Program-made: the position numbers and the translations under genes
Notes under the pieces: model-generated
What the model saw: the letters and a program-made list of their open reading frames with translations, nothing else
The model's database searches: none
Told to the model about the DNA's origin: nothing
Shown: positions 1 through 64,000 of the stretch, in pieces
Layout: the number at the start of each line of letters is the position of its first letter
How positions within the stretch are numbered: the stretch's first letter is position 1
Assembly (NCBI GenBank): GCA_010405405.1
Contig: MU004235.1
Span: 1,871,539 to 1,935,538 of the forward strand
Direction: 5' to 3'
Length of the DNA: 64,000 nt
Origin: Microthyrium microscopicum
Lineage: Eukaryota

Positions 1-483
1 ACGATCTAAGCTGCGCAAGGCATGATCTTAAACGAATTCAAATAGCCAATCTTGAGTGCTGCCGAGCCTAAGCGTGCCGCGAACTTGCTTACCAAAGCAT
101 GATCTCGCCTCTCAAATGCAGCGACCAGGGCGCAATTGCCAGATAAGGTTAGCGCCATAAGTAACATGCAGTTTTCCATCTCTCTTACAAGAAATCTTGA
201 CAAAGATATGACTTAGTCTCAGGTTCCCATGATTATGATTTTCCTAAAGAAGCAATAGTGCCCTGGTTCAGACGATGACTGAGCTTACGAGGAATGTACG
301 ACAGCTGTGATTATTCTAAATCGTTAGCTCGTGGATCTAGGAAATCAGTATGGACACAAAGTGTATAAATAAGATCAACAGACTGTCCATTGAACCTTAC
401 ATTTTCTTTCCAGACCCCTAATCTTTCTCCCGCCGAAGAGTCTTACTTGTCAGTTTCCAAATTCCCAGAACTATTTTACCACT

Positions 484-1274
484 ATGCCTACCCTCTCATT
501 AGAAGATCTCGTTCAGAGAAACATGTAAGTAGACGCATGAAGTAAAAAAATTTCAGACAATTGATGATATAATAGAGATTATGCCCCTTCTCATACGCCA
601 ATGCCTACGTTGGAAGAAGCAGCGGCAGCTGGTGGCGACATGGAGTGCACTTTAGTCAGTAAGTGAAGAGCATATCATCTCTCTATGCTTTATGACTAAC
701 AACAGCAGTCACTTGCGTCGACTTCCGTGTCAGAGTAGAGGAGATGTTACAGCTAAACGCACAAGGTATTTGCAAGACTTGACGTCTCTCTTCACAGCTG
801 GTCTGACATATCTTATAGATAAAGTACTCGTCTGTCGCAATCCAGGAGGACGTGTTGCGGCCGCTATGGAACAAATAATGTTGTTCAAAGTGTTCCTCAG
901 TCTCAAGCGAATCGTGGTCATTCATCATTCAGGTATATCTGCCTCACCCATATCGGCTTATGTTCAATTCTATAACTAACTTTGCGTCTAGATTGTGGTG
1001 CTAGTCACTTCAAAGATCACCTAATCCGCGAAGCGCTTCTAAACCAGCATCCAGATCATCCAGAGATTGAAAACATGGTTTTCGGTTCATTTGATAAGTA
1101 AATTGTCCTTCGCATAAGAGTTAATTTCTCCTAACAATATATAGCTTGGAGCAAGGCGTTCGCGACGACTTGGAAGTACTGAAGAACTCACCATTTGTCC
1201 CTGAAGAGCTCAAAGAACAATGTTTTGGATACACGTATGACATCAAGACTGGCTTACTCTCTCCAGTACATTAG
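484..1274 (+). CDS. Beta-class carbonic anhydrase (6 exons)
   Basis: Manual splicing at GT-AG introns gives MPTLSLEDLVQRN...VTCVDFRV...VCRNPGGRV...VVIHHSDCGASHF...GYTYDIKTGLLSPVH*. The CxDxR and HxxC zinc-binding motifs of beta-CAs are present. Confidence 0.85.
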
Positions 1275-1626
1275 AGCTAAGAGTGCTTGTCCAACATTGT
1301 TGAACCAATGCTGCGTTAGGGAAATAATATAGCACGGTTACATTTTGGTTAGGTGATATCATATCCATATTCAGTTTTATCTTTTACTTTTCGCATTATA
1401 TGGTGCGTTTCCGAGAGATAGAAAGGATTGTCATTGTGATATCTTAATAACGACTGCTTCAGATTTAATCTTAGCAGAGAAGGCACTAATGGGGGCCTAG
1501 AAAGTGGCCGAAAAAACAGCGATGTCACTGGCAATGTACCTTATTTGCGCTTTATGGAATTGTGGTAATCGTTTATCACATTGAACTATGTACAATTTAT
1601 AAAGTCATTTAAAAACTGGCATGGCA

Positions 1627-2805
1627 TCATGCTGGCACTCCACCAAGTCCTTGCTCAGTAGCTTTCCACTGTGCTCCTCTGACCACTGCTCCCGGTGGGA
1701 TCGATGCTGGTGGAGGACCGCTCATACTCGGATTGCCACCATACCCCAGATGCTTCGCGTTTACACTGGCAGTGAAAGTATCTGATGACCTGGAAGCGGC
1801 AGCAATGGCAGCAACGTATTGCTTGTCCTTAGATGGATCACCAGTTGGACTTTGCGTTGATTGAGGTAATGGTTCAAGCTTTGGTGCAGTGCCTTTTGGT
1901 ACGTATAGCTCTGGACCAGGAATGGGATATGGGGAGACGTTACGCCAAATGTCGAAATACAGTCCCCTTTCTTGCTTGAATGGCTTGTATCCGCCGGGGA
2001 ATACCACGGTGTCTGATGGCTGGGCTGCGCCAGAACCTTCGACACGGACATTAAAGCAGTGAATGTAATGCTGTGAAAAGTATCCTGTAAGTCATACGGC
2101 CACTGGTTCGAATAATGGAAACTAACCTGCGGTCCCAGAAGCTTGTCAGCCTTCATGTGGTAAAGACTATCCTCAGTGGAGTAATGCAAAGCGATAAGCT
2201 CATGGCGTAGAACATAGTTTCCAGGTTTCAGATCGAATGGTATGACAGTAGAACTGACATTACCGTTGGCCATCATCTCATCCACGGCCCAAGTTTTGTT
2301 GTCTGCAGCTAGACCACTCTCACTGATCTTGAAGAACTTGAGCTTGTTGACGTCCACACTTTGAATGGAACCTTCGTACGGAGCCATGTAGGAAATGAGA
2401 GGTCCCTTATGGCTTGCGTACCATGGATTCCAGTTGAACTTGATACCAGCTCCTGCACGAACAGGAGCGACAATTGCTGGTGCCTTTGGCGATACACTGC
2501 ATGCCATATCTTTGGAGCTTTGATCCGTTATGAATGGCTTTGTATGCCCCCGCGAGAAAGCAATACTTTTGACCGCATATTTGTCATCTGCGCTATGAGG
2601 TTGTTGGTACATAACGCTTTAGCAGCAAATCCATTCACGCTTACGAGTTATATGCCCAATATCTAAAATTTAAGGTTAGAGCAAAGCACCATGCATTGGT
2701 GGTCATGATTTACTTTTTCCCATCGACTACTAAAGTTTGGACTCCTCCATGAGCCAGAGCACCAATCGCTCCTCCTAGAATAACGAAAGTAAGAGAAAGA
2801 CGCAT
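1627..2805 (-). CDS. AA9 (GH61) lytic polysaccharide monooxygenase, secreted, 3 exons, Pro/Gly/Ser-rich C-terminal tail
   Basis: Signal peptide MRLSLTFVILGGAIGALA followed by His1 (HGGV). Motifs SHKGP (second His), FFKISESG and YVLRHELIALH; GPQ|HYIHC (QxY) is formed across an intron. Confidence 0.92.
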
Positions 2806-3913
2806 CGTGGTGGTCAAAAAAATGTGATTAAAGCCAAGTCAAGTTCTTTAGCTATGCTCAAAATCTCATAAAGCGCGCCATTATTACGTAGACAGGTAGT
2901 TCCGATCTGGGGTGATGAGTTCCCTGTCGTTAATATAATTTCACAATTAGATCGCGCCACCACCGGAACTTCCGAGATGTGAACCTTACAATTTAAAAAT
3001 ATGATCAGATCTATATCGATCTATAGTTCGCGATATAAGTCTTTAGTGCTGATGCCGGTAGGCATCGGACGAAAATACAAACATGATCGGTACTGTGGGC
3101 AACAATAAGCTTGCTGCTATGCTGGATTTTCGTCCTTCAACAGGGCAGATTCGATTGATGGTTGTGTGAAGTTACTAGAGAGGCTGCACTCTCGAGTTAC
3201 TAGAGAATGATAGTCTAGAATCCTTTTCCTAGGTTTTGTTCTAACCTCAGAACATGACAAAGATAAATTGAATGCGCACAATCCCTCATGTCATTGCTTT
3301 AGCACACTATTTGAACGTTTTGCGATGCAAGTGAGACCAGGCACATTCAACCCGGACTTGGAGAATGCGAAATGGTAACCAAGATCAAGCTGTATCGAAA
3401 TAACGGGCTACGGTATTTCAAGGTTCCAAAAATTGTCGTTTGGGGAAGGTGGTCGTTCAAGGTGGTCGCTCAGTCACGCTTGCGACACAGGTACTTTGGA
3501 AGAAATCAAAGACCCATCGTTCTTATTTTGATGTTTGCGACTCGAATATCAAGTACTCGAATGATTCTCGAAAAATAATGTACCTGGTAATGGGTTTTTC
3601 CTGATTCCTGAGTCTGCAAGTGAAAAATGAATGGCGTCTTGGTTCTGCCTGATGGTGTACGGACCAATCAGATTAAAGGCCTTTTGACTTGAGCTTCTAT
3701 CTCAACCAATGGGAAGCGAGTAGGTTTGCTATCATTGTGTCGGTCTGTCAATTCACCCTACCTCACGTTACTGCCTCTTCCACCACCTCTCACTGTTGAT
3801 TTTCATCAAATCCCTTCCTCACATTTTTTGCGTCAACATTCTCAATTCCATCGAATCCAAAACGCTACAAAATCTATAGAACATAGGCCAAACACCGTCA
3901 AGCTCAGTAAACC

Positions 3914-5678
3914 ATGGCTACCGCTCCACTTCCGCCGAGTTTCTTACAGAGCTTACCGGTGGAGATCTTCCGCATGATTTTGGAGCAGTGTACAGAAGGG
4001 ACTAAACTTTCATCGGTCGCCCATCTTAGGCTTGTGTCCAGTGAGTTTGTCCACTTGGTTTTGGAACCAGCATTTTCAATGCGCACGCCTTTCGATATCA
4101 GATTTTGTTCGCATAGTGTTGAGATACTAACCAGATGCAGAGCCATTCGACTATGAATTCCAGCGTCAAATGGTAGAGAACGACCTGTTTCGCGAAAATT
4201 GGCACCCTCTACTTCCGAAATGCATGCCCAATGTTGTCGTCGCATATCTCATTCGCCAAGTTTCTCGGGATCCTGATGAGGACGGCAAAGTCGGAAATCA
4301 CCTCATCCAAACCATTCGCGATACCGCCGAAGATCTAATCAAAACTTTTCCCGACCCAGATCTGAACCTCGACAAATGCATCGAGAGCCTATGTCAAGCT
4401 ACGCTATTGAGCAGTGACCGTATAGGTCTTGACCGCTTACTGAACCTTCACGACTCGAAAGACGGGCCTGAAACATTAACACTGGGTGCAATACGCCTGG
4501 TACCAAGAACTGGGGGACTCAAAGTCAGAATACCTCGAAATGGTCCCTGGTTGCCCCAACGTACAAAGCACGAAAACTTGCTCGTTGCCGCAGCCTGTAT
4601 GGGCCTAACCCAAGAAGTAGCAGTCCTCCTCAAAAAAGGCATCAAAGACAACGCAACCTATTTTGGTACCGCCGTCACTGCAGCAATTCGAAACAACGAT
4701 AATGAGACAGCCTTTGCTCTATTTCCGCGACGCAAATATATGGACATACGATGGAAGGCGATATTCAAGGCCGCGGCATGGGCAGGAAACACTGAAGTCC
4801 TGAAGGAACTCTACAAGAAAACTCCGCTCTTCAACACTAAAAAAGGATGTTGCATTCCAGTCACAGCAACACTCGACGGACTCACAACTGCCGCTGGTCG
4901 TGGCCATGAAAACGTCATCCAACTCATGCTTCAAAATGACCCACATGTCCTTAGCGGCGCACTTGATGAATACCTCGAAGTCTACTTTGTGAAAAAAGGC
5001 AAAGATAAGCTTCACTCTATCCTTCTCGCGCATGCCGTCTGGTCTGGCCAGATGGCCACCGCCATACCACGCTTCGAGTACGATATTGACGTCAAAATGC
5101 AAGCATCAATAGGACCAGCTTCTCACGGCAAACTCGAGTTCGCCCTGAAACGCTTCGATAATAATATCGTTGACACCAATCCTAAGCATGTCGGTACCGT
5201 ATTCTACGTTTTCCGTCAAGCAGTGCGAGAAGGATACCTCGAGATCGCCGAACTATTCATCAAGCATGGATATTTCGACAAGCGCAATCAGTGTGATGAT
5301 GTGCTGCTGAATACTGTTGCAAAGCGAGGCTGGACTGAGATGGCTCGCCTTCTTAGTGAGCATGGAGTCCCGGTCAATACGCCACATTATCCTCACTCTG
5401 GCAAGAAGTGTGCTTTGTACTACGCCATTGCTAGAGGTCATGTTGATATGGTCCAGTTGCTATTGTTGGAAAAAGGCTGTGCCTTGCCAAATGCGGCTAC
5501 GATGCATCTATGGCTGAACGAGAGCGGAAAATATCGGAAGGACTCTAGGATTTCTGATCTTGTGGCAGAGGCTCGTGAGCGAATTGCCGTAGCAAACATC
5601 GCGGACCTCGTAGAAGAGGCGCGTAAGGATATGGCTGTGATGAAGGATGATACTGAGATGGACACTTCTGGGTTTTAG
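3914..5678 (+). CDS. F-box-like plus ankyrin-repeat protein (2 exons)
   Basis: Intron 4041-4140 (GTGAGT...CTAAC...CAG) joins FLQSLPVEIFRMIL...LRLVSKPF to the 502-aa ORF. Ankyrin motifs: AAGRGHENVIQLML, AVREGYLEIAELFI, ALYYAIARGHVDMVQLLL. Confidence 0.8.
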
Positions 5679-6561
5679 TCATCCCTTGACGATGCTGGTT
5701 TCCCTGATCTCGGGCTTTAATGCTCACGTACTCGCTGATTTCGAAAAGGTGGTTGTTCGCTTATGGACAGCGAGTATCGGTCATGATCGACGGAGAACCA
5801 GCGAGGTTTTGCTTTTGGTATTGGCTGAAGGGCCGGTGAGATGAAAACGGACGGGAAGTTTGCATGTCCGCCCGAGCAGGACTGGCTCGATACTTCTTTC
5901 TGTTGGCGACTGCTATTACATGAATCACAAGACACTCAGTACATTTTGCCGGTTCTTAGGAATCAAAAACCAACTACAAGCCGTATGTGTCCATTTCAGC
6001 TGTATTATATCGTATTTTGTTTTCGACTAAAGCAGTTTGGCAGTCCATAAAAACCGCCCCGTGATAAAAATCCAAGGTATAAAATGGTTATGATTATAAT
6101 GGAATGATTTAACAATAGACAACGTATCGGGCCCGTGTCATCGTTTATAGATGATTTTGACAGCCCTTATTCAGCCATGGAATGCTGTTTTTAGACTTCT
6201 GGCTTCAATGTGGTGATCCTCAGCTCCATGTTGGTTGTGACTTCACGAAAGGGATCCGCCTGCTCGAATATATGATAGCCCTTCAATCCACTCGATGCTG
6301 GCTATTTTGGCACGATGGTCAGTTTTCTCCCTTCCTGCATGGTACAATTTTGTTGTATAGCATTCTCGATATCTTAAGGTGGTGGATCAATTGGATCGAA
6401 GCGATCGCTATGAAAAGGCCTAACTTGATTGACTGAAGAAGTGGGATATCTTCCTCTTCTGCTGCACGAAGCATATTCTTTGGTTGTCAGTCTCCAGTGT
6501 TGATTCACTATGCCCAAAAAATGAACATTCTTAATGGACGAATGCCAATGCCCTTCCTGAA

Positions 6562-8047
6562 TCACCAAAGAGATTTCATCTTCTTTGCTTTGTGGTTTGT
6601 AGCAAATCCAGTGACCGCCCAGCCTGACTCTTCATCCTTGAGATCGAACCAGCATCCCAGAGGTAAATTTTGTTGTACCATATTCTTCACTTTCATTACT
6701 CCACTCACGCTCTGAAATTTTGCCTGGAGACTGAACTCCTTGAGATTGGCCAGACTACCATGGCTCAGTACAGTTTCGAAAAAGTCTTCCACATGTGCAA
6801 CTGTCACCAAATTTTCTTCGTCGGTGGCAGATGGCTTGTCCACTCTGATTATCACGAGTTTCGACAGCTTTACAAGGGGAAAGAACTTGAAGAACTGGGT
6901 AACTTCACTCATATGGTCTGCGAAAGGGCGGAATACCTCCAAACTGGCGAAACTGTTACTTGGAGCCATGGCGGATTCAGGCCGTAAGCCGAGGGTTTTG
7001 GCCGTTATGAGGCATTGTACATCTTTGATGGGCGATCTGCAGAGGCACAGGAGCACGATAGAGCCTTCCAAGTTCATAGACCAAGTCTTGATCCGTCGCA
7101 GAGCATGTAGGTTTATAATCGTTGTAAGTGAATGGGCTGACATGGCCAGGTTTCCACGCCCCGGGGGTTGTTGTATACCAACTTCTAGAGTCTCAAGAGG
7201 TATTTCCCACTTGCAGACATGATCTAGCATAGCTCCAAGACAATTCCATGGCGTCTCTTGCTCCCATTCCGTGTCATACTCAGGAATCAGTGGATCGAAG
7301 CGAGGGTGCCACCAATTTTCATCTGCGCCCCAGATTTTATTAATCTTGAGATGTTTGATATTGCTGTAAAGCAAGTAGCGTAACGGTATGACCTGATACG
7401 TTGGTCCGCAGAAAGTCAGACTGTCCATTCTAGGGAACAGGTCGGGACTTGCTCTCCACTCCTCCATCTCAGCGAAAAGGCCATCTTCGAGCACTGTTAT
7501 GCGATCCGTCAGGAGCACGATCGGCGGCGGATCCGGGCCTGTCCAATCGTCCTCAGGAGCCATTTGGCATGTGGAAAGATGATTAACATGCCTTGCATAC
7601 ATGTCGAAGCTAGACCAGTCTGTTTGTTCTAGCTTTCTCCTGAATCTCTGATGGAGAATTAGCTCATGCGACGACTAAAATTTGGCATCTTGTGGATGGA
7701 GCTTCACTACTGCTCCAACGAATGCTTCTTCTCACATGACATACCAGCTCCGAATTTCGGAAAACCTTCACACCATCACTCCTGACTTTTCCCTCCTCGT
7801 CGACCTTCACATACCAAAGACTTGCCGGGAAAGTTTTGACAATGTGTGCGAGTGATGGTACAACACGCCACAGATAAGGAAGCACCAGCGGAAAGAAAGC
7901 CTTGCAAGTGAGGCCTAGTGCTATCAAGGTCTCTCGCTCTTCAGCACTAGGTCTTCTGTCCTCTGTGCCCGTGTGTTCAGCTCTCTTTTCCTCGATGTTG
8001 TCGATAATGGCGAGTTGTATTTCAGGAATCGCTAGTGCTCGATGCAT
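6562..8047 (-). CDS. F-box-like family paralog 1 (most divergent member)
   Basis: MHRALAIPEIQLAII...LGLTCKAF...LWRVVPSLAHIVKTFPASLW, intron 7648-7744, then RFRRKLEQTDWSSFDMYARHV. The 3' end is uncertain. Confidence 0.75.
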
Positions 8048-9709
8048 GTTGCCCCGCTTCAAATTGACCTGGGCGACCTTCAACAAGACCAACGTAATTT
8101 GGCCTCCGCAAATTTGCGGAAAAGTAGAACGCTGACAAGGGAGATGGAGACCAACAAAGTGGCGAGTGGATTGAAGGGAGACTTTGGAGTGGTCAAAACC
8201 GTCGAAAGCTTCAGTGTACTGGTGTGAGTTGCACTTTCTATCCTCGTTGGATCAGATGTGTTCCTGCGTCTCCATTGGTTGCTTGTAATGTGCAGCTCTG
8301 GCAGAGACAGTACAGTATAATAATCGTGGTTTTATTTTCGAAAGCTAAGTTTCCTGATGCTACATAATCACCTGTTTCGTAAGTGAGATAAGGAAAGGAT
8401 GAAGCACAGCAATAACAGATACCTATTGAGCTCCCATAACGCTGCGACAACAAAGCAGAGTATTTTCTCAAGTCTTTCTGGTGAGACATCTACACCTTCC
8501 ACGGCCTAGAAACTAACCGAAAAAATCGTGCCTGGTAGCCCTACCAAGATTACCTCTACCGATGGAGAATTTCTCACGATCGAACACCAGATCGCCGACA
8601 TGTCGACATCGTTTCTTGCGATAGCCTTGGGGGACGAATGTTCTCAAGAGCCTTTCGCGATGGAGGGTGATGGCATCCTCTTTGACACTCCGGCTAATGT
8701 TTTGCAGCAGTGGTGAAATCCGTTCTTCCCCATTGTCGACCTTGACATGAGAACAGTAGTATGAGGGCGAAACAGGCGTTTTTGTATCGTGAGCCCGCGG
8801 GCGCCTGCGGCCCGCGAAATTTTCAGCACTAAAGTCAGATTGGCGATCAGATAGCCCTGCAAGAAGGAGGCCTCCAGTTTCCTTCTTTTGCGAATTGTCC
8901 CGAAGAAGATCGTCTGTAACCAGATCTCTCGTTGCGGCCTCCTACCAAGCGGTCGGTAAACTGTTCCGACAGAAAGGGACGCGTCCAAAGTGGTTTCCAT
9001 AGAATATCTGAAGAGCGTTCATGCTCGAAATGCCCCACGCTCAGAAGACTTCAAGAGCTAGAACAGACTCTGTAAGCTCAATCATAAAGTGGTGCTGCCG
9101 CGCGGTTGCGACTGATCCTCATGCATTTAGCGCGGTGACTTCCGCTTTCGGATATACTTTTGCAGATCCTGATAACAACTCTGAAGATGTTCGACAAGCA
9201 TAACAGGGTCTCCCCTCAACATCCACTTTGTTCACGTTGACTAGTGAAAGTCGTACATTCAGGCCGTTTGCTGCTGTACTTTCTGGTGCTTGGTTGGCTG
9301 TGAACAGTCTCGCGCGAGCCGTCCCAGGTCCAGCCTTGACCGATATCGATCTCTACCAGCTTCACGGATAGTCCCTATCAGTTCAAAGCAAACCCAACTG
9401 AATCACGTCCTTCGGCGGCCGGCGGCATACATATCAAGACCATGGCCGTCGCTGTTCCGTCGCCCTGCCGCCGGCGAACAAGAGCTCCGGTCTCCAGATC
9501 TCCAACTACATCCCACTAGGAAGAGTGGAAACTGACGAAAAGTCCCAGGCGAGACTTATGGAATCAGTGTTCGCAAAGGAAAGATCCATAAATTTGTGAG
9601 CAATTGGTCTGATATCGGTCGTAGTTATAACTCTCATGCACCAAGATTGAAAATAAGATTTGATCAAACTCGTTTTCGGGATTGCTAGAAACCATCTTCT
9701 ACCACAGCC

Positions 9710-11520
9710 ATGGCACTTCGCCAACGAGCAACGAATCTGAAAGACCGTGCAGTCACGAAGGCCAATGACCGTCTCCACGGACGCGGCTGGACCCTTCCTC
9801 GACAGGCAACCACTTTTGCGGACGATGGGGCGTATTCCAATGTCGATAGTGATGTTACCCCTCTTGACAGACGCACATGGACCTCGTGGACTATTCTTGG
9901 CTTCTGGTCCAGTGATTCCTTAAACGCCCAGGGCTGGGAGGCGCCGAGTTCTATCATCGCGGCTGGTTTGACGTGGAGAGAGGGTCTTTACTTGAGTAAG
10001 TTTCAGCCTTATAGAGCCTCGAGCACAAATGCTTACCGTGATACTCTAGCTGTGGTTGGATCATTGGTTGATACCATTCCTCTTATTCTCAATGGTGCTA
10101 TCGGTGCTCATTATCACATTCCATTTCCTGTGGTGGCTCGATCATCGTTTGGATTCTACTTCTCACGTTTTGCTATTATCGTCAGAGCTATCACTGCCTT
10201 GTTCTGGCATGCTATCCAAACATGGACTGGAAGTCAGGCTATGTTCCAGTGCATCCGTGCCATCTGGCCATCATTCAGAAATGTTCCCAACACCTTTTCA
10301 GACAGTGCAGGAATCACTTCTAATCAACTTATCGCCCACTTTGTCTTCTGGAGTCTCCAGTTCCCCATCCTGCTGATCCCTCCTCACAAGCTAAAATGGT
10401 TCTTCATCTTCAAGACCATCGTCGTTACAATCGTCGGTGTCGCCGTAGTCATCGCCATGACCAAGAAAGCTGGTGGAGTAGGAGACATCTTCGACCAGCC
10501 ATACGAGATCTCCGGCACAACTAAGATCTGGGTTACCCTCAGCTGCTTCTCCAGCGTCACTGGAGGCTGGTAATTTCCCCATCCCCATCAACCCTCAGCC
10601 AAATCGTATCTAACAATTTCCTCAGGGCAACAATGGCAACCAACATCCCCGATTTCACCCGCTACATGCGCAACCGCAACGGCGTCTACTGGCAAGGTCT
10701 CGCCCTCCCCATCTTCAGTCTCCTCATGGCCACCTTCGGCATCATCAGCACCAGCTGCGCCAAAGTCGTCTACGGCGAATACATCTGGTCGCCGATTGAT
10801 CTCGCTGACAAATGGGATGGACCATGGGGACGCTGCGGTGCCTTCTTTGTCGGCTTCTCATGGGTTGTTGGCCAAATTGGAACGAATTTGTCCGCCAACG
10901 TCATTTCGTGCTCGAACGATTTGACTGGCCTGTTTCCCAAGTACATAAATATCAGGAGAGGCGCTATCCTCGCTACTGTCATTGCGGGATGGGTTATGGT
11001 GCCTTGGAAGATCGTGCATAGCGCCAGCAGTTTGTTGACATTTATGTCTGGACTGTCGATCTTTTTGGCGCCGATTGCGGCTATGTTGGCGTCAGATTAC
11101 TGGATTGTCAAGAAGAGGAATTTCGATGTGCCGAGTTTGTATCGCAGATATGGGCGGTATCGGTATACGGCTGGTATCAACTGGCGCGCTGTGGTCGCGT
11201 TCTTGGTATCGGTCGTACCGAACATACCTGGTCTGGCGAAAGCTGTCAATCCAGCTGTGAAGTTGAGCGCTGGCATCGAACACGTCTACGATATCAACTA
11301 CCTTTGGGGCTTCAGCTCAGCATGTTTTACTTACGTGGTCCTGAGCAAGCTCTTTCCGGCGAAAGAGACGCTTTTGGATGCTCCTATCTACGAAGATATG
11401 ACGGTTGTGGATGGTGTGGAGTACGAAAACGATGGCACAGGCACATTGGGAAGAAATCTGGAAGTAAAGGCATATGATTCTCAAGAGAAGGTCCCAGCGA
11501 GTCATGCAAAGGACCTATAA
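9710..11520 (+). CDS. NCS1-family nucleobase/allantoin/uracil permease (Fur4/Dal4-like), 3 exons
   Basis: Motifs RRTW...GFW, HIPFPVVARSSFG, ATNIPDFTRY, PKYINIRRG, PWKI and DYWIVKK; multiple hydrophobic helices; introns near 9996-10049 and 10570-10625. Confidence 0.92.
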
Positions 11521-11711
11521 TGTCGAGAGCTATTTTACATGATTCATGTTGGCTACAGGTGTTGGAGGACGCTGCTTGTCAGGGCTTTCTATAGAAGTAC
11601 AATCTCGAGATTCAAACAAACCATTGTCATCCCAGGAGAGGCTAGTAGTTGGCGAGCCACTTGTCTTTCTGTTGTCGCTCTTGAAAATCAATAACATTGA
11701 GCCCTTCCAAT

Positions 11712-11807
11712 TTACCCCGAGACGGTCTTTTTGTCTAGAGCTTCATCCATGATCTGCCGCACCAATTCCGGGAGTCGTAGAGCGGGATGGGTATTGGCGA
11801 GCGTCAT
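11712..11807 (-). pseudogene. Truncated relic of a sixth F-box-like paralog
   Basis: Translates MTLANTHPALRLPELVRQIMDEALDKKTVSG*, matching MHRALAIPELQLLIL. DNA ctcgccaat-ACC-cat-ccc-gct matches (c/t)tcgccaac-ATG-cat-cgc at the starts of paralogs 2 and 4. Confidence 0.65.
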
Positions 11808-12405
11808 TGTAAGTTGAGGCTTCAACAGGTAAGGCCCGATATGGGAAAGCTTTAAGCAGCTGAAACTGAGAGCTTTTTGATGATGATGTTTATTGGCCGC
11901 TTCGATGAAGGGGCTGGTTGCGCTGGAAGGATTGAATATCGGTGACTCGTGGTGGAGGTAAGAGGAGGAGTGTGGTAGTGCTTTTCATGGAGAGTTTGGG
12001 AATGGAATGAATTCGCTGGGCGAGTCAAGATCAGATTTTGTTAAAGAAGTAACTGCCGCCTACAGGTGATTCTTTTCTTGGTATCTTACAGGTGCGAGCC
12101 AGCCGTGACTTTCCGTTTTGCATCGCGACTTCCAGCTCCCACTTCCAAACCCGCCTTTAAACTACTACCGAACAACCCGGAGCCGCTCTAGCAACCCTCC
12201 ATTGGGATGCCAGCCATAGCACTTCTTGAGGAAGATAGTAATGCAGGAAAAGAGCGCCTTCTGTTCCAGCTTTTCCTTCTTCAAAGCTCATCCGGATTGG
12301 GCAAGGATGGTGCTCGTATTGTCGGGCAATCGTTCCTCGAAGCAAATAGTACCCGGTCTGTCGCCGGGAAAGGCTCTCAATTTGCGAGAGCTCGTTTCAA
12401 AATAA

Positions 12406-14190
12406 TCAAATGGTCAACTGAATCACATTAGGGAAACACCGGCCATCGAGACAGAATGACTTCAATTGTTCATCCCACTTATATTCGCGCCGTTTCAGTA
12501 TCAACTTGCGGATCTTGGGTTTGGGGAAGTCAGACGGAAACCTTAGCCTCCTCATATCAGTGATTGCTCGATTGGCCACAAAGTCTAGCGTCAAAACCTC
12601 GAGATGTGGACAGTTCTCACAAAGCCAAATTACATGCTCCAAGTCAATCAAAGCGATTTCGTCTGCACTGTTGTTCGGCTCCCAAGAGGCCACAATCAGG
12701 TTGAGAGAGGCTATGGAGGGAAGACATGCAGCAATTTGCTTGAGCATGGAACCATCTAGCGGTCCAAGGTACGGTGCTATAATGTCAAAGCTTAGAAAGT
12801 GAAGCTTTGAGTGCCAGGAAAGAAATTTGAAAACCGAATTTCTCAAGCGGATTGACCCAGTGGCTGAGAAATGACCGAACTCAGATGCTTCGTTGTAATG
12901 CGTGTGTTCAATATTAAGAGAGAAATGACGAAGCTGCCCAGGCCCGTCGCTCACGGCCGGAGAGTCGAAGAAATCCTCCAAGGCTTTGTACGTTGGAGCT
13001 ATGAACGGTATTCCGGGCTGGAAACTGACTTCAATCTCCACACGTTGGAGAGACAAAGGATAGGCAAGCTGAGCCATCATTTCGGACACCAAATTGAGTC
13101 TTGAGATTGTCAATTTCAAAGTACGTAACTTCGGTAGAAGTGGCCCCTTGATCTTAGCCACGGATGTCCAATTTGTCAATGCATCGATTCTGCAGCCTAG
13201 CGACCGTAGTGGACAGTCTGCGAGTGCAAGGAGAAGTTGGTGATCTTCCAGTAAAGCCGGAAATATGTCGAGGCAAGTAAGATGAGTCGATTCTACGAGT
13301 TGTGTGAGGGGCGCTCGAAGTTCTGGCCAGTGAGCCGTTCTGGCTTTGAAGCTTAGCGAATTGAAGTCTCTGTTAGACGCTAGAGAGTTGAGGGTCTCTA
13401 TACATCTCTTCACGGTAGTCAGGGTTTCGAGTGCCGCCTGCGGCCGCGACCGCACCGGAAAGATGGGTTCATGATCGTGGAGGCGACAAGAAGCATTACC
13501 GACCGCATTGAGTTGTAAGCTCTTGAGGTTGTTATTGAAGAGATGCCGCATTGGTGTTACATCGCACTCCATACCTTGAGATATAGCAATATCTTCAAGG
13601 TTTGAAAACCATGTGCTGGCTCGTCGCATTTTGCTCATGTGCATAAACACAGAAGGATGAATCCGGGGCCAATCAGGCCAGGATTCCCAATTATTGCCTA
13701 GGCCATTCTGATTGATTAGGCGCTTAACACATCCCGCATACAGATCAAAACGAGTCCAGTCATCTTCGATCATTTCTCGGACAAAAACCTGTCTGATGTC
13801 AGTCTGGAAGTTTGTTTGTCTCAATGTCACTCGCCAGGATCAGCTGAACAAACTCACCAACCGGTTTGGCCGTAGAACTGTACGAGCACCAAGAATGTAG
13901 ATGCTTTGTGAATCTTCGTCGATGTTCTCATCCTTCCAGAGAGAGGGAGGAAATGTCTTGATCAACGAAATCAGCGAATCTGCCTGTTGCCATAGAATAG
14001 GGTAGGCCATCTCCCACAATGATCTACAGCAAAAGCCGAAGTTACGAATGTCGACCCTCTGCTTGTGAGAAAGTGCGTTGCTAGGATCTCCTTCGAAGGC
14101 AAGTTGGTCGCGTGTGTTGAAAGCATCATCAGCAACGCCCTCCACCAAGATTTTGTACACGATATCGTAGACAGTGAACAGGCGATGCAT
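12406..14190 (-). CDS. F-box-like/LRR-like paralog 2
   Basis: MHRLFTVYDIVYKIL...FGFCCRSLWEMAYPILW...LIKTFPPSLW, intron 13789-13857, VFVREMIEDDWTRFDLY...PRIHPSVF...WLCENCPHLEVLTL. Confidence 0.8.
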
Positions 14191-14918
14191 GTTGGCGAGT
14201 GCACTGGCGTCAGAGATGCCGGAGGCGTAGAGGCGCGTGAGGAGTTCAGTGATGGAATGACTTATGGAAAAGATTTGGACGACGAAGACAGCAGCCTCAA
14301 TAGCTCAGCATGACCACGTCGTGGAAGTCGGAAAGTTTGAAAACGATGATAGAAGCCAGGGAGGAGAAGACTAACGGAGAAGAAAAGACAACTTTGTGGT
14401 TGTGGGGTAACGTGTTGGTGTGGAAGCGACTAGAAGTAGCAGATTTGCTTTGGGAAAGAGCAAGGCAATGGTACCTTCCTATCTCGAATCGTGACTTCCA
14501 TCTACAGCCTGGTCTCTATCGTGCTTTCCCAGCTAACGTTCAAGGAATGCTAGCTCCCATCAGCTCCGATGTCTGCCAGGAGATCTTTAGAAGCAAGACG
14601 GATATGATTGCTGAGAGGTTAAGAGATATACTTATTAGATTATCGAATGATATTTGCCGAAAATTTCCATACAGGCACAATGAAGCAAGGCAATATAAGC
14701 AAAGACTTTTATTCTATCAGTGGCTACCTCTGTACACTACACAGTTCCTTATGTTATCGCAGTCGGTTGTCCAGTATCGTTATGACAAAGCTTGCTAACA
14801 TCACTTCTAATCCGATCTGAGCCATTCAAGAATTTCCAAAAGCGCTAGATTTACCTCGGAGAGGTTCGTGACATGAGCATAAAGTGGCGCCATGCAGAGA
14901 CCAAGGTGTTCGGTAATA

Positions 14919-17364
14919 CTAGGCGGTATCAAAAAGATTGTTCTTTGATGAAATTTTGCGGAACTTGATCCAATTTGAGAGGATAGGGTCAGGGGCTACT
15001 TCAAGGCCTGGGAAGCTCTGGGCGAGATACTTGGTGATTTTCCGAGGAATGGATCGAGAATATCTGAACTTTAGCAGTTCCAATGTCCGGATACTAGGTG
15101 TTGGCTTCTTCCAGGCTACATTGGTGGGTATGTGAGATGTGTCTACACCGCCCAATTTCAAGGTCTGTAGATGGGGACATTCGTAGCAGAGCCACACGAC
15201 ATCACTCAAGTCCAACGACTGATGGAACATTGACGTATCATCACTTGTATCTTCATCGGAGTTCTCATGAGGGCTTCCGTCAAGATTTCTACGAGAGGTG
15301 TTTCCAGAGCCTCCACCGAATCTCTGATCAAAGGTCATTTCAGAGTCTCTGCCAGGGCTCTGTTCAGAATCATATACAGAGTTACCGTCGGAATCGTTGT
15401 CAGAATCATCAGAAGAATCATCAGAAGAGTCATCAGAAGAATCATCAGAAGAATCATCGGAGGAATCATCAGGATTGACACCGGGGTCTTTCTGAGAAAT
15501 ATCAACGGAACCTTGGGCGAGACTATCATCTGAGCTTTCGTCAGAGCTTTCGTCAGAGCTTTCGTCAGAGCTTTCGTCAGAGCTGTCATCGGAGAAGGTG
15601 TGATTAGAGGTGTGATCAGAGATGTTTTTGCGGTTAGATCTCGAGTCTTTCTTCGCATTTTCAGCGGAGCTTTCATCGGAGCTTTCATCGGAGGTGTTAT
15701 CTGAAATTTCATCGCGGCTTACTCTAGCGTCCGTCTTGGACTTCTCGGCGAAAGCTTCTTCAGAGCTTCCATCGGAGGTGTCGTCAGAGGTGTCATTGAA
15801 GCCTTCAAAGCCACCTGGCTCAGCGAAATTAGCATACCGCATGTAAGAATCCGAGTCGTTCTCATAGACGCTGGCGAAGCCCGTGTAATAGTCGTCGTCA
15901 AAATCGTTGTAAAGGCCCATATGGAAGTCATCGTCAACATCACTATCAGAGTCATTATAAGTAACAGTCCTATTGTCGAGGCTGAGATGCTGTATGCAAG
16001 GAAGCGACTCAACGATATACTCCAGCAAAGGCCTATCCAATTGCCCAGTCAAGAATGGCAATACCCCGAGCGTTAGGTTGGTGAGTTTCGTGTGCCACGA
16101 AAGGAATTTCAGCAAAGAAGCTCTTGCGATCTGTTGCTGCTTGGAAGATGATGGCGAATGGCCTTTGAGAAGTTCGCCAACCAACGCAAAGCTTTGGAGC
16201 TGGCCGGAGCCTTCTGCCCAAACCAAAGCGTCAAAGAAGAGCGAGAATTCCTTGCACGTTGGAAGAGACAATTCTCTATCGGAGGGAGTATCGAGCTCGA
16301 CACAGAGAACGCGAAGAGCATGAAGATTGGCCAGTTTTGGTAGAATGGTCGTTAGATGAGCCAACTTTGGGACAGTCATCGTCAGGCTTGTAAGATTCGG
16401 AAAGAAAGTTTCGAGGTTCTCAGCCACTTTGAGCCAATGTTGCGGCGAATCCATCTGGCATTTCAGCGACTGTAATGAGGATTTGGCAAGCGTAAGGAGA
16501 AGCTCTTCGTCCTCCAAGAAGGCGGGCACAACACCTAGATTGACGATGGATCGGTTTTCGATAAGTAGTATGAGATCTTTTCGTAGCATTCGTAAGTGCC
16601 CCGTGGTTGCTTCGAAATTCAGTGAGTTGATGTTAGGCGCTGACGAAAAAAGGCTTTCTAGAAAGCTCTTTAGAGTGATGAAAGTTTCTTTGCGTCCCTC
16701 GTGGCGCCCATCTGAGTCGTTATGAGCCAGATCATCACTTGGCATACCGACTGAGGAAACATGCAAAGACTTGAGAGCTCCATTGAAGAGTTGTCTCACC
16801 GGAGATATGTCGCAGAACAATCCCTGCTCAAGTTCAAGTTCTTGAAGTTTCGGGAACCAAGTCGTAGGATGGCGCCATTTAGCCATCTGGGTAAACACAG
16901 AAGCATGAACACGAGGGGTGGAAACGTCCCAGGCACTTTCATCTTCCGTCTCGTCGTAGGGGACGAGCGTACGAACGCACTCCGAATACATGTCGAACCG
17001 GATCCAGTCTTCCTCAACCATATCTCGAGTAAATGTCTGCTTAGGGTTAGTGAGTGAAGGAATAACTCTCTTGAATGTCCAAGAATAATATGTGACTTAC
17101 GATTTGTTTCTGCATATTTCCTCTCAAGCCAGTAATTTTACCATGATGGGTGGTGTTTGAGACTCCTTCATCTTTCCAGAGATCTGGTGGGAATGTCTTG
17201 ATCAAGCATTCGAGCGACTCAGCTTCTTGCCAAAGAAGTGGATAAGCCGATTCCCAGAACGCCTTGCAACAAAGACCAAAGGATTTGATACTCGCAAAGT
17301 CCTCATTTGTGATGTTCTCCAATATCAGCAACCGAATTTCGGCAATTCCAAGAGCGCGATGCAT
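14919..17364 (-). CDS. F-box-like/LRR-like paralog 3 with a long acidic Ser/Asp insertion
   Basis: MHRALGIAEIRLLIL...FGLCCKAFWESAYPLLW...LIKTFPPDLW, intron 17037-17100, TFTRDMVEEDWIRFDMY...WLCYECPHLQTLKL. Confidence 0.8.
15400..15592 (-). repeat. Two coding 12-bp tandem repeat tracts, (SSDD)n and (SSDE)n
   Basis: Plus-strand units tcatcagaagaa (about 15400-15472) and gagctttcgtca (about 15527-15592), inside paralog 3. Confidence 0.9.
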
Positions 17365-17488
17365 TTTGACTGATGGAGTGGTGTCTTTGACGAAGCAGTG
17401 ATAGCGTTTATCGAATCCGATGGCAGGTAGAGATTACACTTCGCAAATGATGCGAGGGCAGATGTTGTGGTGAATGAGAGCAAGCTCT

Positions 17489-17762
17489 CTGATGAAGAAT
17501 TAGTAGCGAAGTGCGCAAGCTCAAACTATTGAGTCTTTGATGAAGAATTAGTAGCGAAAATGAGGTTGTGTGGAGCGTTGACGCTCACCTGCTGACTGAA
17601 AGCGAAAAGATTATTGAGGGAAGGAGCGAGGCAAATAGCGCCTTCCTGTTCAGATGTTGGTCCATTGTGACTTCCTGTATAGGTTTAATCGCCCGTAGTC
17701 CCTTCCTGTTTGATGCTGGTCCATTGTGACTTCCTCTTTTAGCCCTCCTCTATTTGATGCTG
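17489..17762. repeat. Local direct duplications upstream of paralog 3
   Basis: tgatgaagaattagtagcgaa occurs twice (about 17490 and 17538). ccttcctgtt..gatg.tggtccattgtgacttcct occurs twice (17641 and 17701), with a partial third copy. Confidence 0.85.
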
Positions 17763-18119
17763 TAACCACCCATCGAGTGGCCACAACGCTCAATGTACTT
17801 CCACGGCTACAATCTATAAAGAAAGATAATCGAGTGTCTTGTTGCCAAAAGACGATGCTGATTTTCTCGACTGGTTATAGATAGTAATGGAAACTACCTC
17901 ATCTTATATGTAGAAGCGGTAGTGGAAGCCATGGAACATGAGAGGCACATCATTTATTTTGCCTGTTCTGTCGATTGTTTGTGATTGTTCAATAGAAATA
18001 CAATTGTAATAAGCATGAGCAGCACCAAGAAAACACGTCTGCGTAATCAAGGACTGCTCGTGGTATTGCTCCAGTCTGAGGTTTCCTCGTCCGGCCGGCT
18101 AAGCTCTTGCCCAGCAGAT

Positions 18120-19912
18120 TCATAGCAAAGGCTGTGATGTAGGAGTGATAGTGTCTGTCAAGGCTTTTTGGACGAAAACAATCCATTTGAACAGATGGTC
18201 CAAAGGACACGCTTGAAAACCAGGGAACGTTCTGTCGAAATACCGGACAACTTGATCAACACGAGATTCCTTTAGCGGTAGTTGCCCAAGTCCCAAGCAC
18301 CGGAGTGCAGGCATTCGGTCCCTCTCCACTGGGTTCGGGATTCGAGATAAATCGACACCTTCTAGGGTCAAGTTCTCCAGATCAGGGCATTGGAAGCAGA
18401 GCCAAACAATGTCATCCAAGGTAAGTAGTTGTGGCGGTTCTTCCCAGTCCTCATTCTCACATGTCTCTATCAATTCAAGATTCTGTACGCGGGATAGGAA
18501 TGGAGCGATAAGCTCCAAGAAAGGCTTGTCTAGGCTCAGGGCTATCATCTCAAGGCGGAGAGTGATAAGCTGTGAATGACATGCCAGAAAATCCACCACT
18601 GAAGCTCTCAGACGAGCTTGTTCATGGTCCGAAGCAACAAAGTCCTCGGGGGGATCGGCCATTCCCGAAAGAACGAAGCCCCTAAGGCGGCCTTGTCCTT
18701 TGCTCGTCACCAAAGCATCAAAGAGTAGGAGTAATTCTGCGTTTGTAGGTGCCGCGCACTCGACGTTCCAAGTAAAATCAAGGTCGATCCGGAGACGGGA
18801 GAGAGAAAAGCGGCTGGCTAGGTGTACTAAAATTTCGACTGCGTCCTTGAGCCTTGGGATTTTCATTGCTAGATTTGTAAGATTCTGGAAGAGTGGTCCA
18901 ACATGATGGGCTACGTTCAACCAACTCTGTGATGAGCTTACGCAACAGTTGAGAAATTTCAATGGAGACTTTTCGAGTACGAATATGAGCTTTTCGTCTT
19001 CTAGTAATGCTGGGGATATTCCTAGACTTGTAAGTTCATGGGTCTGCACGAGGGTAATCATCTGGCTTTGGAGTTGTTGCAAATGTGCCGATGTTGCCAT
19101 GAAGTCCAGGCACTTGATATTTGGTGCTAGCCAGCATAAACCTTCCAAGAAGTTTTCCAACATAGCGAGGGTTTGGTCTCCTTGTTCTTCAATGCCATCG
19201 GTATCATCGGGGTCCATATCTAGATTGATACCGGATACACCGACGGATTCGACAGTCAAGAAGACCAGACTGTTGTTGAAAAGATTTCGTAGATAGATTA
19301 TGTCACAGAGCCATCCTTGGGGAACAACGATATCTGCAAGCCGTGGAAACCATGTTGAGGGGTGACGTGACCGGCTCATCCAGGCGAAAACATTGGCGTG
19401 GATTCGAGGAACTTCCTCGCTCCAAGGTCCAGCGTCTGGCACTTCCTCAAAAACGGTAAGCTTTTGAACACATTGGGAATATAGATCAAAGCGTGTCCAA
19501 TCATCTTCTACCATCCTGCGTGAGAAGTTCTGGGTAGCTTTAGTAAGGTCGTACGAGTACGGAAGTGGCTAAAGATGAGCCAGTAATGACAAAGAGGTGT
19601 ACTTACGATTTGCTTTCGCGAGTTACTGCCGGTGGAGATATTTTGGTCCCAGAAGTTGGCTTGATCTGCATTTTCAGGGAGCTCGTCTGTCCACAGCGTC
19701 GTCGGAAACGTCTTGATCAAACACTCAAGCGACGATGGTTCTCGCCACAGAACTGGATATGCTGCCTCCCAGAACAATTTGCAGCACAGGCCATAGGAGA
19801 GAAGCGAATGCTCTGGAACTGTCAACGTCCGGCTGCCGTCTTCGAACGAGACATCCACTATGTGATTCAGAATTAGTAGCTGCAGCTCCGGGATAGCAAG
19901 AGCGCGATGCAT
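18120..19912 (-). CDS. F-box-like/LRR-like paralog 4
   Basis: MHRALAIPELQLLIL...YGLCCKLFWEAAYPVLW...LIKTFPTTLW, intron 19530-19606, NFSRRMVEDDWTRFDLY...WLCFQCPDLENLTL. Confidence 0.8.
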
Positions 19913-20654
19913 GTTGGCGAATGCTGTAGAATTGAGAGCTGTAGTGATGGAGAAAAGATTTGATTTTGTGGTAGTTTTGGATTTCTTGGGCTGGCATGCT
20001 CGGAAGACGCATTTGGGAAGGCGCGACAGTGGCTACTGCCTGTTTTCCTATCGTGACTTCTACTCTAGGGAATATTAGGTATGCTACTAGGCTCCACCGA
20101 CTGGGGTGCCGAATGTACTAACAACGAACGTCTTGAAAGAATGCAATGTGAGGCATGCCATCGTTTGGAGAGGATGCTGGTAGCCGTCGCCATTGATGTG
20201 CTTGTACCAACGATCCTCCCTGAAATCAAGCGGTTGCTATCAAAGTGAGCTAGTTGAAGCTGAACTTAGAGGTTAACTGAAGCCGCGATCGCTGACAGAG
20301 CCCTGCCAGCAAAGGAGTAGATTGTTAGCATGACTTATTCATGACTCTCATCTCAAATGAGCGCATAACAAATGTGTCCATACCGATGGCTGTAACCACG
20401 TCCTTTGAAATATCGCACTCAGCAAAGTATCCAAGCCTCCACGTCCTCTATGGTGAGAAGCGTGTCCATGATTGATTGCCTGCACTGGAAGAGGAACGAT
20501 GTGATGTTGATGGAATTTTTCGAAATCAATTACTAAAGAAACTTTTGTATCAGTACACAGTACCTCCCGATTTGCCCATTGAATGATTAGTAGTAATACA
20601 AGAAATATTTTCTGTCCCCGCGCGCAAGCTAATTTCCAGAGCAGTTGTAAACGC

Positions 20655-22682
20655 TCATCGATCATGTGGACTAGCACTTGATTCAAATCCAGTATGACCA
20701 ATCATGCAATTCAGGTTCCTTAAGGGAGTGAGCCTCAACAGAGGGAAACTCCTTCGCAGAAACCAGGCAAGATGTCCGAGCTGAAAATCATAGACCTCGG
20801 AGCCGTTAAGATCCAGATGTCTAAGCATAGATGTCTTGTTTGTCTTTTCCAGGCCAGGTATGGTATGACAATCAATTTTGCCTAGAGTCAGGCTGCGTAG
20901 ATCTGGGCACTGGCCACAAATTCTTACAACATCGCCGATATCTAGGGTGCACTTTTGTCTTCCGAGATCAAGAGATCGAACCTGAGATTTATTAGTGTAT
21001 GATTCATGATACGCGAGCCAATGAACGCGCTGGGAGCCATCGAGTAAGATGGGAGCCACCGTGTTTTTGGTCTTATCGAAAGTCGACAAAAGCTGGGTTG
21101 ACACAGGGGACTGAAAGCTTACCCGAGGAATGGATGCGATTATCATCTCAAGAAATGGTCGACTAAAAGGCTCGACAAATGGTCTTTCCATCCAGAGGAC
21201 CACATCGGTGAGATTCGGGTGTGAATAGAGCGCTTTCCCGATCGTATAGGCAACGCGAAGTTGTTCGGCAGTCGGTCCTGTGGCGTGCGACCCTTCAATA
21301 TGGCTCCTACGGCCGCTCCGAAAAGTTAGATTGCGCAGCTGACCATGGCCATCGGTCGCGAGTAATTCGAAGAAGTCCTCGTAGTCTTTGCTAGTAGAAG
21401 CTGTAAAGTGTGATGTATCTTGTTCATAGGTCAATGAACGCAGAGAGTGTGGGTAAGCTATTCTACTTATGAGCCCAGTCAGCAAGCGCAGACTACGAGG
21501 CTTCACACTCAACTCAATGAGACTAGGGAAGAGAGGCCTGGAATATGTTAGCATATGGTTGGATATGAAACCATGACACTTCCATCACGTTCGGTGGAAT
21601 CCATAGCACTCGATTATAAACGCTTTACATGGGTGCCATCGAATGCGCGGGAACATACGAGAAGTTTTCCAGGTTCATCGGAGGTTGTCAATATCTTACC
21701 CAATGAGTGAAGCGGCGGAGACAAAGTCTGTCGAGTCTTTGAGCTCACAAGTTAGAGATGTCAGTGACGCCTCGGATATTGCTTGAATAAGTTCTTCTCC
21801 GTGTAGAGGTGCAAGAGAAATATCCAAGGTGGTCAAATTGGTTCGTGTTTGAAGGAGTGTAATGATTTGGTCCTCTAGGTTCTCAAGATCCTTGGGATCA
21901 ACGACTAATCGCAACGTGGTCAAATTTGGCGCAGAGCGGCAAAGACTTTCCATAATAGTCTCGTTTGCATTGTAAGTCCAATTTATCCATTCTTTGACTC
22001 GAAGTGACATATCTTCGCCGCTGGCTTCATCTTCCAATTCTTCATCGTCGATACACAGGTTGGATGATTGGAGAAAAAACGACTTGACATTCCTATTGAA
22101 GAGAATGTGGATTGGTTGAACGTCAAAGGGCAATCCATCATAACTCTCAATGTGTTCCAGAGCCGGCAACCAAGTCGTAGGGCAGCGCCACGTAGCCATG
22201 TGGGTGAACACTGAGCTGTGAATTCGAGGAGTGGTAATGAGATCCGTATCTGCTTCCTCATGATCTCTATCGGAATATGGCGACTCGTATATGTGATGAA
22301 GTTCCAGCATTCGTACGCATTGAGCATACATATCGAATCGGGCCCAATCCTGGGCAACCATGTCGCGTTTGAAGACGAATTGCTTTAGTAGCATACCTTG
22401 GTAAATGGAATCGTCTTCCTGCCAACCGGCGGGAAGAATTCGTGTTATCTCGACATCTTCCCAAAGGTCGGAAGGAAGTGTCTTAAGAAGGGATTCGAGG
22501 GAAGTTGCTTTGCTCCAGAGAAGAGGATAGACAACAAGCCAAAGACTTTTACAGCACAGCCCAAACGAGAACAATGTCAGATCTTGGTCATAACTGGGAC
22601 GGTACGGTTTCTCGAATGTACCTTCAACCACATTTTCGAGGATCATCAATTGTATCTCGGGAATAGCGAGAGCACGATGCAT
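20655..22682 (-). CDS. F-box-like/LRR-like paralog 5 (different intron set)
   Basis: MHRALAIPEIQLMIL...FGLCCKSLW...KQFVFKRDMVAQDWARFDMY with no intron. Inferred introns 21538-21699 and 20982-21122. C-terminal RICGQCPDLRSLTL. Confidence 0.78.
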
Positions 22683-22952
22683 GGTGACGGAAGATAAGTA
22701 AGTGATTTTGGCGGGCTGAATGCATATGCGAGCGAACTGACTGGACAGGCTGGGGATGAACAACTTGAACGGGCTCGATGTAGATCTTGATGCGAGTACT
22801 GTTGGCGGGCTGGATGCAGATGAGGGCGAGCTCAATAGGCAAGTTGAGGAAAAAAGAGGCCAGTTTCGATTTTTCAAGTTTTGGAGGTAACAGATTTGGG
22901 CGGGTTGAGTTTCCATAGTGACTGCCTCGTTTTAGGATCCAATGCGGTCGTG

Positions 22953-23022
22953 CCTTCCTTCAATTCATGCCGTTCTGTGTCGCGCCTTCCCTCAATTCAT
23001 GCCGTTCTGTGTCGTACCTTCC
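22953..23022. repeat. 32-bp tandem repeat (about 2.2 copies) upstream of paralog 5
   Basis: ccttcc(t/c)tcaattcatgccgttctgtgtcg(cg/ta) twice, followed by ccttcc. Confidence 0.85.
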
Positions 23023-23320
23023 ATTCCAAGACGACAAAGTCTTGGCGCACTCCCATCAAGTGCGATATCCGCTACCACACCTTTTGAGAGCATGTTCTCG
23101 AGTATCCATTCTGCCAGTTCGACGGGAAAGAAAGGTGTCAAGGATAGAACGTAAATGGTGGGAGCCACATAACTCGATGGGAATTGCCATTTATTTCGTC
23201 GGCCGGACGGCGTGCATAGTATACCTGGGTTGTGATAAGTTCTACATGGTCCTTTGAACTTATCGAGAGCTGGCGAACGAAGATAACGAAAGTCGTGGTA
23301 TGAGATACTACTCATGCAAT

Positions 23321-25301
23321 TCAGTCGATATCCTCATCTTCCCTGACATGACCTCTCCCTCCCCATTCAAACCATCTCTTCCCGGCCACAATCACAAGCC
23401 TCGTCTCCACAACCCAGAGCCCAAGCATAACCATCTCTCTTATGGCTTCACAGACAACAACCTTGCCCACCAAACTTGCCACCGCTTTTATCGACATCCT
23501 CTCCGGCGCCGGATCCAAGAATCTCAGAAATCGCTCACTTCTTCCTATCGGTCCACTCGGCATCCCATGTGTATGCACCCACCAGCGTACCACCTGCGGC
23601 AGCAGCCACGCATCAATCGAGAGCAGACCCATCGAGCAGATGCTGCTAGTGACGATCGAGGCTAATCTCTTCTGCGGAAGCAGCGTGAGCGGTGTTTCAC
23701 GACGGGTGCGAGCCCCGCGACGTCGACGCACGCGGTGGGTCGGTGGAGGGATCGTTTCGTAGTACTCAATGTTAAGTTGGGGCATAGGGCCGTCCGCAGA
23801 CTCGACCTCGGTAATTCTGATGCTGTGATTTACTTCCTCGGGGTTGGAGTCGATCGGGGAGTTTGATGATGCGGAAGGAGGATTCACCCGAGCTGAAGAT
23901 TGAGAAGCTGGAGGATCTTGTTGAGTGTTGGCTTGCGTGTTGTCTGGTGTTTGACTGGACGGCTCTGCTTGATGGGAAATTCCATCTGTTGATAGTGGGC
24001 CAAAGTCTAGTATCAAGCCCATAGGTGGCAAATCAGGCGCTGGAGTATTGACCGGCTGGTTGACAGTAGCAAAATTTTCCAGGTTCAATTCAAAACTACC
24101 AACTGGCAGGTCCGCGTTGGCTAAAGTTTCAAGAGCGTGGCCGGCAGTTCGTTCCTCGGGACGATGCGCATTCTGTTCCACATCTACAGGTATGGGCATT
24201 TCCGCGGTCGCGGGCGTGTAGCTTTCTTCTTCCTCTCCTGTGTATTGGAACATCTCTAGGATGAGCGGTCTTACAATCCGATGAAGAAGGTGAGTGTGAA
24301 CAACTCGTCTAACGGCACCTTTGTAGAAATACAGCCACATTGGTACACAGCTCATCTCGAACCGTAGTGGAAACACGGGGTTGAACGGATTGAAATCGTT
24401 TATATTTGGAAACATCTTGGACGTAGATATGAGACCGAGGGAATGGACTAATCCATGAAACCGAAGAGGGAAATCGACGAATTCGTAAAATATATGCAAT
24501 CTGGAATATCAAATGAATTAAGGTACTTGTCATAGTAGCAGGGAGAACACACCCAAATGACACGTTGGTCGTCAACGCTATCAGTTTTTGCCTCGTGCGG
24601 AGGTTAGATATCTTTGCAAGTATCATTCTAAAGATGAAATAGCAGGTTGCTGGTGCGAGTAATGGTGGTTGGCAGACCCTTTCCAGGAGGTTAGCAGGAG
24701 CTCCAGCAAATCCAAACATCCACGGTCCAAAGAGGGTATAATCCTCGGCAACAGTATAGGCAAGGGTGTCTTCAGCTTTTGGAGGAAGTGCCTAGCCTGG
24801 GTCTTAGCATTGGTCGAATCGAGTGGGAGTTGTTTGGTAAGAGACTTACTAGCAGTCGGCACATAACGTTTGATATCCAAGTCTCGGATAAACTTGAGAT
24901 GATAATGCTAGCTAAGGTTGTAGGCACCAGTATCTCTTCCTCAGCACGAACGATTTGATGATCAATTTCGTCGTCAGTCTCTTCGGCACGTTCAACAACA
25001 CCAAACACGCAAAGCACATCATTGGCAGCTCGTCGTAACTCTCTGCCCATTTGCTGTGATCTCGGATTGATTGGTCGATTTCTTTCATCATATTGCTGAA
25101 TATCTTCGGGATATTGGCCGTCTAAAAGTTCTATGGGACGCGAGCTACCGGTTGTGTTCGTGGATGTCAGAGTATCCCAGCCAGATTCCCATGGCGGTGA
25201 CCAGATCGAGCGGCCCTAGAATAGTTAGTTAAACATGAACTTTACATAATAAAGAGCACGCTTACCCAGGCAAGGTTTTCTAGATACGGTAACCGGCCCA
25301 T
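23321..25301 (-). CDS. Uncharacterised multi-exon protein, probably membrane-associated and conserved in filamentous ascomycetes
   Basis: MGRLPYLENLAW|GRSIW...IQQYDERNRPINPRSQQMGRELRRAANDVLCVFGV..., spliced to the 392-aa ORF ending KRWFEWGG. Internal exon boundaries are approximate. Confidence 0.6.
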
Positions 25302-25698
25302 GATGAAGTTGTCACCGGTCGAGGTCGATGGATGGAGAGAGACGACGCGCCGTATTTGTACACATGGTTTGCGACTGTTCTATCGTGTCTGACATCACAA
25401 CAATCACAGATCCTGGAACGCAGACTGAAAGAACTTGTCAAACTGCACACGCGTGTTTGTTGGCAAGCGCCTCAAAGAAGATGCCCAGTATGATGTAGAG
25501 AAGGAAAGGAATATCATGATTGGAAGTTAAGGCAAGAAGGGAGCTAACGCACGGCCCACAACGCCAAGATTTCGTGCAGTTCTTGTCCAATTTTTTTTTT
25601 GAAAGAGTTCGGCCCACCACCACTCTTTTCCTACAAATCCGCCTTTTGCGCCTGCACTGCTACTTGCTTTTATTTCAGCAGAGAATCCAAGGCGCGTC

Positions 25699-27429
25699 AT
25701 GTCGTCCTTCTTCACTGCTCCAGCATCACAAAGAAAACGAAAACGAACGGACGCCGGCCCCTCCAGCTCTGCCAAAAGATCCGCTGCCCCACGAAACAAT
25801 ACAAGACAAGTAAACGGTTCGAGGCCTGCCACACGTGCGGAACGAGATGAGTCAATATCAGGAAGCGACTCTGATGTATCTGGTGCCGAGAACGAGGAGC
25901 TAGGAGACGAAGACGAGATCAGCCATGCCAGCTCAGAGGACGAGAACGAAACCGCTGCAGACAAACGATTGCGCCTCGCCGAACGATACTTGGAAAATAT
26001 TCGAGATGAGATTGACCCCGCAGGTTTCGATGCTGCGGATGTGGACAGAGATTTAATTGCTGAGAGGCTGAGAGAAGATGTCGCCGAGTCCAAGGGAAAA
26101 GTCTACCGTAATATTGCATCTCAGCTGGATATATCCAAGGCACAACACATGAACATTCGAGATAATAAGGCCGACCAGCGTTGTCCGACCGGAGTGGCAA
26201 CCGTCTTTCCATTCATCTACACTGTTGCAAAGGATTTGACAATATGCAAATGGGAAATACCCTCTCCAACACAAGAACCATCCACGCAAACAAATATCAC
26301 AAACCGCCGGAAACCAAAGCTCGTCAAAAAATACGAATGCTACCGGAATCAATCCAAAAAGGACAAGTCCCTGGGACATACAGCGCCGATATTATGCATT
26401 GCAGTAAGCTCTTCTGGAAAATACCTTGCGACTGGCGGAGCAGACAAACGCTTGGTGATCTGGGATGCAGAAAGCCTAAAGCCCATCAGGGTCTTCTTCC
26501 AGCATCGCGACTCGATACTGGGGGTTTCGTTCCGGCGAAACACCAATACCCTGTACACCGCATCCGCTGACCGTACCATTAAAATCTGGAGCCTGGACGA
26601 AATGTCGTACATTGAAACTCTATTCGGCCACCAAGATCACGTAGTCGACATCGTCGGCCTTGCACAAGAAAGATGCATTAGCGTGGGTTCCAGGGACCGG
26701 ACAGCCCGCTTCTGGAAGGTCGTGGACGAGAGTCAACTTGTATTTCGAGGTGGCGGAGGTGGATCCTCCAAGGCTTCCAAAGTGGAAGGCGAGAGTTTTT
26801 CGGAAGGAAGCATTGATCGAGTCGCTATGGTAGACGAGGACACGTTTGTAACAGGCAGCGACAATGGGACGATTAGTCTATGGAGCGTGCTACGAAAAAA
26901 GCCAGTATTTTCGATTCCCATGGCCCACGGCATCGAACCATTAGCCAAACCAGAGGATATTAGCCCGGAAATAAATCCAAGCTCCTCCCGTACTGATGGT
27001 CGACCACAGCCTCGATGGATCACTGCTCTCACCACGGTACCTTACAGCGATATTATACTCTCTGGGAGCTGGGATGGATACATTCGGGCCTGGAAAATAT
27101 CGGAGGATAAACGACGACTTGAGGCTGTGGGTCCCATTCAATCACAAGCCAACAAGGCGTTGCAAAATGGCACGAATGGTTTAACGCATGAGCAAAAGTC
27201 GCAGGATGAGCTTGGGCCAATCAGAGGGCTTGTGAACGATCTCAACGTCTTTGAAAAGGGCGATCGTGGAAAGGATGGGCTGTGTATAGTAGCCGCATAT
27301 TCCAAAGAACATCGGCTGGGGAAATGGAACATGAACACCGGAGGCCGATGCGGGACTGTGCTGTATGAGATTGGGAAGATCTTGGAGCATCCTTCGGATC
27401 CTACGCATCTGAATGGACATGCGGAGTAG
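25699..27429 (+). CDS. RRP9: U3 snoRNP-associated WD40 protein Rrp9 (U3-55K)
   Basis: ETAADKRLRLAERYL, RDLIAERL, WSLDEMSYIETLFGHQD, DRTARFWKVVDESQLVFRGG, QPRWITAL and KEHRLGKW. Confidence 0.93.
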   Translation: MSSFFTAPASQRKRKRTDAGPSSSAKRSAAPRNNTRQVNGSRPATRAERDESISGSDSDVSGAENEELGDEDEISHASSEDENETAADKRLRLAERYLENIRDEIDPAGFDAADVDRDLIAERLREDVAESKGKVYRNIASQLDISKAQHMNIRDNKADQRCPTGVATVFPFIYTVAKDLTICKWEIPSPTQEPSTQTNITNRRKPKLVKKYECYRNQSKKDKSLGHTAPILCIAVSSSGKYLATGGADKRLVIWDAESLKPIRVFFQHRDSILGVSFRRNTNTLYTASADRTIKIWSLDEMSYIETLFGHQDHVVDIVGLAQERCISVGSRDRTARFWKVVDESQLVFRGGGGGSSKASKVEGESFSEGSIDRVAMVDEDTFVTGSDNGTISLWSVLRKKPVFSIPMAHGIEPLAKPEDISPEINPSSSRTDGRPQPRWITALTTVPYSDIILSGSWDGYIRAWKISEDKRRLEAVGPIQSQANKALQNGTNGLTHEQKSQDELGPIRGLVNDLNVFEKGDRGKDGLCIVAAYSKEHRLGKWNMNTGGRCGTVLYEIGKILEHPSDPTHLNGHAE

Positions 27430-27838
27430 TAGCGATTTGTTATACCCAGCCTTGCCAGCCAAAATAGTATAGTCTAAACATTACCCAAATAATGCTATGC
27501 CTTGAAACTTGACCCCACTATTTTGTATTGCTAAGCTCCAGCGATGCCGTGGAGCAATGAAGACAGATTCATTGAGGGACAAGAATCTGCATACAAGGAG
27601 GCCCGATAATTCGGCGAGACCCCATGCTTGAAGGCTTATGCTACAGATTAGGCAGCAGTTTTGTCGCAGAAATCATGTACTCGTCAGACTTCATGGGCCA
27701 TGTTCAGTTTTTGTCTATAATTACGTCCAGTTTGACTGGCTTCGGCTAGCTCAGAGCAACAGGGAGAAGGTGTGCTTGGTCCAATGAATCAGATACAGCT
27801 ATTGGACTCGGAGTACAGCAGCCCTCTACAGATCCACA

Positions 27839-29089
27839 ATGACCACCATAGCTCCAGTAGACACCTTCCCAACCAGTTGGCCATACTTTATCGCAAAGGA
27901 CTTCCAGAAAGCGATCGTTCCAGCACGCTGGGCTGATGGCCATCCCAAACAATGGCAAGGAGCAGAAAGCTCCATCACAACGAAAGATCGCATAAGAGAT
28001 GGCGCTCTCAGCCAGGACTCGCGATACCTGGCTGTAGCAAGCGCTTCTGAAGTCACAATCTACTCCATCACTGACGGAAAGATTTGCCAGATGCTGACAT
28101 GCCCCGAGGGCCGGTTCCAACGTGTGCTTCTGCGAATGATGGAAAGCTCACCAAGTAAGGACTACTGCCTTCTTGCCGACTTTGGCAGTATACCATACCC
28201 ACAAACTGCCTTTTGGAAGCTTGACGAACATGGAAAAGTCCAAGGCACGAACAAGCCGGTCCTGATCATAAAAGCATCTTTGCCGGATGCAGGTTGCGAT
28301 ATGTTTCATCCGTCAAGTCAGTACTTCCTGGTTTACGAACGCGAGCGCCTCCCAGCGGCGACGAAAGAAAAGCATCATTCACACAACATTGAAATATGGG
28401 ATGCGGACTTTGCATCCCTGAAGCTTCGTATTGAAGATATGCATGATGAGATAATGAGCTGGGTAGATTTCTCGCCAGATGGCTCGACATTCGCGACCAG
28501 TTCAATGGACCAGACTGCCAAGATCTGGAACGCAGCCAGCGGCGCTCTAGTTCGCACCTTCGGACCCACTGGTCATCAGAATTGGCGAGTTGCTCACTCC
28601 CCTGATGGTAGTCGACTTGCGTGTGGCCATGGCTCGGGCGTTCTTGTCTGGCAGATCGAGACCGGCGAAACTATATTCAAGTTTGATAGCAACAGACACT
28701 GGGTACGGTCGCTAGCCTGGCATCCAAGCAGCAAATGTCTTGCATATGGTCATTGCAATGGTGGATTGCAGATTCGAAGTGTGGAATCTGGGAAAGTGTT
28801 TCAAGAGTGGCAATTGGACATGACGCGTTGGCCTCGACAAGATACAGAAGTACTCGTCTTGGGCTGGTTTGATGGAGGTAGAAAATTGGCATTCGCTACG
28901 GGACTACATGCTGGAGTTGAAGTTTATGACGTGGAAGAGAATATCAAATGGCGATTCGCTCCAAGCGATGAGGATTCGAGTCTGCTAACTAATGGCTGGA
29001 GACCTCTTGTTCCTGCATACTGGATTGCGGATAACAAAAGTTTGTTGTGCTTGGATGCAGACAACAAAATCAGAGTTTGGAATTTGTAA
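27839..29089 (+). CDS. WD40-repeat protein, intronless
   Basis: WD-type repeats VDFSPDGSTFATSSMDQTAKIWN, VAHSPDGSRLACG and VRSLAWHPSSKCLAYG; ends DNKIRVWNL. Confidence 0.85.
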   Translation: MTTIAPVDTFPTSWPYFIAKDFQKAIVPARWADGHPKQWQGAESSITTKDRIRDGALSQDSRYLAVASASEVTIYSITDGKICQMLTCPEGRFQRVLLRMMESSPSKDYCLLADFGSIPYPQTAFWKLDEHGKVQGTNKPVLIIKASLPDAGCDMFHPSSQYFLVYERERLPAATKEKHHSHNIEIWDADFASLKLRIEDMHDEIMSWVDFSPDGSTFATSSMDQTAKIWNAASGALVRTFGPTGHQNWRVAHSPDGSRLACGHGSGVLVWQIETGETIFKFDSNRHWVRSLAWHPSSKCLAYGHCNGGLQIRSVESGKVFQEWQLDMTRWPRQDTEVLVLGWFDGGRKLAFATGLHAGVEVYDVEENIKWRFAPSDEDSSLLTNGWRPLVPAYWIADNKSLLCLDADNKIRVWNL

Positions 29090-29250
29090 ACACTGTACCG
29101 ATGATTGGATTTAGGTCAGAATAAGTGCCATAAGCCCGTCGAACTGAAGCTCAACCAATAAGTATCTGACATTATTTCCAAATTACGCTGATAAGAATCA
29201 TATGCTTCTCTGCCTGGCTTTCTCTATCGCCAAATCCCTCTGCTTCAGAC

Positions 29251-29552
29251 TTATATCAAGTTTCTCGGTGCACATCCACAATCCTCACACTGAGAATTAT
29301 GTCAGTCGATTTAACGAGCACGGTAGGCAAGCAATAGGAAGATGTAAGACTTACGCAGCTGACAATTTTCTTGAAGCAGACGTACTCGCAATAGGAAATA
29401 CAGCACTCGGTAGCATCTGGATTGTTACCACCCCCACAAAGTGCACAATTCTCATTACACATCTGTAAGCAGGTGAGGAGTTGCTGATCGGTCAGTAATG
29501 GAGTTGCCGTGGCAAAAGCCTGTAGGATGACAAAGATGAGCAACAGACGCAT
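29251..29552 (-). CDS. Small secreted 12-Cys protein (2 exons), candidate effector
   Basis: Signal peptide MRLLLIFVILQAFATA. An intron starting at 29354 (GTAAGT...CTGAC...CAG) gives ...KKIVSC|CEDCGCAPRNLI*. Confidence 0.72.
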
Positions 29553-30907
29553 ATTTTCAGCTGTGGGTGATGGAAACGAGAAAGGTTTATATACTCGGCC
29601 GAATAGACCCAAAAATGTATTGATGATGACTTCCACTCATGTCTCCAGCGATTCTTCAAATGCAGTGTGGACAGAAGATTCTAGACTTATGTAGCTTCTC
29701 ACTATGGCATCAAGTACCACTGAATCTTGGAACACGATTGAGTTATCGTATCACACAGCATAAAGCGGACGCGTAGAGCTGGCCGTGGAGATTATATCGA
29801 GCTTGTTTCGCTATCGCCGTCTCGAAGCACAAGTTTTGGACGAGATCTCGCCACAGTGACCATTGCAATTTATGTTGTTTGCTTCAAGGTACGACGGCAC
29901 AACCAGAGATTTGCGCGCTACTGAATGTTCTTCGACAAACGATTGCCTATTACCGGGTACATGTCCTTCGTCAAGTCGTGCAAGTTTGTTCCAATACAAC
30001 AAGATGCCTAAAAACATATACATGGGCCGATTGAGATGCCTTAGTGAGCTGAACTTCAATACTTCGGCAGAAGTGATTGTGAATTTAGAGAACGTTATCG
30101 AAACCGAGACGTCGCGCCTTATGGGTGGTCACGTTTGATCGAGGCCATGTACGCAGACAAGCAGACAAGCAGACTAAGTCCAGAGAGTTTTCCGAAGATT
30201 ATTGTAACGAGCGCTGTCCTACACGATTGAATCAAGGGCGATCGTAGGAGCCGAAGCCTTGCTCCGTTGGCCCTATAATGCGTAAGCTCAATCCTACGGC
30301 ATGAGTGCTTCTTTAAATATTATGGCACAGGCTGGTGCCTTCATTCACAACAGGACCAGGCTCAACGAGGTCGTCAGTCCACAGAAGTGAAACTCTTGAG
30401 AGTATTGTTATCTCATACGTGCTATGGTTACTTCATCATAGCATTAAAAGTAAACTCATGGATCCCAAGTACAAAGCTGGAGATTGAGTCTCTGGTAAGT
30501 TTATTTACAACAACAACTCTCCTCATCTCGTATCTCCATGTTTCAGATTTCATGAGACCCAGCTGTGCCAGCGTGTGAGCACTGGTTTTATCACTCATAG
30601 GAGGATTGGCAAACCAACACGCCAATCAATATATCAACAACCGTATTCACGTATTGGAGCTCATGGGATTTGATCCTTCGACCGGGATATCTCTTCTAAG
30701 TCAAACTCCTGCAGCCCTCGCCGTGATTCAGCAATGCAAAAGTGGTGCCTAAATACCTACCTTATCCATCATCTCAACATAAAGGTTCCTCACATTCAAT
30801 CATAAATTCAACAACTTTCACCGTCAGAAATACCCCCTCCACCACTACAGTCTGATATCTTTCCAGTCTGCTCTACATACTGTCTTATGACTATCTCTTC
30901 TTGCACC

Positions 30908-31588
30908 ATGGGCAACACAAAGCCAGACACAAGTCTACGCCTTCGCACAATTCCCCTCATCGCTTTTGTGATCGAGTTCTTCCTCGCCATTCCATTTGCC
31001 ATAGCAGTTAATAGAATTGCACCAGCAATTGGCCTCATTGCTCTGGCTGGGTCATGTCTACTCAGCTTGATGGTCCTGCGTGGTAAAGGATTCTTCAAGC
31101 ACTGGTTCCGCGGTGCCAACTACGAATACCGCATTGTGCTCGATCAAGACGAGCCACACAAAGACGACAGCAGTATGCGTACAAGTTTGCTGTTGTTGGC
31201 AGATGTGTTCTTGGGTTTCAGCAGTGCGGCGATCTACTCGGGAAGTATTGTGGAGATGATGATGGGCGGCGGGTGGTATAGTCGCGCGGATGGAAACATC
31301 CTGGGGACCTACGCAGGATTACCATATCTGGCTGTCATGTAAGTTCCGTGATGTGTCTTTGATTTCATGCGTTTGCTGATCGGGTACAGGGTAACACATG
31401 GATGGTTGGCCTTTCTGGGCATGTGTAAGCTTGCGAAGCGTGGCAAGAAGTCACTGGATACTTGTCCGCATTGCCAGAAGTCGTTGGTGTTTCCGGGGTC
31501 ACCAAAGGCTGCCGGTGTTGAGACTCAAGCCGAGGAGAACAATAATGAAAGTCCATCGATGAGTGGCGCTGGTATATCTGCTGTTTGA
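30908..31588 (+). CDS. Uncharacterised multi-pass membrane protein (2 exons)
   Basis: About four hydrophobic segments; intron near 31340-31389 (GTAAGT...CTGAT...CAG). The start could instead be 30887. Confidence 0.55.
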
Positions 31589-31930
31589 GCATCTATCGCC
31601 ACTCAGACATGGGTTTCACACGTACTGGATCTTTGTTTGATGCAAACGACTCTTGTAGAGAACTTGAACGGCTTATGTCTTTCAGTCAAGCAGATGGACG
31701 TGGTAGGCGGTTACGATGCTCTCGGATTGTTGCGTTCTATATTATGATTTGAAATGGCTTCAGTAAATTCTTTTTCGGAGTTGGCGAACTATGGCTTGGC
31801 TCCTTGTCATTTAAAGAAATCAATTTTTTCCTTCTATCTGGTCCTGAAAGTTGGAATATCATTTGGCGTATTCTGCATTGCTTTAGCAGTTGGAATTTGG
31901 CTGCCGAAAGGTTACAGACGAATAAATATA

Positions 31931-34900
31931 CTAAACCATTTCCCTTCCATATGTCCGTCTTCTCGATGGCAGATCGTCACTTCCAGTATAATAATTATTC
32001 GAGCTAGTCGTGGATTCATATTTGGCTCTTGATCGTCTTCGGTCAGCTCTCGCTCGCGCTGCTCGGTCATCCGAACGTTTTGCCAATCCTCGAACTAGCC
32101 AATGTGCCATCTTTCGGCCTGCCCATGCTCTGAACTCACTGAGCTTGGTGGTGGCCCAGAGACAGAAAATACCAGCAATGATCACAAGAGGAATGCCTGT
32201 GACCCAAAAGACCCATTGCGTTTGGTTCATATTCCGAATCTCGCTGGTATTCATGCCTAGGATGCTCGCAACGGTGGTTAGTGGGAGGAAAATGACAGAA
32301 ACAATGGCGAAGATCAGTGATGCTGTCTCTTGAGTGTCTTTGTTCGTTTCAATAAGCCGTTGATGCTAAGACAAGAAATGTTAGCAGGGTCGAAAGAGTT
32401 TTATGGTTCCCCTAGAATCAATTTGAGCTTACCGTTCTTTCAATGTCCCTTACTGTCCTCGAAAGATGTTGGAAGTAGGCTATTTTTCCTTTGACCTGTG
32501 CCCACGCGCGAGATGGACTGGCGGCCGATCGACCCTCAGTATCGAGCAATGTGAAGGAGGTTCTTGCTGTGCCTTCTCTGCCTAGACCTCTAGTGAGAGT
32601 TTCCAGTTGCACTTTTTCTGCTATCAACACATCAATTATCATCCCCAGTTCTTGTTGTAGGTTAATGACTTTTGTCTGATGCTCTCTGTTCTTAGGGTCT
32701 AGACGAACTTCTTCCTCCTAAAAAATGTGGTCAGCTGAGTTGAAGAATATTTGACTAGGTCGGGTGCATGATTAACCCACAAGTCGTATAATATAAGATC
32801 TGTAACACTTGGGTATCAAGTCCATTTGGCCATGAGTGACGTCCTGGAGCATCCGAAGAACTATCGATCCCAGAACGCCAATAGGCGGGACAGCTTCCAA
32901 ATCAGAGATCGATCCACTGCCAGAAGTTTCAATAATTTGCTTGAGACCCCTCTCAAGTTTACTGCGCGCCTCCCTAAGTTTACTCGCAAACCGATGAGTA
33001 CTGTTCTCTGTTGGTTGGTAGCCAGTAGCAAACACGATAATTTTCATGAAGGCTTCAGGAAAATGTGCAGGTATCTTGAGTCTGCTTGGTGGAGGACCAA
33101 GGCCGGCAGACAGTTTTGAAGATATTTCTTTGATTAGATCTTGCACTATGCGAAAGTTGATATTCATGATGGATTGAATGTTGTCGTCTTTCTGGAACAG
33201 GATTTGCTGAACGTGTCACAGTTAGCCTGCGGTTCACTATATCTTATTGTCTACCTCCCAACGTAGATAGTTTCAAAAGACTTACAGAGGTGATTCGGTT
33301 CACACCGCCCCAGTATTTGGAAGCCACTGGAGAGTCATGGTACAAGGGTAAAAAGCACCGAAAGCACTCTTTAGCAGTTTGAGCAAAAGCTTGAGCATTC
33401 TTGATTTTTTCCCTCAGTTGCGCCTGCTGGTAGGCTGGGTGAGGTGGTAGAGGACTTGGACTTCTTGAACGCCTCCTTGATCGCTGACTTCTGGAATGGG
33501 CCGATGTAGTTGGTCCTGCACGCTGAGCCCTCAGGTACTCCTTTGTGTATTCTTTTCCTTCTCTTTTGGCACGTTGTATCATCTGTTCGAAATCCTGCCT
33601 GAACTCTGCGTAATTCATTTCTTTGCAATCTGCATATGCCATTTTCTCTGATTTGCGCTTGTTGGAAACCAAGTAGATATGTAATCGGTCCATCAGACCC
33701 GAAAGCTTCGATTGATCAACATGAAGTGAATCCACACCTCGACTTCCACCAGCTTGTACGTTGATTCCTTGATCATTTTGTATTTCAACAGCGCATAACC
33801 ATGTGAAAACTCGAAACTGCTTGAAATCGTCAATCTGGTTATTTTCGAGGTGCTCATCCGGCGGTATTCGGACAAAAGTAGGGGATTTTGTAGGTGAGAT
33901 CTTGCGGTTTTTCTTCTTCTGCTCCATCGGCTTGGTCTCTTGTGCAGCTCCAAGTATCTCAATCTCTTCTGTAATGTCTGATGGCTTCAGTTCTGTTGAT
34001 ACGGCATCATCTTTATCATCGACAGCAAAGCTTGCGGCGATATCCCGCGCTTCATTTTGTCTCCCTTCACGGCGGTTGGCAGTGCTCGAAATTCGTGGCG
34101 CTGTCTCCGGTACGCCATATCCTTCTGGCAGTTCTGCTGGGCTGCGCTCGGCAGGATCGTCGTCAGAGTCTATATCTTCGTCATCCGAGAGAATTGACTC
34201 TGATGAAGGCTCCCAGGGAGGCGGGCGTGGCGGAGCCTGGAAGGGGCGCGGGCTGCTTCTTCTAGTTATCCCGGTTAGGAAATTTCATTAACTGTGTATG
34301 GCAACTTACATCGGTCTGATCACAAGTCGTACGGTTGCTTGCTTGGAACGTTGTGGTATCGCCAGCTCAACCCAGTTGATGGCCGTAACCAGGGTTGAGC
34401 CATCGAATATTTGGAAATCAGACTCTGTTCCGAACTCTCGGAGTTGGGAAACAAATTCCTAAGACTAGCTCAATAGTTGTTCCTGGGGATCTAGATATCT
34501 ACACTTACAAACCAAGTCTGACATTTCTCAGCTGAGAGTAAGAAAATCGAATTACCTCCATCATAAACCTGAACGTAAGGCGATTCATCTTTAAACTTTG
34601 ACTTTTCGGGTTCAGGTAGTGGGAGACTTGCTGAAACTGCTTTAACTATATCTCCTCGAAGCGATTTGATATCTAGGCGTGAACAAGTTATGAGCAGATC
34701 TACAAGTGTCAATACTACAGCCCAAATGGAGACCTCAGATTCAAATTTCCACTTACCGTGATTGATGACCAGGCACCATAGCTGCGAAACATGAATGCAC
34801 TTTCCAGAGTTCTTCGAGTCCATGGTCGTTACGACTTGCTTCAGATCCCGACTCTTGGAAGTAGCCGAGTCATAGAGCTGAAGAAGTGTTTGTGCAGGAT

Positions 34901-36290
34901 GGTCTGATGAGCCATCTGGTAATTTTACTGCAGAGTAAGCTTCAAAGCTGAAATAGGGAAAACAGAGCCAGATTAGAGAATCGAGTTCTGAAGCAGGACG
35001 ATCAGATTTGCTGATGTTGATTTTAGAGAGCGGTTCCATTTGCCTTCCTTTTCCATCTTGTGTTTCTATTGGTGTGATGCTGTCTTCAATAGAAGATAAA
35101 AGTAAGAGAAGATCTTTAGTCTGTGCGCTTGTGATTTCTGCTTTCTCGAGAACAAATTCCTTCCAGATCAGCTGAGTTTCCAAGTCAATTTGATATTCAA
35201 CTCACCTTGAAGGTTCGGAAATTCAAATGATCCTGTTTTAAGTGCCTGAGTTTATCAGAGAGAAATCGACTCATGATATGTTCGAGACTTACAGCCATTT
35301 GAATAGTGCCCCGTTCCTTTTACTGTTCGAATTGAGATTCTGTGACCCTGTCGTTGGTGGGTTTTGGGCGACATTAGCGGGTAGCTCTTCTTCAATCAGG
35401 ATAGACAAAGAATCTTTCGAACTTGAATCCTTGACTAGCCCATATTTTGTTGGCAGCACTCTGTATTCATCAAAGTTAAAAACAGGCGGCTTTTGTTCCG
35501 TTTTATTGTCTGGTTTGTCGAGGCTCAAATTCGCACCCAGGCTTCCCGAAGGCACGTCGTCGCTAGCTTCGTCTTCGTCAATAAGAGTAATGGAGTAATC
35601 ACTGTCTGACCCGAATCCGCCGTCTAGATCCAAATCGACTTCCACGTAAGGCGCCATCCGGCGGCTGCGTTCCCTCTCTTTTTCCAACTCATACCGATTT
35701 CTTTCATAGGTGCCGGAGTCCATAATGCGAGTTTTGATCCGGGAATCTCCATGTTGGTGTCTTTCATAACGCGCAGGAGGAGGTGGCGGTGGATATAGAT
35801 TCGACTGAGGATTATAGTCGGCATAACCAACACTAACAGGACTTCCACTGCGACTATCACTGCGACTACGTCTTCGAGCCCGGCTTCGGCTTCGATTTCG
35901 ACTTCGACTTCTACTACGACTACGACTTTGACTACGTCCGTAGCCATATCCTGCAATAGCTCCGCTATGAGACCGCCCACGCCTGGCAGCCCTGGCATAG
36001 GAATAGTTATCGTATCTTTGGTAGGGGGTAGGTCTATGTCCACTTTCAATCACAACATGAGTCTCAGTCCCTCGCCTCTCGATCACTCGACTAGAAGACT
36101 GTCGCTGCTCGCGTTGCGTTGCTCTTTCCTCTTTGCTAACCAGCGCCTGTCTGTGTAAGATTTCCTCTTCAAGTGCCAATTTTTCTCTCTCAGCTCGCAC
36201 TTTCAGCTGTCGTTCTAGATCGGCTCTTCTGCTGTCAGCGGGGTTTCTGGAGTCATATCCATGGCTCCTATCCCGCGATGTATAATCCAT
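31931..36290 (-). CDS. Large multi-exon protein with a C-terminal CorA/ZntB-like transmembrane domain and an RS-rich N-terminus
   Basis: C-terminal IFAIVSVIFLPLTTVASILGMNTSEIRNM...FWVTGIPL (GMN motif). Collinear minus-strand ORFs are separated by GT-AG introns. Also IHVSQLWCLVI and SKYWGGV. Confidence 0.75.
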
Positions 36291-36542
36291 CTATCTAGGT
36301 GTCGGAATGTCAACTTTGCAATCGCGTTGTCTTCTGGGGGTAATGAGATGAAAACATTTCCATTTTCATCATTTTCTTGAATGAGTTGTAGGGGGCTGGG
36401 CTGGATGCATGTAAGACGCGCCTGCAAAAGACCCAAATCGGAATCAAGATTCTTGGCAGTTTATTTTAAGCCTCTCACATGGTTTAGCTCGTCCTTCCAT
36501 TGCACGAACTTTTAGCAAAGATTTCTTGTCAGTGTCGTCAGA

Positions 36543-37085
36543 ATGGCAAGTTCAAAGTTCAAGACTGAACAGTACTTCTCCGAGTCTTTCGTTGAAAGCG
36601 CTGGGGCTGTCCTCTTCCGTCTTTCAACTCGAGAAATATGCCTCATCCGACTCCTTGTGAATAAAAAGTACATCCTACCCAAAGGCCGACGAAACATTGC
36701 TGAATCTCGACAAACTGCCGCAATTCGCGAAGTCGCCGAAGAGACCGGCTACTCTTGTCGTATTTTACCAGTAAAAATGCTCACCAGAAACCCACCAGCC
36801 GTGGAAACTGAGCCTATGGCAGACGAATCGCGTCTTCACGATCACGCGTGTGAGCCTTTCACCTTGCAAATCCGTCATCTTGCAGAGGACGATGTCAAAA
36901 TCATATGGTGGTTCATTGCAGCAATTAATGAAGAAACTAACTTCAACGCTGACGCTCAAGAGGATGATAAATTCACAGTGGAATTTTTTGATATGCAAGA
37001 AGCAATCACGAAGCTAACCTTCAAAAACGATCAGGAGATGGTGCAGAAGGCCGTTGAGATTTTCTTGCAGACTCATCCGGAGTGA
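36543..37085 (+). CDS. Nudix hydrolase
   Basis: Nudix box LPKGRRNIAESRQTAAIREVAEETGY; SAGAVLF. Confidence 0.9.
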   Translation: MASSKFKTEQYFSESFVESAGAVLFRLSTREICLIRLLVNKKYILPKGRRNIAESRQTAAIREVAEETGYSCRILPVKMLTRNPPAVETEPMADESRLHDHACEPFTLQIRHLAEDDVKIIWWFIAAINEETNFNADAQEDDKFTVEFFDMQEAITKLTFKNDQEMVQKAVEIFLQTHPE

Positions 37086-37233
37086 ATCATATCGAAAACT
37101 CAATTAGTTCTGTCCGCATATATAAAGACACGAGACTTGATCGACCAAAGCATTACACCAACAGACTCGAACATAATCAACGCCAGAAAAACAAGTTTAT
37201 TTCAAGATAGCGTTCTAAATCCATATCGCACTC

Positions 37234-37647
37234 CTAAGCAGACCACCTCTTCTCGACAATCTCCGTCTCAACCCCATCAACCACTCGCTTTCCCCCCTTC
37301 TTGGGCCTAATACCACCTTTATTGCCCAACAAGTTCAGCGCATCTTCAATCTCCGCATGTCCGAAATTATGACTTCCTGCACCTCGACTCGTACAGCAAT
37401 CGACCATGCCGCCCGTGTTCACAGCATTGTCGTACCAGCCGCCTGGGCCCATGCATTTCTTCTCAGCTTCGTTGAAATATGTCTTTTGTTTGACTGCTGC
37501 GCAGCAATCCTTGGTGACTTGATAGTTGGTGCCGCCGCTACCATCTTTGTTGTGGGTGCAGATCTGGGGACCGCCTAGTGTATTGGCTTCGCTGGCAAAG
37601 ATGGCGAGGGGGAGGAGGGAGCTGATGATGAAGGTGGTGAGCTGCAT
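37234..37647 (-). CDS. Small secreted 6-Cys protein (C-CC-C-CC), candidate effector
   Basis: Signal peptide MQLTTFIISSLLPLAIFA; intronless 137 aa; the C-terminal tail contains KR sites. Confidence 0.8.
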   Translation of the reverse strand: MQLTTFIISSLLPLAIFASEANTLGGPQICTHNKDGSGGTNYQVTKDCCAAVKQKTYFNEAEKKCMGPGGWYDNAVNTGGMVDCCTSRGAGSHNFGHAEIEDALNLLGNKGGIRPKKGGKRVVDGVETEIVEKRWSA

Positions 37648-38346
37648 GTTTGTGATATTGTTGGAATGGATAAATAAAACTGGAGTAAATGTTCTGTGCT
37701 TGAAGTGATGGCTGAAGTTGTTGTATTGTGGTTGATGCTTCCAATTTCAACAGCGGGCTTGATGAATATATACCATTTGAATTACTCCCAGTTTTCTCTT
37801 TGGTATGCTATCCTTTGAAATAGACTAGGTGAGCTCAAAAGCCGACTCCAACTGGCCAAGGAATCGAATTGCTTCCTTCATACTAGTCTAGATTGAAATT
37901 CAGGATATTTTTACAACTTGGTATACAATGATCGATCCGAGAGAGTAGTGTACGCTATATCAATGCCGAAGTAGATCAAAGGAATACATCCTGATAATAC
38001 AATGAGGATAGATCTTGACCAAGGGTGATCGTGTAGATCACCTCTTGGACTTGTTACCATATTTTGCCCTTTCACTAATCGGGAGAGAGTCTAGTTGGCT
38101 AATAATGTCACGTTAATATAAAATCTACCAAAAATACAGTTCTTTGCTATGATAGGTTAACTCTATTCGCCCTACTAGTATCGTAAGGATTGTCCTCTAC
38201 CCCGACCCCAGGCCTGATCGAATCCTACAACAAAGCTTTAGAGCTCTAAAGAGCTTGTCTAGCCTGTTCCTGTCAACTTTTAAATTGATAAGTGCCAAAG
38301 AATAGACACTACCAAAGATCAGCTAAACAGCTCCAGGTCTCTCGCT

Positions 38347-39113
38347 ATGACCTCCGATATCTGCACAAAGCGCCTACTCCTACGGCCCATAGCTCTTGAC
38401 GATGTCGCCTCTCTCCACAAGATCCGTTCAATCCCAGATGTCGCCACGCAATTGTAAGCTTCCCACAAATTCCATCCCAAGGCCCGAACTTAACAAACTG
38501 AAGTTCCACGGGTGCATGGGCAGACGAAGCAGCAGCGGAAGAATGGATTCGGACAATGATCGACCAACCTGCAAGTCTAATGTACACCATTCGTCTGCTT
38601 CCCACGTCCAGCACAACCAACCCACCAGCCCAGATTATCGGCCTCATGGGTCTAAATCGCTGGGGCATGCTGCACTATATGATTGATCCCACGCTCTGGA
38701 ACAACGGCTACGCGACAGAAGCACTACACGCGTTCAAGGCAGCGCTATTTGACGCACAGCCAGAGCGTACAGTCATAGAGACTATAGTGGCGGGTGGTAA
38801 CGTAAGAAGTCAGCGAGTGTTAACTAGATGTGGGTTCGTGGAGACGAACCACGCGGAGAGAAGGAATAAGCGGTCCAGTGTGGGAAGGATTAGTGCGGTT
38901 GAACAGGACGGTCGGAATCAAGATACGCAGGGGTTGAAAGCGTTGAGGGATTCTGTCAACGCGATGGGATTGCAGAATAAGGCCGCGATTGAACCGCAAA
39001 GACCGAAGGAGGAAAACAAGGATCCGAGCAGAATAAGGCATTATCGGTTTGAAAGGGAAGTAGACATAATTGACTTGATGGATAAGGCGGTGGGTGATGG
39101 AGAAGAATGCTAA
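38347..39113 (+). CDS. GNAT acetyltransferase, RimJ/RimL type (2 exons)
   Basis: MTSDICTKRLLLRPIALDD in exon 1; YMIDPTLWNNGYATEAL; NVRSQRVLTRCGF. Confidence 0.85.
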
Positions 39114-39169
39114 TTGATGTTGGTGATGATGTATATTTGTCTACATATTGTACATGGTGTTGGATATAT

Positions 39170-40385
39170 TTAATGTATCAGCGAGTCCATATCAGATGAC
39201 TGATTTCTCAATGATGCTGATGGGTGGCTCTCGTTTGGGATGGCTTCTGTTTGGCTGTCTGCCATCGTTAAGGAGAGATCGGCGACTTTGCGCCAATTGA
39301 TCAAGTCCCACCACGCTTCCAAGTAAGCTTCTTTACCTGCGACTCCATAATCAGTGAGATAGCTATGTTGCCAGACACTGACAGCCAAGCACGGCCTGAC
39401 GCTGAGCAATGGTCGGGTTTGTTGCATGTGCGATTGGTTCCACGACGTAGCGGACCGCCCGCCAAAGCTAGGAGGAGTGAACTTTGGCACAGCTGCGAGT
39501 CTTTCAGCCTCTATGTATGCTGCAGAGCCTTCTCGCCCTAGACCTTCCACGTCGCGACCCTGGAAACGGTCTGTAAAGTGTGTGCCGCGAAGAGCGGAGC
39601 CGGAGCCGTATGTTCGCAATATCTTGAACTTGGAGTTGTCGTCTACAACCAGCCAGACAAATCCTGGACCAAACATGGCTCGCGCGTGAGCCAGAAACTC
39701 GGCTTTGAGATTATCAATGCTGTGAAAGTGTTGTTCGATGTGTTCGCGTAATTGTTCGTTCATAGCAGAATCGGTGTTTGGGCCTTGGAATGACTGCGCT
39801 AGTCAGTGGGAGATATCGCTGCGCAAGACCATACTTACTAGACCATTCATAAAGAAATGATTATTATATGCGGTTGAGGCGTGGTTGAAGAGGGCGATTT
39901 TATTTGGATTGGGGTTTCGGGCATGAGATGTGATGATTTTCAGTAGAGTACTTCCATCGTACGTTTGCGCGCGCTCGCCTAGCAAGATGTAAGCATGCAA
40001 ATATATTGAGACAAGTTGTATGCGTTGTACCATCTATCCGTTTCTCCGTCTCGGATAGGAGATGTGCTTGGGTGTCGTAGTAGGCAGTCTTGAAGCCGGC
40101 TGGAGAATACAGCCCCGGTATGCCATTCTCTATCAGTGTTCGGTCGCTAGGTCCGTAGGCAAAATCGTCGCCTGCTAGAGAGTTTCCTATCAGGTTTGGT
40201 ACTTGAAATCTACCAGGTAAAGGTTCGTAAGCGGATGCGCCGTAACATCGTCGCTACAAGAGTTGCAAATGTCAGTGATGTTAACGGCGGAAAGGGGCGA
40301 CTAGATATACCTGGCGCTGCGGTATTGAGCGTAACGAAGATATGAAGCTGGAACTGGAAGACCAGCGTATGCGCGGCACACTCAT
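39170..40385 (-). CDS. RSM26: Mitochondrial small-subunit ribosomal protein Rsm26/mS42 (Fe/Mn-SOD fold), 4 exons
   Basis: Arg/Ser-rich presequence, GIPGLYSPAGFKTAY, LFNHASTAYNNHFF, AMFGPGFVWLV and VSVWQHSYLTDYGVAGKEAYLEAWW. SOD-like but lacks the DxWEH metal motif. Confidence 0.8.
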
Positions 40386-43300
40386 TACTGGTGGTAAATG
40401 TGATTGTTGTCGCTGTTGACGTCTCTGCTTGATTGACGGTCAAATGCATTGCAACTCCAAAAATTTGTAGATGTCAATGCACCATCCCTTTTCAGCCTAG
40501 CTTATAGATGTGCATTTTAACAGCACCCTCTCAATCACCATCAGGCTGAAATACTTTTCTTCTTAAAGCACCATGGTCTGCAAGAAATTGACAAACTAAA
40601 AGGCTGGACCCACCTTCAAACCATCTAAGAAAGCTGGAGGGAAAATTCTCAACGAAAAACGTGGCCTGTCATGGAAGTATAGACCGACATACCTTAGGCC
40701 GGGAGTCGAAGTCATTCGACTTTTGGCAAGCTGCTTCATGTCTCTGATCTAGACCTGAAAAGGTCGAGCATGCATTCTCTATCCGAGAGTGATTCGACAG
40801 CAAAATACCCAAGAACTTGTACCGAAAATCCGTAAGGCAAGCCTTGCCCAAAATTTGGAGGGTCGTCGCGCATAGCCTTGGTGTAAGTGGGCATATATCC
40901 AATTGGCAATCAAAGAGGTTCGGGATAATTGACATACTTCCTTCGTATCTTTTAGGTTGCCAATCAGGATGGTCCGCCAAGTTTCACATCGCATGCTTTA
41001 CAGTGATCATTTCCACTTTCAATCCTGCATCTACGCCCTGTACGCGATATACTGGCATGATCATCTCTCTGTGGGCATCGACCTCTTCTACTTTGGTCAG
41101 GGCGATAATAACAGCCTGCGTAATTGTGGGCAGCATGAACCTCCGGTTGGGCTATTGGTAGCTACTTCATATTCAGCCTCATTACTGCATGTGTGTTGAC
41201 CACTATACTGGTTCCACAGCTGTCATGTTTATTGTCTCATGATCAAACCTACCATGCACGGAAATACCAAAGCAGCTCGAAATGGATGAGCAACGTTCGT
41301 CCAACACATGTTGATTGGCCTGCCGTGGAGCTGGTGAGCATGATATATATGCGACTTCGCGTACGATATCGAATCCCCCGATAAGCTGCCGAAATGTTTG
41401 GGGCAGAAAGTAGGTATGTTCGTTGAGTTGCACCTTATATATGAGATCTCGCCTTTCAGCACTTACTCCTGTTTGCCCTTCAACATTTTTACTCAATTCA
41501 CTCAATATCTCGGCTCCTTATAAGCAATTACGTTTAACATCAATCAAATTATTTTGTTGCTACATCCTTTCGCCATGGAATTCTATGATAGATGCGAAAA
41601 GAACTACATCAACGCAAGAGACATCTCCGCTCAGATCACAAGCATGATCAATAACAATAATGTTACCAGAAACAACGTAAGCATCAAGAGTTCCTGTATT
41701 TCAGACACGCAACTAATACGAGGTATAGATCAATATTGTTCAGGACAATATCACAAACATCCAGAGAGCCTGGGGTAATGCATGGGACCAGATCAATCAG
41801 ATGAAGATCAGCTCCAATGAGAAGACCGTTGTGTTGAAAGCTGTCAATAGCAAGATTGAGAACCTGAATGTCGTCCGCGATGCAGCGAATCAATTAACTA
41901 GATATCTTTAGATTCAACCTCTGTTGGTAGTTGTCTTCAATGGTACACAGGACAGTGGTGATGGACTCATCGATGGAGATTTCTATGTAATGAAGTCTTT
42001 TTGCTATACAGAAGTTTTGACCGAATGTGTACCGTGTGCTGTCCAAGCCGTTCTATAGTCTCTCAGCCGTGAAGTAGTCAGACGGAGGCAGGCTTATCTA
42101 ATTCGTTCAAGAATAGTCTTCTCACTTCGTAAAGAACGGCCCTATGAAGTGAGAGTAAACAATCTGCTGTGGGGGTCGCTCTGATATTCTCCTCAAGCTA
42201 CGTTGAGTCCATTCTTCAGCTTTTACTGGACGCCTCACGTTTTCTTGCTGGACACTATCGGCCTCCGTGGCAGCCGATTGGTGTTGATCATAATGCTCGA
42301 GCCCAATCGTTCTGGACACTTTCTTGATTTGTGGACGCCTGACGCTGCCTTGTTCATATGTTATCGTTCTTTCCGGCGTTGTGCTAGGTATTCGAACCTG
42401 GAGTCATTCCTCATATCCTGGGCCAAGGTCAGACTTCCTGATTTTTTACATGTTTCACCAGAGCTCGCTCAATCTATCATTGGATCTTGCCCTCCCTCGC
42501 CATTTCCTTGAGAACGGTGCTAATCGGATTGGGAAAGCGGGTGCGTGTTTTCTGTGAGGAAGCTGTTGATGATCGGAGAGACTTGGGTTTCTAGACGTAT
42601 AAGAGGGCACCTCAGGAATCAAAAGAGCGGACTGATTGATTGAGTAGCCAGAGGCTTGTCAAGAAATACATACAAACCCATAGTTTGTTACAGCGACCCG
42701 CCAGTTCGGGACATTGCATAGGAGTCGTCATAGGACTTGGAATCAGTCAAAATTCAGTCGAGGGGTTGACACCAATCCAAAGTTATTTGCTTCCAGGCGT
42801 CCTCATTCGCATCTGAACAGAAACGGTGACACCGTCGAATAAGAAGTTGTGAAGAGCTTTGTCGTTCTCCTATCGCCGTTTTCATGCCACAAGCTCATAT
42901 AAGGCTCAACGACGCCCAACTTACAGTGAGTTGTCGCGATTGCGTTGGAGAAAAAACTACGGAATCGACGCTGCATAGCCGCCTCGAGAAAGAGCAGAAA
43001 GGGAGAAGTTGAATATCGTGGATGTTGTATGACCTGACTTATCCATTGCGACGGAATATCATTGTTTATCAAGCACAACCACATAGCTCCAAGAACTACT
43101 ACGAGAGCATGCGCCGAATTGATCTTTCTGTAAACATGCACCGTCTTTCCAACACTGACTCTTGAAGAAGGAGTTGCAAAGCTTCAGCCGATCCAAACCG
43201 GCAACTCCGCTTTGATAATCGGAAACCTTGTGCACATCTGCCCTACTTTGTACAAAAACCCCAGGTTATTCAGGGTTACTTCGGCCAAAGCTACCATAAC

Positions 43301-43547
43301 CAGGGTCATATCCCAGGTCTCTGGTCTGGGCGATGGATTTGCGAATATAAAACGGCCTTCCCAAATAGGAACAAGCGCTGTGGCACTCTGAGATGCATAT
43401 ATCGTCTTCACCCGCAACGACGACTCTCTTTTGCCAGACTATACTCGTCAAGTCATAATGATATTGAAATAAAGCCGATGGTAGCCGCACATCAGTTCGC
43501 ATGTTGTCTCAGATTTCTATGAACCATTGAAAAGACCGTCCCAAGTC

Positions 43548-46527
43548 ATGGCAGATAAGGAGATTGGGAAAGGTGGGCTGGGCTCAGAGGACTCGGAGAA
43601 AAATTCAACGAGGATTACAAATGGGAAGATTGGTGATCAAGTATCGCATGAGATGCTAGAAGTGCTGGCACCGAATGGTGAAGGTGAATACATTCTGGAC
43701 AAAATCAATAATATGACGGAAGAAACGGCGCTGGCAATAATTCAAGAATCATGTAAGTTTCTCATATTGATAGGATACTCAAAGCTAAATCAATCGCTAC
43801 AGTAAAATTCCACGCGGATGATTGGAACTTCCCATCAGAAATGAGAGAACGAATGCGGCGATTGCTAGAAGGACCAAAAGCATACGGTGACTACTATGAT
43901 AGAGACTTACGAGTGGATGCCACAATCATGCGATATTCGTCACCCTATCCAGGAGTCCGAGCAGTAGCAGATCCTGTTGATGATGAGAACATTCCCATTG
44001 AAACAATTCGAGCATATTTTCTTGGTATGAGTTGGGCCGTTATTGGAACCTTCATGTCAACTTTCTTCAACAGCCGTTTCCCGGGAATATGTAAGTTGGG
44101 CTGAAACATATTTCGATAGAATCTAATCCTTTAGCACTCGGCGGCTCTGTGATTCAGATCCTCTTATTTCCTTGCGCCAAATTTCTTGAATTCGTCCTGC
44201 CTGATATTGGCATTACACTATTTGGTACCAGGCATTCCCTCAATCCAGGACCATGGACCTTCAAAGGTGAGATTAAGCAGAATGATACTAGAACAAAAGC
44301 TGATGCTATACTTTCATCAGAGCAAATGTTTGCAACAATCACATACAATATTGCAATATATACTACCAACTCGTATGGCATGATCTTAGTTCAGAAGAAC
44401 AAGCTGTACTATGGCAACACTTTCGTTACATTCGGCTATCAACTATTATTGATCTTTTTTGTACAACTCATGGGTATGGGATTTGCTGGGTATTTGAGAC
44501 GATTCAGTGTTTACCCCGTCAAAGGTACGTGACTCATTGAAAATTGAGCATAGCAATCTTAACAAGATTATAGCATTATGGCCAACCGTGCTTCCTACTA
44601 TCGCTATGAACAGAGCGTAAGTTTAACCCGGTCGAGACGATCTACAGCTGATCTGAGATCAATCATTGCCTTTACTTTTCTAGAGTGTAAACATGGATTA
44701 TGTCAGAAATACTGACCATAGATAGACTTACTCGACCCGAGCCAAGAGAGAACATCAACGGTTGGACAGTGTCACGATACAAATTCTTTTATATTGTCAC
44801 CATTGGCATGTTCTGCTACTACTGGTTGCCAGGATATCTGTTCACAGCACTGTCAACCTTCAACTGGATGACCTGGATAGCTCCCAGCAATTTCACGCTT
44901 GCCATTCTCACTGGATCGTCACTCGGGCTTGGATTATTCAATCCAATTACAACGTTTGACTGGAATGTTGCCACATCTTCCTATGCTGCTCTCGCCCAAC
45001 CGTTCTTCAGTACGTTCCACATGTGGATCAGCAGCTTCGTTGGAGGATTCATCATTCTAGGAATCTATTATTCCAACATGTACAACTCGGCGTATCTCCC
45101 AATCAACTCATCCTCAGCGTTTGCTAATGATGCCAAACCTTACAATGTCAGCAAAGTGATCATCAATAACAGAATGGACGAAAACTTATACCAGCAATAC
45201 TCACCCCCTTTCTACTCCGCTGGTTACATATTGACTGTTGGTGCCAACTATGCTTTTTATCCAGTGTACTTCCTTTACATTATGGTGAACCAGTGGAGTA
45301 TAATCGGAGAAGCTTACGTCAACTTCTACAAAGGGCTACGATATGGAAAAGGAAACTTCGAAGGTACTATGGATGTCCATAGTCGTCTCATGGCAAGGTA
45401 CAAAGAAGTCCCGGACTGGTGGTTCTTGATCATTTTACTGGGAAGCATCATTTTATCGATCGTCTTTCTCAAGATCTATCCGCTGGGCATTCCTGTATAC
45501 CTGGTCTTTCTGGTCATAGCTATCAACCTGGTCTTTGCTGTTCCGCTGTCCCTACTATCTGCCACAACGGGCACCAATCTTGGACTTGGATCATTGATTC
45601 AAGTCATCACGGGCTTCATACTTCCCAATAACCCAAACGCGTTCCTCTTTGGACAAACACTAGGTTCCTGGGCTTTGGCTGGCTACGGAGACAACTACGT
45701 TCAAGATCAGAAAATGGCACACTACGTCAAAATCGCGCCACGAGCAGTTTTCCGCTCCCAGATTATCACCATCGTCATAACCTGCTTTGTTGCAGTAGCC
45801 ACCCAGGACTTTATCATGAACGACGTCGAAGGTATGCTCCCCTTCCTACCAAATCTAATCCACAGCTTCCCATATTGATATCTCTACAGGGCTCTGCACG
45901 CCCAACCAACCCAGCAAATTCACCTGTGCCGCCGACGGCGCTCCACTCTATGCCAGCTCTCTAATGTGGGGCCTGCTCGGTTCGCAACGCATGTTCAACA
46001 GCATGTACCCAACGCTGAAATGGTGTTTTCTGATCGGCACCATCATCGCCCTCGTCTTCCTCGGCGGCCAATCCCTCGGCCCCAAGTACCTACCTCCCAT
46101 CCGCACACGCCTGTCCACTATCCTCTCACCCCGCCTTTATGGACTCCTCAACCGCAGCTTGTTTCCTTTCATTGCAAGCCTAATGTGGCTAAATCCCGTG
46201 CTAATAATCCAAGGCATACAGCACTGGGCGCCCAGCAATCTGGCCTATAAGACACCTGGAATGATTTTGTCCTTTGTATTCATGTATTGGTTGCCACGGC
46301 ATCGACTCGCTTGGTGGGAGAAGTATAATTACGTGTTGAGTGCGGCGTTGACGGCTGGGGTTGCGATAAGTGCGCTGGTAATGTTCTTTGCCGTTCAGTA
46401 TAAGCCCGTCAAGGTCGAATGGTGGGGAAATACGGTTAGTGGTGCGGGTGTGGATGGGAGCAGTAAGGGGTTGCTAGATATTCCGGGTAGAGGGTATTTT
46501 GGACCGCAGAAGGGGACTTTTCCGTAG
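43548..46527 (+). CDS. OPT-family oligopeptide transporter (multi-exon)
   Basis: SPYPGVRAV, ETIRAYFLG, SLNPGPWTFK|EQMFATI, ALWPTVLP, YKEVPDWW, QDQKMAHYVKIAPR and WWEKYNYVLSAAL. Confidence 0.93.
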
Positions 46528-46938
46528 ACAAAGCGTGATGACAATAGCACATGCTGTAGATATACTGTGTTCTGGGTAAAAATTGCCCAAAATGAATAAC
46601 GGGTACTACTGCTAATTGATATTCAAGCTCTTGATATCGAGATTTTCGTTCGCCAGTGCCTTAAAGCTAAAGCATTGGTACTTCTAGTCTTGAGGTTTTC
46701 AATATTTAGATAGTAACTAATGCTTTTCACAGAGTTTCTGGGTCCATCGAGGGCTTGCTATGACGGCTCGTAGATGCCTGTCCGACAGTGGTATGTGCTT
46801 GATCCTTCCTACTGTAAGCAATTAACCTCATCCACGTTCTTCACCTCTTACTCGTATTGACAGGAGCACATAATAAAACATCTTCAACTATCAGCTCATT
46901 CAGTTTGGGACCAAGCAGGTGAAATTTACTTTACGAAA

Positions 46939-48058
46939 ATGGCAACGCCTTTACTCAGGTTAGTGAAAACTGATATGTCCTATAAGTTGAGCTAATTTCT
47001 TCAGCCCGTACGTCAAGGATGCTGTGTTTAGTCTGAAGATCCACAGTATTGGGCAGCATGCGCCTGCTGAGCTCAGAAATCAACCAGAGTTACAACTCAA
47101 GGTCCTGGACTTGATTGGAAAGGGAAACCTTTCCGTTGTGATGCTTGTGGCAGACATTACTGGCCAGTTTCCATCATCTATGGTCTTGAAGGTATACGAT
47201 CGCACGTTCTCCCCACGAGGATCAAGCCAAAATCCTCCTAGCGAAGCATCAGAAGCAGCTTATTGCAATTTTGTACAAAGTGGGGAGATTGGCGAATTTC
47301 TAGCCAAGGAAGAGAACACCACAGATTCGATCGAAAGAAGTGTTGCAGAGGAGGAAGCATCTTCTTACCAGTTCAGCACAAGATCTCACAGTGCTGAAGT
47401 TGTCGCCTACAGTATGATGACCGACTTTCAAGGTCAACATATACCTAGGTTTTATGCAGATATACGACTGGACAATGGCCTCAATCAGCAATACTCTGAG
47501 CAATTTCCTGAATACATGCTAGTCAAGGGTATCCTGATGGAATATATTCACGGTTATCCTCTATTAGAGTTTCCAATTCATGCCCCTGAATCAGATTGGG
47601 CAGAAATTTGCAAGCAAACAGTCGATTTTGTCAACGTCATGGGCGATTACGGCCTCTTGAATGAAGATACAGGAGTTGAGAACGTGATGGTCAGGGCTGT
47701 TGAGAATAAGCCTCAGGTTGTGTTCTACGACTTTGCTTGGTGCTTTCCTCGTAGTGCCTATTGTTCAGCGGAAGATTGGATTGAAGCAAAACGACGGGAG
47801 GATGAAGAAGCTCGTCTGGGTGGACGTCTGGAACTCCTGGTCAGCCGAGCTAAAGGTAAGAAGGGGAAGCGCTACAAAGGCAAGGCACCATTACCCTGGA
47901 CATATGAGCCATCCCACCGATACGGAGTTCCTGGATATCCTCTCGTTCCTGACGAGAATGGCAAGCTAGTCGATCCGGTCATATCAGATATCAAAAAACG
48001 GCCTCTAGGAGCTGCAAGCGAGATCATCACGGTCGATAAATTTGTTCACATACACTAA
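46939..48058 (+). CDS. Atypical fungal protein-kinase-like protein (2 exons)
   Basis: Short exon 1 MATPLLS; GKGNLSVV, VLKVYDR, QGQHIPRFY, GILMEYI, LLNEDTGVENVMV and VVFYDFA. Confidence 0.75.
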
Positions 48059-48222
48059 ATCACAAAGGCTGCTGTGGAGTGCTATGCTGTAATGATAGAA
48101 GAATGTCAAACCATCTATTTGAGCTAAGATACACACACACACTTTGCTAATTTCATGTTGGCCTTCCCACTTGAGGCAGGATCACGTACTCTCGACCAGA
48201 CTGACTATGAAACACCATATCT

Positions 48223-48687
48223 CTAGCATGCTGGTGGAGCCTCGCCTCCATATGCCTTTCGAAGAAAATGAACACCACGGCCAAGAGTTGGCGCTTTGTT
48301 GTCCTTGCACCTTCCAACCTCAACACTTTTCAAAGCGTTTTTACCGCCAAGAATCTGGAAACGGTACTTGCCATCAGAATCGTGGATCGCCTGGAGGTTA
48401 TAGGAGCCTTTGGTCTTGACGCCGTCAACCCAGCACTCTGACTTGCTCTTGTTATCGCCGTGCACGTCGTTCCACTGCCTTTCCCCGTAAGAGCCTGACA
48501 AGCCATTGGTGTTGATGGCACGGAGACAGCCTAGGACCTGTCTGTCATCGCGTTTCTCGAGCTGTGTGTAGGCGGTGGTATCGGAAGCGGCGCTTTCGTG
48601 GATAATAGTCGCAACAGGTGCACTCGGATAAGCTAGGGCGGAGGAGCCGAGAGCGAGGGTGACAAGCAATGAGTTGATGAAATGCAT
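48223..48687 (-). CDS. Small secreted protein with a Kex2 prodomain (LEKR) and 4 Cys, candidate effector
   Basis: Signal peptide MHFINSLLVTLALGSSALA; pro-region ending QLEKR; intronless 154 aa. Confidence 0.8.
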   Translation of the reverse strand: MHFINSLLVTLALGSSALAYPSAPVATIIHESAASDTTAYTQLEKRDDRQVLGCLRAINTNGLSGSYGERQWNDVHGDNKSKSECWVDGVKTKGSYNLQAIHDSDGKYRFQILGGKNALKSVEVGRCKDNKAPTLGRGVHFLRKAYGGEAPPAC

Positions 48688-50201
48688 TTTTGAGGCTGAT
48701 TTTAGTGAGGCTGATTTTAAATTTTTGAAGGCTGGTTTCTTGAGACCAATGGATGATAATAGGATGTGATTGTGGTATGATTGATTTGCTATGGAAGCAC
48801 TCTGGAGGAGCGAAAATGCGGCATTCTTGTAGTCTTGAGGTTTGTATTCTTAGACCTACATTTCAAAATCTGATGGTCGATTAGAGTTCTGACCATCTGG
48901 GAGGATCATACCAATGCCCTGTAGATACTTAACTAAGAAGTATGGTTGTAGGATGCTCTAAATTGACAGTCTTCTCGCTGTGTGCTCTCCACGTCCAAGG
49001 CCATCTTTCTTCTCGCCCCGGGATCCGGGTCCGGCAACTTGAGTCTGATCCTTCAAGGAGCAGAAAGACACTCGAAGACAGTCTCACAGACTTCAATGAG
49101 GCCGACGACGACCTTCGATGGTCAAAACTAACTAAGAAAAGACTTACCACGGGCCACCCAATGCTGGTCAATTGATTGCAATTTGTATGGTGCCGTGGAA
49201 AGTTCGTCAATCTAAGAATTCTAAGAATAACGCATATATTGCCCAAACGAGCGTTGCTTACCTGTATGCCTGTATTTCCATCCTTCGCGGTGCGAATCTG
49301 CTCAATTTCGAATTGGTAGTGGAGATTTTGACCTAACGGTTTTCACTTGGTAGGCAAGTAGGGAGCGGGATTAGCTAAATGATAACCAATAATCCAGTTG
49401 CGGTAGGTAGATTCCCTCCTTGCAGCTAATCGCTCTACACTTTTTCTTTTCTTTAAGTGTTCTTCGGTGACAAAAGGGGCCCATTCTCCGAGCTCTGAGA
49501 GCCAGCAGACACAACAGGCAGGTCACTGGCATTATTGAAGCGCGACACTCGTCGCGGAGACAAGTGAAGATAACATGTTCACAATTCTCCCATGAGGTTC
49601 TTATCGACACACTTTTCACGCGCAAAAGCAGCACTTCGACGTGCAATAACCAATCGCATTAATAGCCTCCGACAACTCTCCTGAGTAGGCGCAGCTTGAT
49701 GCGTATAATGCCACCAACAGTGAGAATGGCTTGAATCAAATCACATTATCTCCCACTAAAATCGACTGGAGTTGCTGCCTAATTTTTGATACCATGTCCA
49801 GTTAATTTTCGTCTACCAGGTCCGTATAGGTACCTTAGACATACTTGTACATCCATGCCCACCTAAACGAAGTTTACCTTTGTTGCGGCTATGCCAATGC
49901 TTGTGCAGAGGCTGCTCAGGTACCGATGTAACTGGGCTTAGACGGTTTTGGTCGTTTCGTTAATTCGAGATAGCGATAATGTTTGGGGCGAGGGGAAAAC
50001 GCGGCACTTAATCTATGGGTCCATCAGCATATGGAACATGGATGGGATACTTCTAGATCCGAATCCTTCTGCTCCTACACTGATATATAAAGCGGTTGGC
50101 TGAACCTTGACTCATTTTAACCTCATCTCCCTTCCTATCTTATTATTCAAATACAATTCTACCTCATTCAGAAAACAAAACACACCAAAAACGTCGACAC
50201 T

Positions 50202-50639
50202 ATGCTTATCAAGTAAGTCCCAAGTACGATATGATGTTTTTCTCTCTTCGAATCGATACTCAACCATGACTGCCTTTATTTCTCCTCAACCGTCTTCATT
50301 ACTTTTGCAGCTCATCTAGAGATAAGATAGAAACGGTGCTAACTATATGTCCAACAGGATGTAGGTTTCTTGGATCATCCTTCAAGTACCTAGTTGATGC
50401 TTATGAAATTCTCACCGAACAGACTCCAGTTGAGTAACGAGAAGGAGTTTGAGATTGATATCGAGCCTGATTACACCGTCGGCAAGATCAAGAAGCTCAT
50501 TTATGAGAAGGAGGAAATTCCGGCAGACAAGCAGAAGCTTCTACTCAAGGGCTTGGTGATGAAGGATGATGAGACCGCCAGCGAACACAAGTTGGAAAAT
50601 GGTACTAAACTGAGCCTGATTCTAGCCTTGAGAGGATAG
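50202..50639 (+). CDS. Divergent NEDD8/Rub1-like ubiquitin-fold protein lacking the terminal Gly
   Basis: Exon 1 ATG CTT ATC AA|GTAAGT (MLIK). The last exon from 50423 reads LQLSNEKEFEIDIEPDYTVGKIK...EKEEIP...LILALRG-TAG. Confidence 0.8.
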
Positions 50640-51118
50640 TTATGAAGATTGGTAGCTGGCCTCTCTGCTAGATGATAATCTGGGAATAGGGTTGATCGGT
50701 TTTTAGTGCATTTATATGTATCAAGTTGATCAACACAGTTCAAATATATCCGTATTTCCCTTACAGTCTCTTTGCTTTCCGGAAAACCAGATTTACACAA
50801 TTTACAATGGCCGCAGGAACGTAGGAAGATAAGGAACAATAGTTCGTAGGCATTACTAACAGTAAAGCCATTTTTGAGTCTCTTTCCTCAGTTAAATAAT
50901 TCTCTGGCTTACGAATACTCTCGCGTCAACGTGGTAGACTCCCAATTCTATCTACTCCCGTAGTCAAAGCCTGGTGAATCACATAATTGCGCTTGTATTT
51001 GACCCAAAAAGGCTCTCATGGTCAGCTCCTGCGCCGACTGCCCAGAGCTTATTCCGCCAGAATATGCGTTCTAGGTAGCGGAGACATGAAGTGGAGGCCC
51101 CAAGGCTACTATCATTAC

Positions 51119-51350
51119 GGCGAAGACAGAGCGAATGCAAGGAGGAAGAGGCTAGTTCTAGAAGGATGAGAGATGTGCAGCAAGGACATAAGAGCAATTG
51201 CGAATGACAAGCGACGGGTGCTATCAGGATGACAGGATTGCGGCGACCAGGAGGAGGTTAGTTCTACACGGACGACAGGATTGCGGCGAAGACACAACGA
51301 AATACCACGCGGAAGAGATGGGTGCTACACGGATTAGAGGATTGCGGTGG
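51119..51350. repeat. Degenerate tandem repeat, about 4 units of 43-63 bp
   Basis: Recurring core gt(t/g)cta..(c/a)gga.(g/t)a.aggattgcgg, several copies preceded by cgaagaca/caaggaca. Confidence 0.65.
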
Positions 51351-51844
51351 ACAATATGTCTCCATGAGATAAGGCATGAGCTTGGACTACGCGGACATCC
51401 CAGTCTGGTTAATATAAAAAGGCTACGAAAAAAGGTGCACAACCGATGAAGTATAAGTGGGATCGTCCCGGGGACATTTGTATTCCACATGTCGAAGCGT
51501 CTACAGTCCTAGACACTAATCCTTTGAGCTTTGGCATTTCTATATCGAGGGACTTTTCTAAACTTACGTAGGAATGATCCAAAAGTTGAGAAGCATTCTA
51601 CTCTATCTTACAAGAATTTTCTCAAAATAACATATGGATCTGAGGATTGACCAAAAGCTACTCATCCATGGCAAGCCATCTTTGGAGTCCTGAGGAGTAT
51701 ATAAAGGCGAGGAAGGAAGTATGTAAAGAATATCTCTCAGCACAACAATCTGAACAATACTCATCTCAATATTTCAAAAATCAATTTCCTTACCCGACAT
51801 TTCAATATCACCAACAAATCAACTATCCCCAAAAAACATTCAAT

Positions 51845-52123
51845 ATGGTTTCCACAATCTACCTCTTGACCGCAACCTTCGCCATGCTAGCTGCCGCAAC
51901 CCCGGTTGCCGAAAACCACCAACTGGTGGCACGACAAGCAAGGACCGGCTGGTGCGCCGATGCTCACACCAGGGGAATCAACGCTGGGGTCACCAAAAAA
52001 TGTTGCGAACAGGTGAAAGGAAATCGCGCCGGCGACCAATGCACCGCTCAAAATACGCACACGCAGGCTGCTTTCACAGGGTGCTGCTTCCAGAACGGTA
52101 AATTGGACACAAGGGGAATGTGA
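51845..52123 (+). CDS. Small secreted 6-Cys protein (C-CC-C-CC), candidate effector
   Basis: MVSTIYLLTATFAMLAAA signal peptide; pro-region ending LVAR; upstream TATATAAA near 51698. Confidence 0.8.
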   Translation: MVSTIYLLTATFAMLAAATPVAENHQLVARQARTGWCADAHTRGINAGVTKKCCEQVKGNRAGDQCTAQNTHTQAAFTGCCFQNGKLDTRGM

Positions 52124-53404
52124 GCGTAACTGGATGTGCGGTTCTGGTGATGGTCCTTCGACGGCTTGCTGTGGATGTGGTTTTTGCGTTTGCGGAATAT
52201 GGCTTGGCATGGTGTGAAGAAAAGACGAGGGCGAGACATGAATGAGCTGTTTTTGTTTTATACTTTGCATTTTTCTAGCAATTGATTATGTGTTCTCACC
52301 CTAAAATTATCCACCTGTGACTCGAGCATTGCAGTATTGTTGGGAAGCATAGCAGCGAATGCATCATTTTCGCTCCTGAGCCGGGATAGAATAAGTTAGC
52401 TTTTGTTTCGCTCAGCTAGATTGTGACCTTCTGATGATACAAAACTCGCTGAATGTTTTGGAGAAGGCTTGGAGCACCAGCGAGTGAGAGAATGGTGAAC
52501 ATCCAGGAAAATGGCCCAGGAGGCCTGTCTTTCGAACAAATCTCAAAAGAAGTACATTATCTTTCTGACCCAAGATTCCGTTCTCATCAGTTTGAAGAGT
52601 CTTCTGTCGTACTACTGTACCGCATCAGTGCCTCCTGCTGACGTCTCTTCAGATGATGATGCGCTACGAGATTCCTGGCTTCAACCATGGGACATGTACT
52701 GAGCGATGAGCTTGTGAAGATGTTGTCTGACATCGCAAGCAAGACTTGGAAGTTCAATCATATTTCGAAGGGTGAAGGAGTCATATCGCGAGTATGATTG
52801 TATAGATCTTAGGGGAGAGAAGACTCAGAAGAGGAAGAGGTAATCAATAAACGAGTTGGAACGAGAAGTTAGAGACGATGAAGATAAGATAAGATTGACA
52901 GCAGGGACCAGGGGTCTTATACGCTAGCGTGGCTAGATCTATCTCAGCAGCCAATCAAAGGAGTTGTGTACGGAATCTTTGAAACAACATCAACAATTCG
53001 CGCCCACCTTCAGTCTTACCACCATCAGTACTATCAGTACCAGTCATACTGCCGCCTGCCATTCGTTTCATCAAATCGCGAAATATATCTCTGGCGCGTA
53101 ATCCAATGGTTCTTCATATGGCGAATCTGCACTATGACGCCCTCGTCGTCGCGCCATCTACTACCGCTCAAGGACGCGAGCGGTTGGATGACCTAGACAA
53201 AGAACAAAGCTAAACTCTCAGGAATTCTCTTGTATCACCGTAGCCACGCCCATTACAGCATGCGCTCGGAAAAGATGGTTGCTAGGTAGGTCGTCTGCTA
53301 TCATTCTCATGTAAGAATTTATCTCTTCTCATCTATATTCGCGTCTCACGATACATCCCTTTTATCAATACGCCTCCAGTATCTGCCAGCACATTGATAT
53401 TGTT

Positions 53405-54517
53405 ATGCGGACTTTAACCTTATGGGCGCTTGCCGCCACACTTGGCCTACCAGTAACCAGTGCTGCGGCCTTAACATTCCTAGGAGACCATGTGTTTGGT
53501 TTGAGCAATCTTCATGCGCGAGACTCTGCTCAATGCGGCGGCGATGCAACACTTACACCTTGCGGCGGAAGCAGGCCGGCAAATTGGTGCTGTCCTTCAA
53601 CTACTCAATGCCTTACCCTCAACAATACTGGAACCCAGGCTGTCATATGCTGTCCGAACGGCAGTTCATGCGCAACTATTCAGCCAATAACATGCGACAT
53701 AACATTTGAAGATGCCACCAAATACCCATCATCATCGGTGCACATCGCCAACCTGTCCATGGCCTTACCAGTATGCGGCTCTTCATGCTGTCCCATAGGA
53801 TTCGAATGTCAAACCGGTCTTAGCGGCGCCGCACCATTCTGTCGGATTCTTGCAGCGACGTTGGGCTCAACAACATCAGTCTCGCCATCAGGGACCACAA
53901 CACTTCCGAACAATGCTACCCGAACATCAACAAGTACACCCACAATTCCCGTCTTTCACTCGCCAGGAAAGAAAACCAACACTGGTGTGATCGTAGGCGC
54001 TGTCGTAGGCGGCATTGTTGTCATCGCGGCCATAGTCTTCTGCTGCTTTTTCTTCCGACGAAAAGTCAAGACCCGCAAACAAATCTCTGAACCAATCTAC
54101 AATCCACAACAAGCAGCCCGCAGCGACTTTCTCAACCGCTACAGAGCGCGCCATCCCGGACCATTATCTCCGCGATCTCCAATGTCACTACGCTCGCCAT
54201 CGAAGCTCTTTTCGCCCAATCGCCCTGAGACGTCGGATAGCAGGACGCCACTGACAAGCACACTGGCGAGCCCATCTGAGCGTGGAGGCGTGCGGACGGT
54301 GTATCCGCCTCAACGACCTCCGACTGCTGCGCAGCGCGCGAAGAGCTCAGGTGGTAGTGGATTGCCGAGTAACATGGAGCAGTATAGTGCGCGCATACTA
54401 CCGTCTGTGCCTGGTGGATCAGCGTCGAGGTCAAGGCAAGGCACGCCGACGCCGGGATCGTCGCCGAAGCAAGGGATGACGCTGCCGAATTCAAGGTTCT
54501 CACCAGGCAAGAAATGA
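53405..54517 (+). CDS. Single-pass membrane protein with a Cys-rich ectodomain and Ser/Thr stalk (Mid2/cell-surface-sensor-like)
   Basis: Signal peptide, repeated CCP motifs, S/T-rich region, TM helix GVIVGAVVGGIVVIAAIVFCCFFF followed by RRK, and a Ser/Pro-rich tail. Confidence 0.8.
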   Translation: MRTLTLWALAATLGLPVTSAAALTFLGDHVFGLSNLHARDSAQCGGDATLTPCGGSRPANWCCPSTTQCLTLNNTGTQAVICCPNGSSCATIQPITCDITFEDATKYPSSSVHIANLSMALPVCGSSCCPIGFECQTGLSGAAPFCRILAATLGSTTSVSPSGTTTLPNNATRTSTSTPTIPVFHSPGKKTNTGVIVGAVVGGIVVIAAIVFCCFFFRRKVKTRKQISEPIYNPQQAARSDFLNRYRARHPGPLSPRSPMSLRSPSKLFSPNRPETSDSRTPLTSTLASPSERGGVRTVYPPQRPPTAAQRAKSSGGSGLPSNMEQYSARILPSVPGGSASRSRQGTPTPGSSPKQGMTLPNSRFSPGKK

Positions 54518-54898
54518 AGCTGGTTGATGTTTTAACTTTTGTTGTTACAGCGAGCGAGTTTTTGTTTTTCTGGGTTAAGGGGGACATGGGAAGTACAGCT
54601 AGTACTTTATATCGATCGCTAATTTCTTAGTTTAATGTATTACTTCTATTAAAACGAGTTGGTGATATTTTTGACAAGGCGAAATTGCTTCTCTGTTGCT
54701 ACAGTCGTCAGGCTGAACTTCCGGCGGTACGACACATCTACTACCAATGATAGTGCTGGCAAAAACATAGCCTCCTCACAGCCCACCTCGAGCTGTTTTC
54801 TTACAGCTACTTAGCTATTGCACCAACTCAACTGTCTTTTCTTGTTCTCTACAGTATTCACTTCTGGGTTTTCGACCAATGCAGAATACGTCTGTTCC

Positions 54899-56002
54899 AT
54901 GATGCCCGAAACACGAATTTGTAACAATTTTTTCTCAAACCCCAGCAGAAAGCCCAAAATTTTCGACAGCTATCCTCATTACGAGCCTCTACGCACTGGA
55001 CAAATTCGCCTCATTAGAGTCCAACCGGGTGCCAAAGACTGTCCGATCCAGTGCAGCTTACTCGTATGCAACCTGGAAGACGCGCGAAATGAATATGATG
55101 CTTTGTCTTACGTTTGGGGAAGCACCAAGACGAGAAACCTTGAAACAGTTGACATCGACGGCGTCAGAGTCCGCGTCACTACTAGCTTATTTCGGGCACT
55201 GCAGCAGCTTCGTACACGACAGGTAGCGCCATATGATATATGGGCAGATGCTATAAGTATCAATCAATGTAGTGTTGAAGAGAAATCCGTTCAGGTACTG
55301 GCCATGCCTGAGATTTACAGCTATGCTAGGACAGTTCAGATCTGGCTAGGATCGGTCTCCTTTTGGCATTCTTTCTCCACGGCAGAAGAGATCGCGGATC
55401 TGAATATTCTAATGGGAGTGAAGGATAATGGTGAGGAAATAGCGATATCAAAGTGGATCGAGGGCAACCTTCGCTTCGGATTTCAACCCGACCGCTTTGA
55501 CCCTAGCTCCGACGACACTCACACAGTAGGCCATCTTCTACGTTCGTCCTGGTTCAAACGAAGCTGGACTATCCAAGAGGCAGCCTTGGCACAATCGGTA
55601 ACAATAAACGTAGGGTCGAGTACGCTGTCATGGATGGAAAAGGACACCTTTCGCTTCCTTAAGCGATTAAAATATCTTGAAGTGCATCCAAGATGGAGAG
55701 ATGTTCCTGACGAAACGAGGGTAGATTTGACACCGTTACGCGAGGTTTTGGAGCTTACTGTCAGAAGATTAAGCCGTCAGGGAAAATATGGCTTGAATTT
55801 GCTTGGAGATAAGGAGGACCTTCTGGACACTGTTCATCGAATGAGGGATAGGGAGGCTGGAGATCCGAGAGATCGTATCTATTCAGTTATGGCACTCGCA
55901 GATGATGCGAGAGGGTTCCCAGTGGATTATAGCTTGTCAGTAAAGGAGACGTATGAGAAGCTGTATGAGTATACCCGGGAACAACATCTAGCCAGGTGGT
56001 AG
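54899..56002 (+). CDS. HET-domain (heterokaryon incompatibility, HET-6-like) protein
   Basis: YDALSYVWG, IWADAISINQ, EKSVQV..MPEIYSYA, WFKRSWTIQEAALA and DPRDRIYSVMAL. The start codon is uncertain. Confidence 0.9.
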   Translation: MMPETRICNNFFSNPSRKPKIFDSYPHYEPLRTGQIRLIRVQPGAKDCPIQCSLLVCNLEDARNEYDALSYVWGSTKTRNLETVDIDGVRVRVTTSLFRALQQLRTRQVAPYDIWADAISINQCSVEEKSVQVLAMPEIYSYARTVQIWLGSVSFWHSFSTAEEIADLNILMGVKDNGEEIAISKWIEGNLRFGFQPDRFDPSSDDTHTVGHLLRSSWFKRSWTIQEAALAQSVTINVGSSTLSWMEKDTFRFLKRLKYLEVHPRWRDVPDETRVDLTPLREVLELTVRRLSRQGKYGLNLLGDKEDLLDTVHRMRDREAGDPRDRIYSVMALADDARGFPVDYSLSVKETYEKLYEYTREQHLARW

Positions 56003-56981
56003 GACTCAAGAATTCCGTATGGTATCTTGCGAACAGATATGGACAAAGAATTCGTGCTTTGGGAGAAGCTCGCTCTCGAAGTATTATATCTTGATACAAG
56101 GTTTTCAATCTTCGATTTAAACTGTACCAACGTTTGCATATGTTTAGAACTGCAGTTGGTTAGCCTCCAGCAGGGATATGGTTGATATATGCAGATGCTC
56201 ATAATATTAGCCTCTGCTGAAGTCTCACTTCTGAGATTCTCCACCAAGTAGTACACTTGAAAAGAACAAATGGAGCAGCAGTCTACCAGTTCACAGCCGC
56301 ATCAAAGTACACGTCCTCGATTGGGACAGGTATGTGTTTTGCCTCATGAGGTACTTTGCCTTTCATGATCAATAGCCAGTCATTCCATGTCACTTGCCAA
56401 CTTGAGCAAGAGTCAATTGCTAGACTCGATTTACAACACATTTTCCACTGGGCGTGTGACAGGGTCTTCTTCACATACTATGTAGTAAGGACAGCAATTG
56501 GCTTATGAGGCTGATATCGGGATACTTCGGGACATATGGTAACAATCACTTTCTTGCCGCGGCACCGCAGTTGGCGTAGGCTCAATGGAGGAGTCCATGT
56601 TTCGGTCGCTCCCGCGTGTGCATATCAACGAGGGCCAATGCAGGTCCAGGTGGTCGACAAGCGTGGTGAATTGCAAGAATGTCAATGGTCTACGGTAGTA
56701 GATGTTGTTGAAACTCGAAAGCAAGAAAAATATGCGGGTCCGAGATCGGGATACACCGCCTCCTCTAGCGCGCGGTTACCGCGTCAATGGCTCACGATGG
56801 CCAGACCCCGCCAATTCATTTATTTTTTTGTGTGACGCCTGGTTTTCAAAATCACAGCATTTGTCCAGTCATACCGAAAATCCCCACAACTTCTACATAA
56901 AAGCCTCAATTACCTTCTCCTGAATATTCTGCCTCACTCACCTTCAGTTCAATCCCCATACGCTCAATTGTCTCTCAAAAC

Positions 56982-58253
<1,272 letters not shown>

Positions 58254-58866
58254 AGTTCTCGACTTTGAGCAATCTTGTTAGCGGATCATGTGCATTGGAC
58301 GGAGTTTAGTGTGTGGAAAATATAAGGGTTCGAGTATATGCCATCCGGAAAAGAGACATTTCTCATGCATTTACAAAAGGCGTTCGGGTTCTCAGAAGTC
58401 ATGTTGTGTATATAGAACATAGGAAAAGTTATAGAAACGACGTGGCTGGTTTCTTAGGTTTGTGGTATTATAAATTTATATCATAGCATAACTTAACTCG
58501 TCCTTACTTCTTCTGCACAAAACTGATACTAATGCTAACAACTTAGGACTTTCTTTCGCGCATGTCCTGATTGGAACAGTATTGCCACCTTCTACCGTTG
58601 AAAATTCACAGCCCTATTGATATTGCTGAGTGGAAAAGCCGCAGCTAAGGTCTTGTAGGTACGCTGTTACTCGTCAATGCCCTGCAGAGCCTCGGGCCCG
58701 ACACCGGCCAAATAAACAATTCAATCTATAGAAATCAAATCAGCCTGTAAACCTTGACGGTCCGTGATCTGGAGGCCAAGATGGAGGAATGGAGTGCTAC
58801 AATGCTACCTCCGCTGCAATCTCGATAAAGGATTTGTAGTCGGAATACCTGAAGAGCTGGATCACG

Positions 58867-61271
58867 ATGGTTAAAGGGTTCAGCTTCCAGTTGTTGGCAT
58901 GGCTCTGGGCAGTTCCATCGCTGGCTGCGTTTCCAGACTGCAAGAATGGACCTCTCAAGGACAATAAGGTCTGTGATATGACTGCCGGTAAAATTCACCA
59001 ACCCTTCAAAATTCTTTGGGATCCTAATATTTGTTAGATGCCTTGGAGCGAGCCACATCATTAATCAAACTCTTTACCGTCGAAGAGAAGATCAATAACA
59101 CAGGCAACACAAGTCCCGGCGTCCCACGACTCGGCTTGCCCGCATATCAATGGTGGTCGGAAGCACTACACGGCGTCGCCCACAGTCCAGGCGTCAAGTT
59201 CTCCAAGAACGGCAACTTTAGCTATGCGACCTCATTTCCACAGCCCATCACCATGGGCGCCGCATTTGACGATGCGCTTATCAAAGATGTCGCTACCATC
59301 ATTAGCACGGAGGCGCGCGCATTCAGCAACGCGGGTCGCACTGGCTTGGACTTTTGGACACCGAATATAAACCCGTTCAGAGATCCACGATGGGGTCGTG
59401 GACAAGAGACGCCCGGCGAAGATCCATTCCATCTGTCGAGCTATGTGCATGCGCTCATAGATGGACTCCAAGGAAACACGGAAAGCAGATACAAGCGCAT
59501 TGTGGCGACATGTAAGCACTACGCGGGCTACGACATCGAGCAATGGCAAGGCAACGCACGCTTCGGCTTCAACGCTGTTATCTCACCACAAGATCTGGTA
59601 GAGTACTACATGCCGCCCTTCCAAGAATGTGCGCGGGACTCGAATGTTGGCGCCTTCATGTGTTCATATAACGCAGTGAATGGTGTGCCAGCGTGCGCAG
59701 ATCCATATCTGCTACAGACAATTTTGCGCGAGAAGTGGAACTGGAGCAGCGAGCAGCAGTGGGTCACTAGCGATTGTGATGCGGTCGCGAATGTGTTTAC
59801 GGACCATCACTTTACGAAGACGCCGGAGGAAGCTGTGGCGGAGAGTCTGAAGGCTGGGACTGATGTGGACTGTGGGCCGTATTATCAGAAATACCTGCCA
59901 AATGCGTATAAGCAGGGTCTATTCAATGACTCTGTGCTGGATATGGCGTTAATACGACAATATTCTTCGCTCATACGACTTGGATACTTCGATCCAGCGG
60001 AGGCTCAACCATATCGCTCCGTCGGCTTCGACAGCGTAGCGACGGAGGGAAATCTGGCACTTGCCAAACGCGCTGCGGTCGAAGGAATGGTGCTTCTCAA
60101 AAACGACGGTCTCCTCCCGCTCTCGATCAAGAATAAGCCAAAAATTTCACTTCTCGGCGACTGGGCGAACGCCACGACACAAATGCAAGGAAATTACAAA
60201 GGCACCGCACCCTTCCTAACCTCCCCTCTCGCCGCCGCCCAAAATCTATCCGCTACCGTTACATACGCTAGCACCCCCGAGGCAGCCAAAGACGCCGATG
60301 TAATCATCTACATCGGCGGCATCGACAACCACATCGAAGCAGAAGATCTCGACCGCAACAGCATATCATGGAACGCGAGCCAACTCTCCACCATCTCCAC
60401 GCTCTCCTCCTACGGAAAGAAGATGCTCGTTGTCCAAATGGGCGGCGGCCAAGTCGATTCGTCCGCAATCAAGGCCAATGCTAACATCTCTGCGCTTATC
60501 TGGGCAGGCTATCCAGGCCAAGCAGGTGGTACCGCGCTCTTCGATATCATCACAGGCGTTTCCGCGCCCGCAGGTCGTTTGCCAATCACGCAGTATCCAG
60601 CGAGCTATGTAGACGCCGTCCCAATGACGGATATGGCGCTGAGGCCGGGCCCGAAGAATCCAGGACGCACGTATAAGTGGTATACGGGAAAGCCGGTTTT
60701 TGAGTTTGGTCATGGCTTGCATTATACCAAGTTCAGTGCTTCTATCGTCACCGAAGGCGGGCTGGCGAAGAGCTATAGTATCAGCGATCTGATGAGTAAG
60801 TGTAAGGCGAGCATTGCGGACAGCTCGAGCGGTGTCAAATACGCCGATAAATGTGCCCTTGGAACTGTTCATGCTGCAATCAAGAACAAGGGTAACGTCA
60901 CGTCGGACTATGTTGCACTCGGCTTCCTGGCCGGTCAATTTGGGCCAGCGCCGCACCCAAAGAAGAGTCTGGTGGCATATACACGTCTTTCTGATATTGC
61001 GGGTGGTGCCAGCCAGACAGCAGATCTGGATTTGACGCTGGGTAGTTTGGCGAGAGTAGAGGATAATGGGAAGAAGGTGCTATATCCTGGGACGTACAAG
61101 CTGGAAGTCGACAACGGACCACTGACGAGTGTTACTTTCACGTTGACGGGAGAGAAGGCCACGCTGGATGAATGGCCGGTGCAGAAGAATCAGAGACCGC
61201 ATACGGCGAAGGGAGTGGGTAAAGGGAATGGATATCAGGGGCCGAATCCTTATCAGGCTCCTATTGCTTGA
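58867..61271 (+). CDS. Secreted GH3 beta-xylosidase (BxlB-like), 2 exons
   Basis: Signal peptide then FPDCKNGPL..NKVCD; WWSEALHGVA, WGRGQETPGEDP, KHYAGYD, MCSYNAVNG and WVTSDCDAV (nucleophile Asp). Confidence 0.93.
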
Positions 61272-62058
61272 GATATCAACATATTGGGAAATGAATAGCA
61301 CATCATCATGCAGACAATGATAATAATCTGCTATATCTTGTCATTTGCTGCTCGCATTTGAAATGCTTCTTATCCGTCTATCCATCTCCAACGTATGATA
61401 GATTTGAATCTCCATTCTGAATAAAACTAAATTAATTTAATATCGTCGGTATTCATAATAGTATAGTTTGAAGCAGATCCTATCTTTGGCTGGCTAGAAA
61501 CAATTCAGTGATTCTAGGTACAGTCAGACCTCGGATCTTTCCGACAAGAAGCCAACAAAATACACCTCTCTACACCAATGGATGTTGAAGATATCAAGCC
61601 ATTCCCAAAACAAAGAATGCGCCGGGCAGCTTGATTGACCATGACGAATCAAGTCATTCAAAGGTTACCATTCGCCGAACAACGAGTCAAGTTGCCGCTT
61701 ACACCATGCTCGCCACGAGTTAGATGGGCTGGACGCGTTGCAGATCATCGCCACCCCCAGACTAAACCCGCATCGCGGGGAACAAAGTCGGCAGTTTTGC
61801 AGCTACCACACGCTGTAAGACAATGTTTTATCAGGTCAGATGTCAGGATTAACCCATTGTAGCTGGGATAGTCAAGTACTTCTCCACGATGTGACCGGGT
61901 TCAATAGCTTTCAACGGCCTGACGTCAAACATGATTCGCATAATCTCACCGGGCTTACCAGCCTCATCCTAGACATGAACAGCTCAAGCTTTCTACTTAA
62001 TCTCTCTTCTTGGCTTCCGTGACGATAGCCTCACTTCTTCAATCCCAAATTCTCCAAA

Positions 62059-63872
62059 ATGGCTACTCACGACGGGCATATCCCAGAAAAGGTATTTCTT
62101 ATCCATCATCAAAGTCCATTAGGCCACCCAACGTACTTACACACGTCCAGGAGCGACATGAAATTGAAGAAGAGCTCCATACGGAGCTTTTGCCCGGCAC
62201 TGAAATCATGGCCGACGTTGGGAGACACAGCTTCGTTAAAAGCGGCGATGCATCCCACCGGGTCCTCGTGCCTCAACCGACAGATAATCCCCACGATCCC
62301 TTGAATTGGACACCCTTCTGGAAACTCGCTGCCATCACCGCCGCCTCCTGGGTGACATTTACCCAAGGTTTCGCGCCCCTCTCACTCGCGCCACAGTTTC
62401 CCTATTACATGAAGGAATTTGATCGCAGTCTCGCCGATGTCGTGCAATTCACCGGCGTATGCATCCTCGTCTTAGGCTTCTCCAATTTCATTTGGGTGCC
62501 TCTCAGCACGTCCTTCGGTAGACGGCCGGTGTATATTGCAAGCCAGTGTGTCTGTTTTGGATCGATGATTTGGCGTGCAAAAGCGACAAGTTATGGGAGT
62601 TTTATGGGGGCTTGTGTGCTCAATGGTATTGGCGCGGGGCCGTGTGAGACGATTCAGCCGGCGGTTATTGCGGATATGTTCTTTTTGCATGTTCGGGGTA
62701 GGTGGAATACTCTGTATTGGGTTGTGTATATGGGGAGTTTGATGGTTGCGCCGATTATCTCGGGAAGCATGGCGGAGCATTCTGGGTGGCGGTCATTTTG
62801 GTGGTATGTATGACTTGTATTGTTTAGATCACTTGAGACTAATAAGTGTGTATAGGCTGAACGTAGGGATGACTGGGTTGAGCATTCTTCTGTGCATATT
62901 CTTATTTCCCGAGACGAAATGGGATCGGCGAGAGAACCCTCTGGCAGACTTGGACAAGAATAATGCATTCAAGGAGAAGAACGATGTAGCAGACGGGAAC
63001 GATGCAGGTTCTGCGCCTATTGAAGCTCTGACTACAGCAGATGTGATCGAGCGCGATCCATATCTGGGTAAAGGGACACCTAGTAAAGCGCAATTCCGAT
63101 TTTTCACACCCAACGCCAACCCTTGGAGGAATATGGGTTTAGATCTCTGGATCCCATGGAAACTATTTGCCTTCCCCATTGTCGAATTCGCCAGCTTCGT
63201 TGTTAGTTGGAGTTGCAGCTCTTTCCTTACCATCAATCTCACACAATCTCAAGTGCTCGCGGCACCGCCTTACAACTGGAGTGCTCAGAATATCGGCTTC
63301 ACTAACTTCGCTATCCTAATCGGCGCCTTCATTGGCCTTGCTACAGCTGGTCCATTTTCAGATTGGATCTCCGACCGAGCAACCCGGCGAAATGGAGGCA
63401 TTCGAGAACCAGAGATGCGGTTACCAGCTCTAATCCCATACGTGATCATCATGTATCTCGGCAACATTATTGTTTCCGTGGGCTATCAAAATCACTGGCC
63501 ATGGCAAGCCATCGTTGTAATCGGATTTGCTTGTGCTGGCATCCAAGTTGCAGCGATTCCAGCCATTGTCAGCACATATGCTGTTGACAGTTATAAACCA
63601 GTCGCTGGAAGCTTATTCGTTAGTATAACGGTCAACAAGAATGTATGGGGATATGGATTCTCGAAATTTATCACGCCTTGGAGTGAAGAAGCTGGGTAAG
63701 ATAATGAGATGCACTTCGTATAGGGACGATGCTAACAATGACAAGATTCATCAAGCCGATTATGACAAACGGAACTTTGACTTTGGTATGGTGTCTCTTT
63801 GGCATCCTGTTCTTCTATTATGGCAAAACATTCCGACGCTGGACGAGAAAAAGCAACGTCCATAGGCTATAA
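62059..63872 (+). CDS. MFS transporter (HOL1-like), 4 exons
   Basis: LVPQPTDNPHDPLNW, FGRRPVY, IADMFFLHVRG and GIREPEMRL; last exon ends GKTFRRWTRKSNVHRL*. Confidence 0.9.
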
Positions 63873-64000
63873 ACATGAAATCGAGGCTCGAAATTGTGAT
63901 GGAAAAGAGTTAACAAGATGTCTCATGGACTTGTAGATCCGAATATGTAGTGTGGGAATCATATTCTAACCAACACGAGACTTTCAGAGGAATTGCAGCT

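Follow-up and report, generated by a model that had tools for sequence, protein, structure and literature searches.

Five old tandem F-box/LRR paralogs in the ascomycete Microthyrium microscopicum, most likely SCF substrate receptors

What do five adjacent, similarly built genes encode in a 64-kb stretch of DNA (the window) from Microthyrium microscopicum: receptors that diversify rapidly for non-self or antiviral recognition, as an earlier note proposed, or something more ordinary? The window carries five paralogous, intact genes of this leaf-litter Dothideomycete ascomycete. We favour the ordinary answer, at a probability of roughly two in three: five old F-box/LRR copies that serve as substrate receptors of SCF ubiquitin ligases. 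The paralogs (copies 1 to 5, or c1–c5) are collinear on the minus strand and span 6562-22682, from the copy 1 stop (6562) to the copy 5 ATG (22682). An unrelated plus-strand NCS1 permease gene interrupts the array between copies 1 and 2, and no sixth copy was found at E<=1e-3 within the window. A HET-domain gene and ankyrin and WD40 genes are also present there; the neighbours of the array are for the most part metabolic or transport genes.

8047..7745 + 7647..6562, minus strand: copy 1, 462 aa; F-box-like exon 7745-8047, intron 7648-7744, LRR exon 6562-7647
8370..8422, minus strand: 51-nt intron in the 5' leader of copy 1; joint 8369>8421 (cut +2), ends CT..AC, run X1 contig
9071..11520 (start approximate), plus strand: NCS1 (cytosine/purine/uracil/allantoin-type) permease gene; PF02133, E 4e-34 and 2e-52; four GT..AG joints
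14190..13858 + 13788..12406, minus strand: copy 2, 571 aa; F-box-like exon 13858-14190, predicted intron 13789-13857, LRR exon 12406-13788
17364..17101 + 17036..14919, minus strand: copy 3, 793 aa; F-box-like exon 17101-17364, intron 17037-17100, LRR exon 14919-17036
15218..15953 (approximate, model-computed), minus strand: Asp/Ser-rich insert of ~245 aa in copy 3, between LRR body and C-terminal block; from alignment, TRF and direct repeats
17535..17588, minus strand: 54-nt intron in the 5' leader of copy 3; joint 17534>17589, CT..AC
19912..19607 + 19529..18120, minus strand: copy 4, 571 aa; F-box-like exon 19607-19912, intron 19530-19606, LRR exon 18120-19529
22682..21700 + 21537..21123 + 20981..20655, minus strand: copy 5, 574 aa

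Pairwise BLASTP among the copies gave E values from 1.4e-17 (c1-c2) to 5e-113 (c3-c4), at identities of 25–43%; judged by these alignments, the likeness among the five is far beyond chance. All five share an N-terminal MHR, xLxC(K/R)..(W/F)....P.LW, KT(F/L)PxxLW and DWxxFDxY, and PR(I/V)HxxVF and CxxCPxLxxLxL occur in all four of c2–c5, neither being found in c1. The earlier note's picture of five co-oriented genes with these motifs therefore holds, as does its remark that copy 1 lacks the C-terminal block. The final LRRs and the CxxCPxL block are absent from the truncated c1, and downstream of its stop no remnant of the block was seen, either as a motif in three frames or by tblastn (best E 0.13). 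The same note's claim that the bodies differ greatly did not survive alignment, in which c2–c5 are collinear from end to end. The LRR body was less conserved than the N-terminus in 8 of 10 pairs (for c3-c4, 40% vs 59%).

Once canonical GT..AG introns were removed, all five reading frames were open, over 462–793 codons. Spliced transcripts were observed for copies 1, 3 and 5, for which run X1 contigs skip canonical introns, with joints 7647>7745 in c1, 17036>17101 in c3, and 21536>21699 and 20979>21121 in c5. The c2 and c4 loci had only thin unspliced contigs, and such thin cover also reaches intergenic DNA. The c4 intron agrees with the public model, no contig joint being listed for it. In public annotation, c1 is identical to P0003 and c4 is P0001 (hypothetical protein BT63DRAFT_479364 of M. 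microscopicum). The public models of the other three are corrected here. Only the last 224 aa of c2 are present in the public protein set, as P0004, and the c3 protein was absent among the matches of a profile search with the five copies. Copy 5 lacks the intron common to c1–c4; it is split instead by one intron of 162 nt (21538-21699) and an in-frame one of 141 nt (20982-21122). Its public model, P0002, starts from an upstream ATG at 22916, which gives a doubtful 78-aa extension, and drops another 21 residues. We favour the start at 22682, given that nearly all family members keep M1 and H2. The insert of c3 contains 12-nt tandem repeats at 15402-15472, 15532-15584, 15596-15625 and 15659-15693 (TRF).

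Copy 4 was modelled with AlphaFold2 (pLDDT 86.3, pTM 0.88). Three N-terminal helices (8-24, 31-43 and 45-55, with a variable loop after helix 1) lead into a curved LRR solenoid, in which 15 strands alternate with helices and L..L.L falls on the strands at spacings of 24–50 residues, making ~13 irregular RNI/FBXL-type leucine-rich repeats. The best Foldseek matches were TIR1-ASK1 (5e-8), KDM2A-SKP1 and COI1-ASK1. VIA-align gave Z 19.5 for FBXL17 (320 aligned, rmsd 4.4) and Z 19.2 for FBXL2 in its SKP1 complex (366 aligned, model 39..552 vs chain 9..400); ribonuclease inhibitor reached Z 16. The model is thus closest to FBXL17/FBXL2 and TIR1/COI1; the earlier note had expected structure prediction to give F-box helices plus an RNI-like LRR solenoid. 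Modelled alone, the N-terminal domain reached pLDDT 71.7 and had no PDB match by Foldseek. In a wide VIA search with it, the first true F-box chain came at rank 25 (5ibk_E, Z 4.3, 44 residues aligned at rmsd 2.2), followed by FBH1 at rank 50 (Z 3.9), and both were outscored by generic helical repeats (Z 5.7).

Support for reading the N-terminal domain as an F-box is indirect. None of the ten exon translations of the five copies matched a Pfam F-box (PF00646, PF12937) at E<=1, and full-length P0001 (c4) matched no Pfam family at E<=0.01; the only LRR match, to LRR_9 in c3, was weak (E 2.7e-4, under the Pfam cut-off). At E<=1e-3 the profile of the five copies drew in 1545 proteins, of which 223 reached E<=1e-10. 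Among 88 relatives scanned, 35 matched PF12937 F-box-like (best 1.5e-6) and 20 matched LRR_14, both at E<=0.01. The F-box-like match lay at about residues 8-52 in 6 of 18 relatives inspected, a stretch homologous to MHRALAIPEI...LW; one of those six passed Pfam's cut-off of 24.3 bits, and the matches of most relatives fall under it. The nearest named Atlas clusters to c4 residues 1-75 have PF12937 in 23–82% of members, and these residues superpose on the PF12937-labelled parts with TM by query of 0.54–0.68, including those of a cluster from ascomycetes that bears the name 'SCF ubiquitin ligase complex subunit'. Against PDB sequences, the five-copy profile alone found nothing better than E 0.033. 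The top matches of a 130-member family profile were all F-box/LRR proteins, namely FBXL2 (2.2e-18), TIR1 (3.6e-18), MAX2 (5.1e-16) and COI1 (1.5e-15); Skp2 followed at 1.7e-7. Pfam matches at the family level, the AlphaFold2 structure of c4, and matches by fold and by profile thus support the layout proposed earlier, here an F-box-like domain plus a variable LRR body, and five 'hypothetical' genes gain a confident fold-level annotation.

Does this F-box still work as one? The copies are possibly, though improbably, LRR adaptors with a degenerated F-box, which keep the fold, have lost Skp1 binding, and use another cullin adaptor (as Rad7 does via Elc1) or act as a non-ligase scaffold. The lack of Pfam F-box matches would fit this, as would the altered N-terminal motifs of c2 and c3. 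The proline of the (L/I)PxE(I/L) start probably matters for F-boxes; c1, c4 and c5 have this start, and the proline is missing from c2 (TVYDI) and c3 (GIAEI), with the c2 N-terminus (MHRLFTVYDI) the most degenerate of all. Rad7-Elc1 moreover matches the model well in structure (5zb2_A, Z 17.0, 331 aligned, model 56..553), and passages of PMC3385136 mention F-box proteins without Skp1 binding as exceptions. Set against this are the superposition of the 75 N-terminal residues on parts of canonical SCF subunits that carry the PF12937 label, and the rank of the N-terminus as the best-conserved part among the paralogs. The nearly invariant columns (>=90%) of the 130-member and 88-member alignments, both of which include the window copies, were M1, H2, W56, P70, R106, D112, W113 and Y119, within a family signature of MHRxLxIxEI..., LW, PxDLW, FxRxxxxxDWxRFxxY and a C-terminal CPxLxxL. 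The near-invariance of M1, H2, W56 and P70 argues for a constrained, functional N-terminal module.

As SCF receptors, the copies would each comprise a three-helix F-box-like domain (c4 ~residues 8-55, with its variable loop), a family-specific linker, KTFPxxLW ... FxRxxxxxDWxRFDxY, and a curved solenoid, shortened in c1 and ending in c2–c5 with the classic 'CxxCPxLxxLxL' FBXL repeat. The F-box is predicted to dock on Skp1 within an SCF ubiquitin ligase (Skp1-Cul1-Rbx1), and substrates for ubiquitination would be picked by the LRR surface. Since divergence among the copies is greatest in the LRR body, each may be expected to have its own substrate. This SCF, F-box and LRR logic is established knowledge, as set out in parts of PMC3385136, and the array opens no new mechanism.

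Copies 1–5 and P0005 form a clade (SH-aLRT 99), as do c2–c5 (SH-aLRT 98), and the members of the array clade are M. microscopicum proteins and environmental sequences only. Sequence comparison shows that the array arose through local duplication inside this small clade. dS was undefined or >2 in all ten pairs, so that no dN/dS, rate or selection estimate can be read, and DNA repeats reached at most 70% identity over 114 nt. With 25–44% identity and saturated dS, the duplicates are ancient, not recent, and the description 'rapidly diversifying' is not upheld. At least three further family members (P0008, P0042, P0097) lie elsewhere in the genome. Among 30 matches whose names were looked up, 18 were from named relatives outside the Microthyrium genome, all Agaricomycetes, with none from other Ascomycota and no one-to-one orthologue in a named species. 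Matches of the five-copy profile at 1e-34 to 1e-12 are Agaricomycete proteins with the UniRef name 'F-box domain-containing protein'. Several matches of this profile cover its positions 1-540, in whole-length collinearity. By these matches, the wider family is the F-box family massively expanded in Agaricomycetes.

The F-box family known for its vast expansion in mushroom-forming fungi is also present in an ascomycete, where it forms an expressed cluster that is small and old. Should this phyletic distribution persist once sampling is complete, it would bear on the family's time of origin and on any movement between phyla. We regard it as rather doubtful that the Microthyrium clade, instead of being an ordinary ascomycete F-box family, is a relic or ancient cross-phylum acquisition of the Agaricomycete-type F-box/LRR family that persists in a handful of poorly sampled lineages of Dothideomycete-like kind, those of the environmental relatives, where local duplication would have yielded receptors whose targets are distinct and possibly related to conflict.

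The view of the earlier note, in which an array evolving by birth and death supplies rapidly diversifying receptors that recognize non-self or viruses, is very unlikely. The tandem layout would suit it, as would an LRR body that varies against a conserved N-terminus, the truncation of c1, the intron turnover in c5, the repeat-driven insert in c3, the lack of a one-to-one orthologue among the 30 matches and the HET-domain, ankyrin and WD40 genes in the same window; F-box proteins are called fast-evolving in part of PMC10282164. The age of the copies argues against it, as do neighbours that are mainly metabolic or transport genes and a lack of immune-type domains: Pfam found no NACHT/NB-ARC, HET or TIR domain in the ten exon translations of the five copies, and the seven Pfam families listed for the 88 relatives include none of NACHT/NB-ARC/HET or comparable kind. 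That some or all copies are functionless pseudogenes in a decaying array is more improbable still, since the truncated c1, the degenerate N-terminus of c2 and the fragmentary or missing public proteins of c2 and c3 are outweighed by five open frames, by splicing of c1, c3 and c5, and by family motifs kept despite divergence that saturates synonymous sites, which requires long-term purifying selection.

How do the copies, read as ordinary SCF receptors, compare with known systems? Rad7-Elc1, the yeast cullin-ligase LRR adaptor (5zb2), has an LRR solenoid of c4-like size. Its alignment begins at c4 model residue 56, leaving the N-terminal helices outside, and Rad7 docks via a different box than the F-box. 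Lineage-specific F-box gene arrays of nematodes and plants, for which adaptive evolution has been proposed, are likewise tandem and combine a conserved F-box with a variable target-binding domain. Unlike the five ancient copies described here, whose dS is saturated, such arrays are large, and some of their duplicates are recent and show measurable positive selection.

The plant F-box/LRR hormone receptors TIR1, COI1 and MAX2/D3 provided the best Foldseek matches of c4 (2p1m_B, 5e-8; 3ogl_B, 1e-7) and strong family-profile matches (3.6e-18 to 1.5e-15 for TIR1, COI1 and MAX2). They are of similar length (~570–590 aa) and superpose over whole length in the Atlas (TM 0.57–0.59, residues 1-3 to 566-568). 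By contrast, Foldseek TM-scores were only 0.35–0.49; the likeness, across kingdoms, is at the level of architecture, and nothing seen in the copies points to a pocket for a small molecule or inositol phosphate. The FBXL proteins of animals and yeast (FBXL2, FBXL17, Skp2; fungal Grr1/Fbp1) have, like the copies, an RNI-like LRR solenoid with 'cysteine-containing' repeats, preceded by an F-box where the copies have an F-box-like domain, and follow the substrate-receptor logic proposed here, as outlined in sections of PMC3385136. The copies differ from them in sequence (11–14% identity), in irregular repeat lengths of 24–50 residues, in the variable loop inside the F-box, in the family-specific DWxRFDxY linker and in having no Pfam F-box match; as far as tested, they are not orthologues of Grr1 or Fbp1.

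The closest counterpart is the expanded F-box family of Agaricomycetes, whose large, mostly tandem expansions are described in portions of Krizsan et al. (bioRxiv 10.1101/349894). The earlier note's statement that it knew of no functional description of such a locus was therefore too strong, the array belonging to that family. Family and array share sequence and signature, and tandem duplication, the published mode of expansion (Krizsan et al.; PMC10282164), also characterizes the array. The array differs in its Dothideomycete ascomycete host, in being a small set (five copies, plus at least three members elsewhere), in consisting of old rather than recent duplicates, and in forming a separate clade with environmental sequences only.

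Open reading frames and an intron search resolve the minus strand between 6562 and 22682 into five genes of the same build:

8047..7745 + 7647..6562, minus strand: c1, 462 aa
14190..13858 + 13788..12406, minus strand: c2, 571 aa
17364..17101 + 17036..14919, minus strand: c3, 793 aa
19912..19607 + 19529..18120, minus strand: c4, 571 aa
22682..21700 + 21537..21123 + 20981..20655, minus strand: c5, 574 aa

An earlier note, made from the sequence alone, had described a five-copy tandem array here, and this observation is confirmed. Alignments of the copies show each of the motifs it listed: MHR, xLxC(K/R)...LW, KT(F/L)PxxLW and DWxxFDxY in all five, and PR(I/V)HxxVF and CxxCPxLxxLxL in c2–c5 only. 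As it had said, c1 lacks the C-terminal block; the copy ends ahead of the final repeats, and no remnant of them was found downstream of its stop. BLASTP among the copies gave E values of 1.4e-17 to 5e-113 at 25–43% identity, and tblastn across the 64-kb window revealed no additional copy. Intron 1 has a common alignment column and phase in c1–c4; it is missing in c5, which has two different introns in its place.

Splicing was read from X1, the one sequencing run covering the region, which is stored as contigs and is not on record as RNA, its kind being only guessed. Over c1, c3, c5 and an NCS1 permease gene (PF02133) that lies between c1 and c2 on the plus strand, X1 contigs lack canonical GT..AG introns in the orientation of the gene; the contigs are therefore derived from RNA. 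These joints remove introns 7648–7744 of c1 and 17037–17100 of c3, both introns of c5, four of the permease gene, and one leader intron each in c1 and c3:

8370–8422, minus strand: 5'-leader intron of c1, joint in X1 contigs
17535–17588, minus strand: 5'-leader intron of c3, joint in X1 contigs

Thus transcription and splicing follow the gene models for c1, c3 and c5. The X1 contigs listed show no joint at the introns predicted in c2 and c4; these two copies have only unspliced, thin cover, comparable to that over intergenic DNA. The RNA contig over c5 extends past position 23000, towards an open frame at 23321–24508 (minus strand).

Public protein models match the array unevenly. c4 is letter-for-letter the 'hypothetical protein BT63DRAFT_479364 [Microthyrium microscopicum]', so the window comes from this Dothideomycete, and c1 is identical to P0003. 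The sole public piece of c2 that we saw is a C-terminal fragment, P0004, equal to its final 224 residues, and no c3 protein was among the matches listed in an exhaustive profile search, though c3 was in the query profile; public protein sets look incomplete at 14919–17364 (c3) and 12406–14190 (c2). The public model P0002 departs from the RNA-consistent c5 by 78 additional residues at the N terminus and by an extra 21-residue gap, which deletes a segment conserved among the other copies. It starts 78 codons upstream of the c5 start, within an open in-frame leader (22683–22916). Because the relatives all begin at MHR, this upstream ATG is probably not the c5 start. Beyond the leader, at 22947–23022, lies a 32-nt tandem repeat of 2.4 copies.

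The surroundings of the array are ordinary metabolic and transport genes, among them:

44691–46527, plus strand: OPT oligopeptide transporter
57066–58079, plus strand: DAHP synthase
59028–61271, plus strand: GH3 glycosidase
62001–63699, plus strand: MFS transporter

An ankyrin-repeat protein (4131–5678, plus strand) directly adjoins c1, with an AA9 lytic polysaccharide monooxygenase (1761–2618, minus strand) farther away. Two long open frames at 25603–29089 (plus strand), possibly one gene, encode many WD40 repeats; Pfam matched nothing in their first 250 residues, and neither an F-box nor a NACHT domain turned up. At 54815–56002 (plus strand) lies a gene for a protein with a HET (heterokaryon incompatibility) domain (PF06985, E 2.3e-24). 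Long frames at 23321–24508 (minus), 33244–36290 (minus) and 53315–54517 (plus) had no Pfam match at E ≤ 0.001.

When the ten exon translations of c1–c5 were scanned directly, Pfam reported no F-box; its sole match, to LRR_9 in c3, was below threshold. The five-copy profile reached no E value below 0.033 against PDB sequences, and a protein homology search with c4 exon 2 and the five-copy alignment, through a word index that misses 20–40% relatives, returned the query's own protein only. Exhaustive HMMER search with the same profile found 1545 proteins at E ≤ 1e-3, 223 at E ≤ 1e-10 and seven at E ≤ 1e-30. The family signature, read from an alignment of 130 of these matches, comprises MHRCLxIxEI..., LAxTCRxFxxPALDxLW, PxDLW and FxRxxxxxDWxRFxxYAxRVRxL in the N-terminal and linker regions and AWPxLxxLxL...LAxxCPxLxxL at the C terminus; conservation is 90% or more at M1, H2, W56, P70, R106, D112, W113 and Y119 (numbered as in c4). 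Among 88 relatives scanned with Pfam at E ≤ 0.01, 35 matched the F-box-like model PF12937, 20 LRR_14, and six each LRR_4 and LRR_At5g56370. The F-box-like match fell at about residues 8–52 in 6 of 18 relatives inspected, one of the six scoring above Pfam's own cut-off. Against PDB sequences, the 130-member profile matched FBXL2 (2.2e-18), TIR1 (3.6e-18), MAX2 (5e-16) and COI1 (1.5e-15), all ranking above plant receptor kinases.

An AlphaFold2 model of c4 from the family alignment (pLDDT 86.3, pTM 0.88) has helices at 8–24, 31–43 and 45–55, followed by fifteen short strands that alternate with helices at a spacing of 24–50 residues, mostly on L..L.L. Foldseek placed TIR1-ASK1, KDM2A-SKP1 and COI1-ASK1 on top (5e-8 to 1e-7). 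VIA-align gave Z scores of 19.5 for FBXL17, 19.2 for FBXL2 in its SKP1 complex, 17.0 for Rad7-Elc1, 17 for the NLRP3 LRR and 16 for ribonuclease inhibitor. The nearest Atlas clusters to whole c4 were basidiomycete 'F-box domain-containing' ones, and over its whole length c4 superposed on clusters of the FBXL14/20 and COI1/TIR1 types. For residues 1–75, the nearest clusters carried PF12937 in 23–82% of members; superposition on PF12937-labelled parts, including those of an ascomycete 'SCF ubiquitin ligase complex subunit' cluster, gave a TM by query of 0.54–0.68. The weak point is the N-terminal domain modelled alone (pLDDT 71.7), which had no Foldseek match in the PDB. In a wide VIA search generic helical repeats ranked above genuine F-box chains, the domain aligning with 5ibk_E at Z 4.3 (rmsd 2.2 over 44 residues, 20% identity) and with FBH1 at Z 3.9; for a helical domain of about 50 residues such results tell little in either direction. 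On the strength of the family link, Pfam on relatives, the model and its fold matches, the PDB profile and the Atlas, we put the probability of an F-box/LRR architecture at about 0.9.

In SCF ligases, as outlined in PMC3385136, the F-box docks on Skp1 and the LRR presents substrate to the Cul1-Rbx1-E2 module. By this logic each copy would bind Skp1 through its F-box and offer a substrate to that module on its LRR solenoid; a function as SCF receptors seems reasonably likely. In 8 of 10 paralog pairs conservation is higher in the F-box region than in the LRR body (59% versus 40% for c3–c4, 48% versus 18% for c1–c5), consistent with a docking module that stays constant and target modules that vary. 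The alignment shows c2 and c3 departing from the other copies where helix 1 begins; they may be weaker Skp1 binders or non-binders.

Synonymous sites are saturated: pairwise NG86 estimates left dS undefined in eight of ten pairs and at 2.1–2.6 in the other two. Nor does similarity at the DNA level exceed 70% (over 114 nt) for any two copies. This makes the duplications ancient and puts a dN/dS test out of reach. The earlier note's view of the array as rapidly diversifying receptors is unsupported, and nothing found here favors the non-self or antiviral role it had raised as possible. Turnover shows in the truncation of c1, in introns lost and gained by c5, and in an insert in c3 of about 245 aa (15218–15953), Asp/Ser-rich, probably disordered, and partly built from 12-nt (four-codon) tandem repeats. 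The insert site is also that of the in-frame 141-nt intron of c5; given this coincidence, length seems especially prone to change at the position just ahead of the C-terminal LRR block, an apparent hot spot.

In a likelihood tree of 63 rows, c1–c5 and the environmental protein P0005 form a clade (SH-aLRT 99; c2–c5, 98). FastTree, with 142 rows, placed the copies within a 15-row clade (support 94), whose other members are three proteins encoded on further M. microscopicum contigs (P0008, P0042, P0097) and seven environmental proteins without a species name. This clade is not nested within any particular Agaricomycete group, so recent transfer is not indicated. Scans of metagenome contigs with the single proteins P0005 and P0044 yielded no confirmed related locus. 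Names were sought for 30 listed profile matches, namely the top-scoring ones, all members of the 15-row clade from outside the window, and a few others: three were from M. microscopicum, nine were unnamed, 18 were from Agaricomycetes and none from other Ascomycota. Since 116 further listed matches lie outside this tally (P0001–P0004, the public models of the window's own copies, being set aside) and Agaricomycete copies are very numerous, the apparent Agaricomycete bias is suggestive only.

The interest of the locus rests mainly on this phyletic distribution. The F-box family is described as the largest expansion in Agaricomycetes, at 67–1,199 copies (mean 274) versus 60–90 in filamentous fungi, mostly through recent tandem duplication and with developmental regulation (bioRxiv 10.1101/349894), and as fast-evolving (PMC10282164). 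No paper on the family in ascomycetes was among those listed in literature searches on Dothideomycete F-box families and on F-box transfer between phyla; ascomycete counts may be given in the supplements to the Agaricomycete studies. The array described here belongs to the same family as that expansion, in an unexpected host; it is small, old and, by the splicing evidence for c1, c3 and c5, expressed.

Follow-up and report, generated by a model that had tools for sequence, protein, structure and literature searches.

F-box proteins determine which targets an SCF ubiquitin ligase recognizes. In fungi, the closest described counterpart of the genes analysed here is the expanded F-box family of mushroom-forming fungi (Agaricomycetes), which is described by Krizsan et al. 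(10.1101/349894) and Nagy et al. (PMC10282164). Explosive tandem expansion of F-box genes is presented as a hallmark of mushroom-forming fungi in the former, and the latter holds that fungal F-box genes evolve so fast that orthology gets erased. The window, that is the whole stretch of 64,000 nucleotides that was analysed, carries five minus-strand, head-to-tail paralogues (c1–c5) at 6562–22682, where 6562 is the first base of the c1 stop codon and 22682 the A of the c5 ATG. Its proteins match those of Microthyrium microscopicum (Dothideomycetes) letter for letter, in agreement with the ascomycete host assumed when the letters alone were read. We propose, with somewhat more confidence than doubt, that the array comprises five transcribed, anciently duplicated F-box/LRR genes, which encode SCF receptors and are long-resident members of a Dikarya-wide family.

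The array, first recognized in the sequence-only reading, is real: when searched against the window by tblastn, the five gene models matched one another with E-values of 1e-4 to 1e-88, and pairwise identity among the aligned parts of c1–c5 is 22–44%. The features of the array are as follows (X5, a sequencing run guessed to be RNA).

6562..8047 (−): c1, exons 8047–7745 and 7647–6565, stop codon 6562–6564, 462 aa
7648–7744 (−): coding intron of c1, skipped by an X5 contig
8372..8422 (−): 5'-leader intron of c1, 51 nt, X5 contig joint 8369->8421 with the cut at +2, GT..AG ends checked
9689..11520 (+): NCS1 permease gene (purine/cytosine/uracil/thiamine/allantoin), interrupting the array and not a member of the c1–c5 family
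12406..14190 (−): c2, exons 14190–13858 and 13788–12409, 571 aa
14919..17364 (−): c3, exons 17364–17101 and 17036–14922, 793 aa
15158..15938 (−): insert of ~260 aa, Ser/Asp/Glu-rich, inside the LRR region of c3, bounds approximate (from the alignment)
17037–17100 (−): coding intron of c3, skipped by an X5 contig
17535–17588 (−): 5'-leader intron of c3
18120..19912 (−): c4, exons 19912–19607 and 19529–18123, 571 aa
20655..22682 (−): c5, exons 22682–21700, 21537–21123 and 20981–20658, 574 aa

The interrupting gene, located between c1 and c2, had been correctly named as an NCS1 permease, to judge from two matches to Pfam PF02133 (E 4.1e-34 and 1.9e-52). Its transcript starts upstream of 9689, and GT..AG joints in X5 contigs define introns at 9072–9130, 9569–9624, 9996–10049 and 10569–10624. 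Across the whole window, tblastn with the five models returned zero matches at E<1e-3 beyond the five loci, and hence no sixth copy. An open reading frame at 11715–11984 (−), part of which weakly resembles helix 1 of the F-box, was considered as such a copy and rejected, its E-value of 0.36 among 1320 ORFs being not significant.

The models of c1 and c4 are identical to the public proteins P0001 (100% over 462 aa) and P0002 (100% over 571 aa), respectively. For c2, the public database listing holds just a 224-aa C-terminal model, P0004, which is 100% identical to c2 residues 348–571. The public c5 model, P0003, includes a further 78 aa upstream and removes another 21 aa. The most diverged copy is c1, which lacks the C-terminal LRR cap motifs found in c2–c5, while the insert of c3 contains 12-nt tandem repeats at 15402–15472, 15532–15584 and 15659–15693. 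The ordered signature claimed from the letters was found in all five copies, with a deviant first motif in c2, where F-box helix 1 reads MHRLFTVYDI and is devoid of the Pro-Glu pair. The accompanying claim of a common intron at the signature position, between '..KQI' and 'xFxRxMVxxDW', is borne out in four of the five copies, c1–c4 (in c2 as a prediction from splice signals only), whereas c5 reads straight through the site.

The array is probably transcribed, as the five genes are covered by spliced contigs of the probable RNA run X5, with splicing seen wherever a joint was listed. These joints confirm the coding introns of c1 and c3 as well as both in-frame introns of c5, 21538–21699 (162 nt) and 20982–21122 (141 nt), which are skipped by an X5 contig. 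Over c2, an X5 contig spans 12064–13528. Among the matches listed, no X5 joint was present for the predicted introns of c2 and c4, or for the 63-nt intron that the public model of c5 has in addition.

The c1–c5 proteins appear to combine an F-box with an RNI-type LRR solenoid. The AlphaFold (AF2) model of c4 (pLDDT 85.3, pTM 0.87) places helices at residues 8–20, 31–43 and 45–55, after which strands and helices alternate, and the corresponding helices in the c3 model span residues 8–19, 23–32 and 34–47. The top VIA-align row for c4 is FBXL2 in complex with SKP1 (6o60_C; Z 20.0, rmsd 4.0, 362 aligned), and further rows include FBXL17 (6wcq_B, Z 19.4; 6w66_B, Z 18.9) and RNase inhibitor (Z 16). 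Foldseek matches of the same model include KDM2A-SKP1, D3/MAX2, COI1 and TIR1. When compared with PDB sequences, the family profile matched FBXL2 (9.9e-23) and TIR1 (5.7e-21), followed by MAX2, COI1, SKP2 (3.8e-12) and FBXL17. The VIA-align rows and the profile matches together identify an RNI-type LRR solenoid at the C-terminus. The proteins would begin with a three-helix F-box-like module, in which the loop joining helices 1 and 2 is variable, and continue through a short linker into a solenoid of ~16 RNI-type leucine-rich repeats. We suggest that the F-box docks on Skp1 of the SCF (Skp1–cullin–F-box) ubiquitin ligase and that the LRR surface selects the substrate. The most probable role of c1–c5 is that of SCF substrate receptors. 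Tandem duplication and fast divergence would have produced five receptors with different targets, c3 gaining a long acidic loop and c1 losing the usual C-terminal cap.

A profile search of 1.84 billion representatives revealed only one close protein outside the genome, P0005 (E 1.7e-43), a 'jgi: hypothetical protein' located on a 6,496-bp contig. Outside the clade of c1–c5 and P0005, the best profile E-value was 2.8e-18, with the rest being weaker, and the remote matches are 15–24% identical to c4 (alignment A3). An HMM built from 121 remote matches alone, themselves picked by the window-derived profile, scores c3 at 236, c4 at 230, c5 at 223, c2 at 199 and c1 at 155 bits, and the copies are collinear with it end to end over profile positions 4–477 of 518, with c1 reaching 336. 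Among the 146 non-window matches listed, 33 start with MH[RKHQ], 72 contain a DWxRFxxYA-like linker and 113 a CPxLxxLxL-like motif. In the ESM Atlas, all but one of the clusters nearest to c4, among the matches listed, are labelled 'commonest Basidiomycota' (score 0.98, 203–207 of 256 features), compared with a single Ascomycota cluster (score 0.95, 155 features), and the remote match P0008 falls into the same neighbourhood as c4. The basidiomycete label of the remote matches derives only from these cluster labels and from the MH../DWxRFxxYA motif, which we take to be the signature of a basidiomycete (mushroom) F-box family. Moreover, the Atlas covers only clusters of at least 50 members and therefore favours the hugely expanded families of mushrooms regardless of evolutionary history. 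Judged by these comparisons, c1–c5 belong, if remotely, to a large F-box family of fungi, the big Atlas clusters of which are predominantly Basidiomycota, and the family expanded in Agaricomycetes was recognized correctly from the letters. Word-indexed protein searches retrieved only the query or proteins of the window, and metagenome contigs scanned with the single proteins P0005 and P0002 contained zero relatives.

The F-box assignment must be weighed against the possibility that the genes are relics in decay or serve outside SCF ligases, with a degenerate F-box that has lost its binding to Skp1 and an LRR domain that works by itself. This alternative, which we consider improbable, would fit the lack of a match to the Pfam F-box models PF00646 and PF12937, both for the ORF pieces of the five copies (E<=0.1) and for the full proteins P0001–P0003 and P0005 (E<=0.01), as well as the inserts of 8 to ~35 residues between F-box helices 1 and 2, the helix 1 of c2 and the uncapped C-terminus of c1. 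The isolated N-terminal domain model yielded no Foldseek match, and in the wide VIA search its F-box rows were weak (5ibk_E, Skp1-F-box, Z 3.5, rmsd 2.3, 44 aligned; 9xzj_F, Z 3.5), ranking below generic helical rows of up to Z 5.2. However, the five copies have uninterrupted reading frames of 462–793 aa, all covered by X5 contigs, and the core positions I14, L44, W45 and P59 (c3 numbering) are conserved across the 49 rows of alignment A4. Relatives of the same layout do pass PF12937: 14 of the 29 remote relatives scanned match at E<=0.01, with stretches that align to c3 residues 8–48, and four reach the curated cut-off of 24.3 bits (P0027, 38.8; P0012, 28.3; P0006, 24.8; P0083, 24.7). An assembly artefact, or basidiomycete contamination fused to ascomycete DNA, is raised only by the basidiomycete-like look of the family; no support for it was found and its probability is negligible. 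Indeed, the public proteins sit on a 2,506,003-bp contig, GC is even across the window (0.43–0.50), and a single X5 contig links c1 to the flank down to 5001. Two Logan contigs of the sequencing run X1 cover 5001–15561 (25,169-nt record) and 15555–24000 (16,232-nt record), both extending past the compared stretch, and the sole break lies in the simple repeat of c3; in X1 and X4 alike, the contigs derived from DNA reads break at ~15555, within the c3 insert. X1 may be the source sample and thus speaks for contiguity rather than independence. Because the read-derived contigs hold the array and its flanks together, the array is neither contamination, as the sequence-only reading had argued, nor a chimera.

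That reading had also proposed a horizontal transfer, of which we see no positive sign. Host-unlike composition or codon use, expected for a recent transfer only, is not seen in the array: GC3 is 0.46–0.52 compared with 0.47–0.62 in 11 neighbouring ORFs, and RSCU values of the array correlate with those of the neighbours at 0.555, in practice the same as between two halves of the neighbours (0.557). A recent transfer is excluded, and the copies are old and probably long resident in the Microthyrium lineage. An ancient transfer of one Agaricomycete-type F-box gene from a basidiomycete to the Microthyrium lineage, followed by tandem duplication and acquisition of host composition, is an unlikely origin in our estimate; slightly less likely still is its fuller form, in which a mushroom-type F-box/LRR gene passed from Basidiomycota to Microthyriales, was retained, underwent five duplications in situ and became rewired to the ascomycete SCF. 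In its favour are the signature and full-length collinearity shared with a family with mostly Basidiomycota Atlas clusters, and the single close relative outside the genome. Inter-phylum transfers are documented in fungi, though in the opposite direction, from Ascomycota to Physalacriaceae (10.1101/2022.11.10.515791). The literature search brought up no account of F-box genes moving from one fungal phylum to another and no paper naming 'BT63DRAFT'; papers naming Microthyrium microscopicum, among the matches listed, hold nothing on c1–c5 in their titles or the starts of their abstracts. Against an ancient transfer stand the low identity and weak E-values of the remote matches, the unremarkable composition, the one or two coding introns per array gene, with lengths resembling those of the NCS1 neighbour, and the preference of the Atlas for mushroom families. 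Furthermore, the nesting inside the donor group that a transfer was predicted to leave was not seen. In a quick tree, unrooted and without taxon labels, c1–c5 join P0005 in a clade with SH-aLRT 100, all 32 remote rows, which were chosen by the window-derived profile, lying on the other side, and the branch to this clade is the longest inner branch (0.83+0.25). The clade has a support of 98 in a 127-row FastTree, and in neither tree, both being unrooted with poorly supported backbones, is it seen nested among the remote rows; the sister pairing of c1 and P0005 has a support of 18 in the quick tree versus 90 in the FastTree. We infer that the genes more likely arose by vertical descent, accompanied by rapid divergence, despite the predominance of Basidiomycota among the nearest Atlas clusters listed and despite P0005 being the only close relative outside the genome among 1.84 billion representatives, with no nameable ascomycete orthologue. 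The family itself would span the Dikarya, evolve fast and have undergone explosive growth in mushroom-forming fungi.

As it stands, the array is an ordinary lineage-specific gene cluster. It is a small, old array of the mushroom-expanded family in an isolated Dothideomycete lineage and shows that the family either is older than the split of Ascomycota and Basidiomycota and survives patchily, or moved from one phylum to the other. Both answers would help to date the family, and a transfer, if true, would be a rare crossing of a regulatory (non-metabolic) gene family from Basidiomycota to Ascomycota.

Compared with known systems, c1–c5 share the layout of an F-box, putative in c1–c5, followed by a long LRR domain with plant TIR1, COI1 and MAX2/D3 (Foldseek E 2e-7 to 1e-6; family-profile E 5.7e-21 to 7e-17), but the TM-scores to c4 are just 0.31–0.45 and a ligand pocket is not evidenced in c4. 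With animal FBXL2 and FBXL17, solved together with SKP1, they have in common a curved RNI-type LRR solenoid behind an F-box that is likewise putative in c1–c5, the three alignments to c4 (Z 20.0, 19.4 and 18.9) extending over 353–362 residues at 12–14% identity; c1–c5 differ in having more repeats and the DWxRFxxYA linker, which is absent from FBXL proteins. In contrast to the Agaricomycete family, c1–c5 reside in a Dothideomycete, have a longer loop between helices 1 and 2, do not reach PF12937 and lie, in the tree, at the far end of the longest inner branch from every member sampled. Nevertheless, they resemble this family in length (~500–600 aa), in the N-terminal 'MH(R/K)xLxIxEI ... C(K/R)xF ... 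LW' F-box-like module, in the 'FxRxxxxxDWxRFxxYAxRV' linker and in an LRR body that ends in 'CPxLxxLxL', as well as in their tandem arrangement and fast divergence.

The array is a real set of five diverged F-box/leucine-rich-repeat (LRR) genes, c1-c5, all of which are covered by contigs of X5, a public run that is probably RNA. Stop-to-stop open reading frames (ORFs), together with scans for a common ATG-CAY-CG start and for splice sites, give the following models:

Exons 8047-7745 / 7647-6565, minus strand: c1, 462 aa
Between c1 and c2, plus strand: NCS1 permease gene (PF02133)
Exons 14190-13858 / 13788-12409, minus strand: c2, 571 aa
Exons 17364-17101 / 17036-14922, minus strand: c3, 793 aa
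Exons 19912-19607 / 19529-18123, minus strand: c4, 571 aa
Exons 22682-21700 / 21537-21123 / 20981-20658, minus strand: c5, 574 aa

Both the count and the positions agree with the sequence-only reading: in tblastn with the five models the paralogues match each other at E-values of 1e-4 to 1e-88, and the whole window holds no further locus at E<1e-3. The reported interruption of the array by the permease gene likewise stands, and the ordered motifs put forward as a family signature are present in all five copies, with the first motif deviating in c2. Pairwise identity is highest between c3 and c4 (41-44%) and lowest between c1 and the other copies (22-31%). Array order is in rough agreement with the tree: c3 and c4 are neighbours and each other's closest copy, c2 is next, c5 lies at the far end, and c1, the most diverged copy, resides on the other side of the permease gene. 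Just downstream of c2, a short minus-strand ORF (11715-11984) ends in '..HPALRLPELVRQIMDEAL..', which is similar to F-box helix 1; its match to the family HMM is not significant (E 0.36), and it may be a relic or a chance likeness.

Several GT..AG intervals retained in the DNA runs are absent from the contigs of X5, the RNA nature of which is a guess:

7648-7744, minus strand: c1 intron
8372-8422, minus strand: c1 leader intron
17037-17100, minus strand: c3 intron
17535-17588, minus strand: c3 leader intron
20982-21122, minus strand: c5 intron, 141 nt, in-frame
21538-21699, minus strand: c5 intron, 162 nt, in-frame

Four introns of the NCS1 gene are also skipped. At the junction of '..KQI' and 'xFxRxMVxxDW', four of the five copies have an intron in phase 0, predicted in c2 and c4, whereas the reading frame of c5 is continuous across that site and its two introns lie elsewhere. 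Because c1, which is basal in the clade, carries the family intron, its absence from c5 is more simply read as a loss. The c5 introns are unusually long compared with the others seen here (51-97 nt), and the 141-nt intron falls at the same site as an acidic insert of c3. This insert forms a Ser-, Asp- and Glu-rich loop of ~260 aa (window ~15158-15938, minus strand), is partly made of 12-nt tandem repeats, and contains the ends of read-derived contigs of the DNA runs X1 and X4. We also note that c1 and the plus-strand NCS1 gene stand head to head (8100-9700) and that a single 5,531-nt X5 contig combines the minus-strand c1 introns with a plus-strand intron (9072-9130), so that the two transcripts either overlap or were merged during assembly.

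The host is indeed an ascomycete: the public proteins P0001 (462 aa) and P0002 (571 aa), from a source contig of 2,506,003 bp, are identical to c1 and c4, respectively, and are titled 'hypothetical protein BT63DRAFT_... [Microthyrium microscopicum]', a Dothideomycete. The public models for c2 (12406-14190), c3 (14919-17364) and c5 (20655-22916) look imperfect. Copy c2 is represented just by P0004, a 224-aa C-terminal protein, no c3-identical record is present among the 150 matches listed, and P0003, the model for c5, begins at 22916, 78 aa further upstream, and removes an additional 21 aa, a removal with no supporting joint among the contig joints listed.

Six public runs contain the array stretch, and the contigs of four were compared with 5001-24000. 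In X1, Logan contigs place 5001-15561 within a 25,169-nt record and 15555-24000 within a 16,232-nt record, the only break being the simple repeat of c3; X1 is possibly the source sample, such that its contigs speak to contiguity rather than independence. The contiguity with host-like flanks that had been read from the sequence is thereby confirmed and, with GC even across the window (0.43-0.50), contamination or a chimeric join is very unlikely. X6, which was sequenced for a different study (2019; organism C), has twelve contigs of ~200-320 nt on 9363-23297 in the 99+% identity class at a depth of ~3; its sample therefore contains small amounts of this strain or of one very close to it. Proteins of neighbouring ORFs include AA9, ankyrin, WD40, GNAT, SOD, OPT, HET, DAHP synthase, GH3 and MFS. 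Around the array lie ankyrin-repeat (4131-5678), twin WD40-repeat (25603-29089) and HET-domain (54815-56002) ORFs, a combination characteristic of non-self-recognition regions in fungi.

The array, which resides in an ascomycete genome, is part of a rapidly evolving fungal family that was already known. Searched exhaustively with HMMER, a profile of the copies recovers 195 representatives at E<=1e-3; 12 of these reach <=1e-10 and five <=1e-30, four of the latter being the window's own and one P0005, a JGI hypothetical protein from outside the genome (1.7e-43). Conversely, when an HMM is built solely from 121 remote rows, the copies reach 155-236 bits and are collinear with it along nearly their whole length, and among the 146 listed matches outside the window's own, 33 begin MH[RKHQ], 72 have a DWxRFxxYA-like and 113 a CPxLxxLxL-like motif. 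These results show the signature recognised by pattern to be genuinely that of a family.

The further proposal, that these basidiomycete-looking proteins were acquired by horizontal transfer, stands as a hypothesis. Recent transfer is ruled out, and an ancient transfer from a basidiomycete into the Microthyrium lineage appears unlikely to us. In its favour, named ascomycete relatives are absent from the matches found, and in the ESM Atlas c4 adjoins F-box clusters labelled 'commonest Basidiomycota' (score 0.98, 203-207 of 256 features), a label of the clusters and not of individual HMMER matches, as well as one Ascomycota cluster (0.95, 155 features); the remote match P0008 has the same neighbourhood. 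However, the Atlas search covers only clusters of at least 50 members, which biases it toward mushroom expansions; mushroom-formers carry 67-1,199 F-box copies per genome, compared with 60-90 in other filamentous fungi (10.1101/349894). Against transfer, or neutral to it, are the following results. Remote matches are only 15-24% identical to c4, and codon use and GC3 of the array match those of its neighbours. A 127-row FastTree (the five copies and 122 matches of 400-700 aa, leaving out 24 of other length and four own records) groups the copies with P0005 (support 98) over an unresolved backbone. In a 38-row IQ-TREE mixture tree from a quick search, for which P0005 and 32 remote rows, most of the latter with intact N-termini, were picked by hand, this clade (SH-aLRT 100) stands opposite all others on the longest inner branch, and nesting is not seen. 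Such isolation is to be expected under vertical descent too, because F-box genes evolve fast enough to erase orthology (PMC10282164).

Pfam identifies nothing in the five copies besides a weak LRR_9 match in c3, but PF12937 (F-box-like) is found in 14 of 29 scanned remote matches at E<=0.01, four above its cut-off, and these stretches line up with c3 residues 8-48. Homology to such Pfam-positive relatives makes a predicted F-box in all five copies well supported. The AlphaFold model of c4 (127-row alignment; pLDDT 85.3, pTM 0.87) has three N-terminal helices followed by a strand-helix solenoid, which, together with the structural and profile matches given below, establishes the LRR class. Folded separately, the N-terminal domain (pLDDT 77.7) has no Foldseek match, and the F-box rows that VIA returns for it are all weak (Z 3.5, rmsd 2.1-2.3) and stand amid generic helical ones. 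We infer that the copies bind Skp1, and they are probably SCF substrate receptors.

Among known structures, the c4 model most closely resembles FBXL2-SKP1 (Z 20.0) and FBXL17 (Z 19.4), then NLRP and RNase-inhibitor LRRs; Foldseek adds KDM2A-SKP1, D3/MAX2, COI1 and TIR1, and the family profile matches PDB sequences of FBXL2 (9.9e-23), TIR1 (5.7e-21), MAX2, COI1 and SKP2.
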